NCBI GenBank assembly: GCA_944384305.1
Contig: CALWSW010000003.1
Coordinates: forward strand, 1 to 43,153
Direction of reading: 5' to 3'
Length of the DNA: 43,153 nt
Source of the DNA: an uncultured Christensenellaceae bacterium
GTDB taxonomy: Bacteria > Bacillota > Clostridia > Christensenellales > CALWSW01
Shown here: in pieces, positions 1-43,153 of the stretch
How the letters are laid out: each line of letters starts with the position of its first letter
Position numbering within the stretch: the stretch's first letter is position 1
Notes under the pieces: generated by a model
Told to the model about the DNA's origin: nothing
The model's database searches: none
What the model saw: the letters and a program-made list of their open reading frames with translations, nothing else
Translations under genes and position numbers: made by a program

Positions 1-674
1 GCCGGCACGAGCCCGGCGGATTCCAGGTTCCCGGTGGAGCGCTGGGTGCCGGTGTCGTAGGTGCGGATGGAGTCGATCTCGTCGTCAAAAAACTCCACGC
101 GGTAGGGGTCGGCCACGGTGCAGGGGAACACGTCTAAAATGCTGCCGGACAGGCGGAACTGCCCGGGCGCTTCCACGCGCTCGACGCGCTCGTAACCGGC
201 GGCGCGCAGGGAGGCGGCGAGCGCCTCGGGGTCGCGGCACTCGCCTGCGCGCAGCGTTGTGCAGGCGCCAAGCAGCGCCTGGGGCGGGGCCAGCCGCTGC
301 AGGGCGGCTTCTGCCGAGCAGGCGACCACGGCGCGGGGGACTGTGAGCAAAGCGCACAGCGCGCGGATGCGGGTGGCCGAAAGCTCGCGGCTGCGGGCAA
401 AGTAGGCGCGCAGCTGCACCTCGCGCGCGGGCAGGAAGAACACGCTTTCGCTCCCCAAGACCGCCGCCAGGCGGTCGGCGGCCTGCGCGGCCTCGCGCTC
501 GGTGGGCAGCACAACAAGGCCGCCGGTGTGCTGCAGCAGGGCGGCCCAAAGGTAGAGCGCGGCCTCTTCGCCCGCGCCGTAGACCGCGGCGGGGCCGTCG
601 CCTTCGCGCAGCGCGCTTTGCAGGCGGGCAAATTCGCCGCTTTGGTCCCAAAGAGAAAGCAGGTGTTCGTTCAT
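1..674 (-). CDS. mfd: Transcription-repair coupling factor, N-terminal part (runs off window start)
   Basis: Manual translation from ATG at 674 (ATGA overlap with pth stop): MNEHLLSLW...AAGYERVERVEAPGQFRLSGSILDVFP...PYRVEFFDDEIDSIRTYDTGTQRS, the UvrB-homology region of Mfd; pth-mfd synteny. Not in ORF track. Confidence 0.93.
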   Translation of the reverse strand, partial: MNEHLLSLWDQSGEFARLQSALREGDGPAAVYGAGEEAALYLWAALLQHTGGLVVLPTEREAAQAADRLAAVLGSESVFFLPAREVQLRAYFARSRELSATRIRALCALLTVPRAVVACSAEAALQRLAPPQALLGACTTLRAGECRDPEALAASLRAAGYERVERVEAPGQFRLSGSILDVFPCTVADPYRVEFFDDEIDSIRTYDTGTQRSTGNLESAGLVP

Positions 675-1312
675 GTTGCAGTGGCGGGGCGGTTTGCCCC
701 TTCGCCCTCGCTGGGGGCGTTTTCGCGCGCTTCCTTTTTGCTGCGCTTTTTGACGTTGTACTTTTGCTGCGCCGCGCCGATGCCCTGGGTGAGCATCAGC
801 TCGACGGCGTCGGCAGCGTGGGAAAGCCCGGCTTCGATCAGCTCGTGTTCTTCCTGGGGAAAGGCCGAGAGCACGTAGTTGGCAAGGTCCCACCCCTTGG
901 GGGGCTTGCCGATGCCGATGCGCACCCGGGGGAAGTCCTCGGTGCCGGTGAGCTGCAAAATGGAGCGCATGCCGTTGTGGGTGCCGGCGCTGCCCCGGGG
1001 ACGGATGCGGATCTCGCCCGCGGGCAGGTCGATGTCGTCGTAAAGGACGATCAGTTCGGACGAGGGGTCGATCTTGTACCAGTTCAGCAGCGCCACCACC
1101 GCCTCGCCCGAAAGGTTCATGTAGGTGATGGGCTTGGCCAGCACCACGCGGTTTGTGCCGATGCGCCCTTCGGCCAGCACGGACTTCAAGGCGGTTTTTT
1201 CAAAGCGCAGGCCGTGGCGCGCGGCGAGCACGTCGAGCGCCAAATACCCGGCGTTGTGCCGGGTGTTGAGGTATTTGCGGTCGGGGTTGCCCAGGCCGGC
1301 GATGACATACAA
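671..1312 (-). CDS. pth: Peptidyl-tRNA hydrolase
   Basis: GLGNP..Y..TRHNAG, KPITYMNLSG, YDDIDL, GSAGTHNG, RVRIGIG motifs; TTG start. Confidence 0.97.
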   Translation of the reverse strand: MYVIAGLGNPDRKYLNTRHNAGYLALDVLAARHGLRFEKTALKSVLAEGRIGTNRVVLAKPITYMNLSGEAVVALLNWYKIDPSSELIVLYDDIDLPAGEIRIRPRGSAGTHNGMRSILQLTGTEDFPRVRIGIGKPPKGWDLANYVLSAFPQEEHELIEAGLSHAADAVELMLTQGIGAAQQKYNVKKRSKKEARENAPSEGEGANRPATAT

Positions 1313-1318
1313 GGGCCC

Positions 1319-2077
1319 TTACCCCCTTTCGCCGCGCGCGCGGCAAATGGCGTCGCAGTGCGCCAGCTCCTCGGGGGTGTTCACGCCCAGGCACTCGTCG
1401 GGGTCGGCGGCGGGCAGGGCCTCCACGCCCATGTTGTGGTCTACAAAGAGCTTGACGCAGTCGGTCAGGTAGTATTCGTTCTGGGCGTTTTCGGTGGTGA
1501 GCTGCCTTAGCGCCCACAGCAGGCGGGGAATGTCCAAACAGTAGACCAGGGTGTTGACTTCACAAATGGCGCGCTCTTTTTCGGTGGCGTCCTTTTGTTC
1601 GACAATGCCTTTGAGCCGGCCCTGTTCGTCGCGCACCACCCGGCCGTAGCCCGTGGGGTCTTTGAGGACGGCGGAGAGGAAGACCAGCGCCGCGCCGGTT
1701 TTTTGCTGTTCGTCCACCAGCGCCTGCAGGGTTTTTTGGGTAAGCAGGGGCATGTCGCCCGCCACCACCAGCGCACAGCCCTCCTTGGGCGCGCCCGTGG
1801 GGGCCTTTAAAAACTCTTCGGCGCACATGACGGCGTGGCCGGTGCCGAGCTGTTCGCGCTGCAGCGCGTAGCGGGCGGCAGGCCCGAGCGCGGCCTGAAG
1901 CTCTTTGGCGCGGTGGCCTACCACCACCACCGGCGGTTCTGCGCCGGGCAGGGCGGCGGCTTCCATCACCCGCCGGATCATGGGCTTGCCGCCCACCTGG
2001 TGCAGCACCTTGGGCAGCGTGGAGCGCATGCGCTTGCCTTCGCCGGCGGCAAGCAGAATGGGTACAATGGTCTTCAT
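1319..2077 (-). CDS. glmU: GlmU-like N-acetylglucosamine-1-phosphate uridyltransferase, N-terminal domain only (252 aa)
   Basis: ILLAAGEGKRMRSTLPKVLH, QLGTGHAV, GDMPLL, PTGYGRVVR, IVEQKDA, QNEYYLTD, GVNT; ends before the hexapeptide acetyltransferase domain. Start chosen at ATG 2077 (GGAGGA SD). Confidence 0.85.
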   Translation of the reverse strand: MKTIVPILLAAGEGKRMRSTLPKVLHQVGGKPMIRRVMEAAALPGAEPPVVVVGHRAKELQAALGPAARYALQREQLGTGHAVMCAEEFLKAPTGAPKEGCALVVAGDMPLLTQKTLQALVDEQQKTGAALVFLSAVLKDPTGYGRVVRDEQGRLKGIVEQKDATEKERAICEVNTLVYCLDIPRLLWALRQLTTENAQNEYYLTDCVKLFVDHNMGVEALPAADPDECLGVNTPEELAHCDAICRARGERG

Positions 2078-2223
2078 AAGATCCTCCGCGGCACAGGGCC
2101 GTTTGAACGAAAAGAGCGCGCCAAAACCTGCCGGGAAAGACTTTTTCCGGCAGGCGGCACGTGGGTTGCGGTTGAAAAAACCAAAGAAAAGGCGCAAAAG
2201 AAAACGCCCTTCTCTGCGGTTTT

Positions 2224-2252
2224 ATTTTAGGAAAAAAGCGCCGGGGTGTCAA
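2224..2252 (-). promoter_or_regulatory. SigA-type promoter for glmU-pth-mfd
   Basis: TTGACA (2252-2247), 17 bp, TAAAAT (2229-2224) on minus strand. Confidence 0.7.
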
Positions 2253-2324
2253 GAAAAGGGGGCCGAACAGGCGGGGCGCCGGCACCTGCCCCTGCGCTCT
2301 TGCCCGCGGCAAAAAGCCGGAGGG

Positions 2325-3155
2325 CTACTTGCTGTTTTCCAGCCAGTCGGCGGGGTGGATGGAGATCTTCTCGTTCTCCTCGTCGATGCCCTCGAGCACC
2401 ATGAGCGTGCGGAAGTCGCGCAAACGGCGCTGGGCCGCGGCCTGCGGTGTGGCCACCAGGCTGCACACCCCCACCACCGTGACGGCGAACTCCTTCATCA
2501 TGTTGCAGATGGCGCCCACCGTGCCGCCGCCCTTTACAAAGTCGTCGACGATGAGGGCCTTCTGCCCTTCGTGCACCGCCCGCCGCGAAAGCGACATGGT
2601 CTGCAGGCGCTTGGAGGAAGTCGAAAGATAATTGAGCGTGACGACCGAACCTTCGGTGACGCGGTTGTCGCGCCGGGCCACCACCAGGCTGCACCCCAGG
2701 GCCTGCGCCGTCATGAGCCCGATGGGCACGCCCTTGGACTCCACGGTGACCACCACGTCCGGCTCGGCGCCGTAGTACTGCGCGGCGAAGATCTCGCCCA
2801 ATTTGCGGATGCAGGAAGGGTCGGAAAAGAGGTCGACGGTGTAAAGGTACCCGCCCGGCAGGATGCGCGCCGGGTCGGAGAGCTTTTCGCACACCGCCTG
2901 CACACAGGCCACGTTGGCCCCGGCCGGGCCGCCCATCAAAAACTTGACGCCGCCGGCCGCGCCGGGCACGGTCTCGATGCGGCCCAGGCCGTTGGCGGCA
3001 AGCACCTTTTTGAGGGCCGCCATGTCTTCGGAAAGCGTGGACTTGGCGCAGCCAAAACGGTCGGCAAATTCTGTGAGCGTGTGCAGTTTGTTGGGCTGCT
3101 GGGAAAGCATCAGCAAAATCATGGCGATGCGCTCGCTGCGCGTGGTCTTGTTCAC
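2325..3155 (-). CDS. purR: Pur operon repressor (wHTH + PRT domain)
   Basis: RSERI, AKSTLSED, GRIETVPGAAGGVKF, RILPGGYLY, VTEGSVVTLNYLS, LIVDDFVKGGGT; likely GTG start at 3155. Confidence 0.95.
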   Translation of the reverse strand: MNKTTRSERIAMILLMLSQQPNKLHTLTEFADRFGCAKSTLSEDMAALKKVLAANGLGRIETVPGAAGGVKFLMGGPAGANVACVQAVCEKLSDPARILPGGYLYTVDLFSDPSCIRKLGEIFAAQYYGAEPDVVVTVESKGVPIGLMTAQALGCSLVVARRDNRVTEGSVVTLNYLSTSSKRLQTMSLSRRAVHEGQKALIVDDFVKGGGTVGAICNMMKEFAVTVVGVCSLVATPQAAAQRRLRDFRTLMVLEGIDEENEKISIHPADWLENSK

Positions 3156-3195
3156 GGTAGGGTCATCCTTTCCGAATATTTTAGATGCTTTTAAT

Positions 3196-3224
3196 ATTAT
3201 AGTTCGTTCACCATGTGCACGCAA
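3196..3224 (-). promoter_or_regulatory. SigA-type promoter for purR
   Basis: TTGCGT (3224-3219), 17 bp, TATAAT (3201-3196). Confidence 0.55.
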
Positions 3225-3294
3225 GGACTTTTGTGGATGTTTTTTCGGTTTTACAAGACAATGTTCGGGGTTTTACAGGCGCGCGGGGCGGGGT

Positions 3295-3323
3295 TTGCAT
3301 GAATGGGCGGCACCGATTATAAT
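3295..3323 (+). promoter_or_regulatory. SigA-type promoter for murC operon
   Basis: TTGCAT (3295-3300), 17 bp, TATAAT (3318-3323). Confidence 0.6.
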
Positions 3324-3402
3324 ATGTAGTGTGTAAGGCTGCCCGCGGCGCGGGAACACTCCGCGCCCCGAATACGGCGCCGCCAGATGGGAGCGAAACA
3401 GC

Positions 3403-4815
3403 ATGGAATACCCGAAGATAGAAACTTATAAAAACGGCCGGATCCACTTTATCGGCATCGGCGGGACGAGCATGCACGGCCTGGCGCTGATGCTCCAGAG
3501 CCTGGGGTATACCGTAACGGGGTCGGACCGCGGCGAGTCCAACTTTACCGAGCGCCTGCAAAAGGCCGGCATTCCCGTGATGATCGGCCAGAAGGAAGAA
3601 AATGTGCAGGGCGCTTCGCTCGTGGTGTTTTCGGCGGCCATCAAGCCCGAAAACCCCGAGCGCGCCGGGGCCAGACGCCTGGGCATCCCCGAATTGGAGC
3701 GCAGCGAGCTGCTGGGGCAGATCAGCGCGCACTACCGCCAGGTGGTGGGCGTGGCGGGCTGCCACGGCAAGACCACCATGAGCTCCATGCTCGCCAAGAT
3801 CGCCATGGACGCCGGGCTCGACCCCACGGTGCACGTGGGCGGGTTTGTGGACCTGCTTGGGGGCGGCGTAAGGCTGGGGCACAGCCCGCTTTTTGTGACC
3901 GAGGCCTGCGAGTACGTGGACAGCTATTTGCACCTGCACCCCACGGTGGAGATCGTGAGCAATATCGACAACGACCACCTGGATTATTTCAAGACCGAAG
4001 AGAACATTTACAAGTCCTTTGAAAGCTACGTTTCGCTTTTGCCCCAAGACGGCCTTCTGATCGTTTGCGCAGACGACGAAAAGGCCGGCCGGCTGGGGCG
4101 GGAAGCAAAGGCGCAGGGCCGCCGGGTGGTGGCCTACGGCATTGGCGCGGGCGACTGGCAGGCAAAAAACATCACCGCCGACCATTTGGGCGACACGGCC
4201 TTTGACGTGCTGCGCGAAGGGGAATTTGCGGCGCACGTGACGCTTTTGGAGCCGGGCGACCACAACGTGAGGAACGCCCTGGCGGCCATAGCGGCCGCGG
4301 CGGAGCTGGGGGTCCTGCCCGAAGCTGCGGCGAAGAGCCTGGAGAGCTATCGCCTGACCCGCCGCCGGTTCGAGCGCATGGGGTCTTTAAAGGGCGCGCG
4401 GGTGTTCCACGACTACGCCCACCACCCGGCCGAGATCGGCGCCTGTTTGCAGGGCGCAAAGTCGGTGTGCGCCGGGCGGGTCATCGCCGTGTTCCAGTGC
4501 AATTCCTACACCCGCGCAAAGACGCTGTTTTCGACCGTGCAGGACCTGCGCGGCTGCTTTGACTGCGCCGCGCTGGTGCTGGTACCGGACATTTACCCCG
4601 GCCGCGAGGTGGATACCGGTTTGGTACACGCCAAAGACATGGTGGCGGCGATCAACGAAAGCGGCGTGAAGGCGGAGTACTTGCCCACCTTTGAGGAGAT
4701 CCGCGCCCGGCTGGACGAAGTGGTGCAGCCGGAGGACGTGGTGGTGACCCTGGGGAGCGGCGACGTTTACAAAAAGACCGCCCTGCTGCTGGACGCCCCG
4801 GCAGAAGGCCGGTGA
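3403..4815 (+). CDS. murC: UDP-N-acetylmuramate--L-alanine ligase
   Basis: IHFIGIGGTSM, GCHGKTT, EACEY, DHLDYF, DYAHHPAEI; divergent from purR as in Clostridia. Confidence 0.96.
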   Translation: MEYPKIETYKNGRIHFIGIGGTSMHGLALMLQSLGYTVTGSDRGESNFTERLQKAGIPVMIGQKEENVQGASLVVFSAAIKPENPERAGARRLGIPELERSELLGQISAHYRQVVGVAGCHGKTTMSSMLAKIAMDAGLDPTVHVGGFVDLLGGGVRLGHSPLFVTEACEYVDSYLHLHPTVEIVSNIDNDHLDYFKTEENIYKSFESYVSLLPQDGLLIVCADDEKAGRLGREAKAQGRRVVAYGIGAGDWQAKNITADHLGDTAFDVLREGEFAAHVTLLEPGDHNVRNALAAIAAAAELGVLPEAAAKSLESYRLTRRRFERMGSLKGARVFHDYAHHPAEIGACLQGAKSVCAGRVIAVFQCNSYTRAKTLFSTVQDLRGCFDCAALVLVPDIYPGREVDTGLVHAKDMVAAINESGVKAEYLPTFEEIRARLDEVVQPEDVVVTLGSGDVYKKTALLLDAPAEGR

Positions 4816-4876
4816 TTTGCAAAAAAGAGCACAGGGCCCGGGGCGGTTTGCCCGCGGCGGGCCAAAGGGAAGTTTT

Positions 4877-5119
4877 ATGCGATTGGATAAATATTTAAAG
4901 GTCTCGCGCATCATTAAGCGCCGCACCGTGGCGAACGAGGCCTGCGACCAGGGCCGCGTGACGCTCAACGGCCGCATGGCCAAGGCCGGCGCCGAGGTGA
5001 AGGTGGGCGATGTGATCGAGCTGAAGCTGGGGGAGCGCACGGTGCGCGCCGAGATCACCAGCGTCACGGAACACGCGCAGAAGGCGGACGCGGCAGAGAT
5101 GTACCGCCTGCTGCCGTGA
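4877..5119 (+). CDS. S4-domain RNA-binding protein (YabO/RqcP/Hsp15-like)
   Basis: MRLDKYLKVSRIIKRRTVANEACDQGRV..NG..AK....VKVGDVI; ATG at 4877. Confidence 0.92.
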   Translation: MRLDKYLKVSRIIKRRTVANEACDQGRVTLNGRMAKAGAEVKVGDVIELKLGERTVRAEITSVTEHAQKADAAEMYRLLP

Positions 5120-6264
5120 AGGCCGGCGCCGTGCTGCTCGCCGCCGGCAAAAGCGAGCGCATGGGCGAGAACAAAATGCTTTTGCCGCTGTGCGGGCGCA
5201 CCGTGCTGGAGCGCAGCTTTTTGACGCTCGCCTCCTGCAAGGGCATTGAGCGCATTGTGTTCGTGGCCTCGCAGGAGACCCGCGCGGCGTGCGAGGCGCT
5301 CGCGGCGGGCTCTGCCATCCCCTGCGCGGTGGTCATGGGGGGCGAAGAGCGGCAGGACTCGGTGCTGAACGGCCTGCGGGTGCTGGGGCGCGCCGAGATC
5401 GCCGTCATCCACGACGGCGCGCGCTGCCTGGCCACCAAAGAGCTCATCGAGGCGTCGATCGAGAGCGCCGGGCGCTACGGCAGCGGCGTGGCGGCCGTTC
5501 CCGCCACCGACACCATCAAGCGCGCCGGCGAAGACCGGGTGGTAGCAGAAACGCTCGACCGCCGGGTGCTCTGGCAGATGCAGACCCCGCAGACCTTCCG
5601 CTACGCCGATATTCTGGAGGCCTACGAAAGCGCCGCCATGCGCGGCGTTTGCGCCACAGACGACGCCGCGCTGCTCGAGGCGGGCGGAAGGGAAGTGCGC
5701 CTGGTGTTGGGCAGCCGTGACAATTTGAAGATCACCACGCCCGAAGATGTGGAGCTTGCGCGCGCATTGCTCGCCAAGCGGGAGGGCGGCCTGCCCATGC
5801 GCACCGGCTGCGGCTACGATGTGCACCAGTTGGCCGCGGGCCGCAAGCTGGTGCTGGGCGGGGTGGAGATCCCCTATGAAAAGGGGCTGTTGGGCCACTC
5901 CGACGCCGACGTGCTGACCCACGCCGTGATGGACGCGCTGCTGGGCGCGGCGGCGCTGGGCGACATTGGCCAGCTCTTCCCCGACACCGACCCCGCCTAC
6001 GAGGGGGCGAACAGCCTGGAGCTGCTTGCCCGGGTGGCGGCGCTGTTAAAGGAAAAGGGGTTTGCGGTGGGAAACGTGGACGCCACCGTTGCGGCCGAGC
6101 GGCCCAAGCTGCTGCCCTACGAACCGGCCATGCGCCAAAACCTTGCGCGGGTGCTGGGCATTTTGCCCGAGCGGGTGAGCGTAAAAGCCACCACCACAGA
6201 GGGCCTGGGCATCGTGGGCGAGGGGCGCGGCATGGCGGCGCAGTGCGTGTGCACCATTTTTTGA
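5116..6264 (+). CDS. ispDF: Bifunctional IspD/IspF (MEP pathway)
   Basis: IspD: LLAAGKSERMG, GGEERQDSV, IHDGAR, QTPQTF, TDDA, NLKITTPED; IspF: GYDVH, GLLGHSDADVLTHA, GDIGQLFPDTD, SVKATTTEGLG. Confidence 0.95.
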   Translation: MKAGAVLLAAGKSERMGENKMLLPLCGRTVLERSFLTLASCKGIERIVFVASQETRAACEALAAGSAIPCAVVMGGEERQDSVLNGLRVLGRAEIAVIHDGARCLATKELIEASIESAGRYGSGVAAVPATDTIKRAGEDRVVAETLDRRVLWQMQTPQTFRYADILEAYESAAMRGVCATDDAALLEAGGREVRLVLGSRDNLKITTPEDVELARALLAKREGGLPMRTGCGYDVHQLAAGRKLVLGGVEIPYEKGLLGHSDADVLTHAVMDALLGAAALGDIGQLFPDTDPAYEGANSLELLARVAALLKEKGFAVGNVDATVAAERPKLLPYEPAMRQNLARVLGILPERVSVKATTTEGLGIVGEGRGMAAQCVCTIF

Positions 6265-6288
6265 CCCCGCCGGCTTGGAGGAGGACGA

Positions 6289-7479
6289 ATGGGAACCTAC
6301 TACGACAAAAAAAGACCGCGTTACAGAAGCGGCAGCGGCCGCCGGGTGCGGCGCATGCGCCGCCGGGGCAGGCCGATCTCCGGCCGGCGGGGCGGGCCGC
6401 TTTTGATCGTCTTTTTGGTGCTGCTCTTTGTGGCCGCCCTGGCGGCGGCGGTCGTGTTTTTGATCGTTCCCATGTTCCAGGGAACGTATGACGGCACCGC
6501 GCCCGAGGTGGTGGCGGCAGAGCCCCTGCCCACCGAGGCCCCGCACACCGTGCAGGTGGTGGAACTGGGCGCGCTGCAGAAGGAGGTGGCGCTTTCGGAC
6601 CGCTACGTGAATTCGCCGTGGGTGGCGGATGGCGCCATGGTGCTGGTGGGCGGCACGGACGACTACGGCAACCCCGCAATGCGCAGCATGTACCTGCTGG
6701 ACCTCGGCGGCGAGGAGAGCGAGCCCACCCGGCTTTCGCTTTCGCCCGAAAACGACGAGTTCTTCCATGTGCGCATGAACGAGCGGTGGATCGTGTACTG
6801 CGACGGCAACAGCGATGAAGGCGGCACGGTGATGGCCTACGAGCGCGCCACGGGCGAGACCCTGCGCGTGAAGGACTACTACGCCGGAGCGCCGGAGCTG
6901 GCGCCCGACGGCGACACGCTTTGCTTTATGGAGCGCACCGGCACCTATATGGACAAGCTTTACGTCTGCGACCTGAACACCTTGGAGTGCGTGGCCGTGG
7001 CGACCTTTGAAGAGAGCGTGTACGGCCAGAGCGAGCCTTCGGCGGCGAACGGCCAGCTGATTTGGGCGGACGGTGGAACAGACGGCGGCAGCGTGATCTG
7101 CTCGCTCGACCTTGAGACGGGCGAACTGGGCAGCTTTGACGCCGGCACCTATGTGCACGACCCCGTGACCAACGGCACGGACTGGGCCTGGATCGACAGC
7201 AACCACGAGGCGGGCGCAAAGCTCTACCTTTCGGTCGCGGGGAGCGAGCCCCAGGTTTTGGCCGAGAACGTGCTGAACTACGGCATTTCGGAAGAGTTCG
7301 TAGCCTACGACAAGGACGGCGCCATTTACGTGTACTTTATAGAAGACGGCTACGAGCAGATCATTACCCCGGCTGCCGAGCGGGGCTGGCTGGCCTGCGT
7401 GGCCAACGGCACGGTGCTGTGGTACGAGACCGGCGTGAGCAGCTCGCGCGATCTGCTGAAATACGCTGTGATCGATTGA
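6289..7479 (+). CDS. Membrane-anchored extracellular protein (basic N-tail, one TM helix, acidic beta-rich, possibly beta-propeller domain)
   Basis: GGAGG SD; Arg-rich N-terminus, hydrophobic LLIVFLVLLFVAALAAAVVFLIV, repeated Y/C-x-x-DL-x-(T/G)G blade-like motifs. Confidence 0.75.
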   Translation: MGTYYDKKRPRYRSGSGRRVRRMRRRGRPISGRRGGPLLIVFLVLLFVAALAAAVVFLIVPMFQGTYDGTAPEVVAAEPLPTEAPHTVQVVELGALQKEVALSDRYVNSPWVADGAMVLVGGTDDYGNPAMRSMYLLDLGGEESEPTRLSLSPENDEFFHVRMNERWIVYCDGNSDEGGTVMAYERATGETLRVKDYYAGAPELAPDGDTLCFMERTGTYMDKLYVCDLNTLECVAVATFEESVYGQSEPSAANGQLIWADGGTDGGSVICSLDLETGELGSFDAGTYVHDPVTNGTDWAWIDSNHEAGAKLYLSVAGSEPQVLAENVLNYGISEEFVAYDKDGAIYVYFIEDGYEQIITPAAERGWLACVANGTVLWYETGVSSSRDLLKYAVID

Positions 7480-7554
7480 AACAATACCGCAGAGAGGGGG
7501 GCGGATGGCCGGCCGCCGCACCCTCTCTGCGCCTTTGCGTTTTAAGGAGTTGAT

Positions 7555-8913
7555 ATGGCGAAGTCTGCATCCTATTACTGCACGGCCTGCGGGTACGAGA
7601 CCGGCAAGTGGCTGGGGCGCTGCCCCTCCTGCGGGGCGTGGAACACCGTTGAAGAGCGCCCTGCCTTGGCTGCGCCCGCCGCCAAAGCAGGGCGGCACGC
7701 CGCGGCGCAGGCCGCGCCGGCGGCCGCCCTGCCGCTCGATCAGATCCGCCCCGACGGCGCGGCCCGCCTGAAGACCGGCCTGGGGGAACTGGACCGCGTG
7801 CTGGGCGGCGGACTGGTAAAGGGCAGCGTGGTGCTGCTGGGCGGCGACCCGGGCATTGGCAAGTCGACGCTTTTGCTGCAGGTGTGCGACGCCCTGGGCG
7901 CGCACGGGCCGGTGCTTTACGCCACGGGCGAAGAGAGCGCCGCGCAGATCCGCCTGCGCGCCCAGCGGCTGGGGATCCAGGGGCGGGGCCTGTTCGTTGC
8001 GGCCGAGACCGACCTGGGGGCCATTTTGGCCGCCGCGCAGGAAAAGGGCTGCCACACGCTCATCGTCGACTCCATTCAAACCGTGTACCGGCCGGAACTG
8101 CCCAATTCCGCCGGTTCGGTAACGCAGATCCGCGAGGCGACCTCGCTTTTGACCCGCGCGGCCAAGCAGACCGGCATGACTGTGGTGATCGTGGGGCACG
8201 TGACCAAAGAGGGTGCGCTGGCCGGGCCGCGGCTGCTGGAGCATTTGGTGGACGCCGTGTTGTATTTTGAAGGCGACCGGTTCGACAGCTTCCGCATCCT
8301 GCGGGCGGTGAAGAACCGCTTTGGCTCCACCAACGAGATCGGGCTGTTCACCATGGGCGAGCGCGGCATGGAGGAAAGCCCCGACCCCAGCGCGCTCTTT
8401 TTGCCCGAGCGCGAGCAGGAGGTGCCGGGGTGCGCGGTGTTTTGTACCATAGAGGGCAGCCGCCCGGTGCTGGCCGAGCTGCAGGCCCTGGCCGCCAAGA
8501 CGGTGTTTGGCAACCCCCGCCGGGCCACCACCGGCCTGGACTACAACCGCCTGACCATGCTCATTGCCGTGCTGGAGCGCAAGCTGGGGGTGAGCTTGGG
8601 GGACCAGGACGTGTACGTGAACATTGCCGGCGGCCTGCGCGTGGAAGAGCGCGCGGCCGATCTGGCCTGTGTGGCGGCGCTGTATTCCTCGGTAAAAAAT
8701 CTGCCCATGCCCAAAAAGACCGCGCTGTTCGGCGAGATCGGCCTGACGGGCGAAGTGCGCGCCGTAGCCGCCGCCGACAAGCGCGCCGCCGAGTGCGCCA
8801 AGCTGGGGTTTGAGCGCATCATTCTGCCCAAGGGCAACCGCGCCGGGATCAGCCTGCCCGTGGAGGTCGTGGGCGTGGCGACGGCGGCAGAGGCGCTGCG
8901 GGCGTTGTTTTAA
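7555..8913 (+). CDS. radA: DNA repair protein RadA/Sms
   Basis: CTACG..WLGRCPSCGAWNT Zn finger, GGDPGIGKSTL, KNRFG motif, Lon-like C-terminal GEIGLTGEVR. Confidence 0.97.
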   Translation: MAKSASYYCTACGYETGKWLGRCPSCGAWNTVEERPALAAPAAKAGRHAAAQAAPAAALPLDQIRPDGAARLKTGLGELDRVLGGGLVKGSVVLLGGDPGIGKSTLLLQVCDALGAHGPVLYATGEESAAQIRLRAQRLGIQGRGLFVAAETDLGAILAAAQEKGCHTLIVDSIQTVYRPELPNSAGSVTQIREATSLLTRAAKQTGMTVVIVGHVTKEGALAGPRLLEHLVDAVLYFEGDRFDSFRILRAVKNRFGSTNEIGLFTMGERGMEESPDPSALFLPEREQEVPGCAVFCTIEGSRPVLAELQALAAKTVFGNPRRATTGLDYNRLTMLIAVLERKLGVSLGDQDVYVNIAGGLRVEERAADLACVAALYSSVKNLPMPKKTALFGEIGLTGEVRAVAAADKRAAECAKLGFERIILPKGNRAGISLPVEVVGVATAAEALRALF

Positions 8914-9157
8914 ACGGATCGTGCCTTTGCGCACAGAAAAAGCGCGGGGGCCGGCGGGCGCTGTTTGCCGGCCGCCCGGCAGCGGGCCTGGGCGCCTTTG
9001 CAGACCAAGCGCAAGGGCGCCCGCGCCCCCATGGCAAAGCAGGCGCCCGCGCTGCCGTGCAGCGCCCCTGTGCGAGGAGGCGAAAGCCCCTCTGGCCTCC
9101 TCCCAGCCCCGCTGCCTGCAAGAACGCAAAAAGGTGGCTGCGGCCTGGATTTTCTTC

Positions 9158-9186
9158 TTGCTTTTTGCCGCGCGCTGCGGTATAAT
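9158..9186 (+). promoter_or_regulatory. tRNA promoter
   Basis: TTGCTT (9158-9163), 17 bp, TATAAT (9181-9186). Confidence 0.65.
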
Positions 9187-9199
9187 ACTTTTTGCGTAT

Positions 9200-9275
9200 G
9201 GGGCATTAGCACAGTTGGTAGCGCGCATCGTTCGCATCGATGAGGTCAGCGGTTCGAATCCGCTATGCTCCACCA
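9200..9275 (+). tRNA. tRNA-Ala(CGC)
   Basis: GGGGCAT acceptor, D-loop TTGGTA, anticodon arm CATCG-TT-CGC-AT-CGATG, T-loop GTTCGAATC, ends ATGCTCC-A-CCA; G3:U70 Ala identity pair. Confidence 0.96.
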
Positions 9276-9355
9276 TTCTCTGCACATGCGAACATTCAGT
9301 TGTGTTGTACATGATAGATGGGATGTTCGTACTGGAGTTTCCGTTCAAGGGAAGC

Positions 9356-9390
9356 AAAAGACCCTCGGCCAAGTAAGCCGAGGGTCTTTT
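9356..9390. terminator. Bidirectional rho-independent terminator
   Basis: Perfect 14-bp inverted repeat AAAAGACCCTCGGC-caagtaa-GCCGAGGGTCTTTT between convergent tRNA and phage late genes. Confidence 0.9.
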
Positions 9391-9395
9391 GTGTA

Positions 9396-9908
9396 TTATT
9401 GGGGTTCCATCCTTTGCCTGATCGCTTTATAGATCTTCCGCTTAACGCGAGCTTGCTGAGTATCTTTCATTCGTTTCACAGCTCTTTTGAGCACAAAATG
9501 TCCTCTGACATATCCGCCCGGTGGACCGACATACATTCCTCCGGCAGGATCGCCACGATTGTATACAAAAGTATGTCCTGCCCAGTGTCCGGGTACGAAG
9601 TGACTTCGAAATCCATACTCAAGGTGCTTCGCGTAATCCAGGTTGTTATAGACGCGGATGAAGTAGCGGTTGCCGCTTTGCCTGGCTGTCTTATCCGACT
9701 TCCAGTTGCGCCGGTAGTCGCCGGTATTGACGATACCGGTCTTCCGGCGGCCGGGCTCGCTCAGATCGGTCGTGCAGATCTTGCGCGCCTGGCCAACGGC
9801 ATACATCCCCTCGCTCACAGCGATTTGGCCAATGATGTTGGGCGCGTCTTCTTGTAGCCGGGTCAATCTTTCGATATAATCCCGCAACTCCTTTGTGTTG
9901 ACCGCCAT
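9396..9908 (-). CDS. HK97 gp10-family neck/tail-completion protein
   Basis: MAVNTKEL...; VNTGDYRRNW, VYNNLDYAKHLEYG, GYVRGHFVLKRA motifs; ATG at 9908. Confidence 0.8.
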   Translation of the reverse strand: MAVNTKELRDYIERLTRLQEDAPNIIGQIAVSEGMYAVGQARKICTTDLSEPGRRKTGIVNTGDYRRNWKSDKTARQSGNRYFIRVYNNLDYAKHLEYGFRSHFVPGHWAGHTFVYNRGDPAGGMYVGPPGGYVRGHFVLKRAVKRMKDTQQARVKRKIYKAIRQRMEPQ

Positions 9909-9910
9909 AT

Positions 9911-10195
9911 TTATTCCTTTGTGGCCCGCGCCGCCGTCACGCCATCGAATGCGCCATTGGCGGCCAAACTCACCACCACGGCGTTGATGAACGCAAGCCC
10001 GGCCGTGGACCAGTTGAGTTCCCCCGCCACCGCCGCAGCGGCGATGAGCACAACGAGCGCCACAATGTAGCTGGTGATGCGGGTCGGGATCCGCTCGATC
10101 CACCCGATGCCCTTGATGAGCTGGGTGATGAGGGTGACGGCCAGCGTGGCGCCGGCGTAGGTGCCCAGGGCGCTCCAGGTGAAGAATTCTTCCAT
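9911..10195 (-). CDS. Holin-like membrane protein
   Basis: 94 aa, about 3 hydrophobic helices, ends LAANGAFD; in lysis module. Confidence 0.75.
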   Translation of the reverse strand: MEEFFTWSALGTYAGATLAVTLITQLIKGIGWIERIPTRITSYIVALVVLIAAAAVAGELNWSTAGLAFINAVVVSLAANGAFDGVTAARATKE

Positions 10196-10210
10196 ATTCG
10201 TTCTCCTTCC

Positions 10211-10525
10211 TTATTTAATCAAATGATCGGCGGCTTGTTCGTTCAAAAAATGATAGTACGCCTCTTTGGCGGTCTCGTAGTCTGCAACAGCCTCTTCCAC
10301 CTCACCATTGGGCTTGCCGCGCTTGATGGCCATAGCGCAGGCGTAGGAGAGCTTGGCGGCGGCCATGGTGACCTCTAAATTGAGGAGCGATTCCTGCTTG
10401 CGCGCGGCGGCGTGGGCCTCGCTGGCCCGGTCGCGCCGCTTTTGCGCCCTTTGGAGATAATACGCTGCGCACGATGCGATGACGCTGGGCAGCAGCCCTA
10501 GCAGAAATGCTGTTACTTCACTCAT
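10211..10525 (-). CDS. Lysis-module membrane protein (holin/antiholin-like)
   Basis: N-terminal TM helix then charged helical domain; between endolysin and holin. Confidence 0.6.
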   Translation of the reverse strand: MSEVTAFLLGLLPSVIASCAAYYLQRAQKRRDRASEAHAAARKQESLLNLEVTMAAAKLSYACAMAIKRGKPNGEVEEAVADYETAKEAYYHFLNEQAADHLIK

Positions 10526-10537
10526 CCCACCACCCCC

Positions 10538-12274
10538 TCAGTACTTCCAGCGGGCCTTCGTGCCCCGCACATCCACATGGACGATATAGCGTGCGCCGTA
10601 GCCCACGCCGCCGGAAACGTTCATTTTAAGGGCGATCTCTTCCAGGTGATCTCGGATTTCGGCGTCGGATACTCCGTCGCATTTGCCGAAGATATCCGCC
10701 GCGCGGCCGAATTTGTGCTGGGAGCCTGATGCCCCGCCCCGCTCTTTGTTCCACTGCTCGCAACGCTGGCCGCCGGCGATGGCGCCATCGCGCGTTGGTT
10801 CCGCACGGCAGGTCACGTACAGCCTCAGCCCAGGGTACTTCTTTTCTGCCTCCCGCCAGATGCGTTCGACCAGGAGGCGCACACCGGCGGTGCTGGCGTT
10901 GGGGTACCCGTCGCAGTACTTGTTGCACTGGCACTCCATGTCGGCCTCAGTCAAGCGCGGGGTGATGATCCCGCTTTTTAAGGCCGCCCAGGTCTTGGGC
11001 CCGGCAATGCCGTCCGCTGCAAGACCCATGGCCGCCTGGAACTGCTTCACCGCCTCTTTGGTCTTGGGGCCGTTCTTGCCGTCGATCTCCCCAACGATCG
11101 CCCCGAAGCCCCAGTCGGTCAGCGCCTGCTGCACGCCCTCGATGGTCTCCGGCCAATCGGTAGGGATGTCGGGGTCTGCAGGCTGCTCAGGCCCGTCGGG
11201 TGGCTCGGTGAGGTAGCTCGCCTTGATCCAGCCGCAGGTGCCGGTGCCGACCAGTGCCCGTTCGCCCTGGCGTTGCAATACCGTCACGATATCGCCATTA
11301 TAGAGGTAGCCGACCTTATCGCTCTTGGTATCAGCTTTGGCTCGTACGATGAGCGCATTACCCTCAGAGACGCCGGAGATCATCTTCTTTTCCTGCACTG
11401 GGTCCTCCTTCCCGTCATTCTTGTCGTTGCCGCCGTCATCCTCCCCAAAGTCATCCGGCAGCTCGACCCGTGGGATGAGGTGCAGCCCGGAGGGGCACTT
11501 GACCTCGGCAGGGGTGGCGTGGTCCATCAGGTAGGCGTAAGCATCGGCCTCGCTGATCTCCGGCCAGCGGGAGAGGATGAGGGCCATCATGCCGGCCACG
11601 GCCGGGGAGGCCATGCTGGTGCCGCTGAGCACGCGGTAGCCGCTCCCGGCGTTTTTGCAGCTGATTACACTGCTGCCGATGACGCAGCAGTCGGTGAGCG
11701 CTCCCCAGCAGGAAGAACTGTCGTTCATTTTCGAATTGCTTTTTAAATTTGCCACCACGATGGGGCTTTCATAGTCCGCCAGGGGCGATTTTTCGTCGGA
11801 ATCATTGCAGGCAGCCACTATAACCGGCACATTGCTGGCTACGAGATCATCTATCTCTGTCATAATGACCGGCCTGTCCGTTTCGCTGAGCGAGATATTG
11901 ACGACCAACCGCTTCTCGGGATGCTCGCTATGCCACGCTTTGATCTGCTGCAGCGCCTGGACAACGCTGCTGTTGCTCCCCGCGTTGGCAGCCCCATCCG
12001 TGACTTTGAGCGGCAATATTTCCGCGTCTGGTGCGATGCCGTACACTGCACCAGCAGCGATGCCCGCCACGTGCGTGCCGTGCCCGTAGGGGTTCACATC
12101 ATTGGTCGGCGTATTCCCGCGGATCGCCCAGCCATCTGTGCGCACGGACAAGTCCTCGTGCGGCCACACCCCTGTGTCGATCACCGCGATCACGACGCCC
12201 TTCCCCGTCACCCCGTGCTGGTGCCACTTTTCCGCCCCCGTAAACTCCCGGGGGATATTTCCACTCAGTGCCAT
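10538..12274 (-). CDS. S8 subtilase + SH3b + peptidoglycan-binding + peptidase M15A endolysin fusion
   Basis: S8 triad VIDTG / HGTHVAG / SGTSMASP; LIVRAKA..KVGYL..GD.V..GWIKASYL (SH3); VQQAL..G..DGKNGPKTKEAVKQFQ..GLAADGIAGPKTW (PG-binding); SQHKFGRAADI..HVDVR (M15 Zn ligands). Confidence 0.9.
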   Translation of the reverse strand: MALSGNIPREFTGAEKWHQHGVTGKGVVIAVIDTGVWPHEDLSVRTDGWAIRGNTPTNDVNPYGHGTHVAGIAAGAVYGIAPDAEILPLKVTDGAANAGSNSSVVQALQQIKAWHSEHPEKRLVVNISLSETDRPVIMTEIDDLVASNVPVIVAACNDSDEKSPLADYESPIVVANLKSNSKMNDSSSCWGALTDCCVIGSSVISCKNAGSGYRVLSGTSMASPAVAGMMALILSRWPEISEADAYAYLMDHATPAEVKCPSGLHLIPRVELPDDFGEDDGGNDKNDGKEDPVQEKKMISGVSEGNALIVRAKADTKSDKVGYLYNGDIVTVLQRQGERALVGTGTCGWIKASYLTEPPDGPEQPADPDIPTDWPETIEGVQQALTDWGFGAIVGEIDGKNGPKTKEAVKQFQAAMGLAADGIAGPKTWAALKSGIITPRLTEADMECQCNKYCDGYPNASTAGVRLLVERIWREAEKKYPGLRLYVTCRAEPTRDGAIAGGQRCEQWNKERGGASGSQHKFGRAADIFGKCDGVSDAEIRDHLEEIALKMNVSGGVGYGARYIVHVDVRGTKARWKY

Positions 12275-12289
12275 TGCCTTTCCTCCGTT

Positions 12290-13534
12290 TCAGTCTCCTG
12301 TGATCGCTCTGATCTCATCGGCCGTCAGGTTGAGCGGGAACTTTTTGCCCTCTCCATCCCGCTCATAGACCTGGTCCCAATAATAGGCGTTTGCCAGTAC
12401 CCGCGCTTTGTGCATGGGACAGATGTAGGTCGCGCGCCTGTTTGGAGTGCCAAAGACCTCGTAGTTGTGTGCGCTGCACCACGCGCAGCCCGAAGCCACG
12501 GGGCAGCAGAAGCACTCGTCTGTTGATTGCGACCGGCGGGTGATGCTTTCCAGCTCCGCGATCCTCTGCCGGTGCTCAGCCGTTGTGCCGATGCCCGTCC
12601 ATATGTCCCCGATCACATACGGCTCGCGAGAGACCGACATGGGCGTGTACCGCAGGCAGGGGTAGATCCTGCCGTCCACGTCGATGGCGAGCATTTTCCC
12701 CGTGCCGCCGCACCAGTTGCCGTTTTCTTCCGGCGGCAGAGGCTGCCCGATCCAATCGTCAAACAGTGTGTTGCGCAGCCCCGGATGTTCCAGCAGGTAA
12801 TCCGCCAGACGAAGCATTTCGCGGTACAGTACACGGGCGTGTTCCGGCTCCCATCCCTGCTCAAATACGCAATTGCAGAAGATCGTGTCCATGCCGAGGT
12901 TCTCATAAAGATTGACGGACGCTTCATACAGGTATTGCAGATTCCCCGGCGCCAGTGTGAACTTGGTGCTGTTTAGGCCGGCAGCTTTGACTGCAGCAGC
13001 GACGCGGTCATAGGTCGGCTGGCCATATAGATCGAATCTGCAGGCGTCGTGGCAGGCCTGGCAGCCATCCACCGTGATGTTGATGTTCAGCCGGCCGGCA
13101 TATTTAAGCAGCAGTTTCTGTACGGCAGGATCAAAGTAGTCCAAACCATTGCTGCAGATCGACATCATATACTGCGTTGCCCAGCGATGCTGTTTTTCGA
13201 GAGACGTCCGGAGAAAATAAGTCATGGTCTCGTCGATCAACCCTGTCTCAAGCAGCGGTTCCCCGCCGATGAAGTCCATGATCAGCCCGTGGGCGTCTTC
13301 GCCGTTGATCCATTGAGAGTGCCGGGCATCTTCTGCAAACAAAAAATCGACGGTTTGCTTTGCCGTCGAAAGACTCATCTTGTCATTGCTTTTGTGCGTC
13401 TCGTAACAATAAGCGCAGCGCATCGAGCAATCGTGCGTGACTACGAAGGTTACGGTTTTTACCCGTTTGTCCCGTCCGTACATGGCCAAATATTTATCCC
13501 CGAAGCCACCCAACGCAACACGGTCACTTTTCAT
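12290..13534 (-). CDS. Radical SAM/SPASM peptide maturase, CXXX-repeat target family
   Basis: CSMRCAYC, FIGGEPLL, SPASM NWCGGTGKML..DGRIYPCLRY..ECFCCPVASGCAWC..ICPMHKAR. Confidence 0.92.
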   Translation of the reverse strand: MKSDRVALGGFGDKYLAMYGRDKRVKTVTFVVTHDCSMRCAYCYETHKSNDKMSLSTAKQTVDFLFAEDARHSQWINGEDAHGLIMDFIGGEPLLETGLIDETMTYFLRTSLEKQHRWATQYMMSICSNGLDYFDPAVQKLLLKYAGRLNINITVDGCQACHDACRFDLYGQPTYDRVAAAVKAAGLNSTKFTLAPGNLQYLYEASVNLYENLGMDTIFCNCVFEQGWEPEHARVLYREMLRLADYLLEHPGLRNTLFDDWIGQPLPPEENGNWCGGTGKMLAIDVDGRIYPCLRYTPMSVSREPYVIGDIWTGIGTTAEHRQRIAELESITRRSQSTDECFCCPVASGCAWCSAHNYEVFGTPNRRATYICPMHKARVLANAYYWDQVYERDGEGKKFPLNLTADEIRAITGD

Positions 13535-13838
13535 ATGCGACGATCACCCCCTTGTAAAAATCCGGTGTGAAGAAAACATTGGGGTCATGTGCCCGATCCG
13601 GTGCTGCACGCTTGACGATCTCGTTGAGCGCAACCTGCCGCTCGGCAAACGCCTGCTGGTACTCGTCTCTGAGCTTGTTGTACACGGGGTCGATGGCAGC
13701 CGGTTCCACGAGACGGGACAGATTCGTGATCAGTACGCGCAAGCCGTCCGTTTCAAAACTGAGTTTTTCCAGGTAGGACATTTGGCTTTCGCCCACCTCG
13801 TATTCGGCTATTTTCTTTCTAAAGCGGTCACAGCTCAT
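13524..13838 (-). CDS. Small accessory protein of CXXX-repeat modification system (putative)
   Basis: 104 aa from ATG 13838, overlaps both neighbours by 11 nt; helical with C-terminal FFTPDFYKGVI. Size and position resemble the small partner of CXXX rSAM clusters. Confidence 0.6.
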   Translation of the reverse strand: MSCDRFRKKIAEYEVGESQMSYLEKLSFETDGLRVLITNLSRLVEPAAIDPVYNKLRDEYQQAFAERQVALNEIVKRAAPDRAHDPNVFFTPDFYKGVIVAYEK

Positions 13839-14385
13839 TGATGATGCGGTCCCCCAAATCCACGATGGTGCTATCCAGCGACTTGACGTAATCTGCGATT
13901 TCTTCGATTTCACTGAGATGGTTGGCTAACGCGTCGTTGGCCTTGCTCGCCAAAAGCAGGGTAAGGTAGGTCCGCCCTGCAATGTACCGTAAGATCGGGC
14001 TGCCTTCGTCCGTCGCGTAATACGTATAAAAGTTCGTGTCGTAGTTTTCCTTCGCGTAAAAATCCTGCAGCTTGCGCTGCGCCATCAGGGAAATAAATCC
14101 GTCAAACTCCGTCTGGTCGAATCTGCTGGCTACGGTCCCGAACATTGTGGTAAACACCGTTTTGAAGTCTGCCGTGAAGTTGCCGGCGATGTTTTTGAGC
14201 GCATTGTACGTGGCAAAGCCAAGGGCAAACACTTCGTGCTCGTCCCGTGCTGCGGCAAAACTTTCGATGGCGGACCGCAGCGGCTCGACAATGGCTTCCC
14301 ACCCTGGTCCTTCCGTGAGGCTCACAAGAAAATCGGCCAGGTGAAACACCTGGTCCGGCATCGAATTGATGAAGATATCGAACAT
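13828..14385 (-). CDS. Hypothetical helical protein within rSAM cassette
   Basis: 185 aa, AGGAGG SD, tightly packed between target and accessory gene. Confidence 0.75.
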   Translation of the reverse strand: MFDIFINSMPDQVFHLADFLVSLTEGPGWEAIVEPLRSAIESFAAARDEHEVFALGFATYNALKNIAGNFTADFKTVFTTMFGTVASRFDQTEFDGFISLMAQRKLQDFYAKENYDTNFYTYYATDEGSPILRYIAGRTYLTLLLASKANDALANHLSEIEEIADYVKSLDSTIVDLGDRIINEL

Positions 14386-14397
14386 GGCACCCTCCTA

Positions 14398-15015
14398 TCA
14401 AGTATCGCGATTGACACCAGAGCACGTGTAGCCGCACGCCAAGGAACAGGCTGTTTGACAGCTGCCTTCGCACGTACCGGTACAGCTGCGGCATCCTTGG
14501 CAGCCGTTCCGGCAAGAGTAGTCACAGGTTCCGGTGCAATCGTATTGGCAGGTGTTTCCGCACCCGCTGCAGCCATAACACCCCGTGGAACACGTGCCAG
14601 AGCACCCTTGGCAGCCGCCGGTACACGTGCCCGTGCAGGATGTGTCGCAGCTGGTGCTGCAAGTTGCGTAACAAGCGCCGGCGCAGTTGCCGTTGCAGTC
14701 GGTCGCAGTTTTGTTGTATAAATTCGTCCTCGCCGATAGTATGGTAACAAACGCCGTCATTTCGTCCAGATCTGTTTTGGAGACCGGGCGCGGCATGCCG
14801 GCATCGGGCACCTGCTCGCTGTTGGCGGCCTGCAGTGGGACTGCGTTCTTAGTATAATGCTCCTCATAGACCGGCTGGCCTTCCGCTGGTGTGTGAGCAT
14901 AATCGTAATCTGTGCCGCCATAAGTCGCCAGCGAATCCTGGTACTGCCGCCGCAGCATTTCCGCTTTTACCGCTGCTTTGAGGTTGATAAAATCATCTGG
15001 ATCGATCCTGGGCAA
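14398..15015 (-). CDS. Cys-rich CXXX-repeat protein (putative rSAM modification target)
   Basis: TTG start with GGAGGTG SD; 106 Cys-free residues then 25 Cys in CX3/CX2 spacing (residues 107-198). Confidence 0.88.
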   Translation of the reverse strand: MPRIDPDDFINLKAAVKAEMLRRQYQDSLATYGGTDYDYAHTPAEGQPVYEEHYTKNAVPLQAANSEQVPDAGMPRPVSKTDLDEMTAFVTILSARTNLYNKTATDCNGNCAGACYATCSTSCDTSCTGTCTGGCQGCSGTCSTGCYGCSGCGNTCQYDCTGTCDYSCRNGCQGCRSCTGTCEGSCQTACSLACGYTCSGVNRDT

Positions 15016-15027
15016 AGTTTCACCTCC

Positions 15028-15336
15028 TCACACCAGCACCAGCCGCCCGGCAAACGCTGCGCCGGCGGTCAGGGTCACGTCTCCTGCAGCGTTGATCTCT
15101 GCGGCCCAGTACACATCGGTGTAGGCGCCCCAGGATGTCGTATAGCTGTTGCTCTCAGTTTTTTGGTACACCGCCAGCACAAACGGCGGGGTCTTGCCGT
15201 GCGTCGCGGCAGGGACGCTCATCGTCACGCCGCTGGCCGATGAAGACCAATTGCTCGTTTCAAAATCCAGCGCATATGCTTTCAATGCCGGGTTGGGGGA
15301 CAGCGTGCTGTTGCCGCCCAGTAAAATGCCACTCAT
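15028..15336 (-). CDS. Small beta-rich tail-fibre-associated protein
   Basis: 102 aa; TGATG-coupled to upstream gene; in distal tail module. Confidence 0.65.
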   Translation of the reverse strand: MSGILLGGNSTLSPNPALKAYALDFETSNWSSSASGVTMSVPAATHGKTPPFVLAVYQKTESNSYTTSWGAYTDVYWAAEINAAGDVTLTAGAAFAGRLVLV

Positions 15337-15959
15337 CAGTCGATCACCTCCCGTGTGGCCGCGTCATAGGTCAGGCTACCACGTAAGATCATGGCTGGCC
15401 GGGTCAGCAATTCGTAGAGCAGCACGGGGTGACTGAGCTGCTCGCCAGACGCTCCTACCGAAATGATATGCACACTGTTGCCGATCACCGATTTCATGGG
15501 GGTGCGCGTACCATAGGGCAGCGCCTGCCCAAAGCGCTGCGCCACGCGCGCTGCGTCGTTTGCAAAGTAGGGGATGGCAGTACCCTCTACGGGCACACGG
15601 CTCTCGTCCACGAAACCGAGCTCGGTGGCGGACAAGAGAAAGCAGCGGCGAACAAGGGTCTTTTGCTCTTTGTGGAATTCGTCCCAGCAGGGGAGGGAGG
15701 CGGGCACGAGATTGACGCGCACCGAGTCCTGCAGGGTGTTTAGGTAGCCGTAGGACAGCCAGCGGTCGGGCGTGCTGCCTTCATACTCTGCGCTGGCGAA
15801 AAAATACGTGCAGGGCGCGAGCAGATCCCGGCGGATGACCAGGGTGTCGGCCTCGTTCGTGCCGTGCGTCCCCCTCGCGATCACCGTAAAATCCTGGAAC
15901 TCACCATTCTCCCTGATGCGGAGCGTCTCTCCAAGGGCCAAGCCGGATAATACCGCCAT
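15336..15959 (-). CDS. DUF6273-like tail/receptor-binding-associated protein
   Basis: ATG 15959 after AAGGAGGTG; LG..LRIRENG..DF.VI, TLVIRRD, RRCFLLSATELG, EGTAIPYF, TRTP..TRPAMIL pattern. Confidence 0.65.
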   Translation of the reverse strand: MAVLSGLALGETLRIRENGEFQDFTVIARGTHGTNEADTLVIRRDLLAPCTYFFASAEYEGSTPDRWLSYGYLNTLQDSVRVNLVPASLPCWDEFHKEQKTLVRRCFLLSATELGFVDESRVPVEGTAIPYFANDAARVAQRFGQALPYGTRTPMKSVIGNSVHIISVGASGEQLSHPVLLYELLTRPAMILRGSLTYDAATREVID

Positions 15960-15972
15960 GTTCGTCACCTCC

Positions 15973-17655
15973 TTAGCTTTGCGTGAGGCCGGTATCCACC
16001 CAGCCGTCGGCAGCGACGTAAATGTACACTTTATACGGCGAGGATGTGCCGACCTCGTACATGTCGCCCTGGGCGGGGCTGGTAATGGCCGCCTGCAGCG
16101 CTTCGAGCGAGCCGTACCGTCCCAGCACAGGCAGCTTTTCCTCTTGACCCAACACGAATTGCGGCTCGAACACCGTGTCGCAGATGAGGGCCAAGCGTGG
16201 GTCGGGGGCCCACCCGGTAAAGAAGCCTTTCTTCCAGGTCGGATTGGATGCGGGCGGCGTGGCAAAGGGGTGAGCGGCCGGCAGCTCCTGAACGTCGACG
16301 GGCTCTCCATTGCGATTGGTAAACGTGGCTGTGAAGCTCTGCCGCGCCGCCATGGCGGGCAAATACGTCAGGCGGTAGAAGCACTCCAAGTTGAGGGCCG
16401 AGACCAAACTGAAGATGCCGCCCGCTCCCAGGGGGGTCAATGCTTCGCCGGGGTCGGGCTCGTCCTCGTCCGGGCCTTCCAAGGGGGGCGGGGGATCGAG
16501 CTCGCCGGCGGCGATTTCACTAAGGGCGTCCGCCGCCACAGGCGCAGCCGGTGCGGCCGATACTGCGCCCCAATACAGAGTGAGGTACAACGAATCCCCC
16601 AGTCCGGAGGTGGCGTACTGGTCGGGGATGGCCCCGGCCGCGGCGGCCGTGGCGTTGGGGATGAGGATGCCGGGAATGACCTCGTCTGGCACCAACTTTG
16701 TGATGTAGCCCGAGCCGGTGTCCACATAGGCGGGCTGGTCCACACCGCTCTCGCCGCTCTCCTGCACCACGCCCAGGGGGACGTGGGCAGAAGTCTCGGC
16801 GGCGTTGTCGTTCCAGGGGCTTTCCTTGTAGAGCAGGTTCGTAGTCTCAAAAGCCAGCGTACCCCAAAGGGCGGTGGGGGTTTTGCCCCACAGGTTTTCG
16901 AGCCCCCTGTAAACGCACCAGCCCTCGACCTCGCTGCCGCCCGAGTGGTAGCCCAGGGCGCCGGACTTGCCGTTGATGTCAGTGCCCGTATGGAGCCCGA
17001 CGCTGCACACCGCCGTCTGGCTGTTCCAGTCGGCGACTTCGACGAGGTACAAGAGAAGGATGGTCGCCCAGGTCATAGCGCCAGAAGGGACCCAGCCGCT
17101 GCCGCGCTCGCCGTTCGGCCATGTCGTGGGCAGGGAGATTGACGTGGACTTGGCCGCGGGCGCGCCGGAAGAACGGCCTTCTTTATCCAGAAAGTAAGCG
17201 CTGACGTATGCTTTTTCCTCTCCCTGTTCGTTCCCTGGCACCGGCCGGTGCAGGGGGGAGACTTCTGCGCCCTCGAAGGGCTGGGCCGAAATCCGGATGG
17301 CGAGCTCTGTTTCGCTGTCGGTCACTTTGTAATAGAAGCGGGGGATCTCGACCATCACATCCCCCACATCGGGGGTCATGGTAAAGCCCAGCTCGCCCTC
17401 GTAAGCCGTAACGACGCCGTTTGTTACGTTGCACCGGCGGATGTCTCGGTAGATCGGCCGTGTGTCGAAGCTCGAACTGCCGGTAGTCGTGCCTGAAGCG
17501 GTGATGCGCTGCGGCGTAAAAGAGAATCCCACCGCGTCATCCGTGCGCGTGAGGGTAGAAGAGGCAGAAGCCTTCGTCCATTTGACGCCATAAATGTACG
17601 GCTGTTCGAGCGGCGACAGGTTGGCGTTCCCGCCGTAGAGGTATCCTGCCATCAT
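15973..17655 (-). CDS. Tail fibre / receptor-binding protein
   Basis: YGVKW..LTRTDDA, GDVMVEIPRFYYK, LLYLVE.ADWNSQ, YRGLENLWG motifs seen in Firmicutes phage fibres; position after baseplate. Confidence 0.7.
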   Translation of the reverse strand: MMAGYLYGGNANLSPLEQPYIYGVKWTKASASSTLTRTDDAVGFSFTPQRITASGTTTGSSSFDTRPIYRDIRRCNVTNGVVTAYEGELGFTMTPDVGDVMVEIPRFYYKVTDSETELAIRISAQPFEGAEVSPLHRPVPGNEQGEEKAYVSAYFLDKEGRSSGAPAAKSTSISLPTTWPNGERGSGWVPSGAMTWATILLLYLVEVADWNSQTAVCSVGLHTGTDINGKSGALGYHSGGSEVEGWCVYRGLENLWGKTPTALWGTLAFETTNLLYKESPWNDNAAETSAHVPLGVVQESGESGVDQPAYVDTGSGYITKLVPDEVIPGILIPNATAAAAGAIPDQYATSGLGDSLYLTLYWGAVSAAPAAPVAADALSEIAAGELDPPPPLEGPDEDEPDPGEALTPLGAGGIFSLVSALNLECFYRLTYLPAMAARQSFTATFTNRNGEPVDVQELPAAHPFATPPASNPTWKKGFFTGWAPDPRLALICDTVFEPQFVLGQEEKLPVLGRYGSLEALQAAITSPAQGDMYEVGTSSPYKVYIYVAADGWVDTGLTQS

Positions 17656-18560
17656 TCTACCTCCGATCCGCCGGCGGAAGTTTCAGCCACCGCCTTGCAG
17701 ATCTCGTATTGCAGGGTAATAGCCACGTCGTGCTGGCGGTCGCTGCGCAGCAGGAAGGAGCCGTCCGACGTCTCAATATAGGCGTGGATGGTCTGCACTT
17801 CAGCGATCGAGCCCATGTCGGCTGCCAGCGCCACCACCATGTCGGCCGCGCCGACGTCGGCATCCGTCACGGTGCGTTCAAACCAGTAGTACCCGTCCTC
17901 CGGTTCCCCTTCTGTCCATCCTTCTGCGGGGATGGTGCAGGTTTTGCAGATGCTGCCGCCGCCAGTCCCCATGTCTTGCAGCGCCTCTGTCAACGAGCCG
18001 CCGTTGTAGGTGACCTGGTCGGTCGTGTGCGTGTGGGTCTTTGGCGCGGCGTACTCGGTCAGGTCGGTTTGTGTCACATAGCTGCCCGCACCGATTTCGA
18101 TGGTAATGGCAGCATCCTCTTGATTGGTCGCCAGCAGCGCGAGTTCGTGCAGGTGGATGCTGTCGCCTGAATCAACCGCCGCTGGCGCTGGCACGGGCAG
18201 AATGTTGTCGCTGTCGCCGCCGTCCAGCCAAGCATAGGCAAACAGGTATTCGCCTTGCTCTTCATCCTGGGCGAAAATGCCGATCTCCCGGACTGCTGCT
18301 GGTGCGGTCAAATGGGCGTTGGTGATCTGCACCGGTATTTTGATATAAGGTGGGGAGACGTTGGCAATATACTCTTTTTCGCCCAGCTCTGCGTCCACGC
18401 CATCCAGCGGGCTGATGAGCGCGCTCAATGCGCCCTGGTCTCTCTGGCAGATGCCGTCGCCCACGGCCGCTTTGGTCAATATGAGCTGCGCGCCGGCAGC
18501 AATGGCAGCGGTCAGGGCCGCTGCGCCCTGATCGGTAATGGTAGATTGATAGCGCGCCAC
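17652..18560 (-). CDS. Baseplate-anchored tail fibre/collar protein (DUF3751-like N-terminus)
   Basis: ITDQGAAAL..LTKAAVGDG..VREIGIFAQD..LFAY; follows XkdU-like gene. Confidence 0.8.
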   Translation of the reverse strand: MARYQSTITDQGAAALTAAIAAGAQLILTKAAVGDGICQRDQGALSALISPLDGVDAELGEKEYIANVSPPYIKIPVQITNAHLTAPAAVREIGIFAQDEEQGEYLFAYAWLDGGDSDNILPVPAPAAVDSGDSIHLHELALLATNQEDAAITIEIGAGSYVTQTDLTEYAAPKTHTHTTDQVTYNGGSLTEALQDMGTGGGSICKTCTIPAEGWTEGEPEDGYYWFERTVTDADVGAADMVVALAADMGSIAEVQTIHAYIETSDGSFLLRSDRQHDVAITLQYEICKAVAETSAGGSEVE

Positions 18561-18561
18561 A

Positions 18562-19092
18562 TTAGCTCCTTTCCCCGGGCTGGTGTTTGTGCGTAACCAT
18601 GCCGGGCGTCAACCCCGACGCACAGATGAGCACCGGCTGCGTGAGTTTTTGGCGAATCGCCGTGCGCAGGATCCACAGCAGATTCGCGGGGATCATCTGC
18701 TGCAGCGTTGCTTGCAGATCCTCCCGCTGCGAATCTCCTTGCAGTTCAACGTCGATTTGGATGCGGTAATCCTCAAGCACTGCGCCTGCTTTCGGGTCGA
18801 TCGACTGCAAGTAGGACAGCAGCGTGCGCCAGGTGTAAGGCAGATGGTTGAGGTATTTGATCAGGATGCGTTCCCGCCGGCCTTCCAATGTGTCCCCAGG
18901 AGCCGCTGTAAGACCCAGGATCGCTTCCCAGCGCTCACAGCCATACTCGGATAAGCTGAGCAAGAAAAAGTCGTCTGGTGCGCTCCGGATGTCCTGGACG
19001 GCTTGCGCGTACTCCGGCTGTTCGGCATCGGCTATTTGGCCGAACTCGAACAGATTTTGTAAAAATCGCGGCCAATATTCTTTAAGCTCCAT
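18562..19092 (-). CDS. Baseplate protein XkdU/YmfQ-like (DUF2313)
   Basis: GCERWEAILGL..DTLEGRRERI, MIPANL; synteny. Confidence 0.85.
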   Translation of the reverse strand: MELKEYWPRFLQNLFEFGQIADAEQPEYAQAVQDIRSAPDDFFLLSLSEYGCERWEAILGLTAAPGDTLEGRRERILIKYLNHLPYTWRTLLSYLQSIDPKAGAVLEDYRIQIDVELQGDSQREDLQATLQQMIPANLLWILRTAIRQKLTQPVLICASGLTPGMVTHKHQPGERS

Positions 19093-20293
19093 TGGTCACC
19101 TCTCCCAGCACTGGTATTTCTTCGGCCGCCAGCGGAATGTTCGCGGTGCCGCCGTTGATGGTCGTGCCCTGGATATCGATGATCCCTTCTACATTCAAGA
19201 TGGCCGTTTCTATTTGACTGACGCGGACGATCAGGCTGTCATTGTCCGCCCAGGTCTGGGTCAGGCCGTCGAAATAGGACTGGATCGCTGCTTTGACCGC
19301 TGTTTGCGCAGTGCTCCACGACGCCGGTTCGGAAAAGGTCAGCACAAAGGTAATGTCGATCGTTTTCCCGGCGACGCCGGCGACCGTAACGACATGGCCG
19401 ATCGGGGCAACGCCCACGCCTTCCCCCTTCATCCCCACCGGGTCGACCGCCTCCTGCACTTCCGCGACCAGTTCGGCAGAAGGGACAGACCATTCGCTGT
19501 CCACCAATACGATGCGGACCGCGCCGCCCACCGTCAGCTTCCCGTCCGCAGCCGCAGCATAAACTTTCGCAAGCCATGCTTTGATTGCGTCCGCTGCTTC
19601 CACAGATGTCATCCAAGATTCCGTCCCCTCCGGGGGAATCAGTTCAGCGGGGCGAATATCGCCATTCCACACGGGAATGACCTTTACCTTCCCCACGCCC
19701 GGCAACAATTCGACTTTTGCTTTATAGTCGGCAATATTTCCGCCATATGCCTGGGACTCGAGCGATGCAAAGTAACGTTCGCGCAGCGCCTCGTCGCTCT
19801 CCTCGTCCTCCCCCGGAATAAGGATGTCCGAAAGTGTTGCCGCCGCCAGATCGGGCACATAATCGATGGGGAACAGCGTGCCGATATACTCGTTTCCGGC
19901 CGCGCCGGGCGTCTCCGCTGTCACCCGGTATTCGCTTGACGTGATCTTTTCCGCAACTGCAAAATTCAGGTCACCGCCCGAAAAGCGTGTTCCAATGGGT
20001 ACGTTACAGCCTGATCCATCGGCTTTCGTCAGTATCGCTTTTCTGACTGCACAGGTCGCGGCCACCCGGAAGACGCTTCGCTCACGGCATTTCTTCGTCA
20101 GGTCTTCGCCGGTCTCGGTGTCCGGGAACGCCCTGTCCAGCAGATAGGCCAGCTCAATATACAAGACTGCCAGCTCTGCCGCAGCAGGGGCGACAGCGTC
20201 GTACATGATCGAACCCTCGCGCTTGTCTAGGGAGGCGGAGATTCTGGCCATACAGCGCGCCATGATGTTTTCGAAGGTCATGTTCTCATACAT
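19082..20293 (-). CDS. Baseplate J/gp47 protein (XkdT-like)
   Basis: DKREGS..YDA.AP, GEDEESDEALRERY, GGNIADY, G.GVAPIGH.VTV. Confidence 0.92.
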   Translation of the reverse strand: MYENMTFENIMARCMARISASLDKREGSIMYDAVAPAAAELAVLYIELAYLLDRAFPDTETGEDLTKKCRERSVFRVAATCAVRKAILTKADGSGCNVPIGTRFSGGDLNFAVAEKITSSEYRVTAETPGAAGNEYIGTLFPIDYVPDLAAATLSDILIPGEDEESDEALRERYFASLESQAYGGNIADYKAKVELLPGVGKVKVIPVWNGDIRPAELIPPEGTESWMTSVEAADAIKAWLAKVYAAAADGKLTVGGAVRIVLVDSEWSVPSAELVAEVQEAVDPVGMKGEGVGVAPIGHVVTVAGVAGKTIDITFVLTFSEPASWSTAQTAVKAAIQSYFDGLTQTWADNDSLIVRVSQIETAILNVEGIIDIQGTTINGGTANIPLAAEEIPVLGEVTNGA

Positions 20294-20714
20294 TGGCCTG
20301 GACAGTCCTTTCTATGTGGATGCTGCCGAAGATGGTGTTGGCGGTGAACGCGACCCGCGCCGTCCGCCGGTCGAGCCGCTCGACCGTAAAGTCCGCTGTG
20401 CCGGTGATCCGGCTGTCGGCCAGCAGCGCTTCCGTTATGACGCGCTTGATCTCGCTCTCGAACACCGCATAACTTTTCCCCATAACCGCGTTCCACTCCA
20501 CGCCGTAGTCCCATGAATAGATGTAATAATGGAAGCGCTCTGTCGAGAGGATCTTGAAGATCGCCTGCTTCATAGCTTCGGTTTCGTCGGTAAAGCCGGC
20601 GACGCGGCCGGTATCAAAATTCACCTTGTAGGTTTTTGTCGGCTGTTCGGCCGCCGGCTGGATCTCGATGCCCTGCCCAATGGGCGCTCCGGCTGAATTT
20701 GGGATCAATGCCAT
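20286..20714 (-). CDS. Baseplate wedge/sheath-initiator XkdS-like (DUF2634)
   Basis: EAMKQAI.KIL.TERF.YYIYSWDYG, I.EALL.D.RI, TIFG. Confidence 0.88.
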   Translation of the reverse strand: MALIPNSAGAPIGQGIEIQPAAEQPTKTYKVNFDTGRVAGFTDETEAMKQAIFKILSTERFHYYIYSWDYGVEWNAVMGKSYAVFESEIKRVITEALLADSRITGTADFTVERLDRRTARVAFTANTIFGSIHIERTVQANV

Positions 20715-20715
20715 G

Positions 20716-21096
20716 TCACACCCTCCCCAGCACGAGGAAGGACTGTCCGCCGGCGTTGCGCAGCAGCACGACCTTCTCGCCTGTTTTCAATCCATAGTAG
20801 GATTCAGATTCCTCGCCATCGTTGGTCTTATAATCGTCTTTCAGATCATGCGCGTGGCCGGAAGCGTCTTCGGTCTGCGCCGGGAGCTTGAATCCGGTGT
20901 GCTGGTGGGTGGGGTAATACCCTTTCTTAAACTCCTTCATCAGAACGATCGCTTCGCCGGTAATGTCAAAGCGGTTGTCCACGCGGATGGTCAGAGGGGC
21001 TTCCGCCGTTACCGTGCCAAACAAAAAGGCCGCCGGCACGGAAGCATTCTGCGACTGCCTGGCGACCTTTTTCATCGTGTCAAGAAGCGCCATCAC
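20716..21096 (-). CDS. XkdR-like spike protein (DUF2577)
   Basis: FGTVT..PLTIRVD, HQH/HAH, LKTGEKVVLLR..GGQSFLVLGRV. Confidence 0.85.
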   Translation of the reverse strand: MMALLDTMKKVARQSQNASVPAAFLFGTVTAEAPLTIRVDNRFDITGEAIVLMKEFKKGYYPTHQHTGFKLPAQTEDASGHAHDLKDDYKTNDGEESESYYGLKTGEKVVLLRNAGGQSFLVLGRV

Positions 21097-22049
21097 TACA
21101 CCACCTTCAGCTTTAGGGTCATGGTTTCTTTCATGAGGTCGGCGCTGACTTCTTCCACGATGAAAAAAGAACTGACGCCGATCTTTGCGATTTCGATGGT
21201 CAACGCCTGCCCGGCCCGCACGGAAAGATCCAGCAGCGCTTTGACCTCGAATGTCCGTCTGGGGCGGTTATAGAGTTCGAGCATCATCCCGCCGCGTTCC
21301 TTGATCTGCGCTTCGTTCATCTCTTCGTCCACCGCCTCATAGTTTTGGAGAGTCCCCCACAGCGCCATATTGCCGGAATCCTGGAACAAATAGACGTCGC
21401 GCTTGCCGGTCTCTTTGTTGTCGCGCACCAGCTTGATCACGTTGTAGGTCTCGGAATCGATCTCGGATTCCTGGGTGAATCCGGTAGCCAGGCTGTTGTC
21501 GCCAATGATCAGATCCTGAACGGACTCCGTAACACCCGTCAGCCGCAGGGCGCCGAAATCATCCCACAGGACGAACATCTTGCCGGTGTTGACCAGCGTG
21601 TAGTCCAGCGCCTTCAGCACGATGTCGAAGAGGGTCTGGGCGTCTTCGACCATGGAGGGAATGGCATACCCCGTGTTTGCCAGTGCGCCGCACAGCAGGC
21701 CAAAGTCCGCCGCGATCTGGGTCAGGATCTCATCGGCGCGCTTGCCGGCAAACACATAGGTCTCTTTGTTTTTCTTCAGGTACCAGGTCTGGTCGTACGC
21801 CGTGACCGTGACTTCATCCTCTTCGTTTTGGCTGATCTTTACCACGTAGCCGTAAAAGATTCCGGCATTGTCCTCTTTCAGGGCGACGATCCCTCCGTGG
21901 TTCCACGCCACATCATTGTGCGCGAGCAGCGTCAGTTCCAAGGAGGCGGGGGAGCCGGCCCGCTTGGTCGTCCAGGTCACGCCGGTGCACAACGCGGCAA
22001 CATCGTGCGTCTCGCCGGTCACGTTGTTTTGGTACAGGATGGAGATCAT
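21096..22049 (-). CDS. XkdQ/YqbQ-like baseplate hub protein
   Basis: ATG 22049; [47 protein letters not shown]. Confidence 0.88.
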
Positions 22050-22699
22050 GGTATGGTGAACACCTGCCCTGGGTAGATCAGGTTCGGGTTTGAGCCGATC
22101 GTGCCCTTGTTGGCTTCGTAGATCTTCGTGTAATCTCCCCCTTTGCCGTAGAATTTCTGCGCTATGCGCCACAGGCAGTCTCCTGCCTGCACGGTATAGG
22201 TTTTTTCTTCGGCGATTTCCGGTTCGCCGGCGCGTTCGGGCTCCTGCGCCTGCGCTTGGCTGTTGTCTTCAGAGAGCACGATCCGCCGCGGAGAACAGTC
22301 CTTCCATTCTGAGAGCTTGATGGAATAGTAGATGTCCCCCGGCTCGCCGCCGCGCTCTTCGTAGTCGAAGTCCTCCACCCCCATCTGCACATTGATGTCC
22401 AGGTCGGTTCCCGTGATCAAAAAGCGCAGCGGTTTCAGGGTGTCACGCGCCGCCTGGATGGCCTGCACCGCATCCAAGGGCGCGGCCAGCCTGCCCGTCA
22501 CATAAGGCGCGTCGTGTGCCGGGAAAAAGCCATCCCACGCTACCGTGCGCAGCTTCTTTTTGCGAAGCAGCAGCACTTCGCCGAGCTCCAGCACCGTTGC
22601 GGTCTCGTTCGCACCGGAGGACGTCACCTTCAATTTTGACGGCAGGACGGGAATGCTGATTTCCGCGCCGCTGGCGATCAGGGTCATGGTATAGGCCAT
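22046..22699 (-). CDS. XkdP-like LysM-domain tail protein
   Basis: C-terminal [38 protein letters not shown]. Confidence 0.92.
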
Positions 22700-24588
22700 T
22701 AAGAATACACCCCCTCTGCAGCAGCCTGGAACTCGGTTTCCAGGCGTGTTTCGATCGCGCGCACTACTGTGTCCACATCCACTTTTTCGCTGATGCTGGC
22801 ATTCATTGCTACCGTTGGGGTGAGCGTTACGAAATTTTGTACGTAGCGCATTTCAGCAACATCGCGCAGGAACTTCAGATCTTCTTCAGCGATGTTGACG
22901 TCCTCTTCGATCTCACCGACGCTTCCAACCCGGCCAACCTCATCCACCTCAGGCTGAGTCTGCTCTTCCGCGGTCTGCTGGGCTAGTTCTGCTTTTTCTC
23001 CGGCGGCGTCCGCTGCGGCCCGCGCCGCATCGATTTCCGCCTGGCGTTCGGCCGTAGCTGCCTGGGCATCCGCTTTCATCTTCGCGAGCGCTGCATCGCG
23101 TTCAGCGGCATTTGCCTCGATCTCGTCCTGATACGCTGCCAGGTCGGCCGCGCGCGCCTGCTTGGCTGCCTCGTTCTCCAATTGTGCCGTAGTCCCGAAG
23201 GTCACGTGCTCGATGGCGTCGATCGACACAAAAGGGATGGCGTTCAACACCGAAATGAAGGCATTGATGATGTCGATGGCGCCGTTCACAAGGCTTTGCA
23301 GGATCAAAAGCACGCCCACCTTCATATCACCGACAGCGTTCTGGATGGCCGCGCCGATCGTTTGGAAGGCGAGGAGCATCTGGTCCCACAGGTTGCACAC
23401 GAAATACACGCCCGTCATGAAACCGATCTTGACCCAGTCCCAAGCTGTAAGAAGCGCGTTCACGACGGTCAACCAGGCGGCTTTGATGCCGCCCATAGCC
23501 TGGATCCACCTGTAAATGGCTGCAACAACGATGCCGATCGCCGCCGCGATCCAAAAAATGGGCGACTTTAGGAGCGTCGTAAAGAAGGTCGTTGCCGCGC
23601 CGTTGGCGATCCAGGTGGCTGCGGCATAAGCCAGCACCGCCGCCGCCACGCCGTACACGACCGGAGAAATGGCCGACCAATTTTCAACGATCCAGCCGGC
23701 CATAGAACCGATGAATTCCAGCACGGGAGTAAAAGCTTCCAGCAGGGCGTTTTTTGCGAGCGTCCAAGCTTGGGCAAAGGTCATGGACATGGATTCAAAC
23801 TTGGCATTGATTTCATCAGCGGAGGCCAACATTGCGTTTTTGACAACCGTTGCTGTGATCTTCCCTTCGGAAGCCATCTCGCGAATCTGCCCGATGGGCA
23901 CGCCCAGATAGTCGGCGATCGTCTGAATGATGGTCGGCGCCTGCTCGAAGATGCTATTCAGTTCCTCGCCGCGCAGCACGCCCGAGGACATGGCCTGTGT
24001 CAGCTGCAGCATGGCCGCGTCGATACCGGAAGCCGATGTGCCGGCAATTGTAAACTGCTTGTTGATCAGCTCGGCAAATTCGATCAGCTCATCATTGCTC
24101 GAAAAAGCGTCGCCCGCCATGATGCCCATTTTGGCAACGGCGTCGGCTGTGGTCTGGAAGTAGGCGCGGGAGCGGTTGGCCGCCTGCATGATCTTGTTCT
24201 GCAGTTCATCCGTGGTCTGCAGGCCGTCGTTCATCAGGTCCAGGCGGGCGCGGGTGGTGGTCATGCTGTCGGCAAGGTCGAGGAGCCGCTTGCCGCCCAA
24301 AGCAGCCATGGCGGTCCGGATGATGCCAGGAATTCCAGACCAAGCAGATCTGACTCTTTTTGCTCCACGCTCTGCGTCTTCCTGCTTATCATTGAACTGA
24401 TCGACCCTGCGGCTGGCTGCTCCGATGCCAGCGCTACTGTCTTCAAACGGCGCACCAGGGTCGATGCGGTCCGAAATAGCGTCCGTCTCTTCGAGCGCGC
24501 TGTTTAACCGCCCTGTCTCCTGAATCATCACATTCAGTTTTGCCGTCATTTTGTCCTGAATCGAGAACTGCGTGGATACTCCCGGCAA
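22699..24588 (-). CDS. Tape measure protein
   Basis: [24 protein letters not shown] tape-measure motif, Ala-rich helices, hydrophobic central segment. Confidence 0.93.
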
Positions 24589-24592
24589 GAGA

Positions 24593-24811
24593 TCACCTCC
24601 TCTTTCTTCCCCTGCGGCGTTTTGCCTTTTCGGCTTCTTTCTTTTCCTTCTCTATTTGAAGATCGATGGAGGCGTAAATAAAAGCCCGTTCTCGCCGGGA
24701 AAGGGCCAGCAGCGTACCCGGCAGGATCTTCAGCCGGTGGAGGGCGTAGTGGGCATAGACCGATTCGCCGTCGGCCTCCGCCTCCTCACCGCCCCCCGTG
24801 ATCAGTTTTTT
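24593..24811 (-). CDS. Tail assembly chaperone -1 frameshift extension (GT-like)
   Basis: Slippery A AAA AAC (24811-24805); the -1 frame reads LITGGGEEAEADGESVYAHYALHRLKILP...FIYASIDLQIEKEKKE... to TGA at 24595-24593. Confidence 0.8.
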   Translation of the reverse strand, partial: KKLITGGGEEAEADGESVYAHYALHRLKILPGTLLALSRRERAFIYASIDLQIEKEKKEAEKAKRRRGRKRR

Positions 24812-25206
24812 GCTTCTTCCCTCAGATCGTTAACGTCGTCGCTGAATCCATTGATCTCCTGCACGGCCAGAAGAAGATCGGTGTACTGGCCGGGGTTCAG
24901 AATCAGGTTGATCAGGTCTTCGGCTCCGCGAACGCCGTATTTCTCTTGAAGGGCGGCGTCCTTGAAGTTGGGTTCGATGCAACAGGCAGCAACCAGCCGG
25001 CTGTTGTACAGATCGACGTCGGTCTCCGTGGTCTTGCGCCGGGTCTTTTTGTCGAACTCCACCTTTTGGCAGGTTTTTCGGATCGTTTTATTTTCCGCTT
25101 CGGTAATCGAACGGATCTCAAACGGAAAAGGGAAGGGTGCAATCGTTACTTTGGTGCGCACTTCGCCCAGTTCTGCTCCCATCAAAAATTCTTGCAGTTT
25201 TCCCAT
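24802..25206 (-). CDS. Tail assembly chaperone (XkdN-like)
   Basis: FEIRSIT, PNFKDAALQ..YGV, LNPGQY, EEAKN end; between tube and tape measure. Confidence 0.9.
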   Translation of the reverse strand: MGKLQEFLMGAELGEVRTKVTIAPFPFPFEIRSITEAENKTIRKTCQKVEFDKKTRRKTTETDVDLYNSRLVAACCIEPNFKDAALQEKYGVRGAEDLINLILNPGQYTDLLLAVQEINGFSDDVNDLREEAKN

Positions 25207-25216
25207 GGAGTCCTCC

Positions 25217-25675
25217 TCAGAATTTGGTAAAAGGGGTCAGGATGTCGAAATCCTCAAAAGTGAAGTCGATATCCTCGTCAAGAGGATCGTCGCTGTCGCC
25301 GTCGAGTTTTGCCAGCACGACGGAATCCAGATTGCACCCGATCAGCAGAGTGGACTGCTTACCGGCGGAGGATTCCTGATCGTCGTTTTCGATCACCATG
25401 TCAAAGTAGATGTCTTTGCCGGTCTGCTTCCAGGTCTTTACCATATTCCGAAACAGGGGCGACAGGTAATGCAGTGTCATGGAACCGCTGCCGCTGCCGC
25501 CGGTGGTTTTGTACCCGGTCATGCGCTTGCCGATGGCCTTGACCTCGCCTTTCGCTTTCTCGATCGTGGCTTCAATCGTCTTTGCGAAGAACAGTTCTTC
25601 GTTGTTGCCGTCGACCTTCGCGTAGGCGCGGCCTTCCTTGCCGGAAATGGTATCCGGCGAGTTGAGGGTCTTCAT
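25217..25675 (-). CDS. Tail tube protein (XkdM-like)
   Basis: DTISGKEG, G.KTTG..GSG.MT.HY, S.AGKQ, DFTFEDF. Confidence 0.93.
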   Translation of the reverse strand: MKTLNSPDTISGKEGRAYAKVDGNNEELFFAKTIEATIEKAKGEVKAIGKRMTGYKTTGGSGSGSMTLHYLSPLFRNMVKTWKQTGKDIYFDMVIENDDQESSAGKQSTLLIGCNLDSVVLAKLDGDSDDPLDEDIDFTFEDFDILTPFTKF

Positions 25676-25694
25676 TCACTCAAACTCCTTTCCA

Positions 25695-27029
25695 TCAGTT
25701 TACGGTCACGGTCATGTACAGCTTTTCCATGCTGTCGTTGGGCTGCAGGGCACAGTCCACCGCAACGTCTCGCTTGCCGCTGCCCTGCTGAATGGTGATA
25801 TCTTCCGACGTAAAATTGCTGATGGCGTCAATGCCCTGATACTGCAAGGCCAGGGACACAAGGTCCGCCTTGAAAAGCTGGCGGCCGGTGTCGCTGTTGG
25901 TCACCAGGCCGATGTAGGAGTCGCCGAAGATCCGCGCGACGTCGTTCGCCCAGCCGTCCAGCACGCGGATCACGCGGTTGCTGGTCCAATCTTGCGTTTT
26001 TCCGCCGCCGAAGGTCGTCAGGCTGTTGATATCAGTCAGCACGCGCGCACGGCCGTTGTCGGCGTAAAAAACGAACTCGCCGGCGGTGATCGCCGCTTCG
26101 AACTGCGACTTCGTGTACTTGATATCCACATCCACAGCGTCGTCGTAGGCGGTATTCGTCAGGCTCTCGTTGACCTCTGCGCCGGCGGACGCGCCCGTCA
26201 CCCAAGCGACCGCCTGCGGCCCCGGCACTGTGGTCCCGTCGGTGAGCACAACGCCGTTTTTGACGTTGATCAGGCCGATATCGTCGGCCTTGTAATCGTA
26301 CAGCACACCGACGATCTTCTTGCCTTCATCGTCTCTAAGGCGCTTCACGAAAGTCGCGTAAAGGGCTTTTGTGGTATCGTCGTCGCCCGGGTAGCCGATC
26401 ACGTTGAAGGATTCCACTTCGAAGGCGTTCAGAGCCGCCGTGTGGGCGGCGCCGTTGACCGTGCCGTTCGTGCCGCCAGAAAGCGCGGCCGCAACTGCAA
26501 CCGTCAGCGTCTCTGCCGCGCCGAAGGTGACAAAGTCGTTCGCCTGCAGGCTTGCCGCGCCGCCGGCTTTGGGCACGGTCTGCGTGTCCATCGTCATGCC
26601 GTCAAGATAGGTCACGACGTCTACGGCATTTTCGTCGTCTGCGTTGGCGAGCACAGCAACGCGGATATCGTTGCCGCGCGTACCGCCTACGGCGGCCGTC
26701 ACGGTCATGCCACCCACAGATGCCGATGCTTTCGTACCGCCGGAATTGACCCGGTACACCAGCAGCGTGCGGGCTCGCTTGAGCGCTTCGCGGATGAGCA
26801 GGACTCCGGCCGCCGTGGGGTCGTAGCCCAGCAGGGTCATGGCGTTTTTGTTGAAGTCTTCCGAGGTGATCGTAAACACCTTGTTTTCCGGGCCCCAGTT
26901 CAGCTCGAGCGGCAGCGCGGCAACACCGCGCGCGCCCATCGAAACAACGCTCCCCAGGCTGACGAAGTTGATGTACGCGCCGGGGAGGATCTTGTTTTGT
27001 ACGGTAAAGGTTCCGCCGCCTACAGGCAT
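25695..27029 (-). CDS. Tail sheath protein (XkdK-like)
   Basis: GGGTFTVQNKILPGAYINF, LNWGP, KRLRDDEGKK, NRVIRVLD, MEKLYMTV; start ATG 27029 or GTG 27035. Confidence 0.95.
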   Translation of the reverse strand: MPVGGGTFTVQNKILPGAYINFVSLGSVVSMGARGVAALPLELNWGPENKVFTITSEDFNKNAMTLLGYDPTAAGVLLIREALKRARTLLVYRVNSGGTKASASVGGMTVTAAVGGTRGNDIRVAVLANADDENAVDVVTYLDGMTMDTQTVPKAGGAASLQANDFVTFGAAETLTVAVAAALSGGTNGTVNGAAHTAALNAFEVESFNVIGYPGDDDTTKALYATFVKRLRDDEGKKIVGVLYDYKADDIGLINVKNGVVLTDGTTVPGPQAVAWVTGASAGAEVNESLTNTAYDDAVDVDIKYTKSQFEAAITAGEFVFYADNGRARVLTDINSLTTFGGGKTQDWTSNRVIRVLDGWANDVARIFGDSYIGLVTNSDTGRQLFKADLVSLALQYQGIDAISNFTSEDITIQQGSGKRDVAVDCALQPNDSMEKLYMTVTVN

Positions 27030-27031
27030 GG

Positions 27032-27220
27032 TCACACCTCTCTTTTCAAATAATCAAGGACCAGGTCAACCGCCTGATCCTTCGTGTAGGTCTGCCCATC
27101 CTTCAAGACAGCCGCAACGGCATCACGGGGCAAACCAAGTGTTTTTGCTCTGACAAGCTGCTCTTTCGTAAAAGCCGACACCTCCACGGGCGCCGCCTTC
27201 TCTTTCTTTGCTGTTGTCAT
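27032..27220 (-). CDS. Small conserved phage protein preceding the sheath gene
   Basis: FTKEQLV..L..D...YT pattern; coupled to neighbours. Confidence 0.7.
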   Translation of the reverse strand: MTTAKKEKAAPVEVSAFTKEQLVRAKTLGLPRDAVAAVLKDGQTYTKDQAVDLVLDYLKREV

Positions 27221-27657
27221 TATTTCAGTTCCTCCGATTGTTCGAGCGTTTCCATAACGGGGAGTTCTGCAGGCGTTACGACAAAGAAGAAGCCGGCGTC
27301 GAAGGTAAACTGGTAGACGCGGGCGTTCTCATTCGGCCGGGCCTCCGCATTGGTCAATCTCACCAAGCGGGTCTTCCCTTCGGCCTCCCACACAGTCAAG
27401 GTCTCAAACTCGTCGTACATCCTCTCGGCCCAGGACTGAAACGCCATGGTCTCACCCGCCTGGAGAAAATAGAGGATCTCAAACTGAAGCGATCTTCGGT
27501 AACGCCGGTCGAGGTGCTTTTCCTGCGCAGATGAGATCATTCCCACGAAGAATTGCCCGTCGGCGTCTTTGGGAATCTCGTCTACATAAACCAGCCGTTC
27601 CGGCCAGATCTCCGTCAGCTTCGCCGCAATGGCTTCAAGGAAATCATTTAAAGTCAT
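27220..27657 (-). CDS. Tail terminator-like protein (XkdJ-like)
   Basis: Position before sheath; VYVDEIP..FFV..RY.R...FEILYF pattern. Confidence 0.7.
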   Translation of the reverse strand: MTLNDFLEAIAAKLTEIWPERLVYVDEIPKDADGQFFVGMISSAQEKHLDRRYRRSLQFEILYFLQAGETMAFQSWAERMYDEFETLTVWEAEGKTRLVRLTNAEARPNENARVYQFTFDAGFFFVVTPAELPVMETLEQSEELK

Positions 27658-28037
27658 GCCAGCGCAACCTCCTTCACGCAGATCTCCTGGTGGGTCGCGT
27701 ACAATGCCGGCCGTCCGACGACCACAAAATTCAGCATCCTGCCATTTAGATCTGTTCGGCCAAACCTTCGAAGAGCGATCTTGTCGCCCGGCAGTACGAT
27801 CAGTTCCGGAGCCGCAAATACCACAGCATCGTATTCGATCTCATTCTGCGCCTTGGTCTGTTGGCTGCTGTCGCCGCCCGAGTAAGACAATGCGCAGATC
27901 ACCCTTTCATACACCACGGCAGGAACTGCCTTTGTGATGCTGTTTTCACCCGTTACAGGCTCACTCCGGCTGATTGCCGCGATATCCTCGTAGGTCTGTT
28001 CGACCGCCACCCGCTCCGCGGCAGGATTCCCAAACAT
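27654..28037 (-). CDS. Head-tail adaptor/stopper (XkdH-like)
   Basis: CALSY, F.APEL.V.PGDKI, Y.THQEI motifs; synteny. Confidence 0.75.
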   Translation of the reverse strand: MFGNPAAERVAVEQTYEDIAAISRSEPVTGENSITKAVPAVVYERVICALSYSGGDSSQQTKAQNEIEYDAVVFAAPELIVLPGDKIALRRFGRTDLNGRMLNFVVVGRPALYATHQEICVKEVALA

Positions 28038-28038
28038 G

Positions 28039-28488
28039 CTACCACCTCAACTTCCGAAAACCGTTCAGCACCGTACGCCAGCCGAAAAAATCGCTCCCAT
28101 CCGCGCCGAGATTAAAGGTTGATGCCGATCCGGAAGACCCCGCGGAATTCGCAAAGGAGGTTTGCACATCCCCGCGCTTAACCGACGTAACCGCGCCGAC
28201 AGCGGCTTGAACAGTCCCCAGGCCAGCCGCCTTATAGTAACTCACGCACATGACGATCAACGCGTTTTCGAGCTGGGCGGGAAGGGCCTCCCAATTGATA
28301 TAAGCGAGGATGAGATCCTCGACCGTTTGAATAACAAACGCCAGGATCTCATCCTGTTCTTCGCCCTCGATGCCCAACAGAGCCTTGACCTTTTCCAGGC
28401 GGCTGTCCTTTGCCATCAGCACGCGCAGGACCTCCTTCTGTTCAAGGTCCGTCAGCCCTTCCAGGGAAGTTAAGATCTGCTGCAGCAT
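28039..28488 (-). CDS. Head-tail connector (SPP1 gp15-like)
   Basis: LEKVKALLG..DEIL.F..ILAYIN..LP..L, VTSVKRGDVQTSF, L..FRKLRW. Confidence 0.82.
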   Translation of the reverse strand: MLQQILTSLEGLTDLEQKEVLRVLMAKDSRLEKVKALLGIEGEEQDEILAFVIQTVEDLILAYINWEALPAQLENALIVMCVSYYKAAGLGTVQAAVGAVTSVKRGDVQTSFANSAGSSGSASTFNLGADGSDFFGWRTVLNGFRKLRW

Positions 28489-28509
28489 GCCGCACCGCCT
28501 TTCACCCAT

Positions 28510-28698
28510 TCACTCCGTGGTTTTTCCCCGTTTGGGGGGCTCTTTTCCCTCGTTCTTTTGTTCGCCTTCGGGCTCTTTTCCCTCGTTTTCTGCCGGCTTC
28601 TCCAGCCTCCGGTAATCCAGGCTCTTTTCAAGCTGTTCGGCAACCATCGCGTTTTTCGGTTCCAGCTGGACGCCTGTACGCACGTTGATAAACTTCAT
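28510..28698 (-). CDS. Small hypothetical protein after capsid
   Basis: ATG 28698 with AGGAG SD; charged low-complexity C-terminus. Confidence 0.6.
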   Translation of the reverse strand: MKFINVRTGVQLEPKNAMVAEQLEKSLDYRRLEKPAENEGKEPEGEQKNEGKEPPKRGKTTE

Positions 28699-28708
28699 TC
28701 CAATCTCC

Positions 28709-29602
28709 TTATTCACTCGTCACGCTGGTAGAGTAGGTGAAGATCAGGTCGGGGGTCAAGGCCTTCGTGCCGTAGTCGAAGAACATCGAGATGCCGAAAT
28801 CATTCGAAAGCGGGATCTTCTCTGGCTGGGCATAAGGATAAATCACAGCCGGCTGCGCCACGGCTCCCTCGATCATGGCGATCATGTGATAGGTCGTAGT
28901 CTTGGTCTTGGTGGTTTCGACGGTTTCGGTGGTCACGGGAAGGTTGATGGAAGAATAGACCCGGACGCCGTGGAACAGGGCGAAGTCCTCGGCGGCGGTG
29001 TCCACGTTGGCGTTGCTGGTGTTCTTGTCCAGGTAGGTGCGGAGCTTGCCGTAAGTCATGGGGTCGAGCACCAAGCGGATCATGTTGCGGGGCACACCGC
29101 GGACGTAGTCGTTCTTCACGGTTTCCAGCGTCTGGATCAGGGCTTCAACCTGGGCTTCGATGTCTGTTTCGGTGGTAGTGAAGGCAGTCCCCTCATTGGC
29201 CGCGCACAGGAAAAAGGCGGCGTCCAGCTCGGCCGCCACGGTATCGACGTGGTTGTCAGCACGCCGGGCCATGATGTTGCCGACGCCGAAGGTGTCCAGG
29301 TCGAACTTCGCAGCTTCCTCGACGATCTCGCGGTGGGTGTCCAAATTGACGGTGGTGGGGGGCACGGTGATCGCTTCGCCCTTGCCGGCGGCTCTGGCGG
29401 TACCATACGCCTGGCTGGCGCTGTTTCGGAAGCGTTTATATTCCACAGCCCCGGTCGCCGGGTTTCCGGTGTAGGACTGGGATTTCAGCCCGGCAGACAG
29501 GGTCTCTTTCTGGATGTTTGCAATCACAAGATTGGAGAGCTCTGCAAGATCGACTTTTGTAGAGCTGTCCTGCAGCAGGCTGAGCGCCTTGGTTCTTGCC
29601 AT
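28709..29602 (-). CDS. Major capsid protein
   Basis: 297 aa after scaffold, strong SD; typical C-terminal YGTKALTPDLI. Confidence 0.85.
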   Translation of the reverse strand: MARTKALSLLQDSSTKVDLAELSNLVIANIQKETLSAGLKSQSYTGNPATGAVEYKRFRNSASQAYGTARAAGKGEAITVPPTTVNLDTHREIVEEAAKFDLDTFGVGNIMARRADNHVDTVAAELDAAFFLCAANEGTAFTTTETDIEAQVEALIQTLETVKNDYVRGVPRNMIRLVLDPMTYGKLRTYLDKNTSNANVDTAAEDFALFHGVRVYSSINLPVTTETVETTKTKTTTYHMIAMIEGAVAQPAVIYPYAQPEKIPLSNDFGISMFFDYGTKALTPDLIFTYSTSVTSE

Positions 29603-29627
29603 GGGTATTCCTCCTTTTTGTTGTGGG

Positions 29628-30212
29628 TCAGATCACGACGGGGCCGGGGCTTTGCGCCTGTTCCTGCCGTGCGCCGGGGTCTGCGGGCTTTGCGCCCTTG
29701 ATCTCAGGGTTCTTTCCCTGGGCCTTGAACAGGTACGCCTTCGATTCCTTGTAGGGCTGCAGCAGGCTTTCTACGTCGGTTTTCAGCGCGCCCGCGCCGT
29801 CGACTTCGATTTTGTCCAAGTCCAGGAGAGGGATGATGTCGGCCGGGTCGTGTACTTTATCCGCCAGGGCCAACCGCAGGGCGGTGTTCTTCTGGATGCG
29901 CGCGATTTCCGCCTGGTGGTCGGTTTGCAGGGTTTCAATGGCGGTTTGGGCGGTCTTGACGTCGTCGGCGATTTTCGCCGGGTCGCCGGACCCGCCGATC
30001 GCCTTCAGGGCTTCGGCGGCGGCTTTCAGGGCGTTTTCCGCGCTGGCTTTGCCGCTGTTGGCGCCGTTGTATTTTTCGGCGGGAACAAAGGTGCCGTCGT
30101 TTCCGACGACCAGATCCACGTCCTTTCCGTCCTTGCCCTTTCCCTTCAGGGCGGCCTCTACTTGATTCGTCAGTTCTTCTCCCAGCAGGGTCTTCACGCT
30201 CTCAGTGATCAT
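29628..30212 (-). CDS. Capsid scaffolding protein (GP20-like)
   Basis: Coiled, FVPAEKYN, LLDLDKI, KESKAYLF motifs; precedes capsid. Confidence 0.85.
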   Translation of the reverse strand: MITESVKTLLGEELTNQVEAALKGKGKDGKDVDLVVGNDGTFVPAEKYNGANSGKASAENALKAAAEALKAIGGSGDPAKIADDVKTAQTAIETLQTDHQAEIARIQKNTALRLALADKVHDPADIIPLLDLDKIEVDGAGALKTDVESLLQPYKESKAYLFKAQGKNPEIKGAKPADPGARQEQAQSPGPVVI

Positions 30213-30304
30213 CTTTCCGTCCTTTCTTTTCCGCTGTGTTTACCGTGACTTCCACACGCTTTGCGGGCCCGCCGGTTCGCCGGGCGGGCGCAGCTTTGGG
30301 CATG

Positions 30305-30326
30305 AAAAAACGCCCAGGCGGGCGTT
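30305..30326 (-). terminator. Terminator-like hairpin after MuF/partner pair
   Basis: Minus strand AACGCCC-GCCT-GGGCGTT followed by TTTT. Confidence 0.55.
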
Positions 30327-30339
30327 GAATCATTATTCT

Positions 30340-30525
30340 TTATTGTTCTTCGTCAAGGTCGGCATGATAGGGGCATTCCCGACACGCCTTTTGCAAAGGT
30401 TTACTCAAAACAATTCCGTCTGGAAGTACTGACTGTGGCGCTTCGCCGTCAACAACCAGCACGATGCGGAAACAGGTATCACCGTCGACCTTTCCGCCGG
30501 TCACAGGACACTCTACCGTTTTCAT
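30340..30525 (-). CDS. Small Cys-containing protein (candidate immunity protein)
   Basis: 61 aa, CP..C..CxxCPYH; ATGA overlap with MuF gene. Confidence 0.7.
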   Translation of the reverse strand: MKTVECPVTGGKVDGDTCFRIVLVVDGEAPQSVLPDGIVLSKPLQKACRECPYHADLDEEQ

Positions 30526-32072
30526 CCGTCATATGCCTCCATAGTTGACTTTGTTTTTGCGTCGAATTCTTTGTGTGAAAAAGCGGTGTTGATTTTCCCG
30601 TCTTCGTTGATGTAGACCGCGCCGTCCGCGGAATAATAATTCGTTTTTGTTCCATCCCATCTGCGGCGGGTAATGGAAAACTTGGCTGTCCTTACATATT
30701 CTCGCGCCTGTTCCACTGTAACGCCGTGCCGCAAAGCATGGGAATCTAAAAATTCCAAAGACGCGGTCTCGATCTTTTGAGCAGGCACTCGAACCGTTCC
30801 GTTGATACCCGTCTCCTTGATTCGTTTAGCTGTTTCCCAATCTGCTTTGCTCGCTTCTGGAACACGTCCTTTATAAGAATAATGTTCTTTCAGAGCCGTC
30901 CATTCGTCAGGTTTGCTATATTTTATCCTCTGGAATTCTTCAAAAGCTTTCGGTGCATCCTCGCCCAGCCGGTCAACATATCTTTCAAACTGCTCTTCAT
31001 CTCTCGTTTGATTATAAAGCTTCTTCCGTTCCCGTTCAACATACCCTTCGCCGTGCGCGGCCACCTCCTGCGCATACCATTCTTTGTAGGTCATTCGCTT
31101 GGGCATGGGCTTCCCGGAGTTTTTCCAATCCAGGGCGTCCTCCGGGTCGTACTCCACCGTAGCGCAACGGCAATTGGGGTGGATGGGCGGGAAGTTCACG
31201 CCTTCTTTGGCGTCGTCGTAGGCGAAATGCTCGCCATCGAGCGCGCCACAGACCGGACAGGTCCTGTATTGCGGCGTGGCAAGGAACTCGTATTCCTGTA
31301 CACCCGCGGCTTTGTAGGCCAGTTTGTCCGACTCCCCGTGGAAATGCGCCGTCTCGGTGCGGATCAGCCGCTCGGCAGCCTTGTAGGATTGCCCTAGTCT
31401 GTCCGAGAGCTCTTTGGACATCTCTGCAATGCTTTTCCCCTGGATCACGCCTTGGGTAATGGTCGAGCGCGCTTGGAAGAGCAGCGCCTGTTTGTTCTGC
31501 CACAGGCGATCGGAAAACATCGCTCCCGACCAAGGGTAGGAGAGCACCTCTTCGACCATTTCCTCGTCGATTTTCACAAATTCGCCGATGAACCCGGCGC
31601 GCGACTGGATATCGTAGACCTTTTTGTAGTAACCTTCTTCGAATTCCTCGCCGAACTCTGCCTGCATCTCCGTCACGCCTCGCTCCCACAACTCGTTGAG
31701 CTTGAGGTCGATCTGCCCCAGCAAGGCTTCCAGGCGAGAGATCTGGCTATTGGTGGACAGCGCGTCGAGGTGAGCAATCAGCAGCTCTTTGACAACAGGA
31801 TCGGCTTCACGGGCGATCCGCTCAACGTAAGCGCCCAGGTCCGCCCGCCACTCCTGGAACTCCCTTTTGTTCAGCAGTTTTATGGCCTGCTCGTAGGTCA
31901 GGCCGTATTTGCCGGCATACTTGGTGTAAAAATCGTGGATCTCCCGCCGGATGGCCTTTGCCGCGGCATCATAGTGCTTGAACATCGACTCCGTGAGCTT
32001 GTTGCCCCGCTCATAGGCTTCCCGTTCCCGCTGCCGCGCCCTGTTCGCCCAGTATTCCTTATCCCGCTGCAT
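30522..32072 (-). CDS. Minor capsid protein (SPP1 gp7/MuF) with C-terminal extension
   Basis: EYWANRA, WSGAMFSDRLW, AERLIRTE, RTCPVCGALDG, PPIHPNCRC, MTYKEWY, then about 180 extra residues. Confidence 0.9.
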   Translation of the reverse strand: MQRDKEYWANRARQREREAYERGNKLTESMFKHYDAAAKAIRREIHDFYTKYAGKYGLTYEQAIKLLNKREFQEWRADLGAYVERIAREADPVVKELLIAHLDALSTNSQISRLEALLGQIDLKLNELWERGVTEMQAEFGEEFEEGYYKKVYDIQSRAGFIGEFVKIDEEMVEEVLSYPWSGAMFSDRLWQNKQALLFQARSTITQGVIQGKSIAEMSKELSDRLGQSYKAAERLIRTETAHFHGESDKLAYKAAGVQEYEFLATPQYRTCPVCGALDGEHFAYDDAKEGVNFPPIHPNCRCATVEYDPEDALDWKNSGKPMPKRMTYKEWYAQEVAAHGEGYVERERKKLYNQTRDEEQFERYVDRLGEDAPKAFEEFQRIKYSKPDEWTALKEHYSYKGRVPEASKADWETAKRIKETGINGTVRVPAQKIETASLEFLDSHALRHGVTVEQAREYVRTAKFSITRRRWDGTKTNYYSADGAVYINEDGKINTAFSHKEFDAKTKSTMEAYDG

Positions 32073-33552
32073 TCAGTTCACCCTGTGCATCGGGGTCCTG
32101 GGGTTCTGCGCTGCGGCGCCCCGCCGCCAGGCTGCCGTCGAACAGTCCCGCGCCGAAGCTCTCCATGGCCTGCTGCTTTTCTTTCTCGATCTGCTCCTGC
32201 TCCTCTTCTGCGTCTTCCACCCATGGATGGTTTTTGAGGATGGTCCGGCTGGAGATCAACCCTTCGCTGTTGCGGGCGTTGGTGATGACGTCGGTCTCGT
32301 TGACCGGCATGTCCATGTTGAAGATAATGTCAAAATCCTCTTCCGTAAAATCTCCTTTGCCGGTGATCTGGAAGCATACATCCAGGAAAAGCTTGAGCCG
32401 TTGAAACGTGTCTTTCAGCTCGCTGCCCAGCGCCGCGCAGTCGGCATCAAGGTCCATATACCGGAAGTTGATCGCCGTTCCGCTGGCGTTCCCCAGCTCT
32501 GGGTCTTTGGTGTCGACCGCCGCCGCAAAATCGTAAATATCCCGCCGCTCGTTGTCCAGGAAGGCCATGACGGCGTCGATGTTCAGGTCGGCCGTCAGTT
32601 TGTCCACGCCGCCGTCGGCATCCACCTTGATCGCAAGGTGATCTTTGAGATCCTTTAGGAACTCCCCGAGGTCCGCGCCGCCGTAGTTTCGCAGCACGTA
32701 AATGAATTTTGCCACGTCACGAAGGACGTCGGCCGTCACGCTGTTTTGCCAGTTGATGTCGTCTATCAGATCCCTTATGAAGTACTGCAGCGGCAGCTCT
32801 TCCTCGTTGTACTTGAGCCACAAAAGGGGAGGGGCCTCCCAGTTGTAGGCCCTGCCGCCCACTGTAAAGTGCGGCTCCGTCCAGTCGTTGCTTTCCTCTC
32901 CGTGTTCTTTGTCCACGTAAAAATCGCCGGCGCCCGCGCCGGAGAACAGGTCGGTTTTGTAGTATTGCACCCCGCCCGGCCACCAGAATTCAGCGTGTGT
33001 GATGGTGTGCTTGCGCATTCCGGTATACACGGTTTGGTCGTAAAAGCGAATGAAAGCCGAAAGCTGCGTGTGCTCGGCGTCCTCCCACAGCGGCACCACT
33101 TCGGTGCTGGGCAGTCGAAGGAACGCCAGTTTGCCCTGGCTGTCGAAATAGGGTTGCAAATAGGCAATGCCGGACTTTACAGCGCCCTTCCCCAGGCTTT
33201 TGATCTTTCGGCGGAAGGTCTGGTCGAAGACGCCGTTCAGGGCTTCGCCGTATGCTGCGTTTTGCGTGTCGACCGTCCATGGTTTGGAAAGCAGGTAATT
33301 CGCCTTCTGATCGACCAGCTTCTTCAGGATGGGGCGCTCTATTTTCGTGTTGGAGCGGCTGCGAAGGTCAACGGTCTTTTGCTGCACGCTTGAACGGTTG
33401 CGGTAGTAGGCTTCCGCTTCCAGCATGATGGCGTACTCAGGCGAGCGCCGGAATTCCCGAATCTCCTCGCTTATGATCTGCGCCATGGTCATGGGCGCGT
33501 TTTCTGGGTCCGCAAGCACCAGGTTGATCCGGTCCATGGCAGTGTATTCCAT
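32059..33552 (-). CDS. Portal protein (SPP1 gp6-like)
   Basis: KKLVDQKANYLL, LIDD, GNASGTAINFRY..LD, ISSRTIL..HPWVED; follows terL. Confidence 0.93.
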   Translation of the reverse strand: MEYTAMDRINLVLADPENAPMTMAQIISEEIREFRRSPEYAIMLEAEAYYRNRSSVQQKTVDLRSRSNTKIERPILKKLVDQKANYLLSKPWTVDTQNAAYGEALNGVFDQTFRRKIKSLGKGAVKSGIAYLQPYFDSQGKLAFLRLPSTEVVPLWEDAEHTQLSAFIRFYDQTVYTGMRKHTITHAEFWWPGGVQYYKTDLFSGAGAGDFYVDKEHGEESNDWTEPHFTVGGRAYNWEAPPLLWLKYNEEELPLQYFIRDLIDDINWQNSVTADVLRDVAKFIYVLRNYGGADLGEFLKDLKDHLAIKVDADGGVDKLTADLNIDAVMAFLDNERRDIYDFAAAVDTKDPELGNASGTAINFRYMDLDADCAALGSELKDTFQRLKLFLDVCFQITGKGDFTEEDFDIIFNMDMPVNETDVITNARNSEGLISSRTILKNHPWVEDAEEEQEQIEKEKQQAMESFGAGLFDGSLAAGRRSAEPQDPDAQGELNAAG

Positions 33553-33561
33553 TCGCTCACC

Positions 33562-34833
33562 TCACTTCAATATCGAAATGGACGGGCCGCGCCGCAGCCG
33601 CTCTACGCTGTAGCGCAGCGCGGCCATGGCGTCGTCCATGAACTCGACAGGCTCATCTATGTAGAGTCCCGTTGCTGGGTCTTTTTTCCACTTCCACTGC
33701 TGCGCTTCCTTGATCGTGTTCACGCAGGAGGGGTGAATGTGGATCTTCCGCCCCTTCAAAAAGTCGATCTGCGCCTTCACGCTGCCCGGATCCTTTTTTA
33801 CTGCGCGGGCACGGAAGCCAGCCTTCTGCCAGGTCTTGATCCGGTCTGGTTCCGCCGAATCGCACCACATTTCAGTCTTTGGGTCAATGCCTGCGCTTTT
33901 TGCCATGCCGATGATCTCGCCGGTGTCCTTCTCAAAGCAGTACACTTCCGATGTGATGTACAGTTCTCCATCCTTCCATCCAACGCCCAGGATGGCGTTC
34001 GCGTGGTTGTATCCGAAGTCCTGGCCATAATAAAAGGCATCGAAGCAGTTCCGTGCGGTCGGGAAGTCGTGGATCTCGTAGTTCGTCAGAATCAGGCCGC
34101 CCAGCTCTCCCCATTCGCCCAGGCCATAAATTCGATAACCTTCCGGATCTTCGATTTTGCGGCGCTCCATGCGCCTGTAATAAGCAGGATCGATAAACCG
34201 ATTATCGCGATATGTGGAATGATGCGTCAGCACGTCCGGGTCTGTGCGGTCAAAATACCGGGCCTTGATCCAATGCATCGAACTGACCGGATTGAAGGTC
34301 ATCGTAATCTGGTAGTACAGGTTGGGGTTGATGCCTGCAAGATCGCCACGCAGGCGGTCGTCGAGAATGTCTGCGTCCTCTGGCAGCAGCTCGGTCGCTT
34401 CTTCGCACCAGATCCACACCAGTTTGCCATTTTTGAATGTGATGGACTTTACTTTCTCGCGCTGGCGCTGGTCCTTCACGCCCCGGAAGATGACCCGGTT
34501 CCCAGTGATTCGGCATTCCAGCGCCAGTGGGTTCAGATTGACTTTCCACGCCCGCTCGGCAAAAGGTCCAAACATGCGATAGATCGCCGCCTGCAGCTCC
34601 GCGAACGTGCTGTCCCGGTTGGTCTCCTCGATCTTGCGGACAACCAGCAGGTTCGCGCCGGCATAAGAAGGGTCGGACAGTTTGGCAATGTAGTCCTGCG
34701 CGATGTTGACGGACTTCCCACTGCCCGCAGAGCCTTTTAGGATGCGGTATCTGCCGCGCCACTCATTGACAGGGCGAAAGACGGGATTGAACCGCGCCGC
34801 CGTGTTGATTTTAACTTTCGTCTCCGTAATCAT
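33562..34833 (-). CDS. terL: Terminase large subunit (PBSX family)
   Basis: KGSAGSGKS Walker A, WCEEATE Walker B, TFNP, YGLGEWG, GQDFG, CDSAEP, DDAMAALRY. Confidence 0.96.
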   Translation of the reverse strand: MITETKVKINTAARFNPVFRPVNEWRGRYRILKGSAGSGKSVNIAQDYIAKLSDPSYAGANLLVVRKIEETNRDSTFAELQAAIYRMFGPFAERAWKVNLNPLALECRITGNRVIFRGVKDQRQREKVKSITFKNGKLVWIWCEEATELLPEDADILDDRLRGDLAGINPNLYYQITMTFNPVSSMHWIKARYFDRTDPDVLTHHSTYRDNRFIDPAYYRRMERRKIEDPEGYRIYGLGEWGELGGLILTNYEIHDFPTARNCFDAFYYGQDFGYNHANAILGVGWKDGELYITSEVYCFEKDTGEIIGMAKSAGIDPKTEMWCDSAEPDRIKTWQKAGFRARAVKKDPGSVKAQIDFLKGRKIHIHPSCVNTIKEAQQWKWKKDPATGLYIDEPVEFMDDAMAALRYSVERLRRGPSISILK

Positions 34834-35323
34834 AGTTGATCACCACCGTTACAGGCGCGGCGCTGTCCGGGCTGTCCTTGAACATTCCCAGGTGCTTACC
34901 GCACAGTTCCAGCGCTTTCAACTTGTCGGCCATTCTGACCTCGCGCTCAATGCCTTCGCCGTCTTCGCTGTGGATCACCTTCACCCGGACGGATGCGATC
35001 GCCGCCGTATCCTCCCGGCTGGCATCCGCGCGCACCATACCCGTATCCGTGTCGATCAGGTCGATCGGGTTGACGAAGGCGATTTTGCCCAGTTCCTGCA
35101 GCACGCGGTCTGCGGTGACGCCCGTCCGGCGGGAGCGTTCGGCCAGTGCCTTCTCTACGCGCGCGCGGATTTCAGGTTTTTTCAATAATTCGTGGCCGAT
35201 GCTGCCCGCCGATTCCGGCGAATACCCCGCGCGGATGGCGGCCTGCGTAGCGTTTAAATCAACCAAATACTCTTCGCAAAACAGTTTGTTTCTTTTGGTT
35301 AGATTTTGCTTGTTTCCTGCCAT
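34811..35323 (-). CDS. terS: Terminase small subunit
   Basis: FCEEYLVDLNATQAAIRAGYS, DKLKALEL.GKHLGMF; ATG 35323 after GGAGGTG. Confidence 0.95.
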   Translation of the reverse strand: MAGNKQNLTKRNKLFCEEYLVDLNATQAAIRAGYSPESAGSIGHELLKKPEIRARVEKALAERSRRTGVTADRVLQELGKIAFVNPIDLIDTDTGMVRADASREDTAAIASVRVKVIHSEDGEGIEREVRMADKLKALELCGKHLGMFKDSPDSAAPVTVVINYDYGDES

Positions 35324-35342
35324 GGGCTTCACCTCCTTCCGC

Positions 35343-35369
35343 AAAAAAGGAGCGCGTGCAACGCCCCTT
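35343..35369 (-). terminator. Terminator-like hairpin ending the low-GC moron
   Basis: Minus strand AAGGGGCG-TTGCACG-CGCTCCTT then TTTT. Confidence 0.5.
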
Positions 35370-35376
35370 CAACAAA

Positions 35377-36261
35377 CTATTTATTTGACACTATAAAGTC
35401 ATTGCCAATCCATCGTTTTGCGCCTTTCAGCCTGCCCATGCTTTCCGCGCCCGAAGAGGCTAAAATTTCGTAGATCGTTCCCGGAGTATCGTACAAAGTT
35501 GATTTTTCAATAGGCTTGTTATAACACCTCAAATCTTTCACAAGAGTAAGGAATTTATCCTCATTCAAACGTGGGTCAGCAATGATCCTATGGATAAAAT
35601 CTAAGTTGCTTAAGGGAAGATAGGCTCCCTTTCCGTCCTCTGCTAACGTCAATGTGCTATCTGGATTAATTGTTTTCCAATGCATCGGCGCATAAATCAA
35701 AAAACGGATTTCGCGTTCGTGTTCAAAAGCTTTGCGCTTTATAAAGGGCGATACCATGTTTCTCGGATATCGCTGGGACTCCACGTCAAAAAAGCACTCT
35801 CCATCAGGAAGGTTCAATTGTTCATACCGAACAGGACCTATAAATCCGTCAGCGTATCTATTGTTGCGAAACGAGAAATCAATCGATTGAAACAGCTTCC
35901 TCGGCGTCGTTTCGATGACGAGCCCATCTTTGTCGGGCCCTGAATAAATCCGCCATAACGCGTCAGAATCTACCGTGTCTGTCCAGCACATGCCGAAAAG
36001 GTTGTTGTCATCGACTTCGTGACAAATTCTTGAGTCAAGATTCAATAATTCATTCTGCTTCTCTGGATTATCCTGCGGTGCCTGTAAGTAGCGAGACGGG
36101 TTTTCCCATGTGTCTTCCCATTCGATCACTCTGCGTAAGTATAGGGCCCGTCTACAAAAGAGATCTTCCAGATAATTTTGTTTGATGCAGTGATAAATCG
36201 GTTTGTCTACATCCAACTGCTCATGCACAAAAAAGCCACTGTGCATCATCTTAGCCAACAT
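35377..36261 (-). CDS. Low-GC moron, DUF2971-like protein
   Basis: MCWT..DSDALWRIYS..GLVIET, GPVRYE, FIKRKAFEHEREIRF; AT-rich relative to flanks; AAGGAGG SD. Confidence 0.72.
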   Translation of the reverse strand: MLAKMMHSGFFVHEQLDVDKPIYHCIKQNYLEDLFCRRALYLRRVIEWEDTWENPSRYLQAPQDNPEKQNELLNLDSRICHEVDDNNLFGMCWTDTVDSDALWRIYSGPDKDGLVIETTPRKLFQSIDFSFRNNRYADGFIGPVRYEQLNLPDGECFFDVESQRYPRNMVSPFIKRKAFEHEREIRFLIYAPMHWKTINPDSTLTLAEDGKGAYLPLSNLDFIHRIIADPRLNEDKFLTLVKDLRCYNKPIEKSTLYDTPGTIYEILASSGAESMGRLKGAKRWIGNDFIVSNK

Positions 36262-36361
36262 TAGTGCAAGTTCCTCCTTTTAGCTACTATACTATCACGG
36301 AACTTGCGACCCAGAAAGAAGTCATTTGGTGTAACATTTTCACACTGCCAACATACCACAG

Positions 36362-36775
36362 TCAAAGAGGAAATAGTTGGCACTCTTTTTCAAGCCGTCG
36401 CAGAGCTGCAGCATGAATGTTGCTGCAATGCCGTATCGAATAATGCAGCGTCCGCGCCACGCGCTTCCAGCTCATGCCATCGATGTACCGCGCCCGCAGC
36501 ACGGCTGCCTGCTGCTCCGGCAGCATAGTAAGCAACGCTTCCGCCGCGCGGGCTTCTTCCTCCGCGGCGGCGATCTCGGCCGCGAGCTCCGCTTCCAGGG
36601 CAAGGATCCTTTCGGCCGCGCCGGCCGTTGGGTCGCCGGACAGGCCCTTGCCTTGCGGTATCCCGGTCAGCGCCGGCGCCTTGGGCGCACCGCGCAGCAC
36701 ATCCAGCCGGGACCGAAGGCTCGACAGGCGCAGCAGCCGGTAGCGGTGGCGTTTCAGCAGTTCGATTGCGGTCAT
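36362..36775 (-). CDS. Late transcriptional activator (ArpU/RinA-like, sigma region-4 HTH)
   Basis: LPEQQAAVLRARYIDGMSWKRVARTLHYS..H..AL; position upstream of terminase. Confidence 0.8.
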   Translation of the reverse strand: MTAIELLKRHRYRLLRLSSLRSRLDVLRGAPKAPALTGIPQGKGLSGDPTAGAAERILALEAELAAEIAAAEEEARAAEALLTMLPEQQAAVLRARYIDGMSWKRVARTLHYSIRHCSNIHAAALRRLEKECQLFPL

Positions 36776-36786
36776 TCCACATCCTC

Positions 36787-37041
36787 CTAGCCCAGCCGCT
36801 CCCGCAGCCGGCTGATTTTTCGTTCTCTGAATGGATCCACCCCGCCGAAGATCAAGGTCAGCTGATCGAGCATGATCCCAACATCGGCGATCTCTTCCCG
36901 CACTGGGTCCGCTGAGCCTCCCCGCTCGCGGTAGTGCAGCAGCGCGGCGGTCAGCTCGGCCATTTCTTCAACGGCCTTGTCGATCTGCCGCTGCTCGCCA
37001 TAGGCCCGGATCGCATAAGCCAAGATTTCCCGATGTTTCAT
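36787..37041 (-). CDS. MazG-like nucleotide pyrophosphohydrolase domain protein
   Basis: YG..Q..KAVEEMAEL..EEIADV.IM..QL. Confidence 0.75.
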   Translation of the reverse strand: MKHREILAYAIRAYGEQRQIDKAVEEMAELTAALLHYRERGGSADPVREEIADVGIMLDQLTLIFGGVDPFRERKISRLRERLG

Positions 37042-37244
37042 TTTTCATCCTCCCTCCGGACTTGCACGTCAATGATCACCGGCCGGGGCAGCGGCGGCTT
37101 CTGCCGGCGGCGCGCATCGGCCATGAGGCGGTCGATCACCATGCCCATGCTCGCGCCCTGCTCCTCTGCCAGGCGGGCAAGGTGCCAGGCAGTCTGGGGC
37201 GATACCTTTACCGTCAGGGTGCGTTTTCCCTTGCGGCCGCTCAT
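37038..37244 (-). CDS. Ribbon-helix-helix-like small protein
   Basis: RTLTVKVSPQT..HL.RLA....SMG.VIDRL. Confidence 0.6.
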   Translation of the reverse strand: MSGRKGKRTLTVKVSPQTAWHLARLAEEQGASMGMVIDRLMADARRRQKPPLPRPVIIDVQVRREDEK

Positions 37245-37681
37245 GGTGCCCTCCGCAGGCCGTGCCGCGCCGCGTGCCGGGCAAGCCGGTGTTTGGCTTC
37301 TTCATAGGTCCGCTGCCATGGGAAGTAGGGGGCCATTTTCCAGCCCACTCCCCCGGGGATGTACCGCGCCGCCCGAAAGCAGCCGGTGGCCCGGCTCTGG
37401 ATCACTCGGTATTCCGCTTCTTCCGCTTCCACGCCTTTCCCGTAAAACGCTGTTTCGCCCACCGTTACCGGCTCCAGCGTGCCCAGCTTGTATTGGTTCA
37501 TTTCCCATTCCAGCAGCGTTGTTTCGTCGTCTTCTGCGCAGCCGCAGCGGCTGGCGTCGTTTTCACATTTTACCGGGGATCCGCAGGTCTCCCGCAGGTC
37601 GCAAAAGCAGCAGCACAGCCGCTGGCGTTGGCAAACGCGCTTGCGCGGGGCCCATTTTTTCAGCCGGCAAAGCCTGATCAT
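37241..37681 (-). CDS. Hypothetical phage protein, Cys-rich N-terminus
   Basis: ATGA-coupled to next gene; GGAGG SD. Confidence 0.5.
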   Translation of the reverse strand: MIRLCRLKKWAPRKRVCQRQRLCCCFCDLRETCGSPVKCENDASRCGCAEDDETTLLEWEMNQYKLGTLEPVTVGETAFYGKGVEAEEAEYRVIQSRATGCFRAARYIPGGVGWKMAPYFPWQRTYEEAKHRLARHAARHGLRRAP

Positions 37682-37682
37682 G

Positions 37683-38609
37683 TCATTCCTCCCAATCCTC
37701 TGTCAGTTCCGCGCCGAAGCGCTGGCTGGTGCCGCTCACGCCCCACCAGAACAGCCTGGCGCGCACGTACACCCCGCCCACGAAATCGGAGCGGTAGCAC
37801 TCGATCTCGCCGCTGACCCTGTAGCCGGGAAAGCTCGCTTCCAGCCGTTCCCGCGCTTCCTCGGGGTCTGCAAGCAGCTTTGCCGCGCGGCGGCGGGAAA
37901 GCCGGTGCGCGGGGTAGCGCACCACGGGTTCTTCCAGGTTGCGCGAGCGGCCCCAGCGGCGCAGGCGCTGGGGGTTGGCCTCCGGCAGGGTCTTCGTCAT
38001 GTAAACGCAGAGCCCGCTCAGGCCCTCGCCTTCTTTGGGCTGCAGGCGCCGGGTGTTTGCCCGGCCGTAAGCCCACAGCTGTTCGGCTTCGTCGCGGTCC
38101 ATGCCGCTCATCACAATGTGGATGTGCACCCGCTTCCGGCCGCGTTCAGAGAAGTCGCCGCCTTCGATCACATACAGGTACTTCAGGGGGCCCAGCCCTT
38201 CGCGCTTCCGCTCCCGCCGCACGACTTTTAAATATTTGGCCAGGGCCTTTTTGACCTCCTTGGTGGGCGGGCTGCCGCTGTAGTGGACGGGGTCGAAGGT
38301 CAGGGTGAGGCACAGGTCGCGTTCGTCGAAGTTCTGGTGCACCAGCTGCGTGATGTACTTCTTGGTGTTGCGGGCGTTCAGGCGGCGCTGCGCTTCGGGG
38401 GTGGCGGCGGCCTTGGCTTTGCGGCGGGCGGCCCGGTTCGACCACACAGGGAAGCACTCCGCGTCGATCATCAGGCCGGCCTCGGTAACTTTCACGGCGT
38501 AGTGGCTGACCTCCTTCGACTGCGCGTCCGTGGGCGCGCCGGGCTGCTCGAAGATGCCGCCCATGGCGGACAGGTAGGCCCGTTCCTGCCGGCGCTCCCG
38601 CTTGTTCAT
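37683..38609 (-). CDS. HUH-family rolling-circle Rep-like endonuclease
   Basis: Motif I LTLTF, KYLYVIE, HUH RVHIHIVM, catalytic-Tyr-like YMTK, RRWGRSRNL; ATG 38609. Confidence 0.78.
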   Translation of the reverse strand: MNKRERRQERAYLSAMGGIFEQPGAPTDAQSKEVSHYAVKVTEAGLMIDAECFPVWSNRAARRKAKAAATPEAQRRLNARNTKKYITQLVHQNFDERDLCLTLTFDPVHYSGSPPTKEVKKALAKYLKVVRRERKREGLGPLKYLYVIEGGDFSERGRKRVHIHIVMSGMDRDEAEQLWAYGRANTRRLQPKEGEGLSGLCVYMTKTLPEANPQRLRRWGRSRNLEEPVVRYPAHRLSRRRAAKLLADPEEARERLEASFPGYRVSGEIECYRSDFVGGVYVRARLFWWGVSGTSQRFGAELTEDWEE

Positions 38610-38694
38610 TCCCACACCTCTCTTTGGTCGAATTGGTAATACCATTTACAAGGCCGCAACCGCCCATGGTCGGGCGGTTTTGCAGCCGGTGGGT

Positions 38695-38904
38695 TCATGC
38701 GTTTTTTTCTTCTGCCGCCGCGCGCAGCGCGTGGCTCCATTCTCCTGCCCGGTGGGTCTCGAAGATCAGGTCGCGGGCCTGGGCCGGCGTCATCCCCAGG
38801 CGGGCGGCGATGCCCGGCAGGCACTCGTTGCGGACCATCCCGCGGGCGAGCTGCCGCACAAGCTCTTCCCGGGCGATCGCAGCGGCGTTGGGCTTCCGCT
38901 TCAT
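38695..38904 (-). CDS. Hypothetical protein
   Basis: MKRKPNAAA..., 69 aa, ATGA-coupled. Confidence 0.5.
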   Translation of the reverse strand: MKRKPNAAAIAREELVRQLARGMVRNECLPGIAARLGMTPAQARDLIFETHRAGEWSHALRAAAEEKNA

Positions 38905-39185
38905 TCCGCGCCGCCTTTTGCGCTGATCAGCCCGTCGAGCTCCAGCCAGCCGGCAAACAACGCCGCGTGGCGGGCGGTGTGCGCGTCCAGGGCACGGAGT
39001 TCTGTTTCTATCCCGCGCCGTATGGCGTGGAGCTCGTCCAAACTCAGATCCCGCCATTCGGGCCGGGCCGCGCGGCATACGCAGCACCGGCAGCGGTAGC
39101 CTTCCGGCGGCGGGGCAAAATAAGTCTGCTTGTCCACCGCCCAGTCACGTCCGCAGACGGTGCAGCGCAAGGTGTATTTTGTCAT
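38901..39185 (-). CDS. Hypothetical Zn-ribbon protein
   Basis: CTVC..CRCC/CVC; ATGA-coupled chain. Confidence 0.55.
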   Translation of the reverse strand: MTKYTLRCTVCGRDWAVDKQTYFAPPPEGYRCRCCVCRAARPEWRDLSLDELHAIRRGIETELRALDAHTARHAALFAGWLELDGLISAKGGAE

Positions 39186-39574
39186 TCTTTAACACCTTCG
39201 CCCAGCCATTCGGCTTTGATGCGCTTTGCCGCGCCAGGCAACAAGCCGATCAGCTCGTCTCCCAGGCCTGCCATGATCACCGCTGGGCCAACAATGGGCC
39301 CAACCCCGAAGGCGGCTATGAGGCTTGCAATTCCGTTGTGCGGCAGACCGAGCAGCCGGCCCTCCTCATTGACGATCATGACGACGCGGGCTCCGTCTTC
39401 CCGGGCCCATCCATCCGACAGCATGGTGGGTACTGTCTCGATCGGACCGCCTACCAGCTTCTGCAGCTCTCCAAGCGCCAGCGTCCCAGTTTTTGGGTCG
39501 CAATTGATCAGCCCTGCGCCTGCGTCGGGGTCGATTACGATCACTTGCCTCTTCATTGTCATTGTCATTGTCAT
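39182..39574 (-). CDS. DUF3846-like protein
   Basis: LGELQKLVGGPIETV, MIVNEEGRLLGLPHN, IVGPAVI. Confidence 0.75.
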   Translation of the reverse strand: MTMTMTMKRQVIVIDPDAGAGLINCDPKTGTLALGELQKLVGGPIETVPTMLSDGWAREDGARVVMIVNEEGRLLGLPHNGIASLIAAFGVGPIVGPAVIMAGLGDELIGLLPGAAKRIKAEWLGEGVKE

Positions 39575-39867
39575 TTCCCCTCCTTGTTGAGCGGACACCA
39601 CGGCGGCGTTCTCCCCGACCAGTCTGCCGGATTGCCAATCTTTCGTGCGTTTGGCGTCGCCATGCAGTAGGGCGCGAAGGGCTGCAGCTCGCGTCCAGGC
39701 GCCGAAGGAGATGCGACACGAATCATTGTGTCCTCGCACTTGATCCACCCGCCCAGGTGATCGCCCTGCCGTGCCTTGTAGTAAGCCGGACAAGCAGGCT
39801 CTGTCCGGACAAGATCGCCGCCGTGGCGCTCGAATTTACCATTACATCTGCGTCTCATTTGTTCCAT
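39571..39867 (-). CDS. Hypothetical Cys-containing phage protein
   Basis: MEQMRRRC..CPAY..YC..TPPWCPL; GGAAGG SD. Confidence 0.55.
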   Translation of the reverse strand: MEQMRRRCNGKFERHGGDLVRTEPACPAYYKARQGDHLGGWIKCEDTMIRVASPSAPGRELQPFAPYCMATPNARKIGNPADWSGRTPPWCPLNKEGK

Positions 39868-39986
39868 CCTTCCCTCTTGCGTCGCCAGCGTCGGCAGAGC
39901 CACAAGCCTGCCGTTACCCCCGCCGCAAATCCTACGGCCAACAGTCCCAGGATCCACAGCAGGATGCCCATTGCCTGCGTGGTCAT
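39855..39986 (-). CDS. Small single-TM protein (43 aa)
   Basis: Manual translation MTTQAMGILLWILGLLAVGFAAGVTAGLWLCRRWRRKREGWNK; GGAGGAG SD; below ORF-track cutoff. Confidence 0.55.
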   Translation of the reverse strand: MTTQAMGILLWILGLLAVGFAAGVTAGLWLCRRWRRKREGWNK

Positions 39987-40129
39987 TTGCCGTTCTCCTC
40001 CTTCGTTTTTTCCTTTTCGCGTTCACGCGCCAGCCACCGCCGAATCATGCCCAGGGTTTCCGCAGCGAGAACGTCCCGCACGTGGGCGGGGATCTGCGTG
40101 ACGTCGATATATATTTGATGTTCGTTCAT
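39983..40129 (-). CDS. Small early protein (48 aa)
   Basis: Manual translation MNEHQIYIDVTQIPAHVRDVLAAETL...; AAGGAG SD; ATGA-coupled to next gene. Confidence 0.55.
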   Translation of the reverse strand: MNEHQIYIDVTQIPAHVRDVLAAETLGMIRRWLAREREKEKTKEENGK

Positions 40130-40167
40130 AAGTTGCTCCTTTCTTTTAGTCCGAAAGCTCTTAACGG

Positions 40168-40188
40168 TAGTAGATTTTAAATCTACTA
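40168..40188. promoter_or_regulatory. Perfect palindromic operator candidate downstream of cro
   Basis: TAGTAGATTT-T-AAATCTACTA. Confidence 0.7.
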
Positions 40189-40189
40189 G

Positions 40190-40393
40190 TCACGCAAAAA
40201 AAATGGCTTCTCTTTCTTCTACCGATAAGTCAAGGATTTCGGACAGCTTCATAATCTCACTTGCTTTAAACTCACTGTCATTTTCGATTTTTTTTCGTAG
40301 GCCATATGAAGAAAGTCCCATTTGCGCAGCAACATATTTATTTTTAAGCCCTCGATTGTTTATTGCTGCTCGCAACGCTTGAGTATCTGTCAT
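40190..40393 (-). CDS. Cro-like HTH protein (DUF739-like)
   Basis: 67 aa, GLK..YVAAQMGLS..L.KKI..EFKASEI..LS.IL..IFF; divergent from cI. Confidence 0.88.
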   Translation of the reverse strand: MTDTQALRAAINNRGLKNKYVAAQMGLSSYGLRKKIENDSEFKASEIMKLSEILDLSVEEREAIFFA

Positions 40394-40409
40394 CCTTTTT
40401 CCTCCCTTC

Positions 40410-40518
40410 GTATATTTAAAATCTACAACACAAGCATACCATTTAGTGTATTTAAAGTCAACACTTTTTGATTATTTCTCCAACTTTAGTTGATTTTCAA
40501 TTTACGCTATGTTATATT
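40410..40518. promoter_or_regulatory. Genetic switch: divergent promoters and three operator copies
   Basis: Minus: TTGACT(40461-40456)-17-TATGCT with TGn. Plus: TTGATT(40490-40495)-17-TATATT with TGn. Operator-like 17-mers at 40410, 40446, 40489. Confidence 0.72.
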
Positions 40519-40538
40519 TCAAAAAGGAGGAAGTTACA

Positions 40539-41174
40539 ATGTCCGAAATCAGTCAACGAATTCGATCCCGCCGAGAAGAGCTCGGTCTTTCACAGGAAGA
40601 ATTGGCAAAGAGAATGGGATATAAGTCTCGCTCTTCCATTAACAAAATAGAACTTGGTGAAAACGATATCCCTCAATCTAAAATTGAAGCTTTTGCCAAG
40701 GCTTTGAGCACAACTCCTGCTTATTTAATGGGGTGGATTAATGACCCATCTATAAGGAAAATCTCAGAAATCTTTCCTTATCACCCCACACACCGAATTC
40801 CCATTCTGGGCCGTATTTCAGCCGGTAAGCCGCTTTTTGCCGAAGAAAACATTGAAGGTTACACCTATACCGAGCTCAATAGCGGGGGCACCTATTACGC
40901 TCTACGTGTCGCCGGTGACAGCATGAACGCTGCCCGCATCAACGAGGGCGATCTACTCATCGTTCGACAGCAGGATGAAGTAGAAAATGGCCAAATTGCC
41001 ATCGTTATGGTAAATGGCAATGATGCCACTGTCAAAAAATACTACCGCAATGGAGATACAGTCACCTTACTGCCTCAAAGTCTCAATCCTGAGCACCAGA
41101 TGCAAGTTTATGACTTGCGAAAATCTCAGATAAAGATATTGGGATTAGTGGTTCAAAACGTAATTAAACTGTAA
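40539..41174 (+). CDS. CI/LexA-like repressor (HTH_3 + S24 peptidase)
   Basis: RIRSRREELGLSQEELAKRMG HTH; ISAG cleavage site, GDSM and ATVKK catalytic motifs; ATG 40539 after AAGGAGG. Confidence 0.95.
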   Translation: MSEISQRIRSRREELGLSQEELAKRMGYKSRSSINKIELGENDIPQSKIEAFAKALSTTPAYLMGWINDPSIRKISEIFPYHPTHRIPILGRISAGKPLFAEENIEGYTYTELNSGGTYYALRVAGDSMNAARINEGDLLIVRQQDEVENGQIAIVMVNGNDATVKKYYRNGDTVTLLPQSLNPEHQMQVYDLRKSQIKILGLVVQNVIKL

Positions 41175-41219
41175 ATTTAATAAATAGCCGGTAGTGTCCG
41201 GCGTAGAGGAGGTAACACA

Positions 41220-41429
41220 ATGGGGTGGAAGATCGGAGGAGGGATCTGCAGCGTAATGACTGTAGCCGGAATTATTGTTGCAGCAACAACAGAACCGGAA
41301 TATGCGACTCCTGCCCAATGGGTCGTTGCCGCTTTGTTCGCAGCGCTTGCGGTATATTTTTTCTGGAAGGGCAGCAAAAAGAAGAAAGGTGTTTCCCATT
41401 CCAGTGAAACCCCGGAGCACACTTCATGA
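41220..41429 (+). CDS. Small two-TM membrane protein in immunity region
   Basis: GGAGGT SD; two hydrophobic segments, basic tail; ATGA overlap with next gene. Confidence 0.65.
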   Translation: MGWKIGGGICSVMTVAGIIVAATTEPEYATPAQWVVAALFAALAVYFFWKGSKKKKGVSHSSETPEHTS

Positions 41430-42832
41430 ACGCCCAGGATGTTTCTGCCGGATTAAATCGGAAGTCTGGCGGTGGAATCGGAAATCTTTTTAAGTCGCGC
41501 GAAAACCAGCAGCTAAAACATCAAATTGCCGCTCTCGAGGCACAATTGACGCCCGAAATGCGGGATACTTTGACGGCGCAAAAGCGGCTTGCCGAAGCCA
41601 AGCAGGAAGTGTCTCTTTGTGAATCGAAACTGGCTGGTCTCAAATCTGATCTGACGGCCCTGCAAAACGAAATCAGCGCTGCAAAGAAAAACCTTGTGGA
41701 AACGAATGACGCCATACTGATGCAGGAGTTTGGCCTGTACGAGCCCAAATATTCTTTTGCCAATTCTGACTTATATAAAAACGCTCTGCAAGAGGTGCGC
41801 GCAAAGCAGAAGGAAATGATTCGAAGCAAGACTGCCGCGACTGGTTCCACTACCTGGAGAGTCAACAACAACCTTGCCAAAGGCCGGAAAATGGTTGCCG
41901 ACATGCAGAAATTGCTTGTTCGCGCCTTTAATACCGAATGCGACGAAATCATCGATAAGATCAAGTTCAACAATGTTGATTCAGGAATTCAAAGAATCAA
42001 TGCGTCTCGCGATGCTATTTCCAAACTGGGAAGCATGATGGACGTTTCCATCACTCCGGGCTATTTGCAGCTCAAGCTTGATGAACTTCATCTTGCCTAT
42101 GAATATCAGCAAAAGAAGCAGGAAGAGAAGGAGGAACAGCGCAGGTTACGTGAAGAACTCCGTGAACAGGCAAAGCTCAAAAAAGAAATTGAAGAAGCCC
42201 GGCAGAAAATCGCCAAAGACAAGCAGCATTATGAAATTGCCCTAAAGCAGGCGCGAGAGCGTCTTAATGCCGAGAAAGATGATGTGAAGAGGGCAGACCT
42301 TGAAGATAAAATGGCATTGTTCCAAGAGCAGCTGGAAAAGCTTGGAAAAGAACTTGAAGAAGTTGACTATAGAGAAGCAAACCAAAAAGCGGGCTATGTG
42401 TATGTGATATCCAACATAGGGGCTTTTGGAGAAAACGTGTATAAAATTGGAATGACCCGACGGCTGGAACCCATGGACCGCATCGACGAGCTCGGGGATG
42501 CTTCGGTTCCTTTTAAATTTGATGTTCACGCTATGATTTTTGCTGAGGATGCACCCAAACTGGAAGCCGCGCTTCACCATGCTTTTGAGGCCCAGAGGCT
42601 CAATATGGTAAACAACCGGCGAGAATTCTTCCGGGTGCCCTTGGATGAGATTAAGCGAGTTGTGCGAGAAAATTTTGATAACACTGTAGAATTTGTGGAC
42701 ATTCCGGACGCAGAACAATACCGGCAGTCGTTGCTGTTAAAAAAGCAAGAGGCATCCTCCGGTGCTTGCCGCGCTCACGATTTCGTGAACACAGAGGCCC
42801 AAATTGGATGGAAAAAGGAGCTTGGTTTATGA
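41426..42832 (+). CDS. DUF4041 + T5orf172/MUG113 (GIY-YIG-like) domain protein
   Basis: QEFGLYEP, RAFNTECD, coiled coil, AGYVYVISNIGAFG..YKIGMTRRLEP.DRI.ELGDASVPF.FDVH, RREFF. Confidence 0.88.
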   Translation: MNAQDVSAGLNRKSGGGIGNLFKSRENQQLKHQIAALEAQLTPEMRDTLTAQKRLAEAKQEVSLCESKLAGLKSDLTALQNEISAAKKNLVETNDAILMQEFGLYEPKYSFANSDLYKNALQEVRAKQKEMIRSKTAATGSTTWRVNNNLAKGRKMVADMQKLLVRAFNTECDEIIDKIKFNNVDSGIQRINASRDAISKLGSMMDVSITPGYLQLKLDELHLAYEYQQKKQEEKEEQRRLREELREQAKLKKEIEEARQKIAKDKQHYEIALKQARERLNAEKDDVKRADLEDKMALFQEQLEKLGKELEEVDYREANQKAGYVYVISNIGAFGENVYKIGMTRRLEPMDRIDELGDASVPFKFDVHAMIFAEDAPKLEAALHHAFEAQRLNMVNNRREFFRVPLDEIKRVVRENFDNTVEFVDIPDAEQYRQSLLLKKQEASSGACRAHDFVNTEAQIGWKKELGL

Positions 42833-43153
42833 ACGATCTTGTAAAGTATAGCGAGAAGACGTTTGAAGATATCAAACATATCAATGAATATGGCGAGGAA
42901 TTCTGGTATGCCAGAGAACTACAGCTTGCATTGGAATATTCTGAGTGGCGCAATTTTAATAACGCCATTGAGAAAGCCAAAACTGCATGTGAGACCAGTG
43001 GATTTGATGTGCAAGACCATTTTGTTGATGTCAACAAAATGGTTGAAATCGGCTCTGGCGCAGAGCGCAAAATCGATGACATCATGCTTTCCCGTTATGC
43101 ATGCTATCTGATCGTGATGAACGGTGATCCTAAGAAGGAAGTTATTGCCATAG
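42829..43153 (+). CDS. dinD: DNA damage-inducible protein D-like (Bro-N), partial
   Basis: Manual translation MNDLVKYSEKTFEDIKH..EFWYAREL..LEYSEWRNF..AIEKAK..DHF..LSRYACYLIVMNGDPKKEVIA; runs off window. Confidence 0.85.
   Translation, partial: MNDLVKYSEKTFEDIKHINEYGEEFWYARELQLALEYSEWRNFNNAIEKAKTACETSGFDVQDHFVDVNKMVEIGSGAERKIDDIMLSRYACYLIVMNGDPKKEVIAI

Follow-up and report, generated by a model that had tools for sequence, protein, structure and literature searches.

The described systems closest to the enzyme analyzed here are endolysins that carry two enzymes on one chain. It resembles them in being signal-less, in its presumed dependence on a holin, and in its shuffled catalytic and wall-binding modules. 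In the known two-enzyme endolysins, however, both catalytic domains are peptidoglycan specific, whereas the lysin studied here has one general subtilase. The main texts of two metagenomic endolysin surveys (PMC13284279 and PMC5968864) contain none of the terms Peptidase_S, subtil, serine protease, Peptidase_C1, or PF00082, and the original prediction that S8 is not a usual endolysin domain is upheld. Spanins and the mycobacteriophage LysB esterase offer a second point of comparison, as the shared concept would be a second agent in the lysis cassette for a layer that the endolysin cannot cut; chemistry and target are different. A mycobacteriophage LysB with a PG-binding domain has reportedly been described (PMC10888907). 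We know of no protease that serves as an accessory lysis protein for a non-peptidoglycan layer, and our literature search for one found none.

The gene is located in a 43,153-nucleotide stretch of contig CALWSW010000003.1 from an uncultured Christensenellaceae bacterium, which is referred to as the window (Table 1). It starts with ATG, and GGAGG is found about 8 to 12 nucleotides 5' of the start codon. The Pfam domains and the single open reading frame bear out the predicted single chain of S8, acidic linker, SH3, PG-binding, and M15A-like peptidase, and the lysin matches endolysin phrogs 2649, 1493, and 894. An AlphaFold2 model built from the alignment of lysin homologues (A1) is of modest quality (mean pLDDT of 64.6), with the lysin half poorly modeled.

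Table 1. Features of the lysin gene and its surroundings (positions are those of the window)
Feature	Position	Strand	Basis
94-aa multi-pass membrane protein, holin-like	9911..10195	-	phrog_18218, hydrophobic segments
104-aa protein immediately 3' of lysin, with a single hydrophobic segment near its N-terminus	10211..10525	-	phrog_9428, hydropathy
Endolysin gene, S8-SH3-PG_binding_1-M15, 578 aa	10538..12274	-	single complete ORF, stop codon 10538-10540
M15 zinc-peptidase, residues 437-578 (Pfam core 494-568)	10541..10966	-	Peptidase_M15_3, 29.7 bits vs 23.2
PG_binding_1, residues 381-432	10979..11134	-	Pfam E 2.8e-17
SH3_3 wall-binding domain, residues 307-355	11210..11356	-	Pfam E 2.5e-8, 34.4 bits vs cut-off 27
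Acidic low-complexity linker, residues 274-297, DDFGEDDGGNDKNDGKEDPVQEKK	11384..11455	-	sequence; length differs among homologues
Peptidase_S8 (subtilase), residues 24-255	11510..12205	-	Pfam PF00082, E 1.7e-31, 110.1 bits vs cut-off 21.8
S8 catalytic codons	D33 12176-12178, H65 12080-12082, N157 11804-11806, S220 11615-11617	-	codon positions checked
Radical SAM/SPASM maturase, CXXX-repeat-target family	12290..13534	-	TIGR04115, 398 bits vs cut-off 350; phrog_1802
205-aa Cys-rich (CxxxC-repeat) protein, presumed rSAM target	14398..15015	-	sequence

The S8 triad is complete, as predicted, with D33 in DTG, H65 in HGTH, and S220 in GTSMA. The oxyanion residue Asn157 (in AACN) is also there; it was assigned from the AACN/AAGN motif and lies one residue off HMMER's alignment. 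Judged by Pfam score and by the D-H-S order with Asn, the domain can be placed in the Peptidase S8 superfamily. Its best PDB match is Savinase (E = 9.5e-25), with which DTG, HGTH, and GTSMA align, and the catalytic domain is about 33% identical to subtilisin/Savinase and intracellular subtilisin proteases (ISPs; 2XRM, 2X8J, and 2WV7), all with D-H-S and Asn. In the match to the PDB sequence, residue 15 of the lysin pairs with residue 14 of the mature 269-aa Savinase, and there is therefore no prodomain ahead of the catalytic domain. No signal peptide or transmembrane segment was detected in the 578-aa protein, as no 19-aa window reaches a Kyte-Doolittle value of 1.6; the N-terminal maximum in such windows is -0.18, and no SAR segment is present. 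The predicted absence of both signal peptide and prodomain is thus confirmed. The S8 domain is presumably a cytoplasmic product, as ISPs are, and like them it lacks a classical I9 prodomain. Whereas the N-terminus of ISPs is extended by a short inhibitory stretch, the lysin begins where mature subtilisin begins and runs on into wall-binding and lysin domains. Wall-associated bacterial subtilases such as P0046 (JGI name, "minor extracellular protease Epr") and P0231 likewise combine S8 with PG_binding_1 domains, by which the protease would be kept on the wall. They differ from the lysin in that they are secreted bacterial proteins, in which a propeptide region and a signal peptide are found at the N-terminus, and in that they have no wall hydrolase domain.

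The C-terminal half is similar to the zinc D-Ala-D-Ala carboxypeptidase of Streptomyces albus G (1LBU, M15A) in its order of PG_binding_1 followed by M15 and in its SxHxxGxAxD motif. The match to this muramoyl-pentapeptide carboxypeptidase is weak (E = 0.059), aligned over GG.R...N..GGAS.S.H.G.AAD. The N-terminal part of 1LBU is a PG-binding domain. MEROPS M15/LAS zinc peptidases are characterized by SxHxxGxAxD and a later H, in which H-x(6)-D and the further His bind the metal, and the lysin has this motif. The same genome encodes a 303-aa SH3-PGB-M15 protein (G000:C94) that is 74% identical and has no S8 domain. The lysin half thus also occurs on its own, and the SH3-PG_binding_1-M15 portion is probably a self-sufficient peptidoglycan peptidase.

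The fusion of the two halves is genuine. Twenty homologous protein clusters (55 to 100% identical; assemblies of ENA, Logan, and NCBI) have S8 and M15_3 in one chain, and contigs of four other sequencing runs show no inserted or deleted letters. One of these contigs (run X2) spans positions 10858-11501, linker included, with no differences. The study that probably supplied the source sample also produced runs X2 and X3, and in runs X5 and X6 the coverage of 11209-11827 is incomplete. S8 residues D33, H65, N157, and S220 are invariant in all 20 homologues, down to 55% identity, as are the M15 metal and catalytic residues H520, D527, H566, and D568, the SQHKFGRAAD stretch (the SxHxxGxAxD motif), and HVD. 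Related-locus scans of IMG/VR and GTDB genomes with the single lysin protein found no relative. Among the loci listed in scans with alignment A1, generic subtilases (27 to 38% identity) predominated, and these 160 loci were used solely as a positive control for the S8 HMM. A degenerate DNA pattern specific to the family identified no locus in IMG/VR, one in GTDB genomes (a contig of G003), and seven in the metagenome collection. Parts of the lysin are matched by 42 records of INPHARED phages, none of which covers 80% or more of it. Of 401 genomes searched from the host's order, two have this S8 clade at E <= 1e-35, namely G003 and the genome to which the window belongs.

The host is an uncultured Clostridia bacterium of the chicken gut, and we consider the gene likely to encode the endolysin of a myovirus-like prophage that is integrated next to tRNA-Ala. 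Genes for tail sheath, tape measure, baseplate, and fibre are followed by the lysin and then by the genes of two small membrane proteins, after which the prophage ends at tRNA-Ala. The two membrane proteins match phrogs of unknown function (phrog_9428 and phrog_18218) and have counterparts at locus L185. The 104-aa protein (71% identical, at the same position) is a probable membrane protein of the lysis cassette. The 94-aa protein (92% identical and syntenic) is a putative holin, going by its position and topology. A CRISPR-like spacer against the lysin gene was seen in another sample, which indicates that hosts target the phage.

Among the more informative aspects of the S8 domain is the company that it keeps in related loci. 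A standalone S8-SH3 gene (about 347 to 357 aa, approximately 48% identical) directly precedes an M15_3-plus-PG_binding_1 gene in all six loci with downstream sequence (L177, L182, L183, L186, L187, and L188). Elsewhere, at least four architectures join S8 in one chain with domains that bind or cut the wall, among them S8-PGB-M15 (P0121), S8-M15-PGB (P0162), S8-PGBx2-NlpC/P60 (P0213), and S8-SH3-unidentified domain-SH3 (P0021 to P0025). The C-terminal domain of the last group has no Pfam match and a weak match to phrog_1794 ("amidase") that extends only across the final SH3-containing part; by eye, it looks NlpC/P60-like. Fused P0121 and standalone P0179 are 84% identical over 353 aa, and P0001 shares 72% identity with P0021 over 359 aa, beyond which the two are unrelated. 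A papain-like protease can take its place, with Peptidase_C1 fused to PGB-M15 in P0124 (55.6 bits) and to PG_binding_1 in L188 (27 bits, cutoff of 20.7). The sample for S8 context is small, at 8 loci, several of which are probably one phage lineage, compared to 45 related protein clusters, most of them from ENA or Logan contigs. Among the matches listed, none of 80 generic viral S8 loci has SH3, PGB, or M15 of the lysin family within 3 kb, and the association with lysins is thus specific to this S8 clade. The evolutionary partner of the S8 module is probably a peptidoglycan hydrolase, not the neighboring rSAM/CXXX-repeat cassette.

Overall, we favor the interpretation, which we hold to be reasonably probable, that the protein is an endolysin that depends on a holin and carries, as an accessory, a protease directed to the wall and independent of the rSAM cassette. 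Lacking a signal peptide, the lysin would be synthesized in the cytoplasm and would gain access to the wall once the two small downstream membrane proteins (a holin-like pair) permeabilize the membrane. The N-terminal subtilase, with no prodomain and an intact active site, would be the recruited lytic module. SH3 and PG-binding domains may hold it at the wall, where it may cut a host wall-associated or surface protein left by peptidoglycan cleavage and so complete the breakdown of the envelope; the fusion could work uncleaved. Such a host protein is the substrate that we favor, and the cutting of surface proteins during lysis was among the options of the original prediction. The host genome (80.6% complete) contains no SLH or CW_binding_2 proteins, and therefore gives no sign of a classical S-layer as the target. 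A target in some protein layer is neither supported nor excluded by this absence.

Alternatively, and in line with the self-release option of the original prediction, the S8 domain could cut the linker in its own or sister chains, releasing or activating an SH3-PGB-M15 lysin. The joint between the halves would suit this, as the acidic linker is long, variable in length, and poorly conserved (mean pairwise identity of 0.36 in residues 276-295, compared to 0.64 in S8, in the homologue alignment), and the two halves are separate polypeptides in relatives. F276, in a DDF motif at the start of the linker, is invariant, and a residue of this kind fits the P1 preference of subtilisins. However, standalone S8-SH3 genes keep an intact triad with nothing to release, and S8 must therefore have a substrate in trans. 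In addition, the S8-less lysin of the same genome needs no activation, and C1 proteases fill the same slot. We regard self-processing as unlikely.

Somewhat harder to sustain is a role in which a protease freed at lysis, and dispensable for it, strips proteinaceous receptors or other surface proteins from lysed and neighboring cells and so prevents the loss of progeny to debris. A broad, wall-targeted protease that is tied to lysins and released only at lysis would fit, as would the host targeting indicated by the spacer. Fusion to a lysin, however, would hold the protease on the wall of the lysing cell, and we consider this role quite improbable.

The original prediction raised a further possibility, in which S8 is a LanP-like leader or processing peptidase for the rSAM-modified Cys-rich protein, making the cassette and lysis one system. 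S8 and papain-like peptidases in general serve as RiPP leader peptidases. The lysin shares the S8 fold with LanP-type enzymes (NisP, EpiP, and LicP) and has an adjoining modification gene in the window, where it does begin 15 nt past the rSAM gene, as had been reported. At L188, too, a cassette lies 2.6 kb upstream of S8-SH3, with a Peptidase_C1-PG_binding_1 gene directly 3' of rSAM. These associations fail across relatives. A Cys-rich open reading frame is paired with rSAM in 78 of 80 IMG/VR cassette loci, as in the window, and homologues of the 205-aa protein are beside rSAM in 75 of the 80, yet neither S8 nor a C1-like protease domain occurs within 10 kb of the cassette in any of them (the S8 HMM recovered 160 of 160 controls). 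Phage record MT835573.1 likewise has the cassette and no S8 in 30 kb. Conversely, no cassette is in view at S8-SH3 loci L187 (6.5 kb upstream) and L182 (3.1 kb upstream), and at L194, L244, and L227 the cassette precedes Amidase_3 or CHAP lysins. The expected co-occurrence of S8-lysins with the cassette thus gave way to each being found apart, and with it the proposal that processing of the Cys-rich target ties the cassette to lysis. The cassette is present in two of four S8 loci with upstream sequence (the window and L188), which is above chance among all phages, though these two could be relatives of each other. The fusions of S8 with wall-binding and wall-cutting domains also argue against a leader peptidase, as do family-level comparisons. 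No NCBIfam S8 model reaches its cutoff (the best, mycosin, scores 111.5 against 278.75), no lanthipeptide-peptidase model is among the 11 NCBIfam matches, and the best 60 of 153 PDB matches include no lantibiotic peptidase by name. We therefore consider a LanP-like role very doubtful. In IMG/VR loci, the CXXX-repeat rSAM cassette sits in phage tail modules, and the adjacency in the window would simply reflect module order, in which the lysis cassette comes after an accessory cassette of the tail fibre. On present evidence, rSAM and the Cys-rich protein are context only, and rSAM has no part in the function of the lysin.

It is equally improbable that S8 is a third wall peptidase cutting peptidoglycan peptides directly, or a noncatalytic binding module: it does occupy the position of the second catalytic domain of bicatalytic lysins, and P0165 has been kept despite loss of Ser220 and Asn157 (so catalytic residues are not universal in relatives), but subtilases act on extended L-peptides, whereas stem peptides are short with D-residues and iso-linkages, and every fused form (20/20) and 11 of 12 wider relatives retain both the triad and Asn, contrary to a purely binding role.

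Returning to the accessory protease that we favor, we offer as a tentative generalization, which may well not hold, that some gut Clostridia phages have a dedicated protease step in lysis, in which a wall-anchored S8 or papain-like C1 protease of broad specificity, encoded beside or fused to the endolysin, strips a proteinaceous envelope layer or a network of wall-bound protein that survives peptidoglycan hydrolysis. The CXXX-repeat rSAM cassette, for its part, is a widespread element of phage tail modules that works without a dedicated protease and is better studied as a virion or tail feature than as a part of lysis. If the protease acts on an envelope protein, the lysin would be a natural protease-lysin chimera for enzyme engineers and could help against protein-coated bacteria that are shielded from external lysins. 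S8 and C1 modules would then join spanins and LysB as a third class of accessory in lysis, and the dedicated protease step would be a Gram-positive counterpart of those two. Lysis in these uncultured gut Clostridia would, in that case, need more than the cleavage of peptidoglycan.

The lysin gene sits in a myovirus-like prophage, in which the baseplate and fibre genes are followed by a gene for a 205-aa Cys-rich protein, two small ORFs, the rSAM gene, and then the lysin. The next two genes downstream encode a 104-aa protein, whose one hydrophobic segment is N-terminal, and a multi-pass membrane protein of 94 aa. The prophage end beside a tRNA-Ala is an odd site for a head-tail connector gene, as the HK97 gp10-like ORF would be. 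The host, an uncultured member of the Clostridia, has a RadA that shares no more than 65% identity with that of any genome in the collection; its genome (80.6% complete) encodes no SLH or CW_binding_2 proteins. This prophage seems to be targeted by a spacer in a related host, as a 153-nt contig from another sequencing run (X2) matches the lysin gene only at 11195-11228 (34 nt, 2 differences), with a 33-nt CRISPR-like repeat ending GTGGATTGAAAT on both sides of the match, and a closely related repeat occurs three times, at a spacing of 67-69 nt, in the genome that contains the window (contig C113, about 1870-2040).

Positions of the lysin domains, the prophage genes, and compared genes from other contigs
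Feature	Position	Strand	Remark
CI-like repressor	40509-41174	+	
Terminase large subunit	33562-34833	-	
Portal	32059-33552	-	
Minor head protein	30522-32072	-	
Scaffold	29628-30212	-	
Major head protein	28709-29602	-	
Tail sheath	25695-27035	-	
Tape measure	22699-24588	-	
LysM tail protein	22046-22699	-	
Baseplate and fibre genes	15973-22172	-	
CXXX-repeat maturase cassette (Cys-rich protein, two small ORFs, rSAM)	12290-15015	-	in tail module
S8-M15 lysin gene	10538-12274	-	578 aa
Peptidase_S8	residues 24-255		Pfam E 1.7e-31
Acidic linker	residues 274-297		
SH3_3	residues 307-355		Pfam E 2.5e-8
PG_binding_1	residues 381-432		Pfam E 2.8e-17
Peptidase_M15_3	residues 494-568		Pfam 29.7 bits (cut-off 23.2)
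HK97 gp10-like tail-completion ORF	9396-9908	-	Pfam 34 bits; last prophage gene, after holin-like genes
tRNA-Ala	9200-9275		adjoins HK97 gp10-like ORF
S8-less SH3-PG_binding_1-M15_3 lysin, 303 aa (L176)	1857-2768 of contig C94, same genome	-	74% identical to C-terminal half of window lysin
Peptidase_C1-PG_binding_1 gene of metagenome locus L188	5492-6646	-	
rSAM gene of L188	6668-8728	-	holds intein

The lysin is encoded by a single unbroken ORF with a GGAGG ribosome-binding site 5' of its ATG, and every element of the original prediction is present in it: Pfam finds the subtilase, SH3, PG-binding, and M15 domains, and an acidic linker follows the subtilase. Among solved structures, the N-terminal half is best matched by Savinase and other subtilisins, intracellular subtilisin proteases, and proteinase K-type enzymes. 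Residue 15 of the lysin aligns to residue 14 of mature Savinase (E 9.5e-25), leaving no space for a prodomain, and no 19-residue window anywhere in the protein is hydrophobic, so a signal peptide is also lacking; alignment and hydropathy thus agree with the predicted absence of both. The protein falls in none of the curated S8 equivalogs of NCBIfam (best, mycosin, 111.5 bits versus a cut-off of 278.75), and the sole solved relative of its M15 domain is the M15A enzyme 1LBU (E 0.059). It belongs to the S8 superfamily and, judged by its M15 half and its gene position, is an endolysin.

The joining of the two peptidases in one chain is real. Of 5.8 billion protein clusters searched, 20 (55-100% identical; from ENA, Logan, and NCBI assemblies) have PF00082 and PF08291 together. 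Across their alignment, subtilase residues D33, H65, N157, and S220 and M15 residues H520, D527, H566, and D568 are invariant. Mean pairwise identity is 0.64 in the S8 region and 0.79 in the M15 region versus 0.36 in the first linker, so both catalytic regions are constrained and the linker is not. Contigs of four other sequencing runs, two of them from the study of the probable source sample, carry no insertions or deletions in the gene, and one covers 10858-11501, across the linker, with no differences. Most runs that contain this sequence bear the label chicken gut metagenome. Contigs in X2 and two further runs (X3, X6) match the gene solely over the 32 nt at 10983-11014 (GIAGPKTWAAL of PG_binding_1) and on either side of it diverge into unrelated sequence, which fits a module-exchange hot spot between lysin genes.

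The companion of the subtilase across loci is a wall hydrolase. A family-specific DNA pattern recovered seven metagenome loci and one genome contig. Contig ends cut two of the loci (L184, L185); in all six with downstream sequence (L177, L182, L183, L186, L187, L188), an S8-SH3 gene (347-357 aa) is directly followed by an M15_3+PG_binding_1 gene. The standalone S8-SH3 protein shares about 48% identity with the window protein, and in L177 the M15 gene start overlaps the S8-SH3 stop, with small membrane proteins thereafter. Among 1.84 billion representative proteins searched with HMMER, only the representatives P0019 and P0121 match the whole profile in one stretch; several rearranged architectures were also found. 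By Pfam, P0121 is S8-PGB-M15_3, P0162 is S8-M15_3-PGB, P0213 is S8-PGB-PGB-NlpC/P60, P0124 is Peptidase_C1 (55.6 bits)-PGB-PGB-M15_3, and P0135 is Hydrolase_2-PGB-M15_3. In P0021-P0025, the same S8-SH3 module precedes a domain of roughly 200 aa and another SH3 (P0021, 72% identity to the window protein over 359 aa). Fused P0121 and standalone P0179 are 84% identical over 353 aa, so fusion or fission has occurred recently in a second lineage. Because fusion recurs, we take a wall hydrolase to be the functional partner of the subtilase. The S8-less lysin on C94 adjoins genes for DUF3021 and LytTR proteins. The 6 kb read there contains no phage genes, and this lysin may be domesticated or an orphan.

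A papain-like protease can substitute for the subtilase beside a wall hydrolase. Peptidase_C1 shares a chain with PG_binding_1/SH3 and M15 lysin domains in the L188 gene and in P0124, P0026, P0027, P0030, and P0122, in the slot held by S8 in the window protein; L188 encodes both a C1-PGB and an S8-SH3 protein. This pairing of S8 and C1 also exists outside the lysin-linked S8 clade: three viral contigs in IMG/VR (L008, L010, L057) have a papain-like C1 ORF (HMM E 1e-8 to 8e-16) roughly 5 kb upstream of position 10001, the site of a distant S8 gene. P0165 (363 aa), a standalone S8-SH3 relative, has lost the catalytic Ser (GTSMA to GSNYA) and the oxyanion Asn and may be a pseudo-protease.

The lysin lacks a signal peptide, occupies a lysis-cassette position, keeps both active sites intact, carries a pair of wall-binding domains, and has exchanged modules with other lysins. 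We consider that its subtilase is probably a lysis accessory and not a peptidase of the cassette. The holin-like proteins would open the membrane, the M15 domain would then cut peptidoglycan peptides, and the wall-held subtilase would degrade a wall-associated host protein, although we put the chance that the substrate is a host wall protein at slightly below even. Rival readings have the S8 domain acting at the lysin's own linker, in a receptor-destroying role, or directly on stem peptides.

The first of three options in the original prediction was a LanP-like role, with the S8 domain processing the Cys-rich protein and so tying the cassette to lysis. On TIGR04115, "radical SAM peptide maturase, CXXX-repeat target family", the rSAM reaches 398 bits against a cut-off of 350; the PapB ranthipeptide maturase model is next (148 bits, under its own cut-off). 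An rSAM alignment scan found at least 521 relatives in IMG/VR, and in the best 80 loci, which were kept (L194-L273), a Cys-rich ORF lies beside the rSAM gene in 78 (the two exceptions are short, 1.7 and 4.7 kb), with a detectable homologue of the window Cys-rich protein in 75, of baseplate J in 31, and of the window 560-aa tail protein in 16. From these counts, the cassette is a common accessory of phage tail modules, which suggests that its target is a modified virion or tail protein, not a secreted peptide. The 80 loci show three gene orders, some with two Cys-rich ORFs. In L188, an intein (Pfam Intein_splicing, 42 bits; cut-off 35.8) interrupts the rSAM gene at the third Cys of the CxxxCxxC motif; read by eye, it begins CVSGDT and finishes VHN, then C. 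Locus L190 (MT837480.1, 2222-6270; 37% GC, filed as phage) encodes a Cys-rich protein whose signal (RREFFK) is twin-arginine-like, then a CXXX-type rSAM, a second ORF of 321 aa, and TatA- and TatC-looking genes; it looks like a bacterial version with an exported target.

Two points speak for a link between the cassette and lysis: among four S8 loci for which upstream sequence exists, the window and L188 carry the cassette, and the Peptidase_C1-PG_binding_1 gene of L188 directly follows the rSAM gene. Against a LanP-like role, an HMM of the family's S8 part found no subtilase within 10 kb on either side in any of the 80 best cassette loci, while detecting all 160 control loci with only distant S8 genes (27-38% identity); a papain-like domain HMM also found none in the 80. 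Conversely, no rSAM lies upstream of the S8-SH3 gene in L187 (6.5 kb) or L182 (3.1 kb). Window-like cassettes precede other kinds of lysin: in L194 a lysis module with Amidase_3 and Glucosaminidase, in L244 Amidase_3 together with a holin, and in L227 a CHAP lysin. Phage record MT835573.1 has the four-gene cassette within its tail region and no S8 in 30 kb; its M15 and PG-binding matches are weak and lie some 10 kb off. The LanP-like role is therefore not supported, and the adjacency of lysin and rSAM is on balance best explained by module order, with tail accessory genes preceding lysis genes.

The fusion is absent from the cultured phages of INPHARED, where none of 42 matching records covers 80% of the lysin. 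We found no description of a subtilase-bearing endolysin in the text reached by full-text literature searches, and the main texts of two endolysin surveys (PMC13284279, PMC5968864), whose supplements could list such an architecture, mention neither S8, subtilisin, serine protease, nor Peptidase_C1. We conclude that the S8-M15 lysin is a rare endolysin variant seen in metagenomes only, and that it is part of a small but recurring group of protease-lysin pairings in phages of gut Clostridia.

What the first reader, a model, noticed from the sequence alone, without database searches (positions are those of the whole stretch)
12290..15015. Radical SAM/SPASM CXXX-repeat modification cassette embedded in the phage late (virion/lysis) gene run
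Seen: four co-oriented genes (Cys-rich target, 185-aa unknown, 104-aa accessory, rSAM/SPASM) sit between the last tail-fibre gene and the endolysin. Gaps are 12-15 nt or overlaps, and I see no promoter or terminator, unlike a stand-alone moron. Known: rSAM/SPASM enzymes install thioether crosslinks on Cys-rich peptides (sacti-/ranthipeptides), and this enzyme resembles the CXXX-repeat-target maturases (TIGR04115, recalled from memory). Inference: the cassette is expressed during lytic development. It either post-translationally crosslinks a virion/tail-tip protein or makes a RiPP released by lysis; no exporter or immunity gene is present. A phage morphogenesis-linked RiPP-type maturation system is the best candidate for an undescribed system here.
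Basis: partly seen in the sequence, partly recalled or inferred. Interest (0 to 1): 0.92.

Follow-up and report, generated by a model that had tools for sequence, protein, structure and literature searches.

The report
Phage tail-linked radical-SAM Cys-repeat cassette
A prophage carries, right after its tail-fibre genes, an enzyme set that probably staples a cysteine-repeat protein with many sulfur-carbon bridges, and the same set turns up beside tail genes in hundreds of other gut phages, which points to a chemically cross-linked virion part that nobody has yet tested.

Summary
Four co-oriented minus-strand genes lie between the tail-fibre genes and the lysin of an intact-looking myovirus prophage: a 205-aa Cys-repeat protein, a 185-aa orphan, a 104-aa accessory and a 414-aa radical SAM/SPASM enzyme. 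The enzyme scores 398 bits against TIGR04115 (cut-off 350), so the core is a catalogued but uncharacterised kind.

What is new is the context. Relatives occur in at least 511 IMG/VR stretches and 207 species genomes. 153 of 160 fetched loci carry a same-strand Cys-repeat ORF. A tail-fibre gene is the immediate upstream neighbour in 66 of 141 loci. In the host's class the enzyme is sporadic (2 of 399 genomes).

The target has a confidently folded ~100-aa helical domain plus 19-145 Cys in C-x3/C-x2 arrays. The 104-aa protein is conserved and in four cases fused to the enzyme. The ~185-aa slot holds unrelated proteins.

Best reading (0.45): a late-expressed maturation system that thioether-staples a tail-associated structural protein. 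A RiPP released at lysis remains possible (0.2). The chemistry and virion location are untested. My literature searches found no description of the phage link.

The parts
14398..15015 (-). Target protein, 205 aa. Residues 1-~100 form a folded helical domain. Residues 107-199 carry 25 Cys in C-x3/C-x2 repeats.
   Evidence: ORF. RBS GGAGGTG before the TTG start. AF2 pLDDT is above 90 for residues 1-100 and below 50 for the repeats. Cys spacing is. phrog_6085 hits at E 3.2e-7. TIGR04114 scores 13.3 bits against a cut-off of 20. The N-domain family is found in 121 fetched loci.
13828..14385 (-). 185-aa acidic soluble protein of no known family, occupying a variable slot
   Evidence: No Pfam, NCBIfam or PHROG hit. 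Only P0121 (99%), P0122 (76%) and P0123 (25%) were found. hhalign found no similarity to the proteins at the same position in other loci. No hydrophobic segment.
13524..13838 (-). 104-aa conserved accessory with beta-strand, long helical hairpin and beta-hairpin
   Evidence: The local iterative HMM finds the family in 108 loci. AF2 mean pLDDT is 92.9. It is fused N-terminally to the rSAM in L071, L028, L036 and P0073. It has no TIGR04116 hit itself; 3 of 45 relatives hit weakly.
12290..13534 (-). Radical SAM/SPASM maturase, 414 aa, without an N-terminal recognition domain
   Evidence: TIGR04115 scores 398 bits against a cut-off of 350; TIGR04085 SPASM scores 31.1 against 27. phrog_1802 hits at E 6.6e-56. 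C36/C40/C43 and seven SPASM-region Cys are invariant in 26 sequences. The closest solved structure is CteB 5wgg at E 3.7e-15.
17652..18560 (-). Context: tail-fibre protein whose N-terminal domain belongs to the family that sits directly upstream of the cassette in other phages
   Evidence: phrog_7037 tail fibre hits at E 9.4e-25. The cluster-4 HMM hits residues 24-138 of the open frame 17655-18608 that holds this gene, at E 1.7e-10. Cluster 4 is the immediate upstream neighbour in 66 of 141 loci.
15028..17655 (-). Context: three further tail or virion genes between that fibre gene and the cassette (560 aa, 206 aa, 102 aa)
   Evidence: phrog_5302 tail protein at E 2.2e-34; phrog_10993 at 3.8e-5; phrog_10468 virion structural protein at 5.5e-8.
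10538..12274 (-). Context: downstream lysin, S8 subtilase + SH3_3 + PG_binding_1 + Peptidase_M15; not a conserved neighbour of the cassette
   Evidence: Pfam hits; PHROG endolysin and protease families. tblastn finds a relative in only 1 of 161 loci searched (L096).

Best explanation
The cassette is a late-expressed protein-maturation module of the phage tail. The radical SAM/SPASM enzyme (12290-13534) works with the conserved 104-aa accessory, which supplies the docking or recognition function that other SPASM maturases carry as an N-terminal domain. Together they act on the Cys-repeat region of the 205-aa protein and install many intramolecular sulfur-to-carbon (thioether) bridges, one per C-x3/C-x2 unit. 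This turns a floppy Gly/Ser/Thr/Cys-rich stretch into a covalently stapled rod or knot that resists reductants and proteases. The folded ~100-aa helical domain of the target is the handle: it is recognised during maturation and/or attaches the product to the tail, probably through the tail-fibre protein encoded just upstream. The 185-aa protein fills a fast-evolving, dispensable slot (a chaperone or specificity factor is a guess).

Shown here: gene order, family membership of the enzyme, conservation of the target domain and accessory, accessory-enzyme fusions, and tail-module linkage across hundreds of phages. Inferred: thioether chemistry (from relatives such as CteB, PapB and QhpD), late expression (from operon structure), and virion incorporation (from synteny and repeat-length behaviour).
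For: Enzyme. TIGR04115 scores 398 against a cut-off of 350, the SPASM model is met, and the next-best models are thioether formers (PapB 148 bits, SCIFF maturase 87, QhpD-type 81). The closest solved relative is CteB.

Operon. The spacings are 12-15 nt gaps or 11-nt overlaps, and promoter/terminator counts do not exceed shuffles.

Synteny.
- At least 511 IMG/VR stretches and 207 species genomes encode relatives.
- 153 of 160 fetched loci have a same-strand Cys-repeat ORF.
- Two circular permutations of the same gene set occur: T-X-acc-R and acc-R-T-X.
- Tail or baseplate marker families occur in 65 of 80 viral and 44 of 80 genome loci, or 52 of 58 and 36 of 55 when at least 7 kb lies upstream.
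- Of 10 large upstream proteins hand-picked from unmarked genome loci, 6 hit tail or virion PHROGs, 2 hit phage families of unknown function and 2 hit none.
- A tail-fibre N-domain gene is the immediate upstream neighbour in 66 of 141 loci.
- In L001 and in the L012-type loci, fibre or tail genes flank the cassette on both sides.

Target behaves as a protein, not a peptide.
- Residues 1-100 have pLDDT above 90.
- The domain can sit at either end of the protein (L151, L153, L156).
- Arrays range up to 145 Cys in 650 aa; the median is 31 Cys over 86 distinct targets.

No transport function. No cassette protein has a membrane segment. An S8 protease lies nearby only in the window and in L096.

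Accessory. It is found in 108 loci and is fused to the enzyme in 4 cases.

Mobile trait. Only 2 of 399 genomes of the host's class carry the enzyme.

Precedent. QhpD cross-links a protein subunit, not a secreted peptide (passages read in PMC11002830).
Against: - There are no experimental data. No cultured phage in the 50,697-record phage collection carries the target domain; the only hit is one uncultured contig. No RNA run holds the region.
- The target and accessory have no structural match to any known virion protein. Foldseek against PDB gave nothing at E <= 0.001, and the best VIA Z scores (6.5 and 7.3) are in the range that the tool calls common for helical models.
- The junction between tail-fibre and lysis genes is also a classic place for phage cargo genes.
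- A long conserved domain next to a Cys-rich core is also what a RiPP leader looks like.
- AF2 gives no confident structure for the repeats.
- My marker set found no tail marker in 36 of 80 genome loci and 15 of 80 viral loci. Many of these are short contigs, and my ORF calling is crude in high-GC loci.
- The repeats have few Asp/Glu acceptors, unlike PapB and QhpD substrates, so the linkage type is unknown.
Confidence: 0.45

Rival explanations
1. The cassette makes a RiPP-type product (a very large ranthi- or sactipeptide) that is released when the cell lyses. The ~100-aa domain is a leader (or follower) bound by the 104-aa accessory. The product acts outside the cell as a bacteriocin, a signal or an adhesive, not as part of the virion.
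For: The enzyme belongs to a family named for peptide maturation. A conserved non-Cys domain plus a hypervariable Cys core is the usual leader/core layout. The position near the lysis genes would give release without an exporter. In this window the next gene starts with an S8 subtilase domain that weakly resembles the leader protease QhpE (E 1.4e-9, 37.7 bits against a cut-off of 165).
Against: No protease, exporter or immunity gene is conserved with the cassette; S8 is present only here and in L096 among 161 loci. Arrays of up to 540 residues and 145 Cys are far beyond known RiPP cores. The conserved domain folds confidently on its own. The cassette is embedded between fibre genes in many phages rather than next to lysis genes. 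A killing product made only at the moment of host death, with no promoter of its own, has no obvious benefit for a lysogen (inference).
Confidence: 0.2
2. The Cys-repeat protein is a non-virion assembly factor or a metal/Fe-S-binding helper for tail-fibre folding (a chaperone or scaffold that is discarded). The rSAM modifies it, or modifies a fibre protein, for that purpose.
For: Tail-fibre genes are commonly followed by dedicated assembly chaperones (established phage biology, recalled). The cassette always follows fibre genes. The variable ~185-aa slot looks like a fibre-specific chaperone position. Dense Cys arrays could bind metals (inference).
Against: The rSAM co-occurs with the Cys-repeat ORF in 153 of 160 loci, which fits a substrate better than a helper. 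Repeat number varies 7-fold, which is unusual for a chaperone. Nothing here tests this reading directly.
Confidence: 0.15
3. The cassette is selfish or accessory cargo unrelated to morphogenesis, for example anti-defence, superinfection exclusion or host-surface modification, and merely rides in the late operon.
For: Distribution is sporadic (2 of 399 genomes of the host class). The slot protein evolves fast. Modules around the cassette are mosaic: in run X5 the lysin differs by 44-71 letters per contig while the cassette contigs differ by 0-5.
Against: Linkage to one class of neighbour (tail-fibre genes) persists across myovirus-type and siphovirus-type tail modules and across two gene-order permutations. 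That is not expected for free cargo. No promoter was detected for expression in the lysogen.
Confidence: 0.1

Closest known systems
CXXX-repeat peptide modification system of NCBIfam/TIGRFAMs (TIGR04115 maturase, TIGR04114 repeat target, TIGR04116 associated protein); defined by comparative genomics only
   Same: The enzyme passes the TIGR04115 cut-off (398 against 350). It sits beside a protein with tandem C-x3 repeats and a ~100-aa accessory. Sources name relatives 'radical SAM peptide maturase, CXXX-repeat target family'.
   Different: The window's target scores below the TIGR04114 cut-off (13.3 against 20). Its accessory has no TIGR04116 hit, and only 3 of 45 relatives hit weakly. The target carries a folded 100-aa domain. 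An extra variable gene is present. The whole set sits in phage tail modules, a link I did not find stated in any paper searched.
PapB/PapA (freyrasin) and CteB/SCIFF (thermocellin) ranthipeptide maturases
   Same: They share the rSAM + SPASM architecture. PapB's model is the second-best hit (148 bits) and CteB is the closest solved structure. They install repeated Cys-to-carbon thioethers: six C-x3-D rings in freyrasin and Cys-Thr links in thermocellin (passages read in PMC11002830).
   Different: The scores are far below those families' cut-offs (148 against 340; 87 against 425). The substrates here are proteins with 19-145 Cys and few acidic acceptors. The context is phage tail genes, not a peptide gene cluster.
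QhpD/QhpC/QhpE of quinohemoprotein amine dehydrogenase
   Same: An rSAM/SPASM enzyme cross-links Cys to side-chain carbons in a protein that then serves as a structural subunit rather than a secreted peptide (PMC11002830 passages). The QhpD-type model hits the enzyme at E 5.8e-23, and a QhpE-like S8 domain lies next door in this window.
   Different: QhpC has a few links and no repeat array. The S8 neighbour is not conserved here. The scores are far below the cut-offs (81 against 453; 37.7 against 165).
Covalently cross-linked virion proteins such as the HK97 capsid 'chainmail' (recalled, no call)
   Same: The proposed idea is the same: covalent bonds that harden a virion part.
   Different: HK97 links are autocatalytic isopeptide bonds between capsid subunits. 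Here a dedicated radical enzyme would act on a tail-associated repeat protein. No virion evidence exists for the present case.

Membership tests
TIGR04115 rSAM_Cxxx_rpt (equivalog_domain) | HMM score at or above the curated cut-off of 350 bits | tested here: met
   398 bits, E 4.7e-119, covering profile positions 2-359 of 359; the same match appears in the genome search.
Radical SAM superfamily | CX3CX2C motif for the SAM-binding 4Fe-4S cluster | tested here: met
   C36, C40 and C43 are invariant across 26 aligned family members. Pfam Fer4_12 scores 26.6 against 22. Pfam Radical_SAM scores 19, below its cut-off of 29.5.
SPASM domain (TIGR04085) | C-terminal Cys-rich domain for auxiliary Fe-S clusters, score at or above 27 | tested here: met
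   31.1 bits over residues 275-372. C275, C293, C341, C344, C350, C353 and C372 are invariant. Pfam SPASM scores 17.9, below its cut-off of 21.5.
CXXX-repeat system: target (TIGR04114, 18-position repeat model) | HMM score at or above 20 bits | tested here: not met
   13.3 bits, E 0.51, at 14434-14487. TIGR04117 gives only E 0.05.
CXXX-repeat system: target (by direct reading) | Tandem Cys every fourth residue, encoded beside the maturase | tested here: met
   25 Cys; 19 of 24 spacings are 4 residues and 5 are 3 residues. Across 86 distinct family targets, 72% of spacings are 4 and 25% are 3.
CXXX-repeat system: associated protein (TIGR04116, 90 positions, cut-off 50) | HMM match of the ~100-aa neighbour | tested here: not met
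   No match at E <= 10 in the window's genome or in the protein scan. 3 of 45 aligned relatives match, best E 0.0015.
PapB family ranthipeptide maturase (NF047865) | Score at or above 340 bits | tested here: not met
   148.4 bits.
SCIFF maturase (TIGR03974) | Score at or above 425 bits | tested here: not met
   87 bits.
PqqD-like RiPP recognition element (for the 104-aa accessory) | Winged-helix fold with a three-stranded sheet followed by three helices, or a Pfam PqqD match | tested here: inconclusive
   No Pfam hit. The AF2 model reads strand, two long helices, then a beta-hairpin. Foldseek against PDB gives nothing at E <= 0.001, and the VIA best Z of 7.3 is to generic helical hairpins. The PqqD fold description is recalled.
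RiPP (ribosomal peptide natural product) | Leader removed by a protease and product exported or released as a peptide | not testable with these tools
   No conserved protease or transporter gene was found. Processing itself needs mass spectrometry.
Virion structural protein | Presence in purified particles | not testable with these tools
   Only synteny supports it. No cultured phage carries the target.
Phage moron (independent cargo unit) | Own promoter and terminator flanking the insert | tested here: not met
   There are 2 promoter-like sites against 3.8 expected and 11 terminator-like sites against 9.7 expected in 9000-19000, and none brackets the cassette. This is a consensus scan only, which may not fit this host.

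The most novel reading that the evidence does not exclude
Many phages of anaerobic gut bacteria build part of their tail from a protein that a phage-encoded radical SAM enzyme staples with dozens to more than a hundred thioether bridges. These bridges would act as a redox-proof substitute for disulfides in a reducing habitat. If so, this would be the first case of RiPP-type radical chemistry used to make a viral structural component, with repeat number setting the length of the part.
Probability: 0.35. Interest if true: 0.85.

Novelty: new variant of a known kind. Interest (0 to 1): 0.68.

Why it matters
Radical SAM/SPASM maturases are studied almost entirely as makers of small peptide natural products. 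Here one catalogued but uncharacterised family turns out to live mainly in phage tail modules and to act on proteins with very long Cys arrays. If the product is in the virion, three things follow. It would add enzyme-installed thioether stapling to the few known ways of covalently hardening virus particles. It would suggest why such phages are found with anaerobes, since the enzyme is oxygen-labile and disulfides are useless in a reducing habitat (inference). It would also give protein engineers a natural system for poly-stapling long repeat proteins. The question is directly testable because several cultured isolates carry the cassette, for example the records titled Neglectibacter timonensis SN17, Anaerobacterium chartisolvens DSM 27016, Vallitalea maricola and Desnuesiella massiliensis.

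Tried and rejected
- Complex prediction of the target N-domain (residues 1-110, alignment A3) with the 104-aa accessory (A2) gave no verdict: scores 0.12 and 0.03 against a mark of 0.32. I do not use it either way.
- Fold searches. The target model against Foldseek PDB gave no match at E <= 0.001. Against BFVD it found only uncharacterised gut-phage homologues. VIA-wide gave a best Z of 6.5 (a Lon N-domain), with T6SS TssK at 5.0; both are within the range the tool calls common for helical models. The accessory model gave Foldseek nothing and a VIA best Z of 7.3 to generic helical hairpins.
- The 185-aa protein. It has no family hit. The Atlas best score of 0.78 (DUF7217) is below the level the tool treats as meaningful. 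hhalign against nine clusters of position-equivalent proteins gave a best probability of 5.4%. I therefore reject the idea that the ~180-aa slot holds one divergent family detectable by sequence.
- Fused forms. A search for longer proteins containing the target N-domain found none. The tool itself calls this weak evidence.
- Close relatives. Single-protein scans of IMG/VR with the rSAM, the 560-aa fibre protein and the lysin found one distant locus (L002, 28% identity) with the rSAM and none with the fibre protein or the lysin. I could not compare sister phages with and without the cassette.
- Expression. No RNA holder was listed. The contigs laid from 4 DNA runs show presence and variation only.
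- S8 protease as a conserved leader peptidase: rejected, since it occurs only in this window and in L096.
- Literature. Searches for 'radical SAM' + 'CXXX repeat' (0 papers), 'TIGR04115' (1 paper, unrelated use), and combinations of radical SAM, SPASM, prophage, tail fiber, thioether, cysteine-rich, maturase, ranthipeptide, phage and RiPP found no description of a tail-linked CXXX system. I read passages only, using find mode, in PMC12801897, PMC13488306, PMC13673991, bioRxiv 10.1101/2024.01.22.576618, PMC12360287, PMC7159879 and PMC11002830. Subscription journals and supplementary files were not searched, so a prior description may exist there.


Full report
**1. What is in the window**

The minus strand of 9.4-40 kb encodes a complete-looking temperate myovirus. 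PHROG matches cover the following:
- small and large terminase, portal, Mu-F-like minor head protein, scaffold and major head protein;
- tail sheath, tape measure, a LysM protein, and baseplate W- and J-like proteins;
- tail-fibre and tail proteins at 17652-18560 (phrog_7037), 15973-17655 (phrog_5302), 15336-15956 and 15028-15336;
- a replication initiator and a CI-like repressor near 38-41 kb.

The element ends beside tRNA-Ala at 9200-9275.

Between the last of the fibre-region genes and a 578-aa lysin lie the four ORFs of the finding. The spacings are a 12-nt gap, a 12-nt gap, an 11-nt overlap, an 11-nt overlap, and a 15-nt gap to the lysin. Ribosome-binding sites are present. A consensus scan finds no excess of promoter-like or terminator-like sites in 9000-19000: 2 against 3.8 expected and 11 against 9.7 expected.

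**2. The enzyme**

The 414-aa protein scores 398 bits against TIGR04115, 'radical SAM peptide maturase, CXXX-repeat target family' (cut-off 350), and passes the SPASM model. The CX3CX2C cysteines and seven cysteines in the SPASM region are invariant in an alignment of 26 family members.

The next-best models are thioether-forming maturases, all far below their cut-offs: PapB 148 bits, SCIFF maturase 87, QhpD-type 81. The nearest solved structure by sequence is CteB, 5wgg. The match starts at residue 26. The other maturase models align from their profile positions 70-110, so this enzyme lacks the N-terminal domain that many relatives carry.

**3. The target**

The 205-aa protein has 25 Cys after residue 106. 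Of the 24 spacings, 19 are four residues and 5 are three residues. It scores below the cut-offs of the NCBIfam repeat models: TIGR04114 gives 13.3 against 20, and TIGR04117 gives E 0.05. It does hit phrog_6085.

AlphaFold2 with a 38-row alignment gives pLDDT above 90 for residues 1-100. The model shows three main helices: 6-22, 51-68 and 80-95. The repeat region scores below 50. No solved structure matches convincingly. BFVD returns only uncharacterised gut-phage homologues.

**4. The accessory**

The 104-aa protein has no library hit itself. A local iterative HMM finds its family in 108 of the fetched loci. Only 3 of 45 aligned relatives touch TIGR04116, with a best E of 0.0015.

Its AF2 model is confident (mean pLDDT 92.9). 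It shows a beta-strand, a long helical hairpin and a beta-hairpin. It has no specific structural match.

In L071, L028, L036 and the database protein P0073, this domain is fused to the N-terminus of the rSAM. Those fusions argue that the two act as one unit. The accessory may replace the missing N-terminal domain of the enzyme.

**5. The 185-aa protein**

It is acidic and soluble, with no hydrophobic segment. It has only two close relatives and one remote relative (25% identity) among 1.84 billion cluster representatives.

In other loci, the gene after the target falls into several clusters with no detectable mutual similarity. These include proteins of ~166-207 aa and a second Cys-rich protein of ~265 aa. 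In 16 of the 100 cases examined, the accessory follows the target directly. This position is therefore a variable, dispensable slot and not a conserved member of the system.

**6. Survey of relatives**

The family is large: 3351 proteins at E <= 1e-30 among the 8000 candidates scored. The best 80 of each were fetched.

Core genes:
- 153 of the 160 loci contain a same-strand ORF with at least six consecutive C-x(2-4) units.
- The target's N-domain is detected in 121 loci.
- Two gene orders occur and are circular permutations of each other: target-X-accessory-rSAM, as in the window, and accessory-rSAM-target-X.

Neighbours. I clustered all 3157 called proteins and annotated cluster representatives with PHROGs. 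The commonest neighbours are baseplate J (phrog_6), phrog_521, the LysM phrog_380 protein, baseplate W, phrog_400, phrog_52, phrog_76, phrog_48, tape measure proteins and phrog_5302.

One cluster had no PHROG hit. It matches the N-terminal part of the window's tail-fibre protein at 17652-18560 with E 1.7e-10. It is the immediate upstream neighbour of the cassette in 66 of 141 loci; 7 further loci end at the contig edge.

Counting these markers:
- 65 of 80 viral and 44 of 80 genome loci have a tail or baseplate gene within the fetched flank.
- Among loci with at least 7 kb upstream, the counts are 52 of 58 and 36 of 55.
- 49 of 83 clusters of rSAM at 90% identity have a marker in at least one member.

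I hand-picked ten large upstream proteins from genome loci that lacked a marker. Six hit tail-fibre, minor-tail or virion PHROGs, two hit phage families of unknown function, and two hit nothing.

In the uncultured phage contig MT835573.1 (L001), fibre-like genes flank the same four-gene order on both sides. The same is true of the L012-type loci.

In a sample of the host's class, 2 of 399 genomes, including the window's own, carry the enzyme above cut-off. That fits a mobile trait.

Caveats. My ORF calling is a longest-ORF heuristic and errs in high-GC loci. Many loci are short. The viral label comes from IMG/VR.

**7. Properties of the target family**

Among 86 distinct targets, the Cys count runs from 2 (a truncated form in L053) through a median of 31 to 145 in a 650-aa protein (L162). 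Of all Cys spacings, 72% are 4 residues and 25% are 3. The intervening positions are mostly Ser, Thr and Gly.

Longer proteins simply have longer arrays; no other domain is added. In L151, L153 and L156 the order is reversed, with the array first and the conserved domain last.

This behaviour differs from known RiPP cores in three ways. A folded domain is present, it can sit at either end, and the repeat length varies several-fold up to about 540 residues. Such features are typical of structural repeat proteins. This is an inference, not a test.

**8. Mechanism proposed**

The operon layout implies co-expression with the late tail genes (inferred).

The maturase, with the accessory as its docking module, most likely forms intramolecular Cys-to-carbon thioethers along the array. 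This is by analogy with characterised enzymes:
- CteB forms Cys-Thr S-C-gamma links.
- PapB forms Cys-Asp S-C-beta links.
- QhpD forms Cys-Asp and Cys-Glu links in a protein subunit.

These statements come from passages read in PMC11002830. The acceptor residue here is unknown. Acidic residues are rare in the repeats, so Ser, Thr or Gly carbons are the candidates.

I propose that the product is a stapled tail-associated protein, anchored through its helical domain, perhaps to the fibre protein encoded just upstream. A plausible rationale is that thioethers do the work of disulfides in a habitat, and a cytoplasm, where disulfides do not hold. That rationale is speculation.

My confidence in the whole picture is 0.45. 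The chemistry alone I would put near 0.7.

**9. Rivals**

- A very large RiPP released at lysis (0.2). This would use the N-domain as a leader. In this window the adjacent S8-protease domain of the lysin is tempting as a leader peptidase. However, S8 is not conserved next to the cassette: it occurs only here and in L096. No exporter or immunity gene is conserved either.
- A discarded assembly helper (0.15).
- Unrelated cargo (0.1).

**10. Known or new**

The three-part CXXX-repeat system is already catalogued in NCBIfam. The enzyme and target are already PHROG families.

I found nothing in print that links this system to phage tail modules, describes the folded target domain, or notes the accessory-enzyme fusions. 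The product of this family has not been characterised in anything I could read. I rate the finding as a new variant of a known kind, with interest 0.68.

- The complex prediction gave no verdict.
- No RNA data were available.
- No sister phages lacking the cassette were found.
- Supplementary files of papers were not consulted.

Noticed in passing
window 10538-12274 (-): The lysin is an unusual single 578-aa fusion of an S8 subtilase domain, SH3_3, PG_binding_1 and a Peptidase_M15 domain. Motifs resembling the subtilase Asp, His and Ser catalytic motifs (recalled) are visible by eye in the translation. It is not a conserved neighbour of the cassette.
   Followed up: partly
L012, L035, L053, L054, L061 and others, 3-8 genes downstream of the rSAM: A reverse transcriptase (phrog_1423), presumably of a diversity-generating retroelement (my reading), follows the cassette in 35 of 80 viral and 6 of 80 genome loci. 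It often comes after phrog_16164, phrog_17147 or phrog_5302 tail genes. The window has a phrog_5302 homologue but no RT.
   Followed up: partly
L151:11202-12077, L153:11739-12704, L156:7014-8003: These targets have reversed domain order: the Cys array comes first and the conserved helical domain is at the C-terminus.
   Followed up: partly
L162:5177-7129; L035:8781-9578: Extreme forms occur. One is a 650-aa target with 145 Cys. Others are two-gene forms in which a short N-domain protein (19 Cys) is followed by a separate 265-aa protein with 64 Cys and no N-domain.
   Followed up: partly
L157, L130, L144, L139, L153, L162: Cassette-bearing contigs are binned to Methanobrevibacter, Treponemataceae, Slackia, Raoultibacter, Brevibacillus and a 'Tenericutes' MAG. 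This is either a wide host range for such phages or mis-binned contigs.
   Followed up: no
G000:C76:1841-2887 (L004): The same genome holds a second rSAM/SPASM gene in a 506-aa open frame. It scores 107 bits against TIGR04115, below the cut-off.
   Followed up: no
window ~11800-12300: In run X5 the contigs over the lysin differ from the window by 44-71 letters each. The contigs over the cassette and fibre end (13118-13588 and 14212-15930) differ by 0-5. This suggests a recombination boundary near the lysin/rSAM junction.
   Followed up: no
G129:C8:12847-13917: Another genome of the host's class has a TIGR04115 match of 490 bits inside a 731-aa open frame. It may be a larger fusion protein.
   Followed up: no
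window 9396-10103 (-) and 9354-9392 (+): A phrog_5 'tail completion or Neck1' homologue sits after the holin-like genes at the very end of the prophage. Next to it is a 16-bp-stem terminator-like hairpin and tRNA-Ala. This is an odd place for a connector gene.
   Followed up: no
phage records such as NC_027402.1 (SPN3US) and NC_031007.1: Jumbo phages of Salmonella and Erwinia, and Campylobacter phages, encode distant rSAM/SPASM proteins. The listed Salmonella, Erwinia, Escherichia and Proteus records are 23-25% identical; the Campylobacter rows were not shown. Their targets were not examined.
   Followed up: no
window 40001-43153: GC drops to 0.43-0.46, against 0.55-0.65 in the prophage and 0.64-0.70 in the host flank at 1-9000. 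This stretch holds the CI-like repressor and a 468-aa phrog_1847 protein of unknown function.
   Followed up: no

What the first reader, a model, noticed from the sequence alone, without database searches (positions are those of the whole stretch)
14398..15015. Target has a 106-aa N-terminal domain fused to a 25-Cys array, more like a structural protein than a leader peptide
Seen: residues 1-106 contain no Cys. Residues 107-198 hold 25 Cys, mostly CX3 with a few CX2 breaks, small spacer residues (G/T/S), and recurring CTGTC (3x) and GCQGC (2x) units that suggest internal duplication. Inference: the N-terminal part is long for a RiPP leader and may dock onto the tail or fibre and display a stapled or metal-loaded Cys rod.
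Basis: partly seen in the sequence, partly recalled or inferred. Interest (0 to 1): 0.8.

Follow-up and report, generated by a model that had tools for sequence, protein, structure and literature searches.

The report
Phage cysteine-ladder protein with radical-SAM maturase
A prophage of a gut anaerobe encodes, right after its tail-fibre genes, a protein made of a folded helical head and a 25-cysteine ladder, next to a dedicated radical-SAM enzyme that probably cross-links the ladder, and relatives of the protein look like parts of phage tail fibres.

Summary
ORF 14398-15015(-) encodes 205 aa. Residues 1-106 have no Cys, and residues 107-198 hold 25 Cys with spacing 4 (19 times) or 3 (5 times).

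The protein is the target of a catalogued but untested kit. Three genes downstream lies a radical SAM/SPASM enzyme that scores above the NCBIfam cut-off for the "CXXX-repeat target" maturase (TIGR04115). A ~100-aa helper gene sits just before it.

The N-terminal part is not an ordinary leader. It is a confidently predicted helical domain, conserved in 160 protein clusters, and nearly always followed by a Cys array. It matches no leader family.

The kit recurs inside tail-fibre modules of unrelated phages. Some relatives carry adsorption-type domains. One phage group adds a C-terminal domain that is swapped between phages at a fixed junction, as receptor-binding tips are.

Best reading (about 0.5): a tail-associated protein whose Cys ladder is stapled by thioether bonds.

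Not shown here:
- the chemistry;
- presence in virions;
- docking to the tail or fibre.

A released peptide product with a long leader remains a live rival. I found no paper on this system. The closest tested analogue is CrpA/CrpC of methanogens (2026).

The parts
14398..15015 (-). Cys-ladder protein, 205 aa (the finding)
   Evidence: ORF. Cys counts. 59 homologues with E<=1e-3 among 147 candidates.
14698..15015 (-). N-terminal domain, residues 1-106, Cys-free, predicted helical
   Evidence: AlphaFold2 pLDDT 85-95 over residues 1-100, with helices 6-22, 30-33, 51-68 and 80-95. Searched alone it finds 160 clusters at E<=1e-3. Of the 108 hits of 150 aa or more, 98 carry a run of 8 or more Cys.
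14422..14697 (-). Cys array, residues 107-198: 25 Cys, 19 CX3 and 5 CX2 steps
   Evidence: AlphaFold2 pLDDT is below 50 here, so no fold can be stated.
13828..14385 (-). 185-aa protein of no known family, between the target and the helper
   Evidence: No Pfam, NCBIfam or PHROG hit. Other loci have an ORF of similar size (175-198 aa) in the same place. Homology to those ORFs is not shown: hhalign probability 6%. The protein-atlas scores are below 0.8.
13524..13838 (-). Helper protein, about 104 aa. The ATG at 13838 is an inferred start; its last 11 nt overlap the rSAM start.
   Evidence: Candidate starts. Stand-alone homologues lie just upstream of the rSAM in 17 loci. The same module is fused to the N-terminus of the long rSAMs (hhalign 94.7%, E 6.3e-8). 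It is fused to the C-terminus of the target in P0047 (97%, E 1.3e-10).
12290..13534 (-). Radical SAM/SPASM maturase, 414 aa
   Evidence: TIGR04115 at 398 bits against a cut-off of 350. The next best family is PapB at 148 bits, below its cut-off of 340. Closest solved chain is 5wgg, E 3.7e-15.
15028..15336 (-). 102-aa protein directly upstream, ending 12 nt before the target's start
   Evidence: phrog_10468 'virion structural protein', E 5.5e-8.
15973..17655 (-). Tail protein, 560 aa
   Evidence: phrog_5302 'tail protein', E 2.2e-34.
17652..18560 (-). Tail fibre protein, 302 aa
   Evidence: phrog_7037 'tail fiber protein', E 9.4e-25. Pfam Phage_tail_fib N-terminal domain, E 7e-4, below its cut-off.
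10538..12274 (-). Lysin-like protein directly downstream of the kit: S8 subtilase + SH3 + PG-binding + M15 peptidase
   Evidence: Pfam hits and endolysin PHROGs. The S8 part is not conserved with the kit: across 38 loci, only the PG-binding part matched, and only in one locus, L002.

Best explanation
The 205-aa protein is the substrate of a phage-borne 'CXXX-repeat' radical SAM maturation kit, and most likely ends up as part of the tail apparatus rather than as a free peptide.

Shown:
- It has two parts. The first is a conserved, confidently predicted helical domain of about 100 aa. The second is a 25-Cys CX3/CX2 array.
- The array-bearing family is genetically locked to a TIGR04115 radical SAM/SPASM enzyme and to a ~100-aa helper. 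In different phages the helper is free, fused to the enzyme, or fused to the target.
- The kit sits inside tail-fibre modules.

Inferred:
- The helper, with the enzyme, holds the substrate.
- The enzyme links each Cys sulfur to a carbon of a nearby spacer residue. These would be thioether bonds, as made by its nearest characterised relatives. The result would be a chain of small rings, a redox-proof stiff rod.
- The N-domain is kept in the mature protein. It would serve as the handle for the enzyme and as the attachment or oligomerisation end.
- In hosts that are strict anaerobes, thioether staples would do the work that disulfides cannot do in a reducing gut.
For: Substrate-enzyme link:
- The rSAM lies within about 2.5 kb of the gene in 31 of the 35 loci whose match includes the N-domain. 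The other 4 loci end 94-1,315 nt after the match.
- In a second set it lies within about 0.5 kb in 43 of 44 loci. The one without it ends at the gene.
- Helper fusions to the enzyme and to the target.
- TIGR04115 scores 398 bits against a cut-off of 350.

Folded, family-defining N-domain.

Tail context:
- In the window, tail fibre, tail protein and virion structural genes lie just upstream on the same strand.
- L008 has baseplate and tail-fibre genes upstream. L001 and L005 have tail-fibre-like genes on both sides. L029 has a tail fibre upstream.
- L039 reads tape measure, Dit, minor tail, 797-aa structural protein, Cys protein, helper, rSAM.

Fibre-like relatives:
- P0221 has a domain at residues 42-297 that matches phrog_5499 'host range and adsorption protein' (E 2.5e-14) and phrog_1330 'tail protein' (E 7.8e-12).
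- In the P0220 group, N-domains are 93-100% identical and arrays 76-98%. The C-terminal domains after a fixed junction are only 14-19% identical between types.

Other points:
- Array length varies from 8 to 63 Cys (median 23) in 156 members, as a spacer would.
- The tblastn synteny and the PHROG scans of flanking ORFs showed no exporter, leader peptidase or immunity gene travelling with the kit.
- Chemistry by analogy: the nearest characterised families by HMM score are thioether formers, namely PapB 148 bits, SCIFF maturase 87 and QhpD-type 81. CrpC puts thioether links on a 28.8-kDa Cys-rich protein whose N-terminal domain helps engagement (PMC13692751, sections read).
Against: - No virion proteomics exists. 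No cultured phage in the 50,697-record collection carries the protein; the single hit is an unannotated faecal phage contig.
- This window's protein has no head domain; it ends 7 residues after the last Cys. The fibre evidence is therefore borrowed from relatives.
- The slot between tail fibres and lysis genes is also a usual place for cargo genes (my own knowledge).
- Long folded leaders exist in other RiPP classes, namely the NHLP and Nif11 types (recalled, not tested beyond the absence of HMM hits).
- An active-looking S8 protease domain lies next door and could cut the protein.
- The array has only 4 Asp and 1 Glu. The Cys-to-Asp/Glu rule of PapB (recalled) therefore cannot hold for most units.
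- AlphaFold2 gives no structure for the array.
Confidence: 0.5

Rival explanations
1. It is a RiPP-like precursor with an unusually long folded leader. The N-domain only guides the enzyme and is cut off. The cross-linked Cys peptide of about 95 aa is released when the phage lyses the cell, and acts as a bacteriocin, signal or decoy.
For: - The bipartite leader-then-core layout, with a dedicated rSAM/SPASM enzyme of a peptide-maturase family.
- A helper placed where recognition domains sit in related maturases.
- An S8 subtilase domain directly downstream in this window, with a weak match to the QhpE-type processing protease (NF049966, E 1.4e-9, far below its cut-off).
- The position next to the lysis genes.
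Against: - The S8 domain does not travel with the kit: across 38 loci only the PG-binding part matched, in one locus.
- No exporter or immunity gene showed up beside the kit.
- Relatives insert or append large domains of adsorption type. That makes little sense if the N-part is discarded or the core is a defined bioactive peptide.
- Array length varies 8-63 Cys.
- There is no match to leader families.
Confidence: 0.2
2. The Cys array is a metal or iron-sulfur binding element, like a metallothionein or a cluster scaffold. The rSAM either does something other than stapling or uses the array as a cofactor-loaded partner.
For: - Cys makes up 27% of array residues across the family, and the spacers are small.
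- The authors of the CrpA study raise metal binding as a possible role for their modified Cys-rich protein (PMC13692751, discussion).
Against: - The array has no CC or CXC units; the minimum spacing is 3.
- The tight coupling to a peptide-maturase family, plus a helper fused to either partner, points to covalent modification of the array.
- The tail-module context is not explained.
Confidence: 0.1
3. It is a non-virion late protein, for instance an assembly factor or scaffold for fibres, or an intracellular effector against host defence, that needs rSAM modification.
For: Late-operon position. No homology of this window's protein to any named tail-fibre family; its only PHROG hit is phrog_6085, of unknown function.
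Against: Relatives with adsorption-type and swappable terminal domains fit an exposed, host-contacting part better than a factor that stays inside the cell.
Confidence: 0.1

Closest known systems
NCBIfam CXXX-repeat radical SAM system (TIGR04115 maturase; target models TIGR04114 and TIGR04117; Pfam PF27846 on relatives)
   Same: The neighbouring rSAM passes the TIGR04115 cut-off. The target has Cys at every fourth residue. Of 28 relatives, 18 touch TIGR04117 and 16 touch TIGR04114 at E<=1. Many relatives carry PF27846 in precomputed tables.
   Different: This window's target fails both target models: TIGR04117 scores 13.7 bits against a cut-off of 50, and TIGR04114 gives no hit. The family is a database annotation only. 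I found no experiment on it. The tail-module setting and the folded N-domain are not part of the names that the tools show for these models.
CrpA/CrpC of Methanococcus voltae (TIGR04463 family; PMC13692751, 2026)
   Same: A Cys-rich protein, not a short peptide, is modified by a SPASM rSAM. The Cys motifs lie in the C-terminal part. An N-terminal domain of the substrate helps engagement. Thioether (ranthionine-type) links follow each Cys within 3-4 residues (sections read).
   Different: The enzyme family differs: TIGR04463 scores 43.8 bits against a cut-off of 525. CrpC has its recognition domain in cis, whereas here a helper of another sequence type acts in trans or fused. CrpA has 17-residue repeats with C-X-X-Q/D, not a bare CX3 ladder. 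CrpA/CrpC is cellular and archaeal, not viral. The paper has 0 occurrences of 'phage' or 'CXXX'.
PapB/freyrasin and CteB/SCIFF ranthipeptide maturases
   Same: They are the nearest characterised families by HMM score (PapB 148 bits, SCIFF maturase 87 bits) and by solved structure (5wgg/5why, E 3.7e-15; 5WHY is named CteB in PMC13692751). They form Cys thioethers.
   Different: Both score below their family cut-offs (340 and 425). Their substrates are short peptides with few Cys, and PapB's acceptor is Asp or Glu (recalled). Here Asp and Glu are rare in the array.
Phage tail fibres and receptor-binding proteins with repetitive shafts and swappable tips
   Same: Gene position in tail modules. 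Relatives have an N-terminal conserved part, a repetitive middle of variable length, and a C-terminal domain exchanged at a fixed junction.
   Different: This protein has no sequence match to any named fibre family. The shaft would be held by enzyme-made covalent staples, which I have not seen described for any virion fibre (searches found none).

Membership tests
CXXX-repeat rSAM system (NCBIfam) | Adjacent radical SAM/SPASM enzyme that passes TIGR04115 | tested here: met
   398 bits against a cut-off of 350, over model positions 2-359. Confirmed in the whole genome.
CXXX-repeat rSAM system (NCBIfam) | Target with a long run of Cys at every fourth residue | tested here: met
   25 Cys; 19 of 24 steps are CX3 and 5 are CX2.
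CXXX-repeat rSAM system (NCBIfam) | Target passes the target HMMs TIGR04114 or TIGR04117 | tested here: not met
   TIGR04117 scores 13.7 bits against a cut-off of 50, and TIGR04114 gives no hit for this protein. Of 28 relatives, 16-18 touch these models at E<=1.
CXXX-repeat rSAM system (Pfam PF27846) | Match to PF27846 | not testable with these tools
   The model is absent from the local Pfam copy; no member of A1 hit it. It is listed only in precomputed tables, for relatives and not for this protein.
RiPP precursor (ranthipeptide or sactipeptide type) | Short precursor with a short, largely unstructured leader | tested here: not met
   205 aa. Residues 1-100 are predicted as a helical domain with pLDDT 85-95.
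RiPP precursor (ranthipeptide or sactipeptide type) | Leader belongs to a known leader family (NHLP, Nif11 and the like) | tested here: not met
   0 Pfam and 0 NCBIfam families at E<=0.01 for this protein. Among 28 relatives at E<=1, the Cys-repeat target models matched 16-18; four unrelated models matched one member each; no leader family appeared.
RiPP precursor (ranthipeptide or sactipeptide type) | Recognition element (RRE) in the maturase or a partner | tested here: inconclusive
   The rSAM's match starts at residue 26, so there is no N-terminal extension. The helper occupies that position in fused forms. It matches no NCBIfam family and, in its longer 129-aa reading, no Pfam family.
RiPP precursor (ranthipeptide or sactipeptide type) | Leader peptidase, exporter or immunity gene travelling with the cluster | tested here: not met
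   None showed up beside the kit in the tblastn synteny or in the PHROG scans of flanking ORFs in six loci. The window's S8 domain is not shared. Not every flanking ORF was scanned.
RiPP precursor (ranthipeptide or sactipeptide type) | Thioether cross-links in the product | not testable with these tools
   Needs mass spectrometry.
Phage tail fibre / receptor-binding protein | Encoded in the tail or baseplate module | tested here: met
Phage tail fibre / receptor-binding protein | Sequence or fold match to a known fibre family | tested here: inconclusive
   The only PHROG hit is phrog_6085, of unknown function. The best match among solved structures has Z 6.1, which is within noise for helical models. 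The viral structure library returned only uncharacterised homologues.
Phage tail fibre / receptor-binding protein | Distal binding domain with mosaic exchange | tested here: not met
   Absent from this protein. Present in relatives: the P0220 group and the P0221 insert.
Phage tail fibre / receptor-binding protein | Presence in virions; trimeric fibre | not testable with these tools
   Needs virion proteomics and EM.
CrpA/CrpC-type protein thioether system (TIGR04463) | Maturase passes TIGR04463 | tested here: not met
   43.8 bits against a cut-off of 525.

The most novel reading that the evidence does not exclude
Phages of strictly anaerobic gut Clostridia build part of their tail fibre or whisker as a cysteine ladder. 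A phage-encoded radical SAM enzyme staples it with dozens of thioether bonds. That would be RiPP chemistry used to make a redox-proof, protease-resistant structural rod of a virus particle, with the helical N-domain as both the enzyme handle and the anchor.
Probability: 0.4. Interest if true: 0.85.

Novelty: new variant of a known kind. Interest (0 to 1): 0.7.

Why it matters
- Enzyme-made thioether cross-links are known mainly from small peptide natural products. Only in 2026 were they shown on a sizeable Cys-rich protein of unknown role (PMC13692751).
- If this kit staples a tail appendage, it would be a new way to build a virion part. It would also give a biological purpose to a widespread, uncharacterised radical SAM family.
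- It would suggest how gut phages keep exposed fibres stable where disulfides fail.
- The kit is small (target, helper, enzyme) and could be tested directly by co-expression.

Tried and rejected
- **Complex prediction** of the N-domain (residues 1-106) with the helper: no verdict, scores 0.28 and 0.00 against a mark of 0.32, controls not run. This says nothing either way.
- **AlphaFold2 of the C-terminal domain** of the P0220 group: mean pLDDT 32, unusable, so no fold search was made.
- **Fold search of the N-domain model** against 48,161 solved chains: best Z 6.1 (Lon N-terminal fragment). TssK baseplate chains scored Z 4.5. All are within the noise stated for helical models.
- **Viral structure library:** only three uncharacterised homologues.
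- **The 185-aa neighbour:** no family. hhalign to its positional analogues gave 6% probability. Atlas scores were 0.78 or lower.
- **The S8 protease as the kit's leader peptidase:** rejected as a conserved member, because it is not shared by other loci.
- **First locus scan with the 28-row alignment:** failed for lack of a conserved stretch. It was repeated with 10 closer rows.
- **P0221 in viral contigs:** no locus found, so its neighbourhood is unknown.
- **Three genome loci (L036-L038)** matched only the array, carried no rSAM, and were dropped from the counts as unrelated Cys-rich proteins.
- **Literature searches:** searches gave no paper on this family or on radical-SAM-modified phage tails. 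The one paper that holds 'TIGR04115' (PMC13488306) was seen in the listing only; by its title it is a pig-microbiome study.

Full report
**1. The observation**

The ORF 14398..15015 on the minus strand encodes 205 aa. It starts at TTG with a GGAGG a few bases upstream. Residues 1-106 hold no Cys, and residues 107-198 hold 25. Of the 24 steps between them, 19 are of 4 residues and 5 are of 3. CTGTC occurs three times and GCQGC twice, and the spacers are mostly G, T and S.

None of 200,000 shuffles of the 92-residue core gave an all-3-or-4 spacing.

The suggested internal duplication is weakly backed:
- Tandem Repeats Finder found nothing.
- One 16-nt repeat, 94% alike and 111 nt apart, underlies the two GCQGC units.
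- With free shuffling of spacers, the two motif recurrences occur together in 1 of 20,000 shuffles.
- When the make-up of each spacer position is kept, they occur together in 28 of 20,000.

**2. The surroundings in the window**

The left 9 kb of the window is bacterial: a Mur ligase, IspDF and a RadA-like ATPase. A prophage follows. It has a large terminase at 33562-34833 and an S24-type repressor at 40509-41174.

On the minus strand, upstream of the target, lie:
- a tail fibre gene (phrog_7037, E 9.4e-25);
- a tail protein gene (phrog_5302, E 2.2e-34);
- a 102-aa 'virion structural protein' gene (phrog_10468, E 5.5e-8), which ends 12 nt before the target's start.

Downstream follow:
- a 185-aa protein of no family;
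- a helper of about 104 aa, whose start I infer at the ATG at 13838;
- a 414-aa radical SAM/SPASM enzyme that overlaps the helper's end by 11 nt;
- a lysin-like protein (S8 subtilase + SH3 + PG-binding + M15).

The enzyme scores 398 bits on TIGR04115, 'radical SAM peptide maturase, CXXX-repeat target family', whose cut-off is 350. The next best families are PapB (148 bits), the SCIFF maturase (87) and the QhpD type (81), all below their cut-offs. The closest solved structure is 5wgg/5why (E 3.7e-15), which a paper names CteB.

**3. The family**

The whole protein finds 59 relatives with E<=1e-3 among 147 candidates. In an alignment of 28 of them, the first ~100 residues are conserved, including an invariant Arg and a nearly invariant Glu. 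The array is conserved only in its Cys and in its first units.

The N-domain alone (residues 1-106) finds 160 clusters at E<=1e-3 among 1.84 billion representatives. I examined the 150 listed hits:
- 108 are 150 aa or longer.
- 98 of these carry a run of 8 or more Cys spaced 3-5.
- 3 more have 19-20 Cys less regularly spaced.
- 1 is an unrelated repeat protein.
- 6 lack an array. Two of these look like the array read in another frame. One, P0166, joins the first ~70 residues to a different C-terminal part, which matches phrog_38190 (unknown function, E 6.7e-21).
- The 42 hits under 150 aa, probably fragments, were left out of the count.

The N-domain is thus a family-defining partner of the array.

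AlphaFold2, given the 28-row alignment, predicts residues 1-100 at pLDDT 85-95 as four helices. The array comes out below 50. The fold has no convincing match: the best Z is 6.1, within the noise stated for helical models. The viral structure library returns only uncharacterised homologues.

No Pfam or NCBIfam leader family matches. Among the 28 relatives at E<=1, TIGR04117 matches 18 and TIGR04114 matches 16. The only other hits are four unrelated models with one member each. The window's own protein is below both cut-offs.

**4. Coupling to the enzyme and the helper**

- In 31 of the 35 loci whose match includes the N-domain, the rSAM lies within about 2.5 kb. The other four loci end 94-1,315 nt after the match.
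- Three further loci (L036-L038) matched only the array, had no rSAM and were dropped.

Two layouts exist. In one, as in the window, the order is target, a ~180-aa ORF, helper, rSAM. In the other, a long rSAM (494-558 aa) lies directly upstream of the target.

The N-terminal extension of the long enzymes is homologous to the stand-alone helper (hhalign 94.7%, E 6.3e-8). In P0047 a helper is fused to the C-terminus of the target (97%, E 1.3e-10). These fusions tie target, helper and enzyme together.

The helper matches no NCBIfam family. In its longer 129-aa reading it matches no Pfam family either. I therefore cannot call it an RRE.

**5. Tail context and fibre-like relatives**

PHROG scans of flanking ORFs show the following:
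- L008: baseplate and tail fibre genes upstream.
- L001 and L005: tail-fibre-like genes both upstream and downstream.
- L029: a tail fibre gene upstream.
- L039, a 60-kb phage: tape measure, Dit, minor tail protein, 797-aa structural protein, Cys protein, helper, rSAM.

Longer relatives add domains:
- P0221 carries, between the N-domain motifs and the array, a domain that matches 'host range and adsorption protein' (phrog_5499, E 2.5e-14) and tail proteins. Its CBM_4_9 hit is below the cut-off (E 4.6e-4).
- P0109 has a 180-aa N-terminal extension.
- P0187, P0192 and P0204 have inserts.
- P0220 has about 190 residues after a very long array.

The P0220 type occurs in 44 viral loci, 43 of them with the rSAM about 0.5 kb downstream. 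Among eight of these phages, N-domains are 93-100% identical and arrays 76-98%. The C-terminal domains after a fixed junction fall into types that are only 14-19% identical. Exchange of the far end at a conserved junction is what receptor-binding tail proteins do (established knowledge).

Across 156 family members the longest Cys run has 8-63 Cys, with a median of 23. Of the steps, 2,755 are of 4 residues and 715 are of 3. This variable length fits a spacer or shaft better than a defined bioactive core.

**6. Mechanism**

Shown: the architecture, the genetic coupling, the tail context and the fibre-like relatives.

Inferred:
- The enzyme forms thioether links from each Cys to a nearby spacer residue. 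The grounds are that its nearest characterised relatives do this. In addition, CrpC of Methanococcus voltae was shown to install such links on a 28.8-kDa Cys-rich protein at motifs where the acceptor follows Cys by 3-4 residues, and the substrate's N-terminal domain aids engagement there. That comes from PMC13692751, of which I read the abstract, sections 8, 12, 13 and 14, and a term search.
- The N-domain is retained.
- The product sits on the tail.

Against a simple transfer of the PapB rule, the array has only 4 Asp and 1 Glu.

The hosts of the genome loci are Oscillospiraceae and other Clostridia. These are strict anaerobes (my own knowledge). That makes a redox-proof replacement for disulfides a plausible rationale, but this is inference.

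**7. Rivals**

- A long-leader RiPP released at lysis (0.2).
- A metal-binding array (0.1).
- A non-virion late protein (0.1).

The S8 protease next door would suit the first rival, but it does not travel with the kit.

**8. Novelty**

The kit is catalogued in NCBIfam and Pfam as a CXXX-repeat target system. I found no experiment and no paper on it, and none on radical-SAM-modified phage tails. The supplements of PMC13692751, which list further homologues, could not be read.

Earlier notes of this scan describe the same kit beside fibre genes in other phages. I treated them as leads and rebuilt the evidence here.

**Verdict:** The reading 'more like a structural protein than a leader peptide' is partly supported. 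Interest 0.7.

Noticed in passing
window 10538-12274 (-): The lysin-like protein joins an S8 subtilase domain to SH3, PG-binding and M15 peptidase domains. The subtilase Asp/His/Ser motifs look intact by eye. Protease-lysin fusions of this kind are unusual. The S8 part is not shared by the other kit loci.
   Followed up: partly
window 9396-9806 (-): An ORF with an HK97-gp10-like tail-component match (E 1.2e-6) lies at the very end of the prophage. It sits beyond the lysis genes and next to the bacterial radA-like gene, which is an odd place for a tail gene.
   Followed up: no
window 9911-10525 (-): Two small ORFs (94 and 104 aa) lie between the lysin and the prophage end. The 94-aa one has a hydrophobic N-terminal half and a 44%-identical counterpart in L005 (13145-13432). 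They are probably holins. No family search was run on them.
   Followed up: no
G000:C76:1841-2887 (L084): The same genome has a second rSAM that touches TIGR04115 at 107 bits, below the cut-off, on another contig. Its neighbourhood was not examined.
   Followed up: no
L017 and L018 4547-7916; L026 9314-12126: Some loci carry two rSAM paralogues in tandem beside the Cys gene, 36-46% identical to the window's enzyme.
   Followed up: no
L021 7989-8921; L022 7989-9082: Here the target appears split. One ORF holds the N-domain and 11 Cys. A second ORF holds 39-53 Cys. This could be a real split or a frameshift.
   Followed up: no
L049, L061, L064, L066, L069, about 8036-8080: In five of 17 P0220-type loci examined, the reading frame stops 11-16 residues after the array, inside the conserved junction, although tblastn still found the C-terminal part for L049, L061, L064 and L066. 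This suggests frameshifts or a split at the swap point.
   Followed up: no
L027 8815-9447; L029 8939-9583; L034 5923-7098: An extra ORF (210-391 aa) lies between the target and the ~176-aa ORF in some loci. Its N-terminal motif reminded me of nucleotidyltransferases. That is recalled, not tested.
   Followed up: no
window 41426-42832 (+): A DUF4041 + T5orf172/MUG113 protein lies next to the prophage repressor.
   Followed up: no
phage collection: Jumbo phages of Salmonella, Erwinia and Escherichia (the SPN3US group) encode rSAM/SPASM proteins 23-25% identical to the window's enzyme over about 88% of its length.
   Followed up: no
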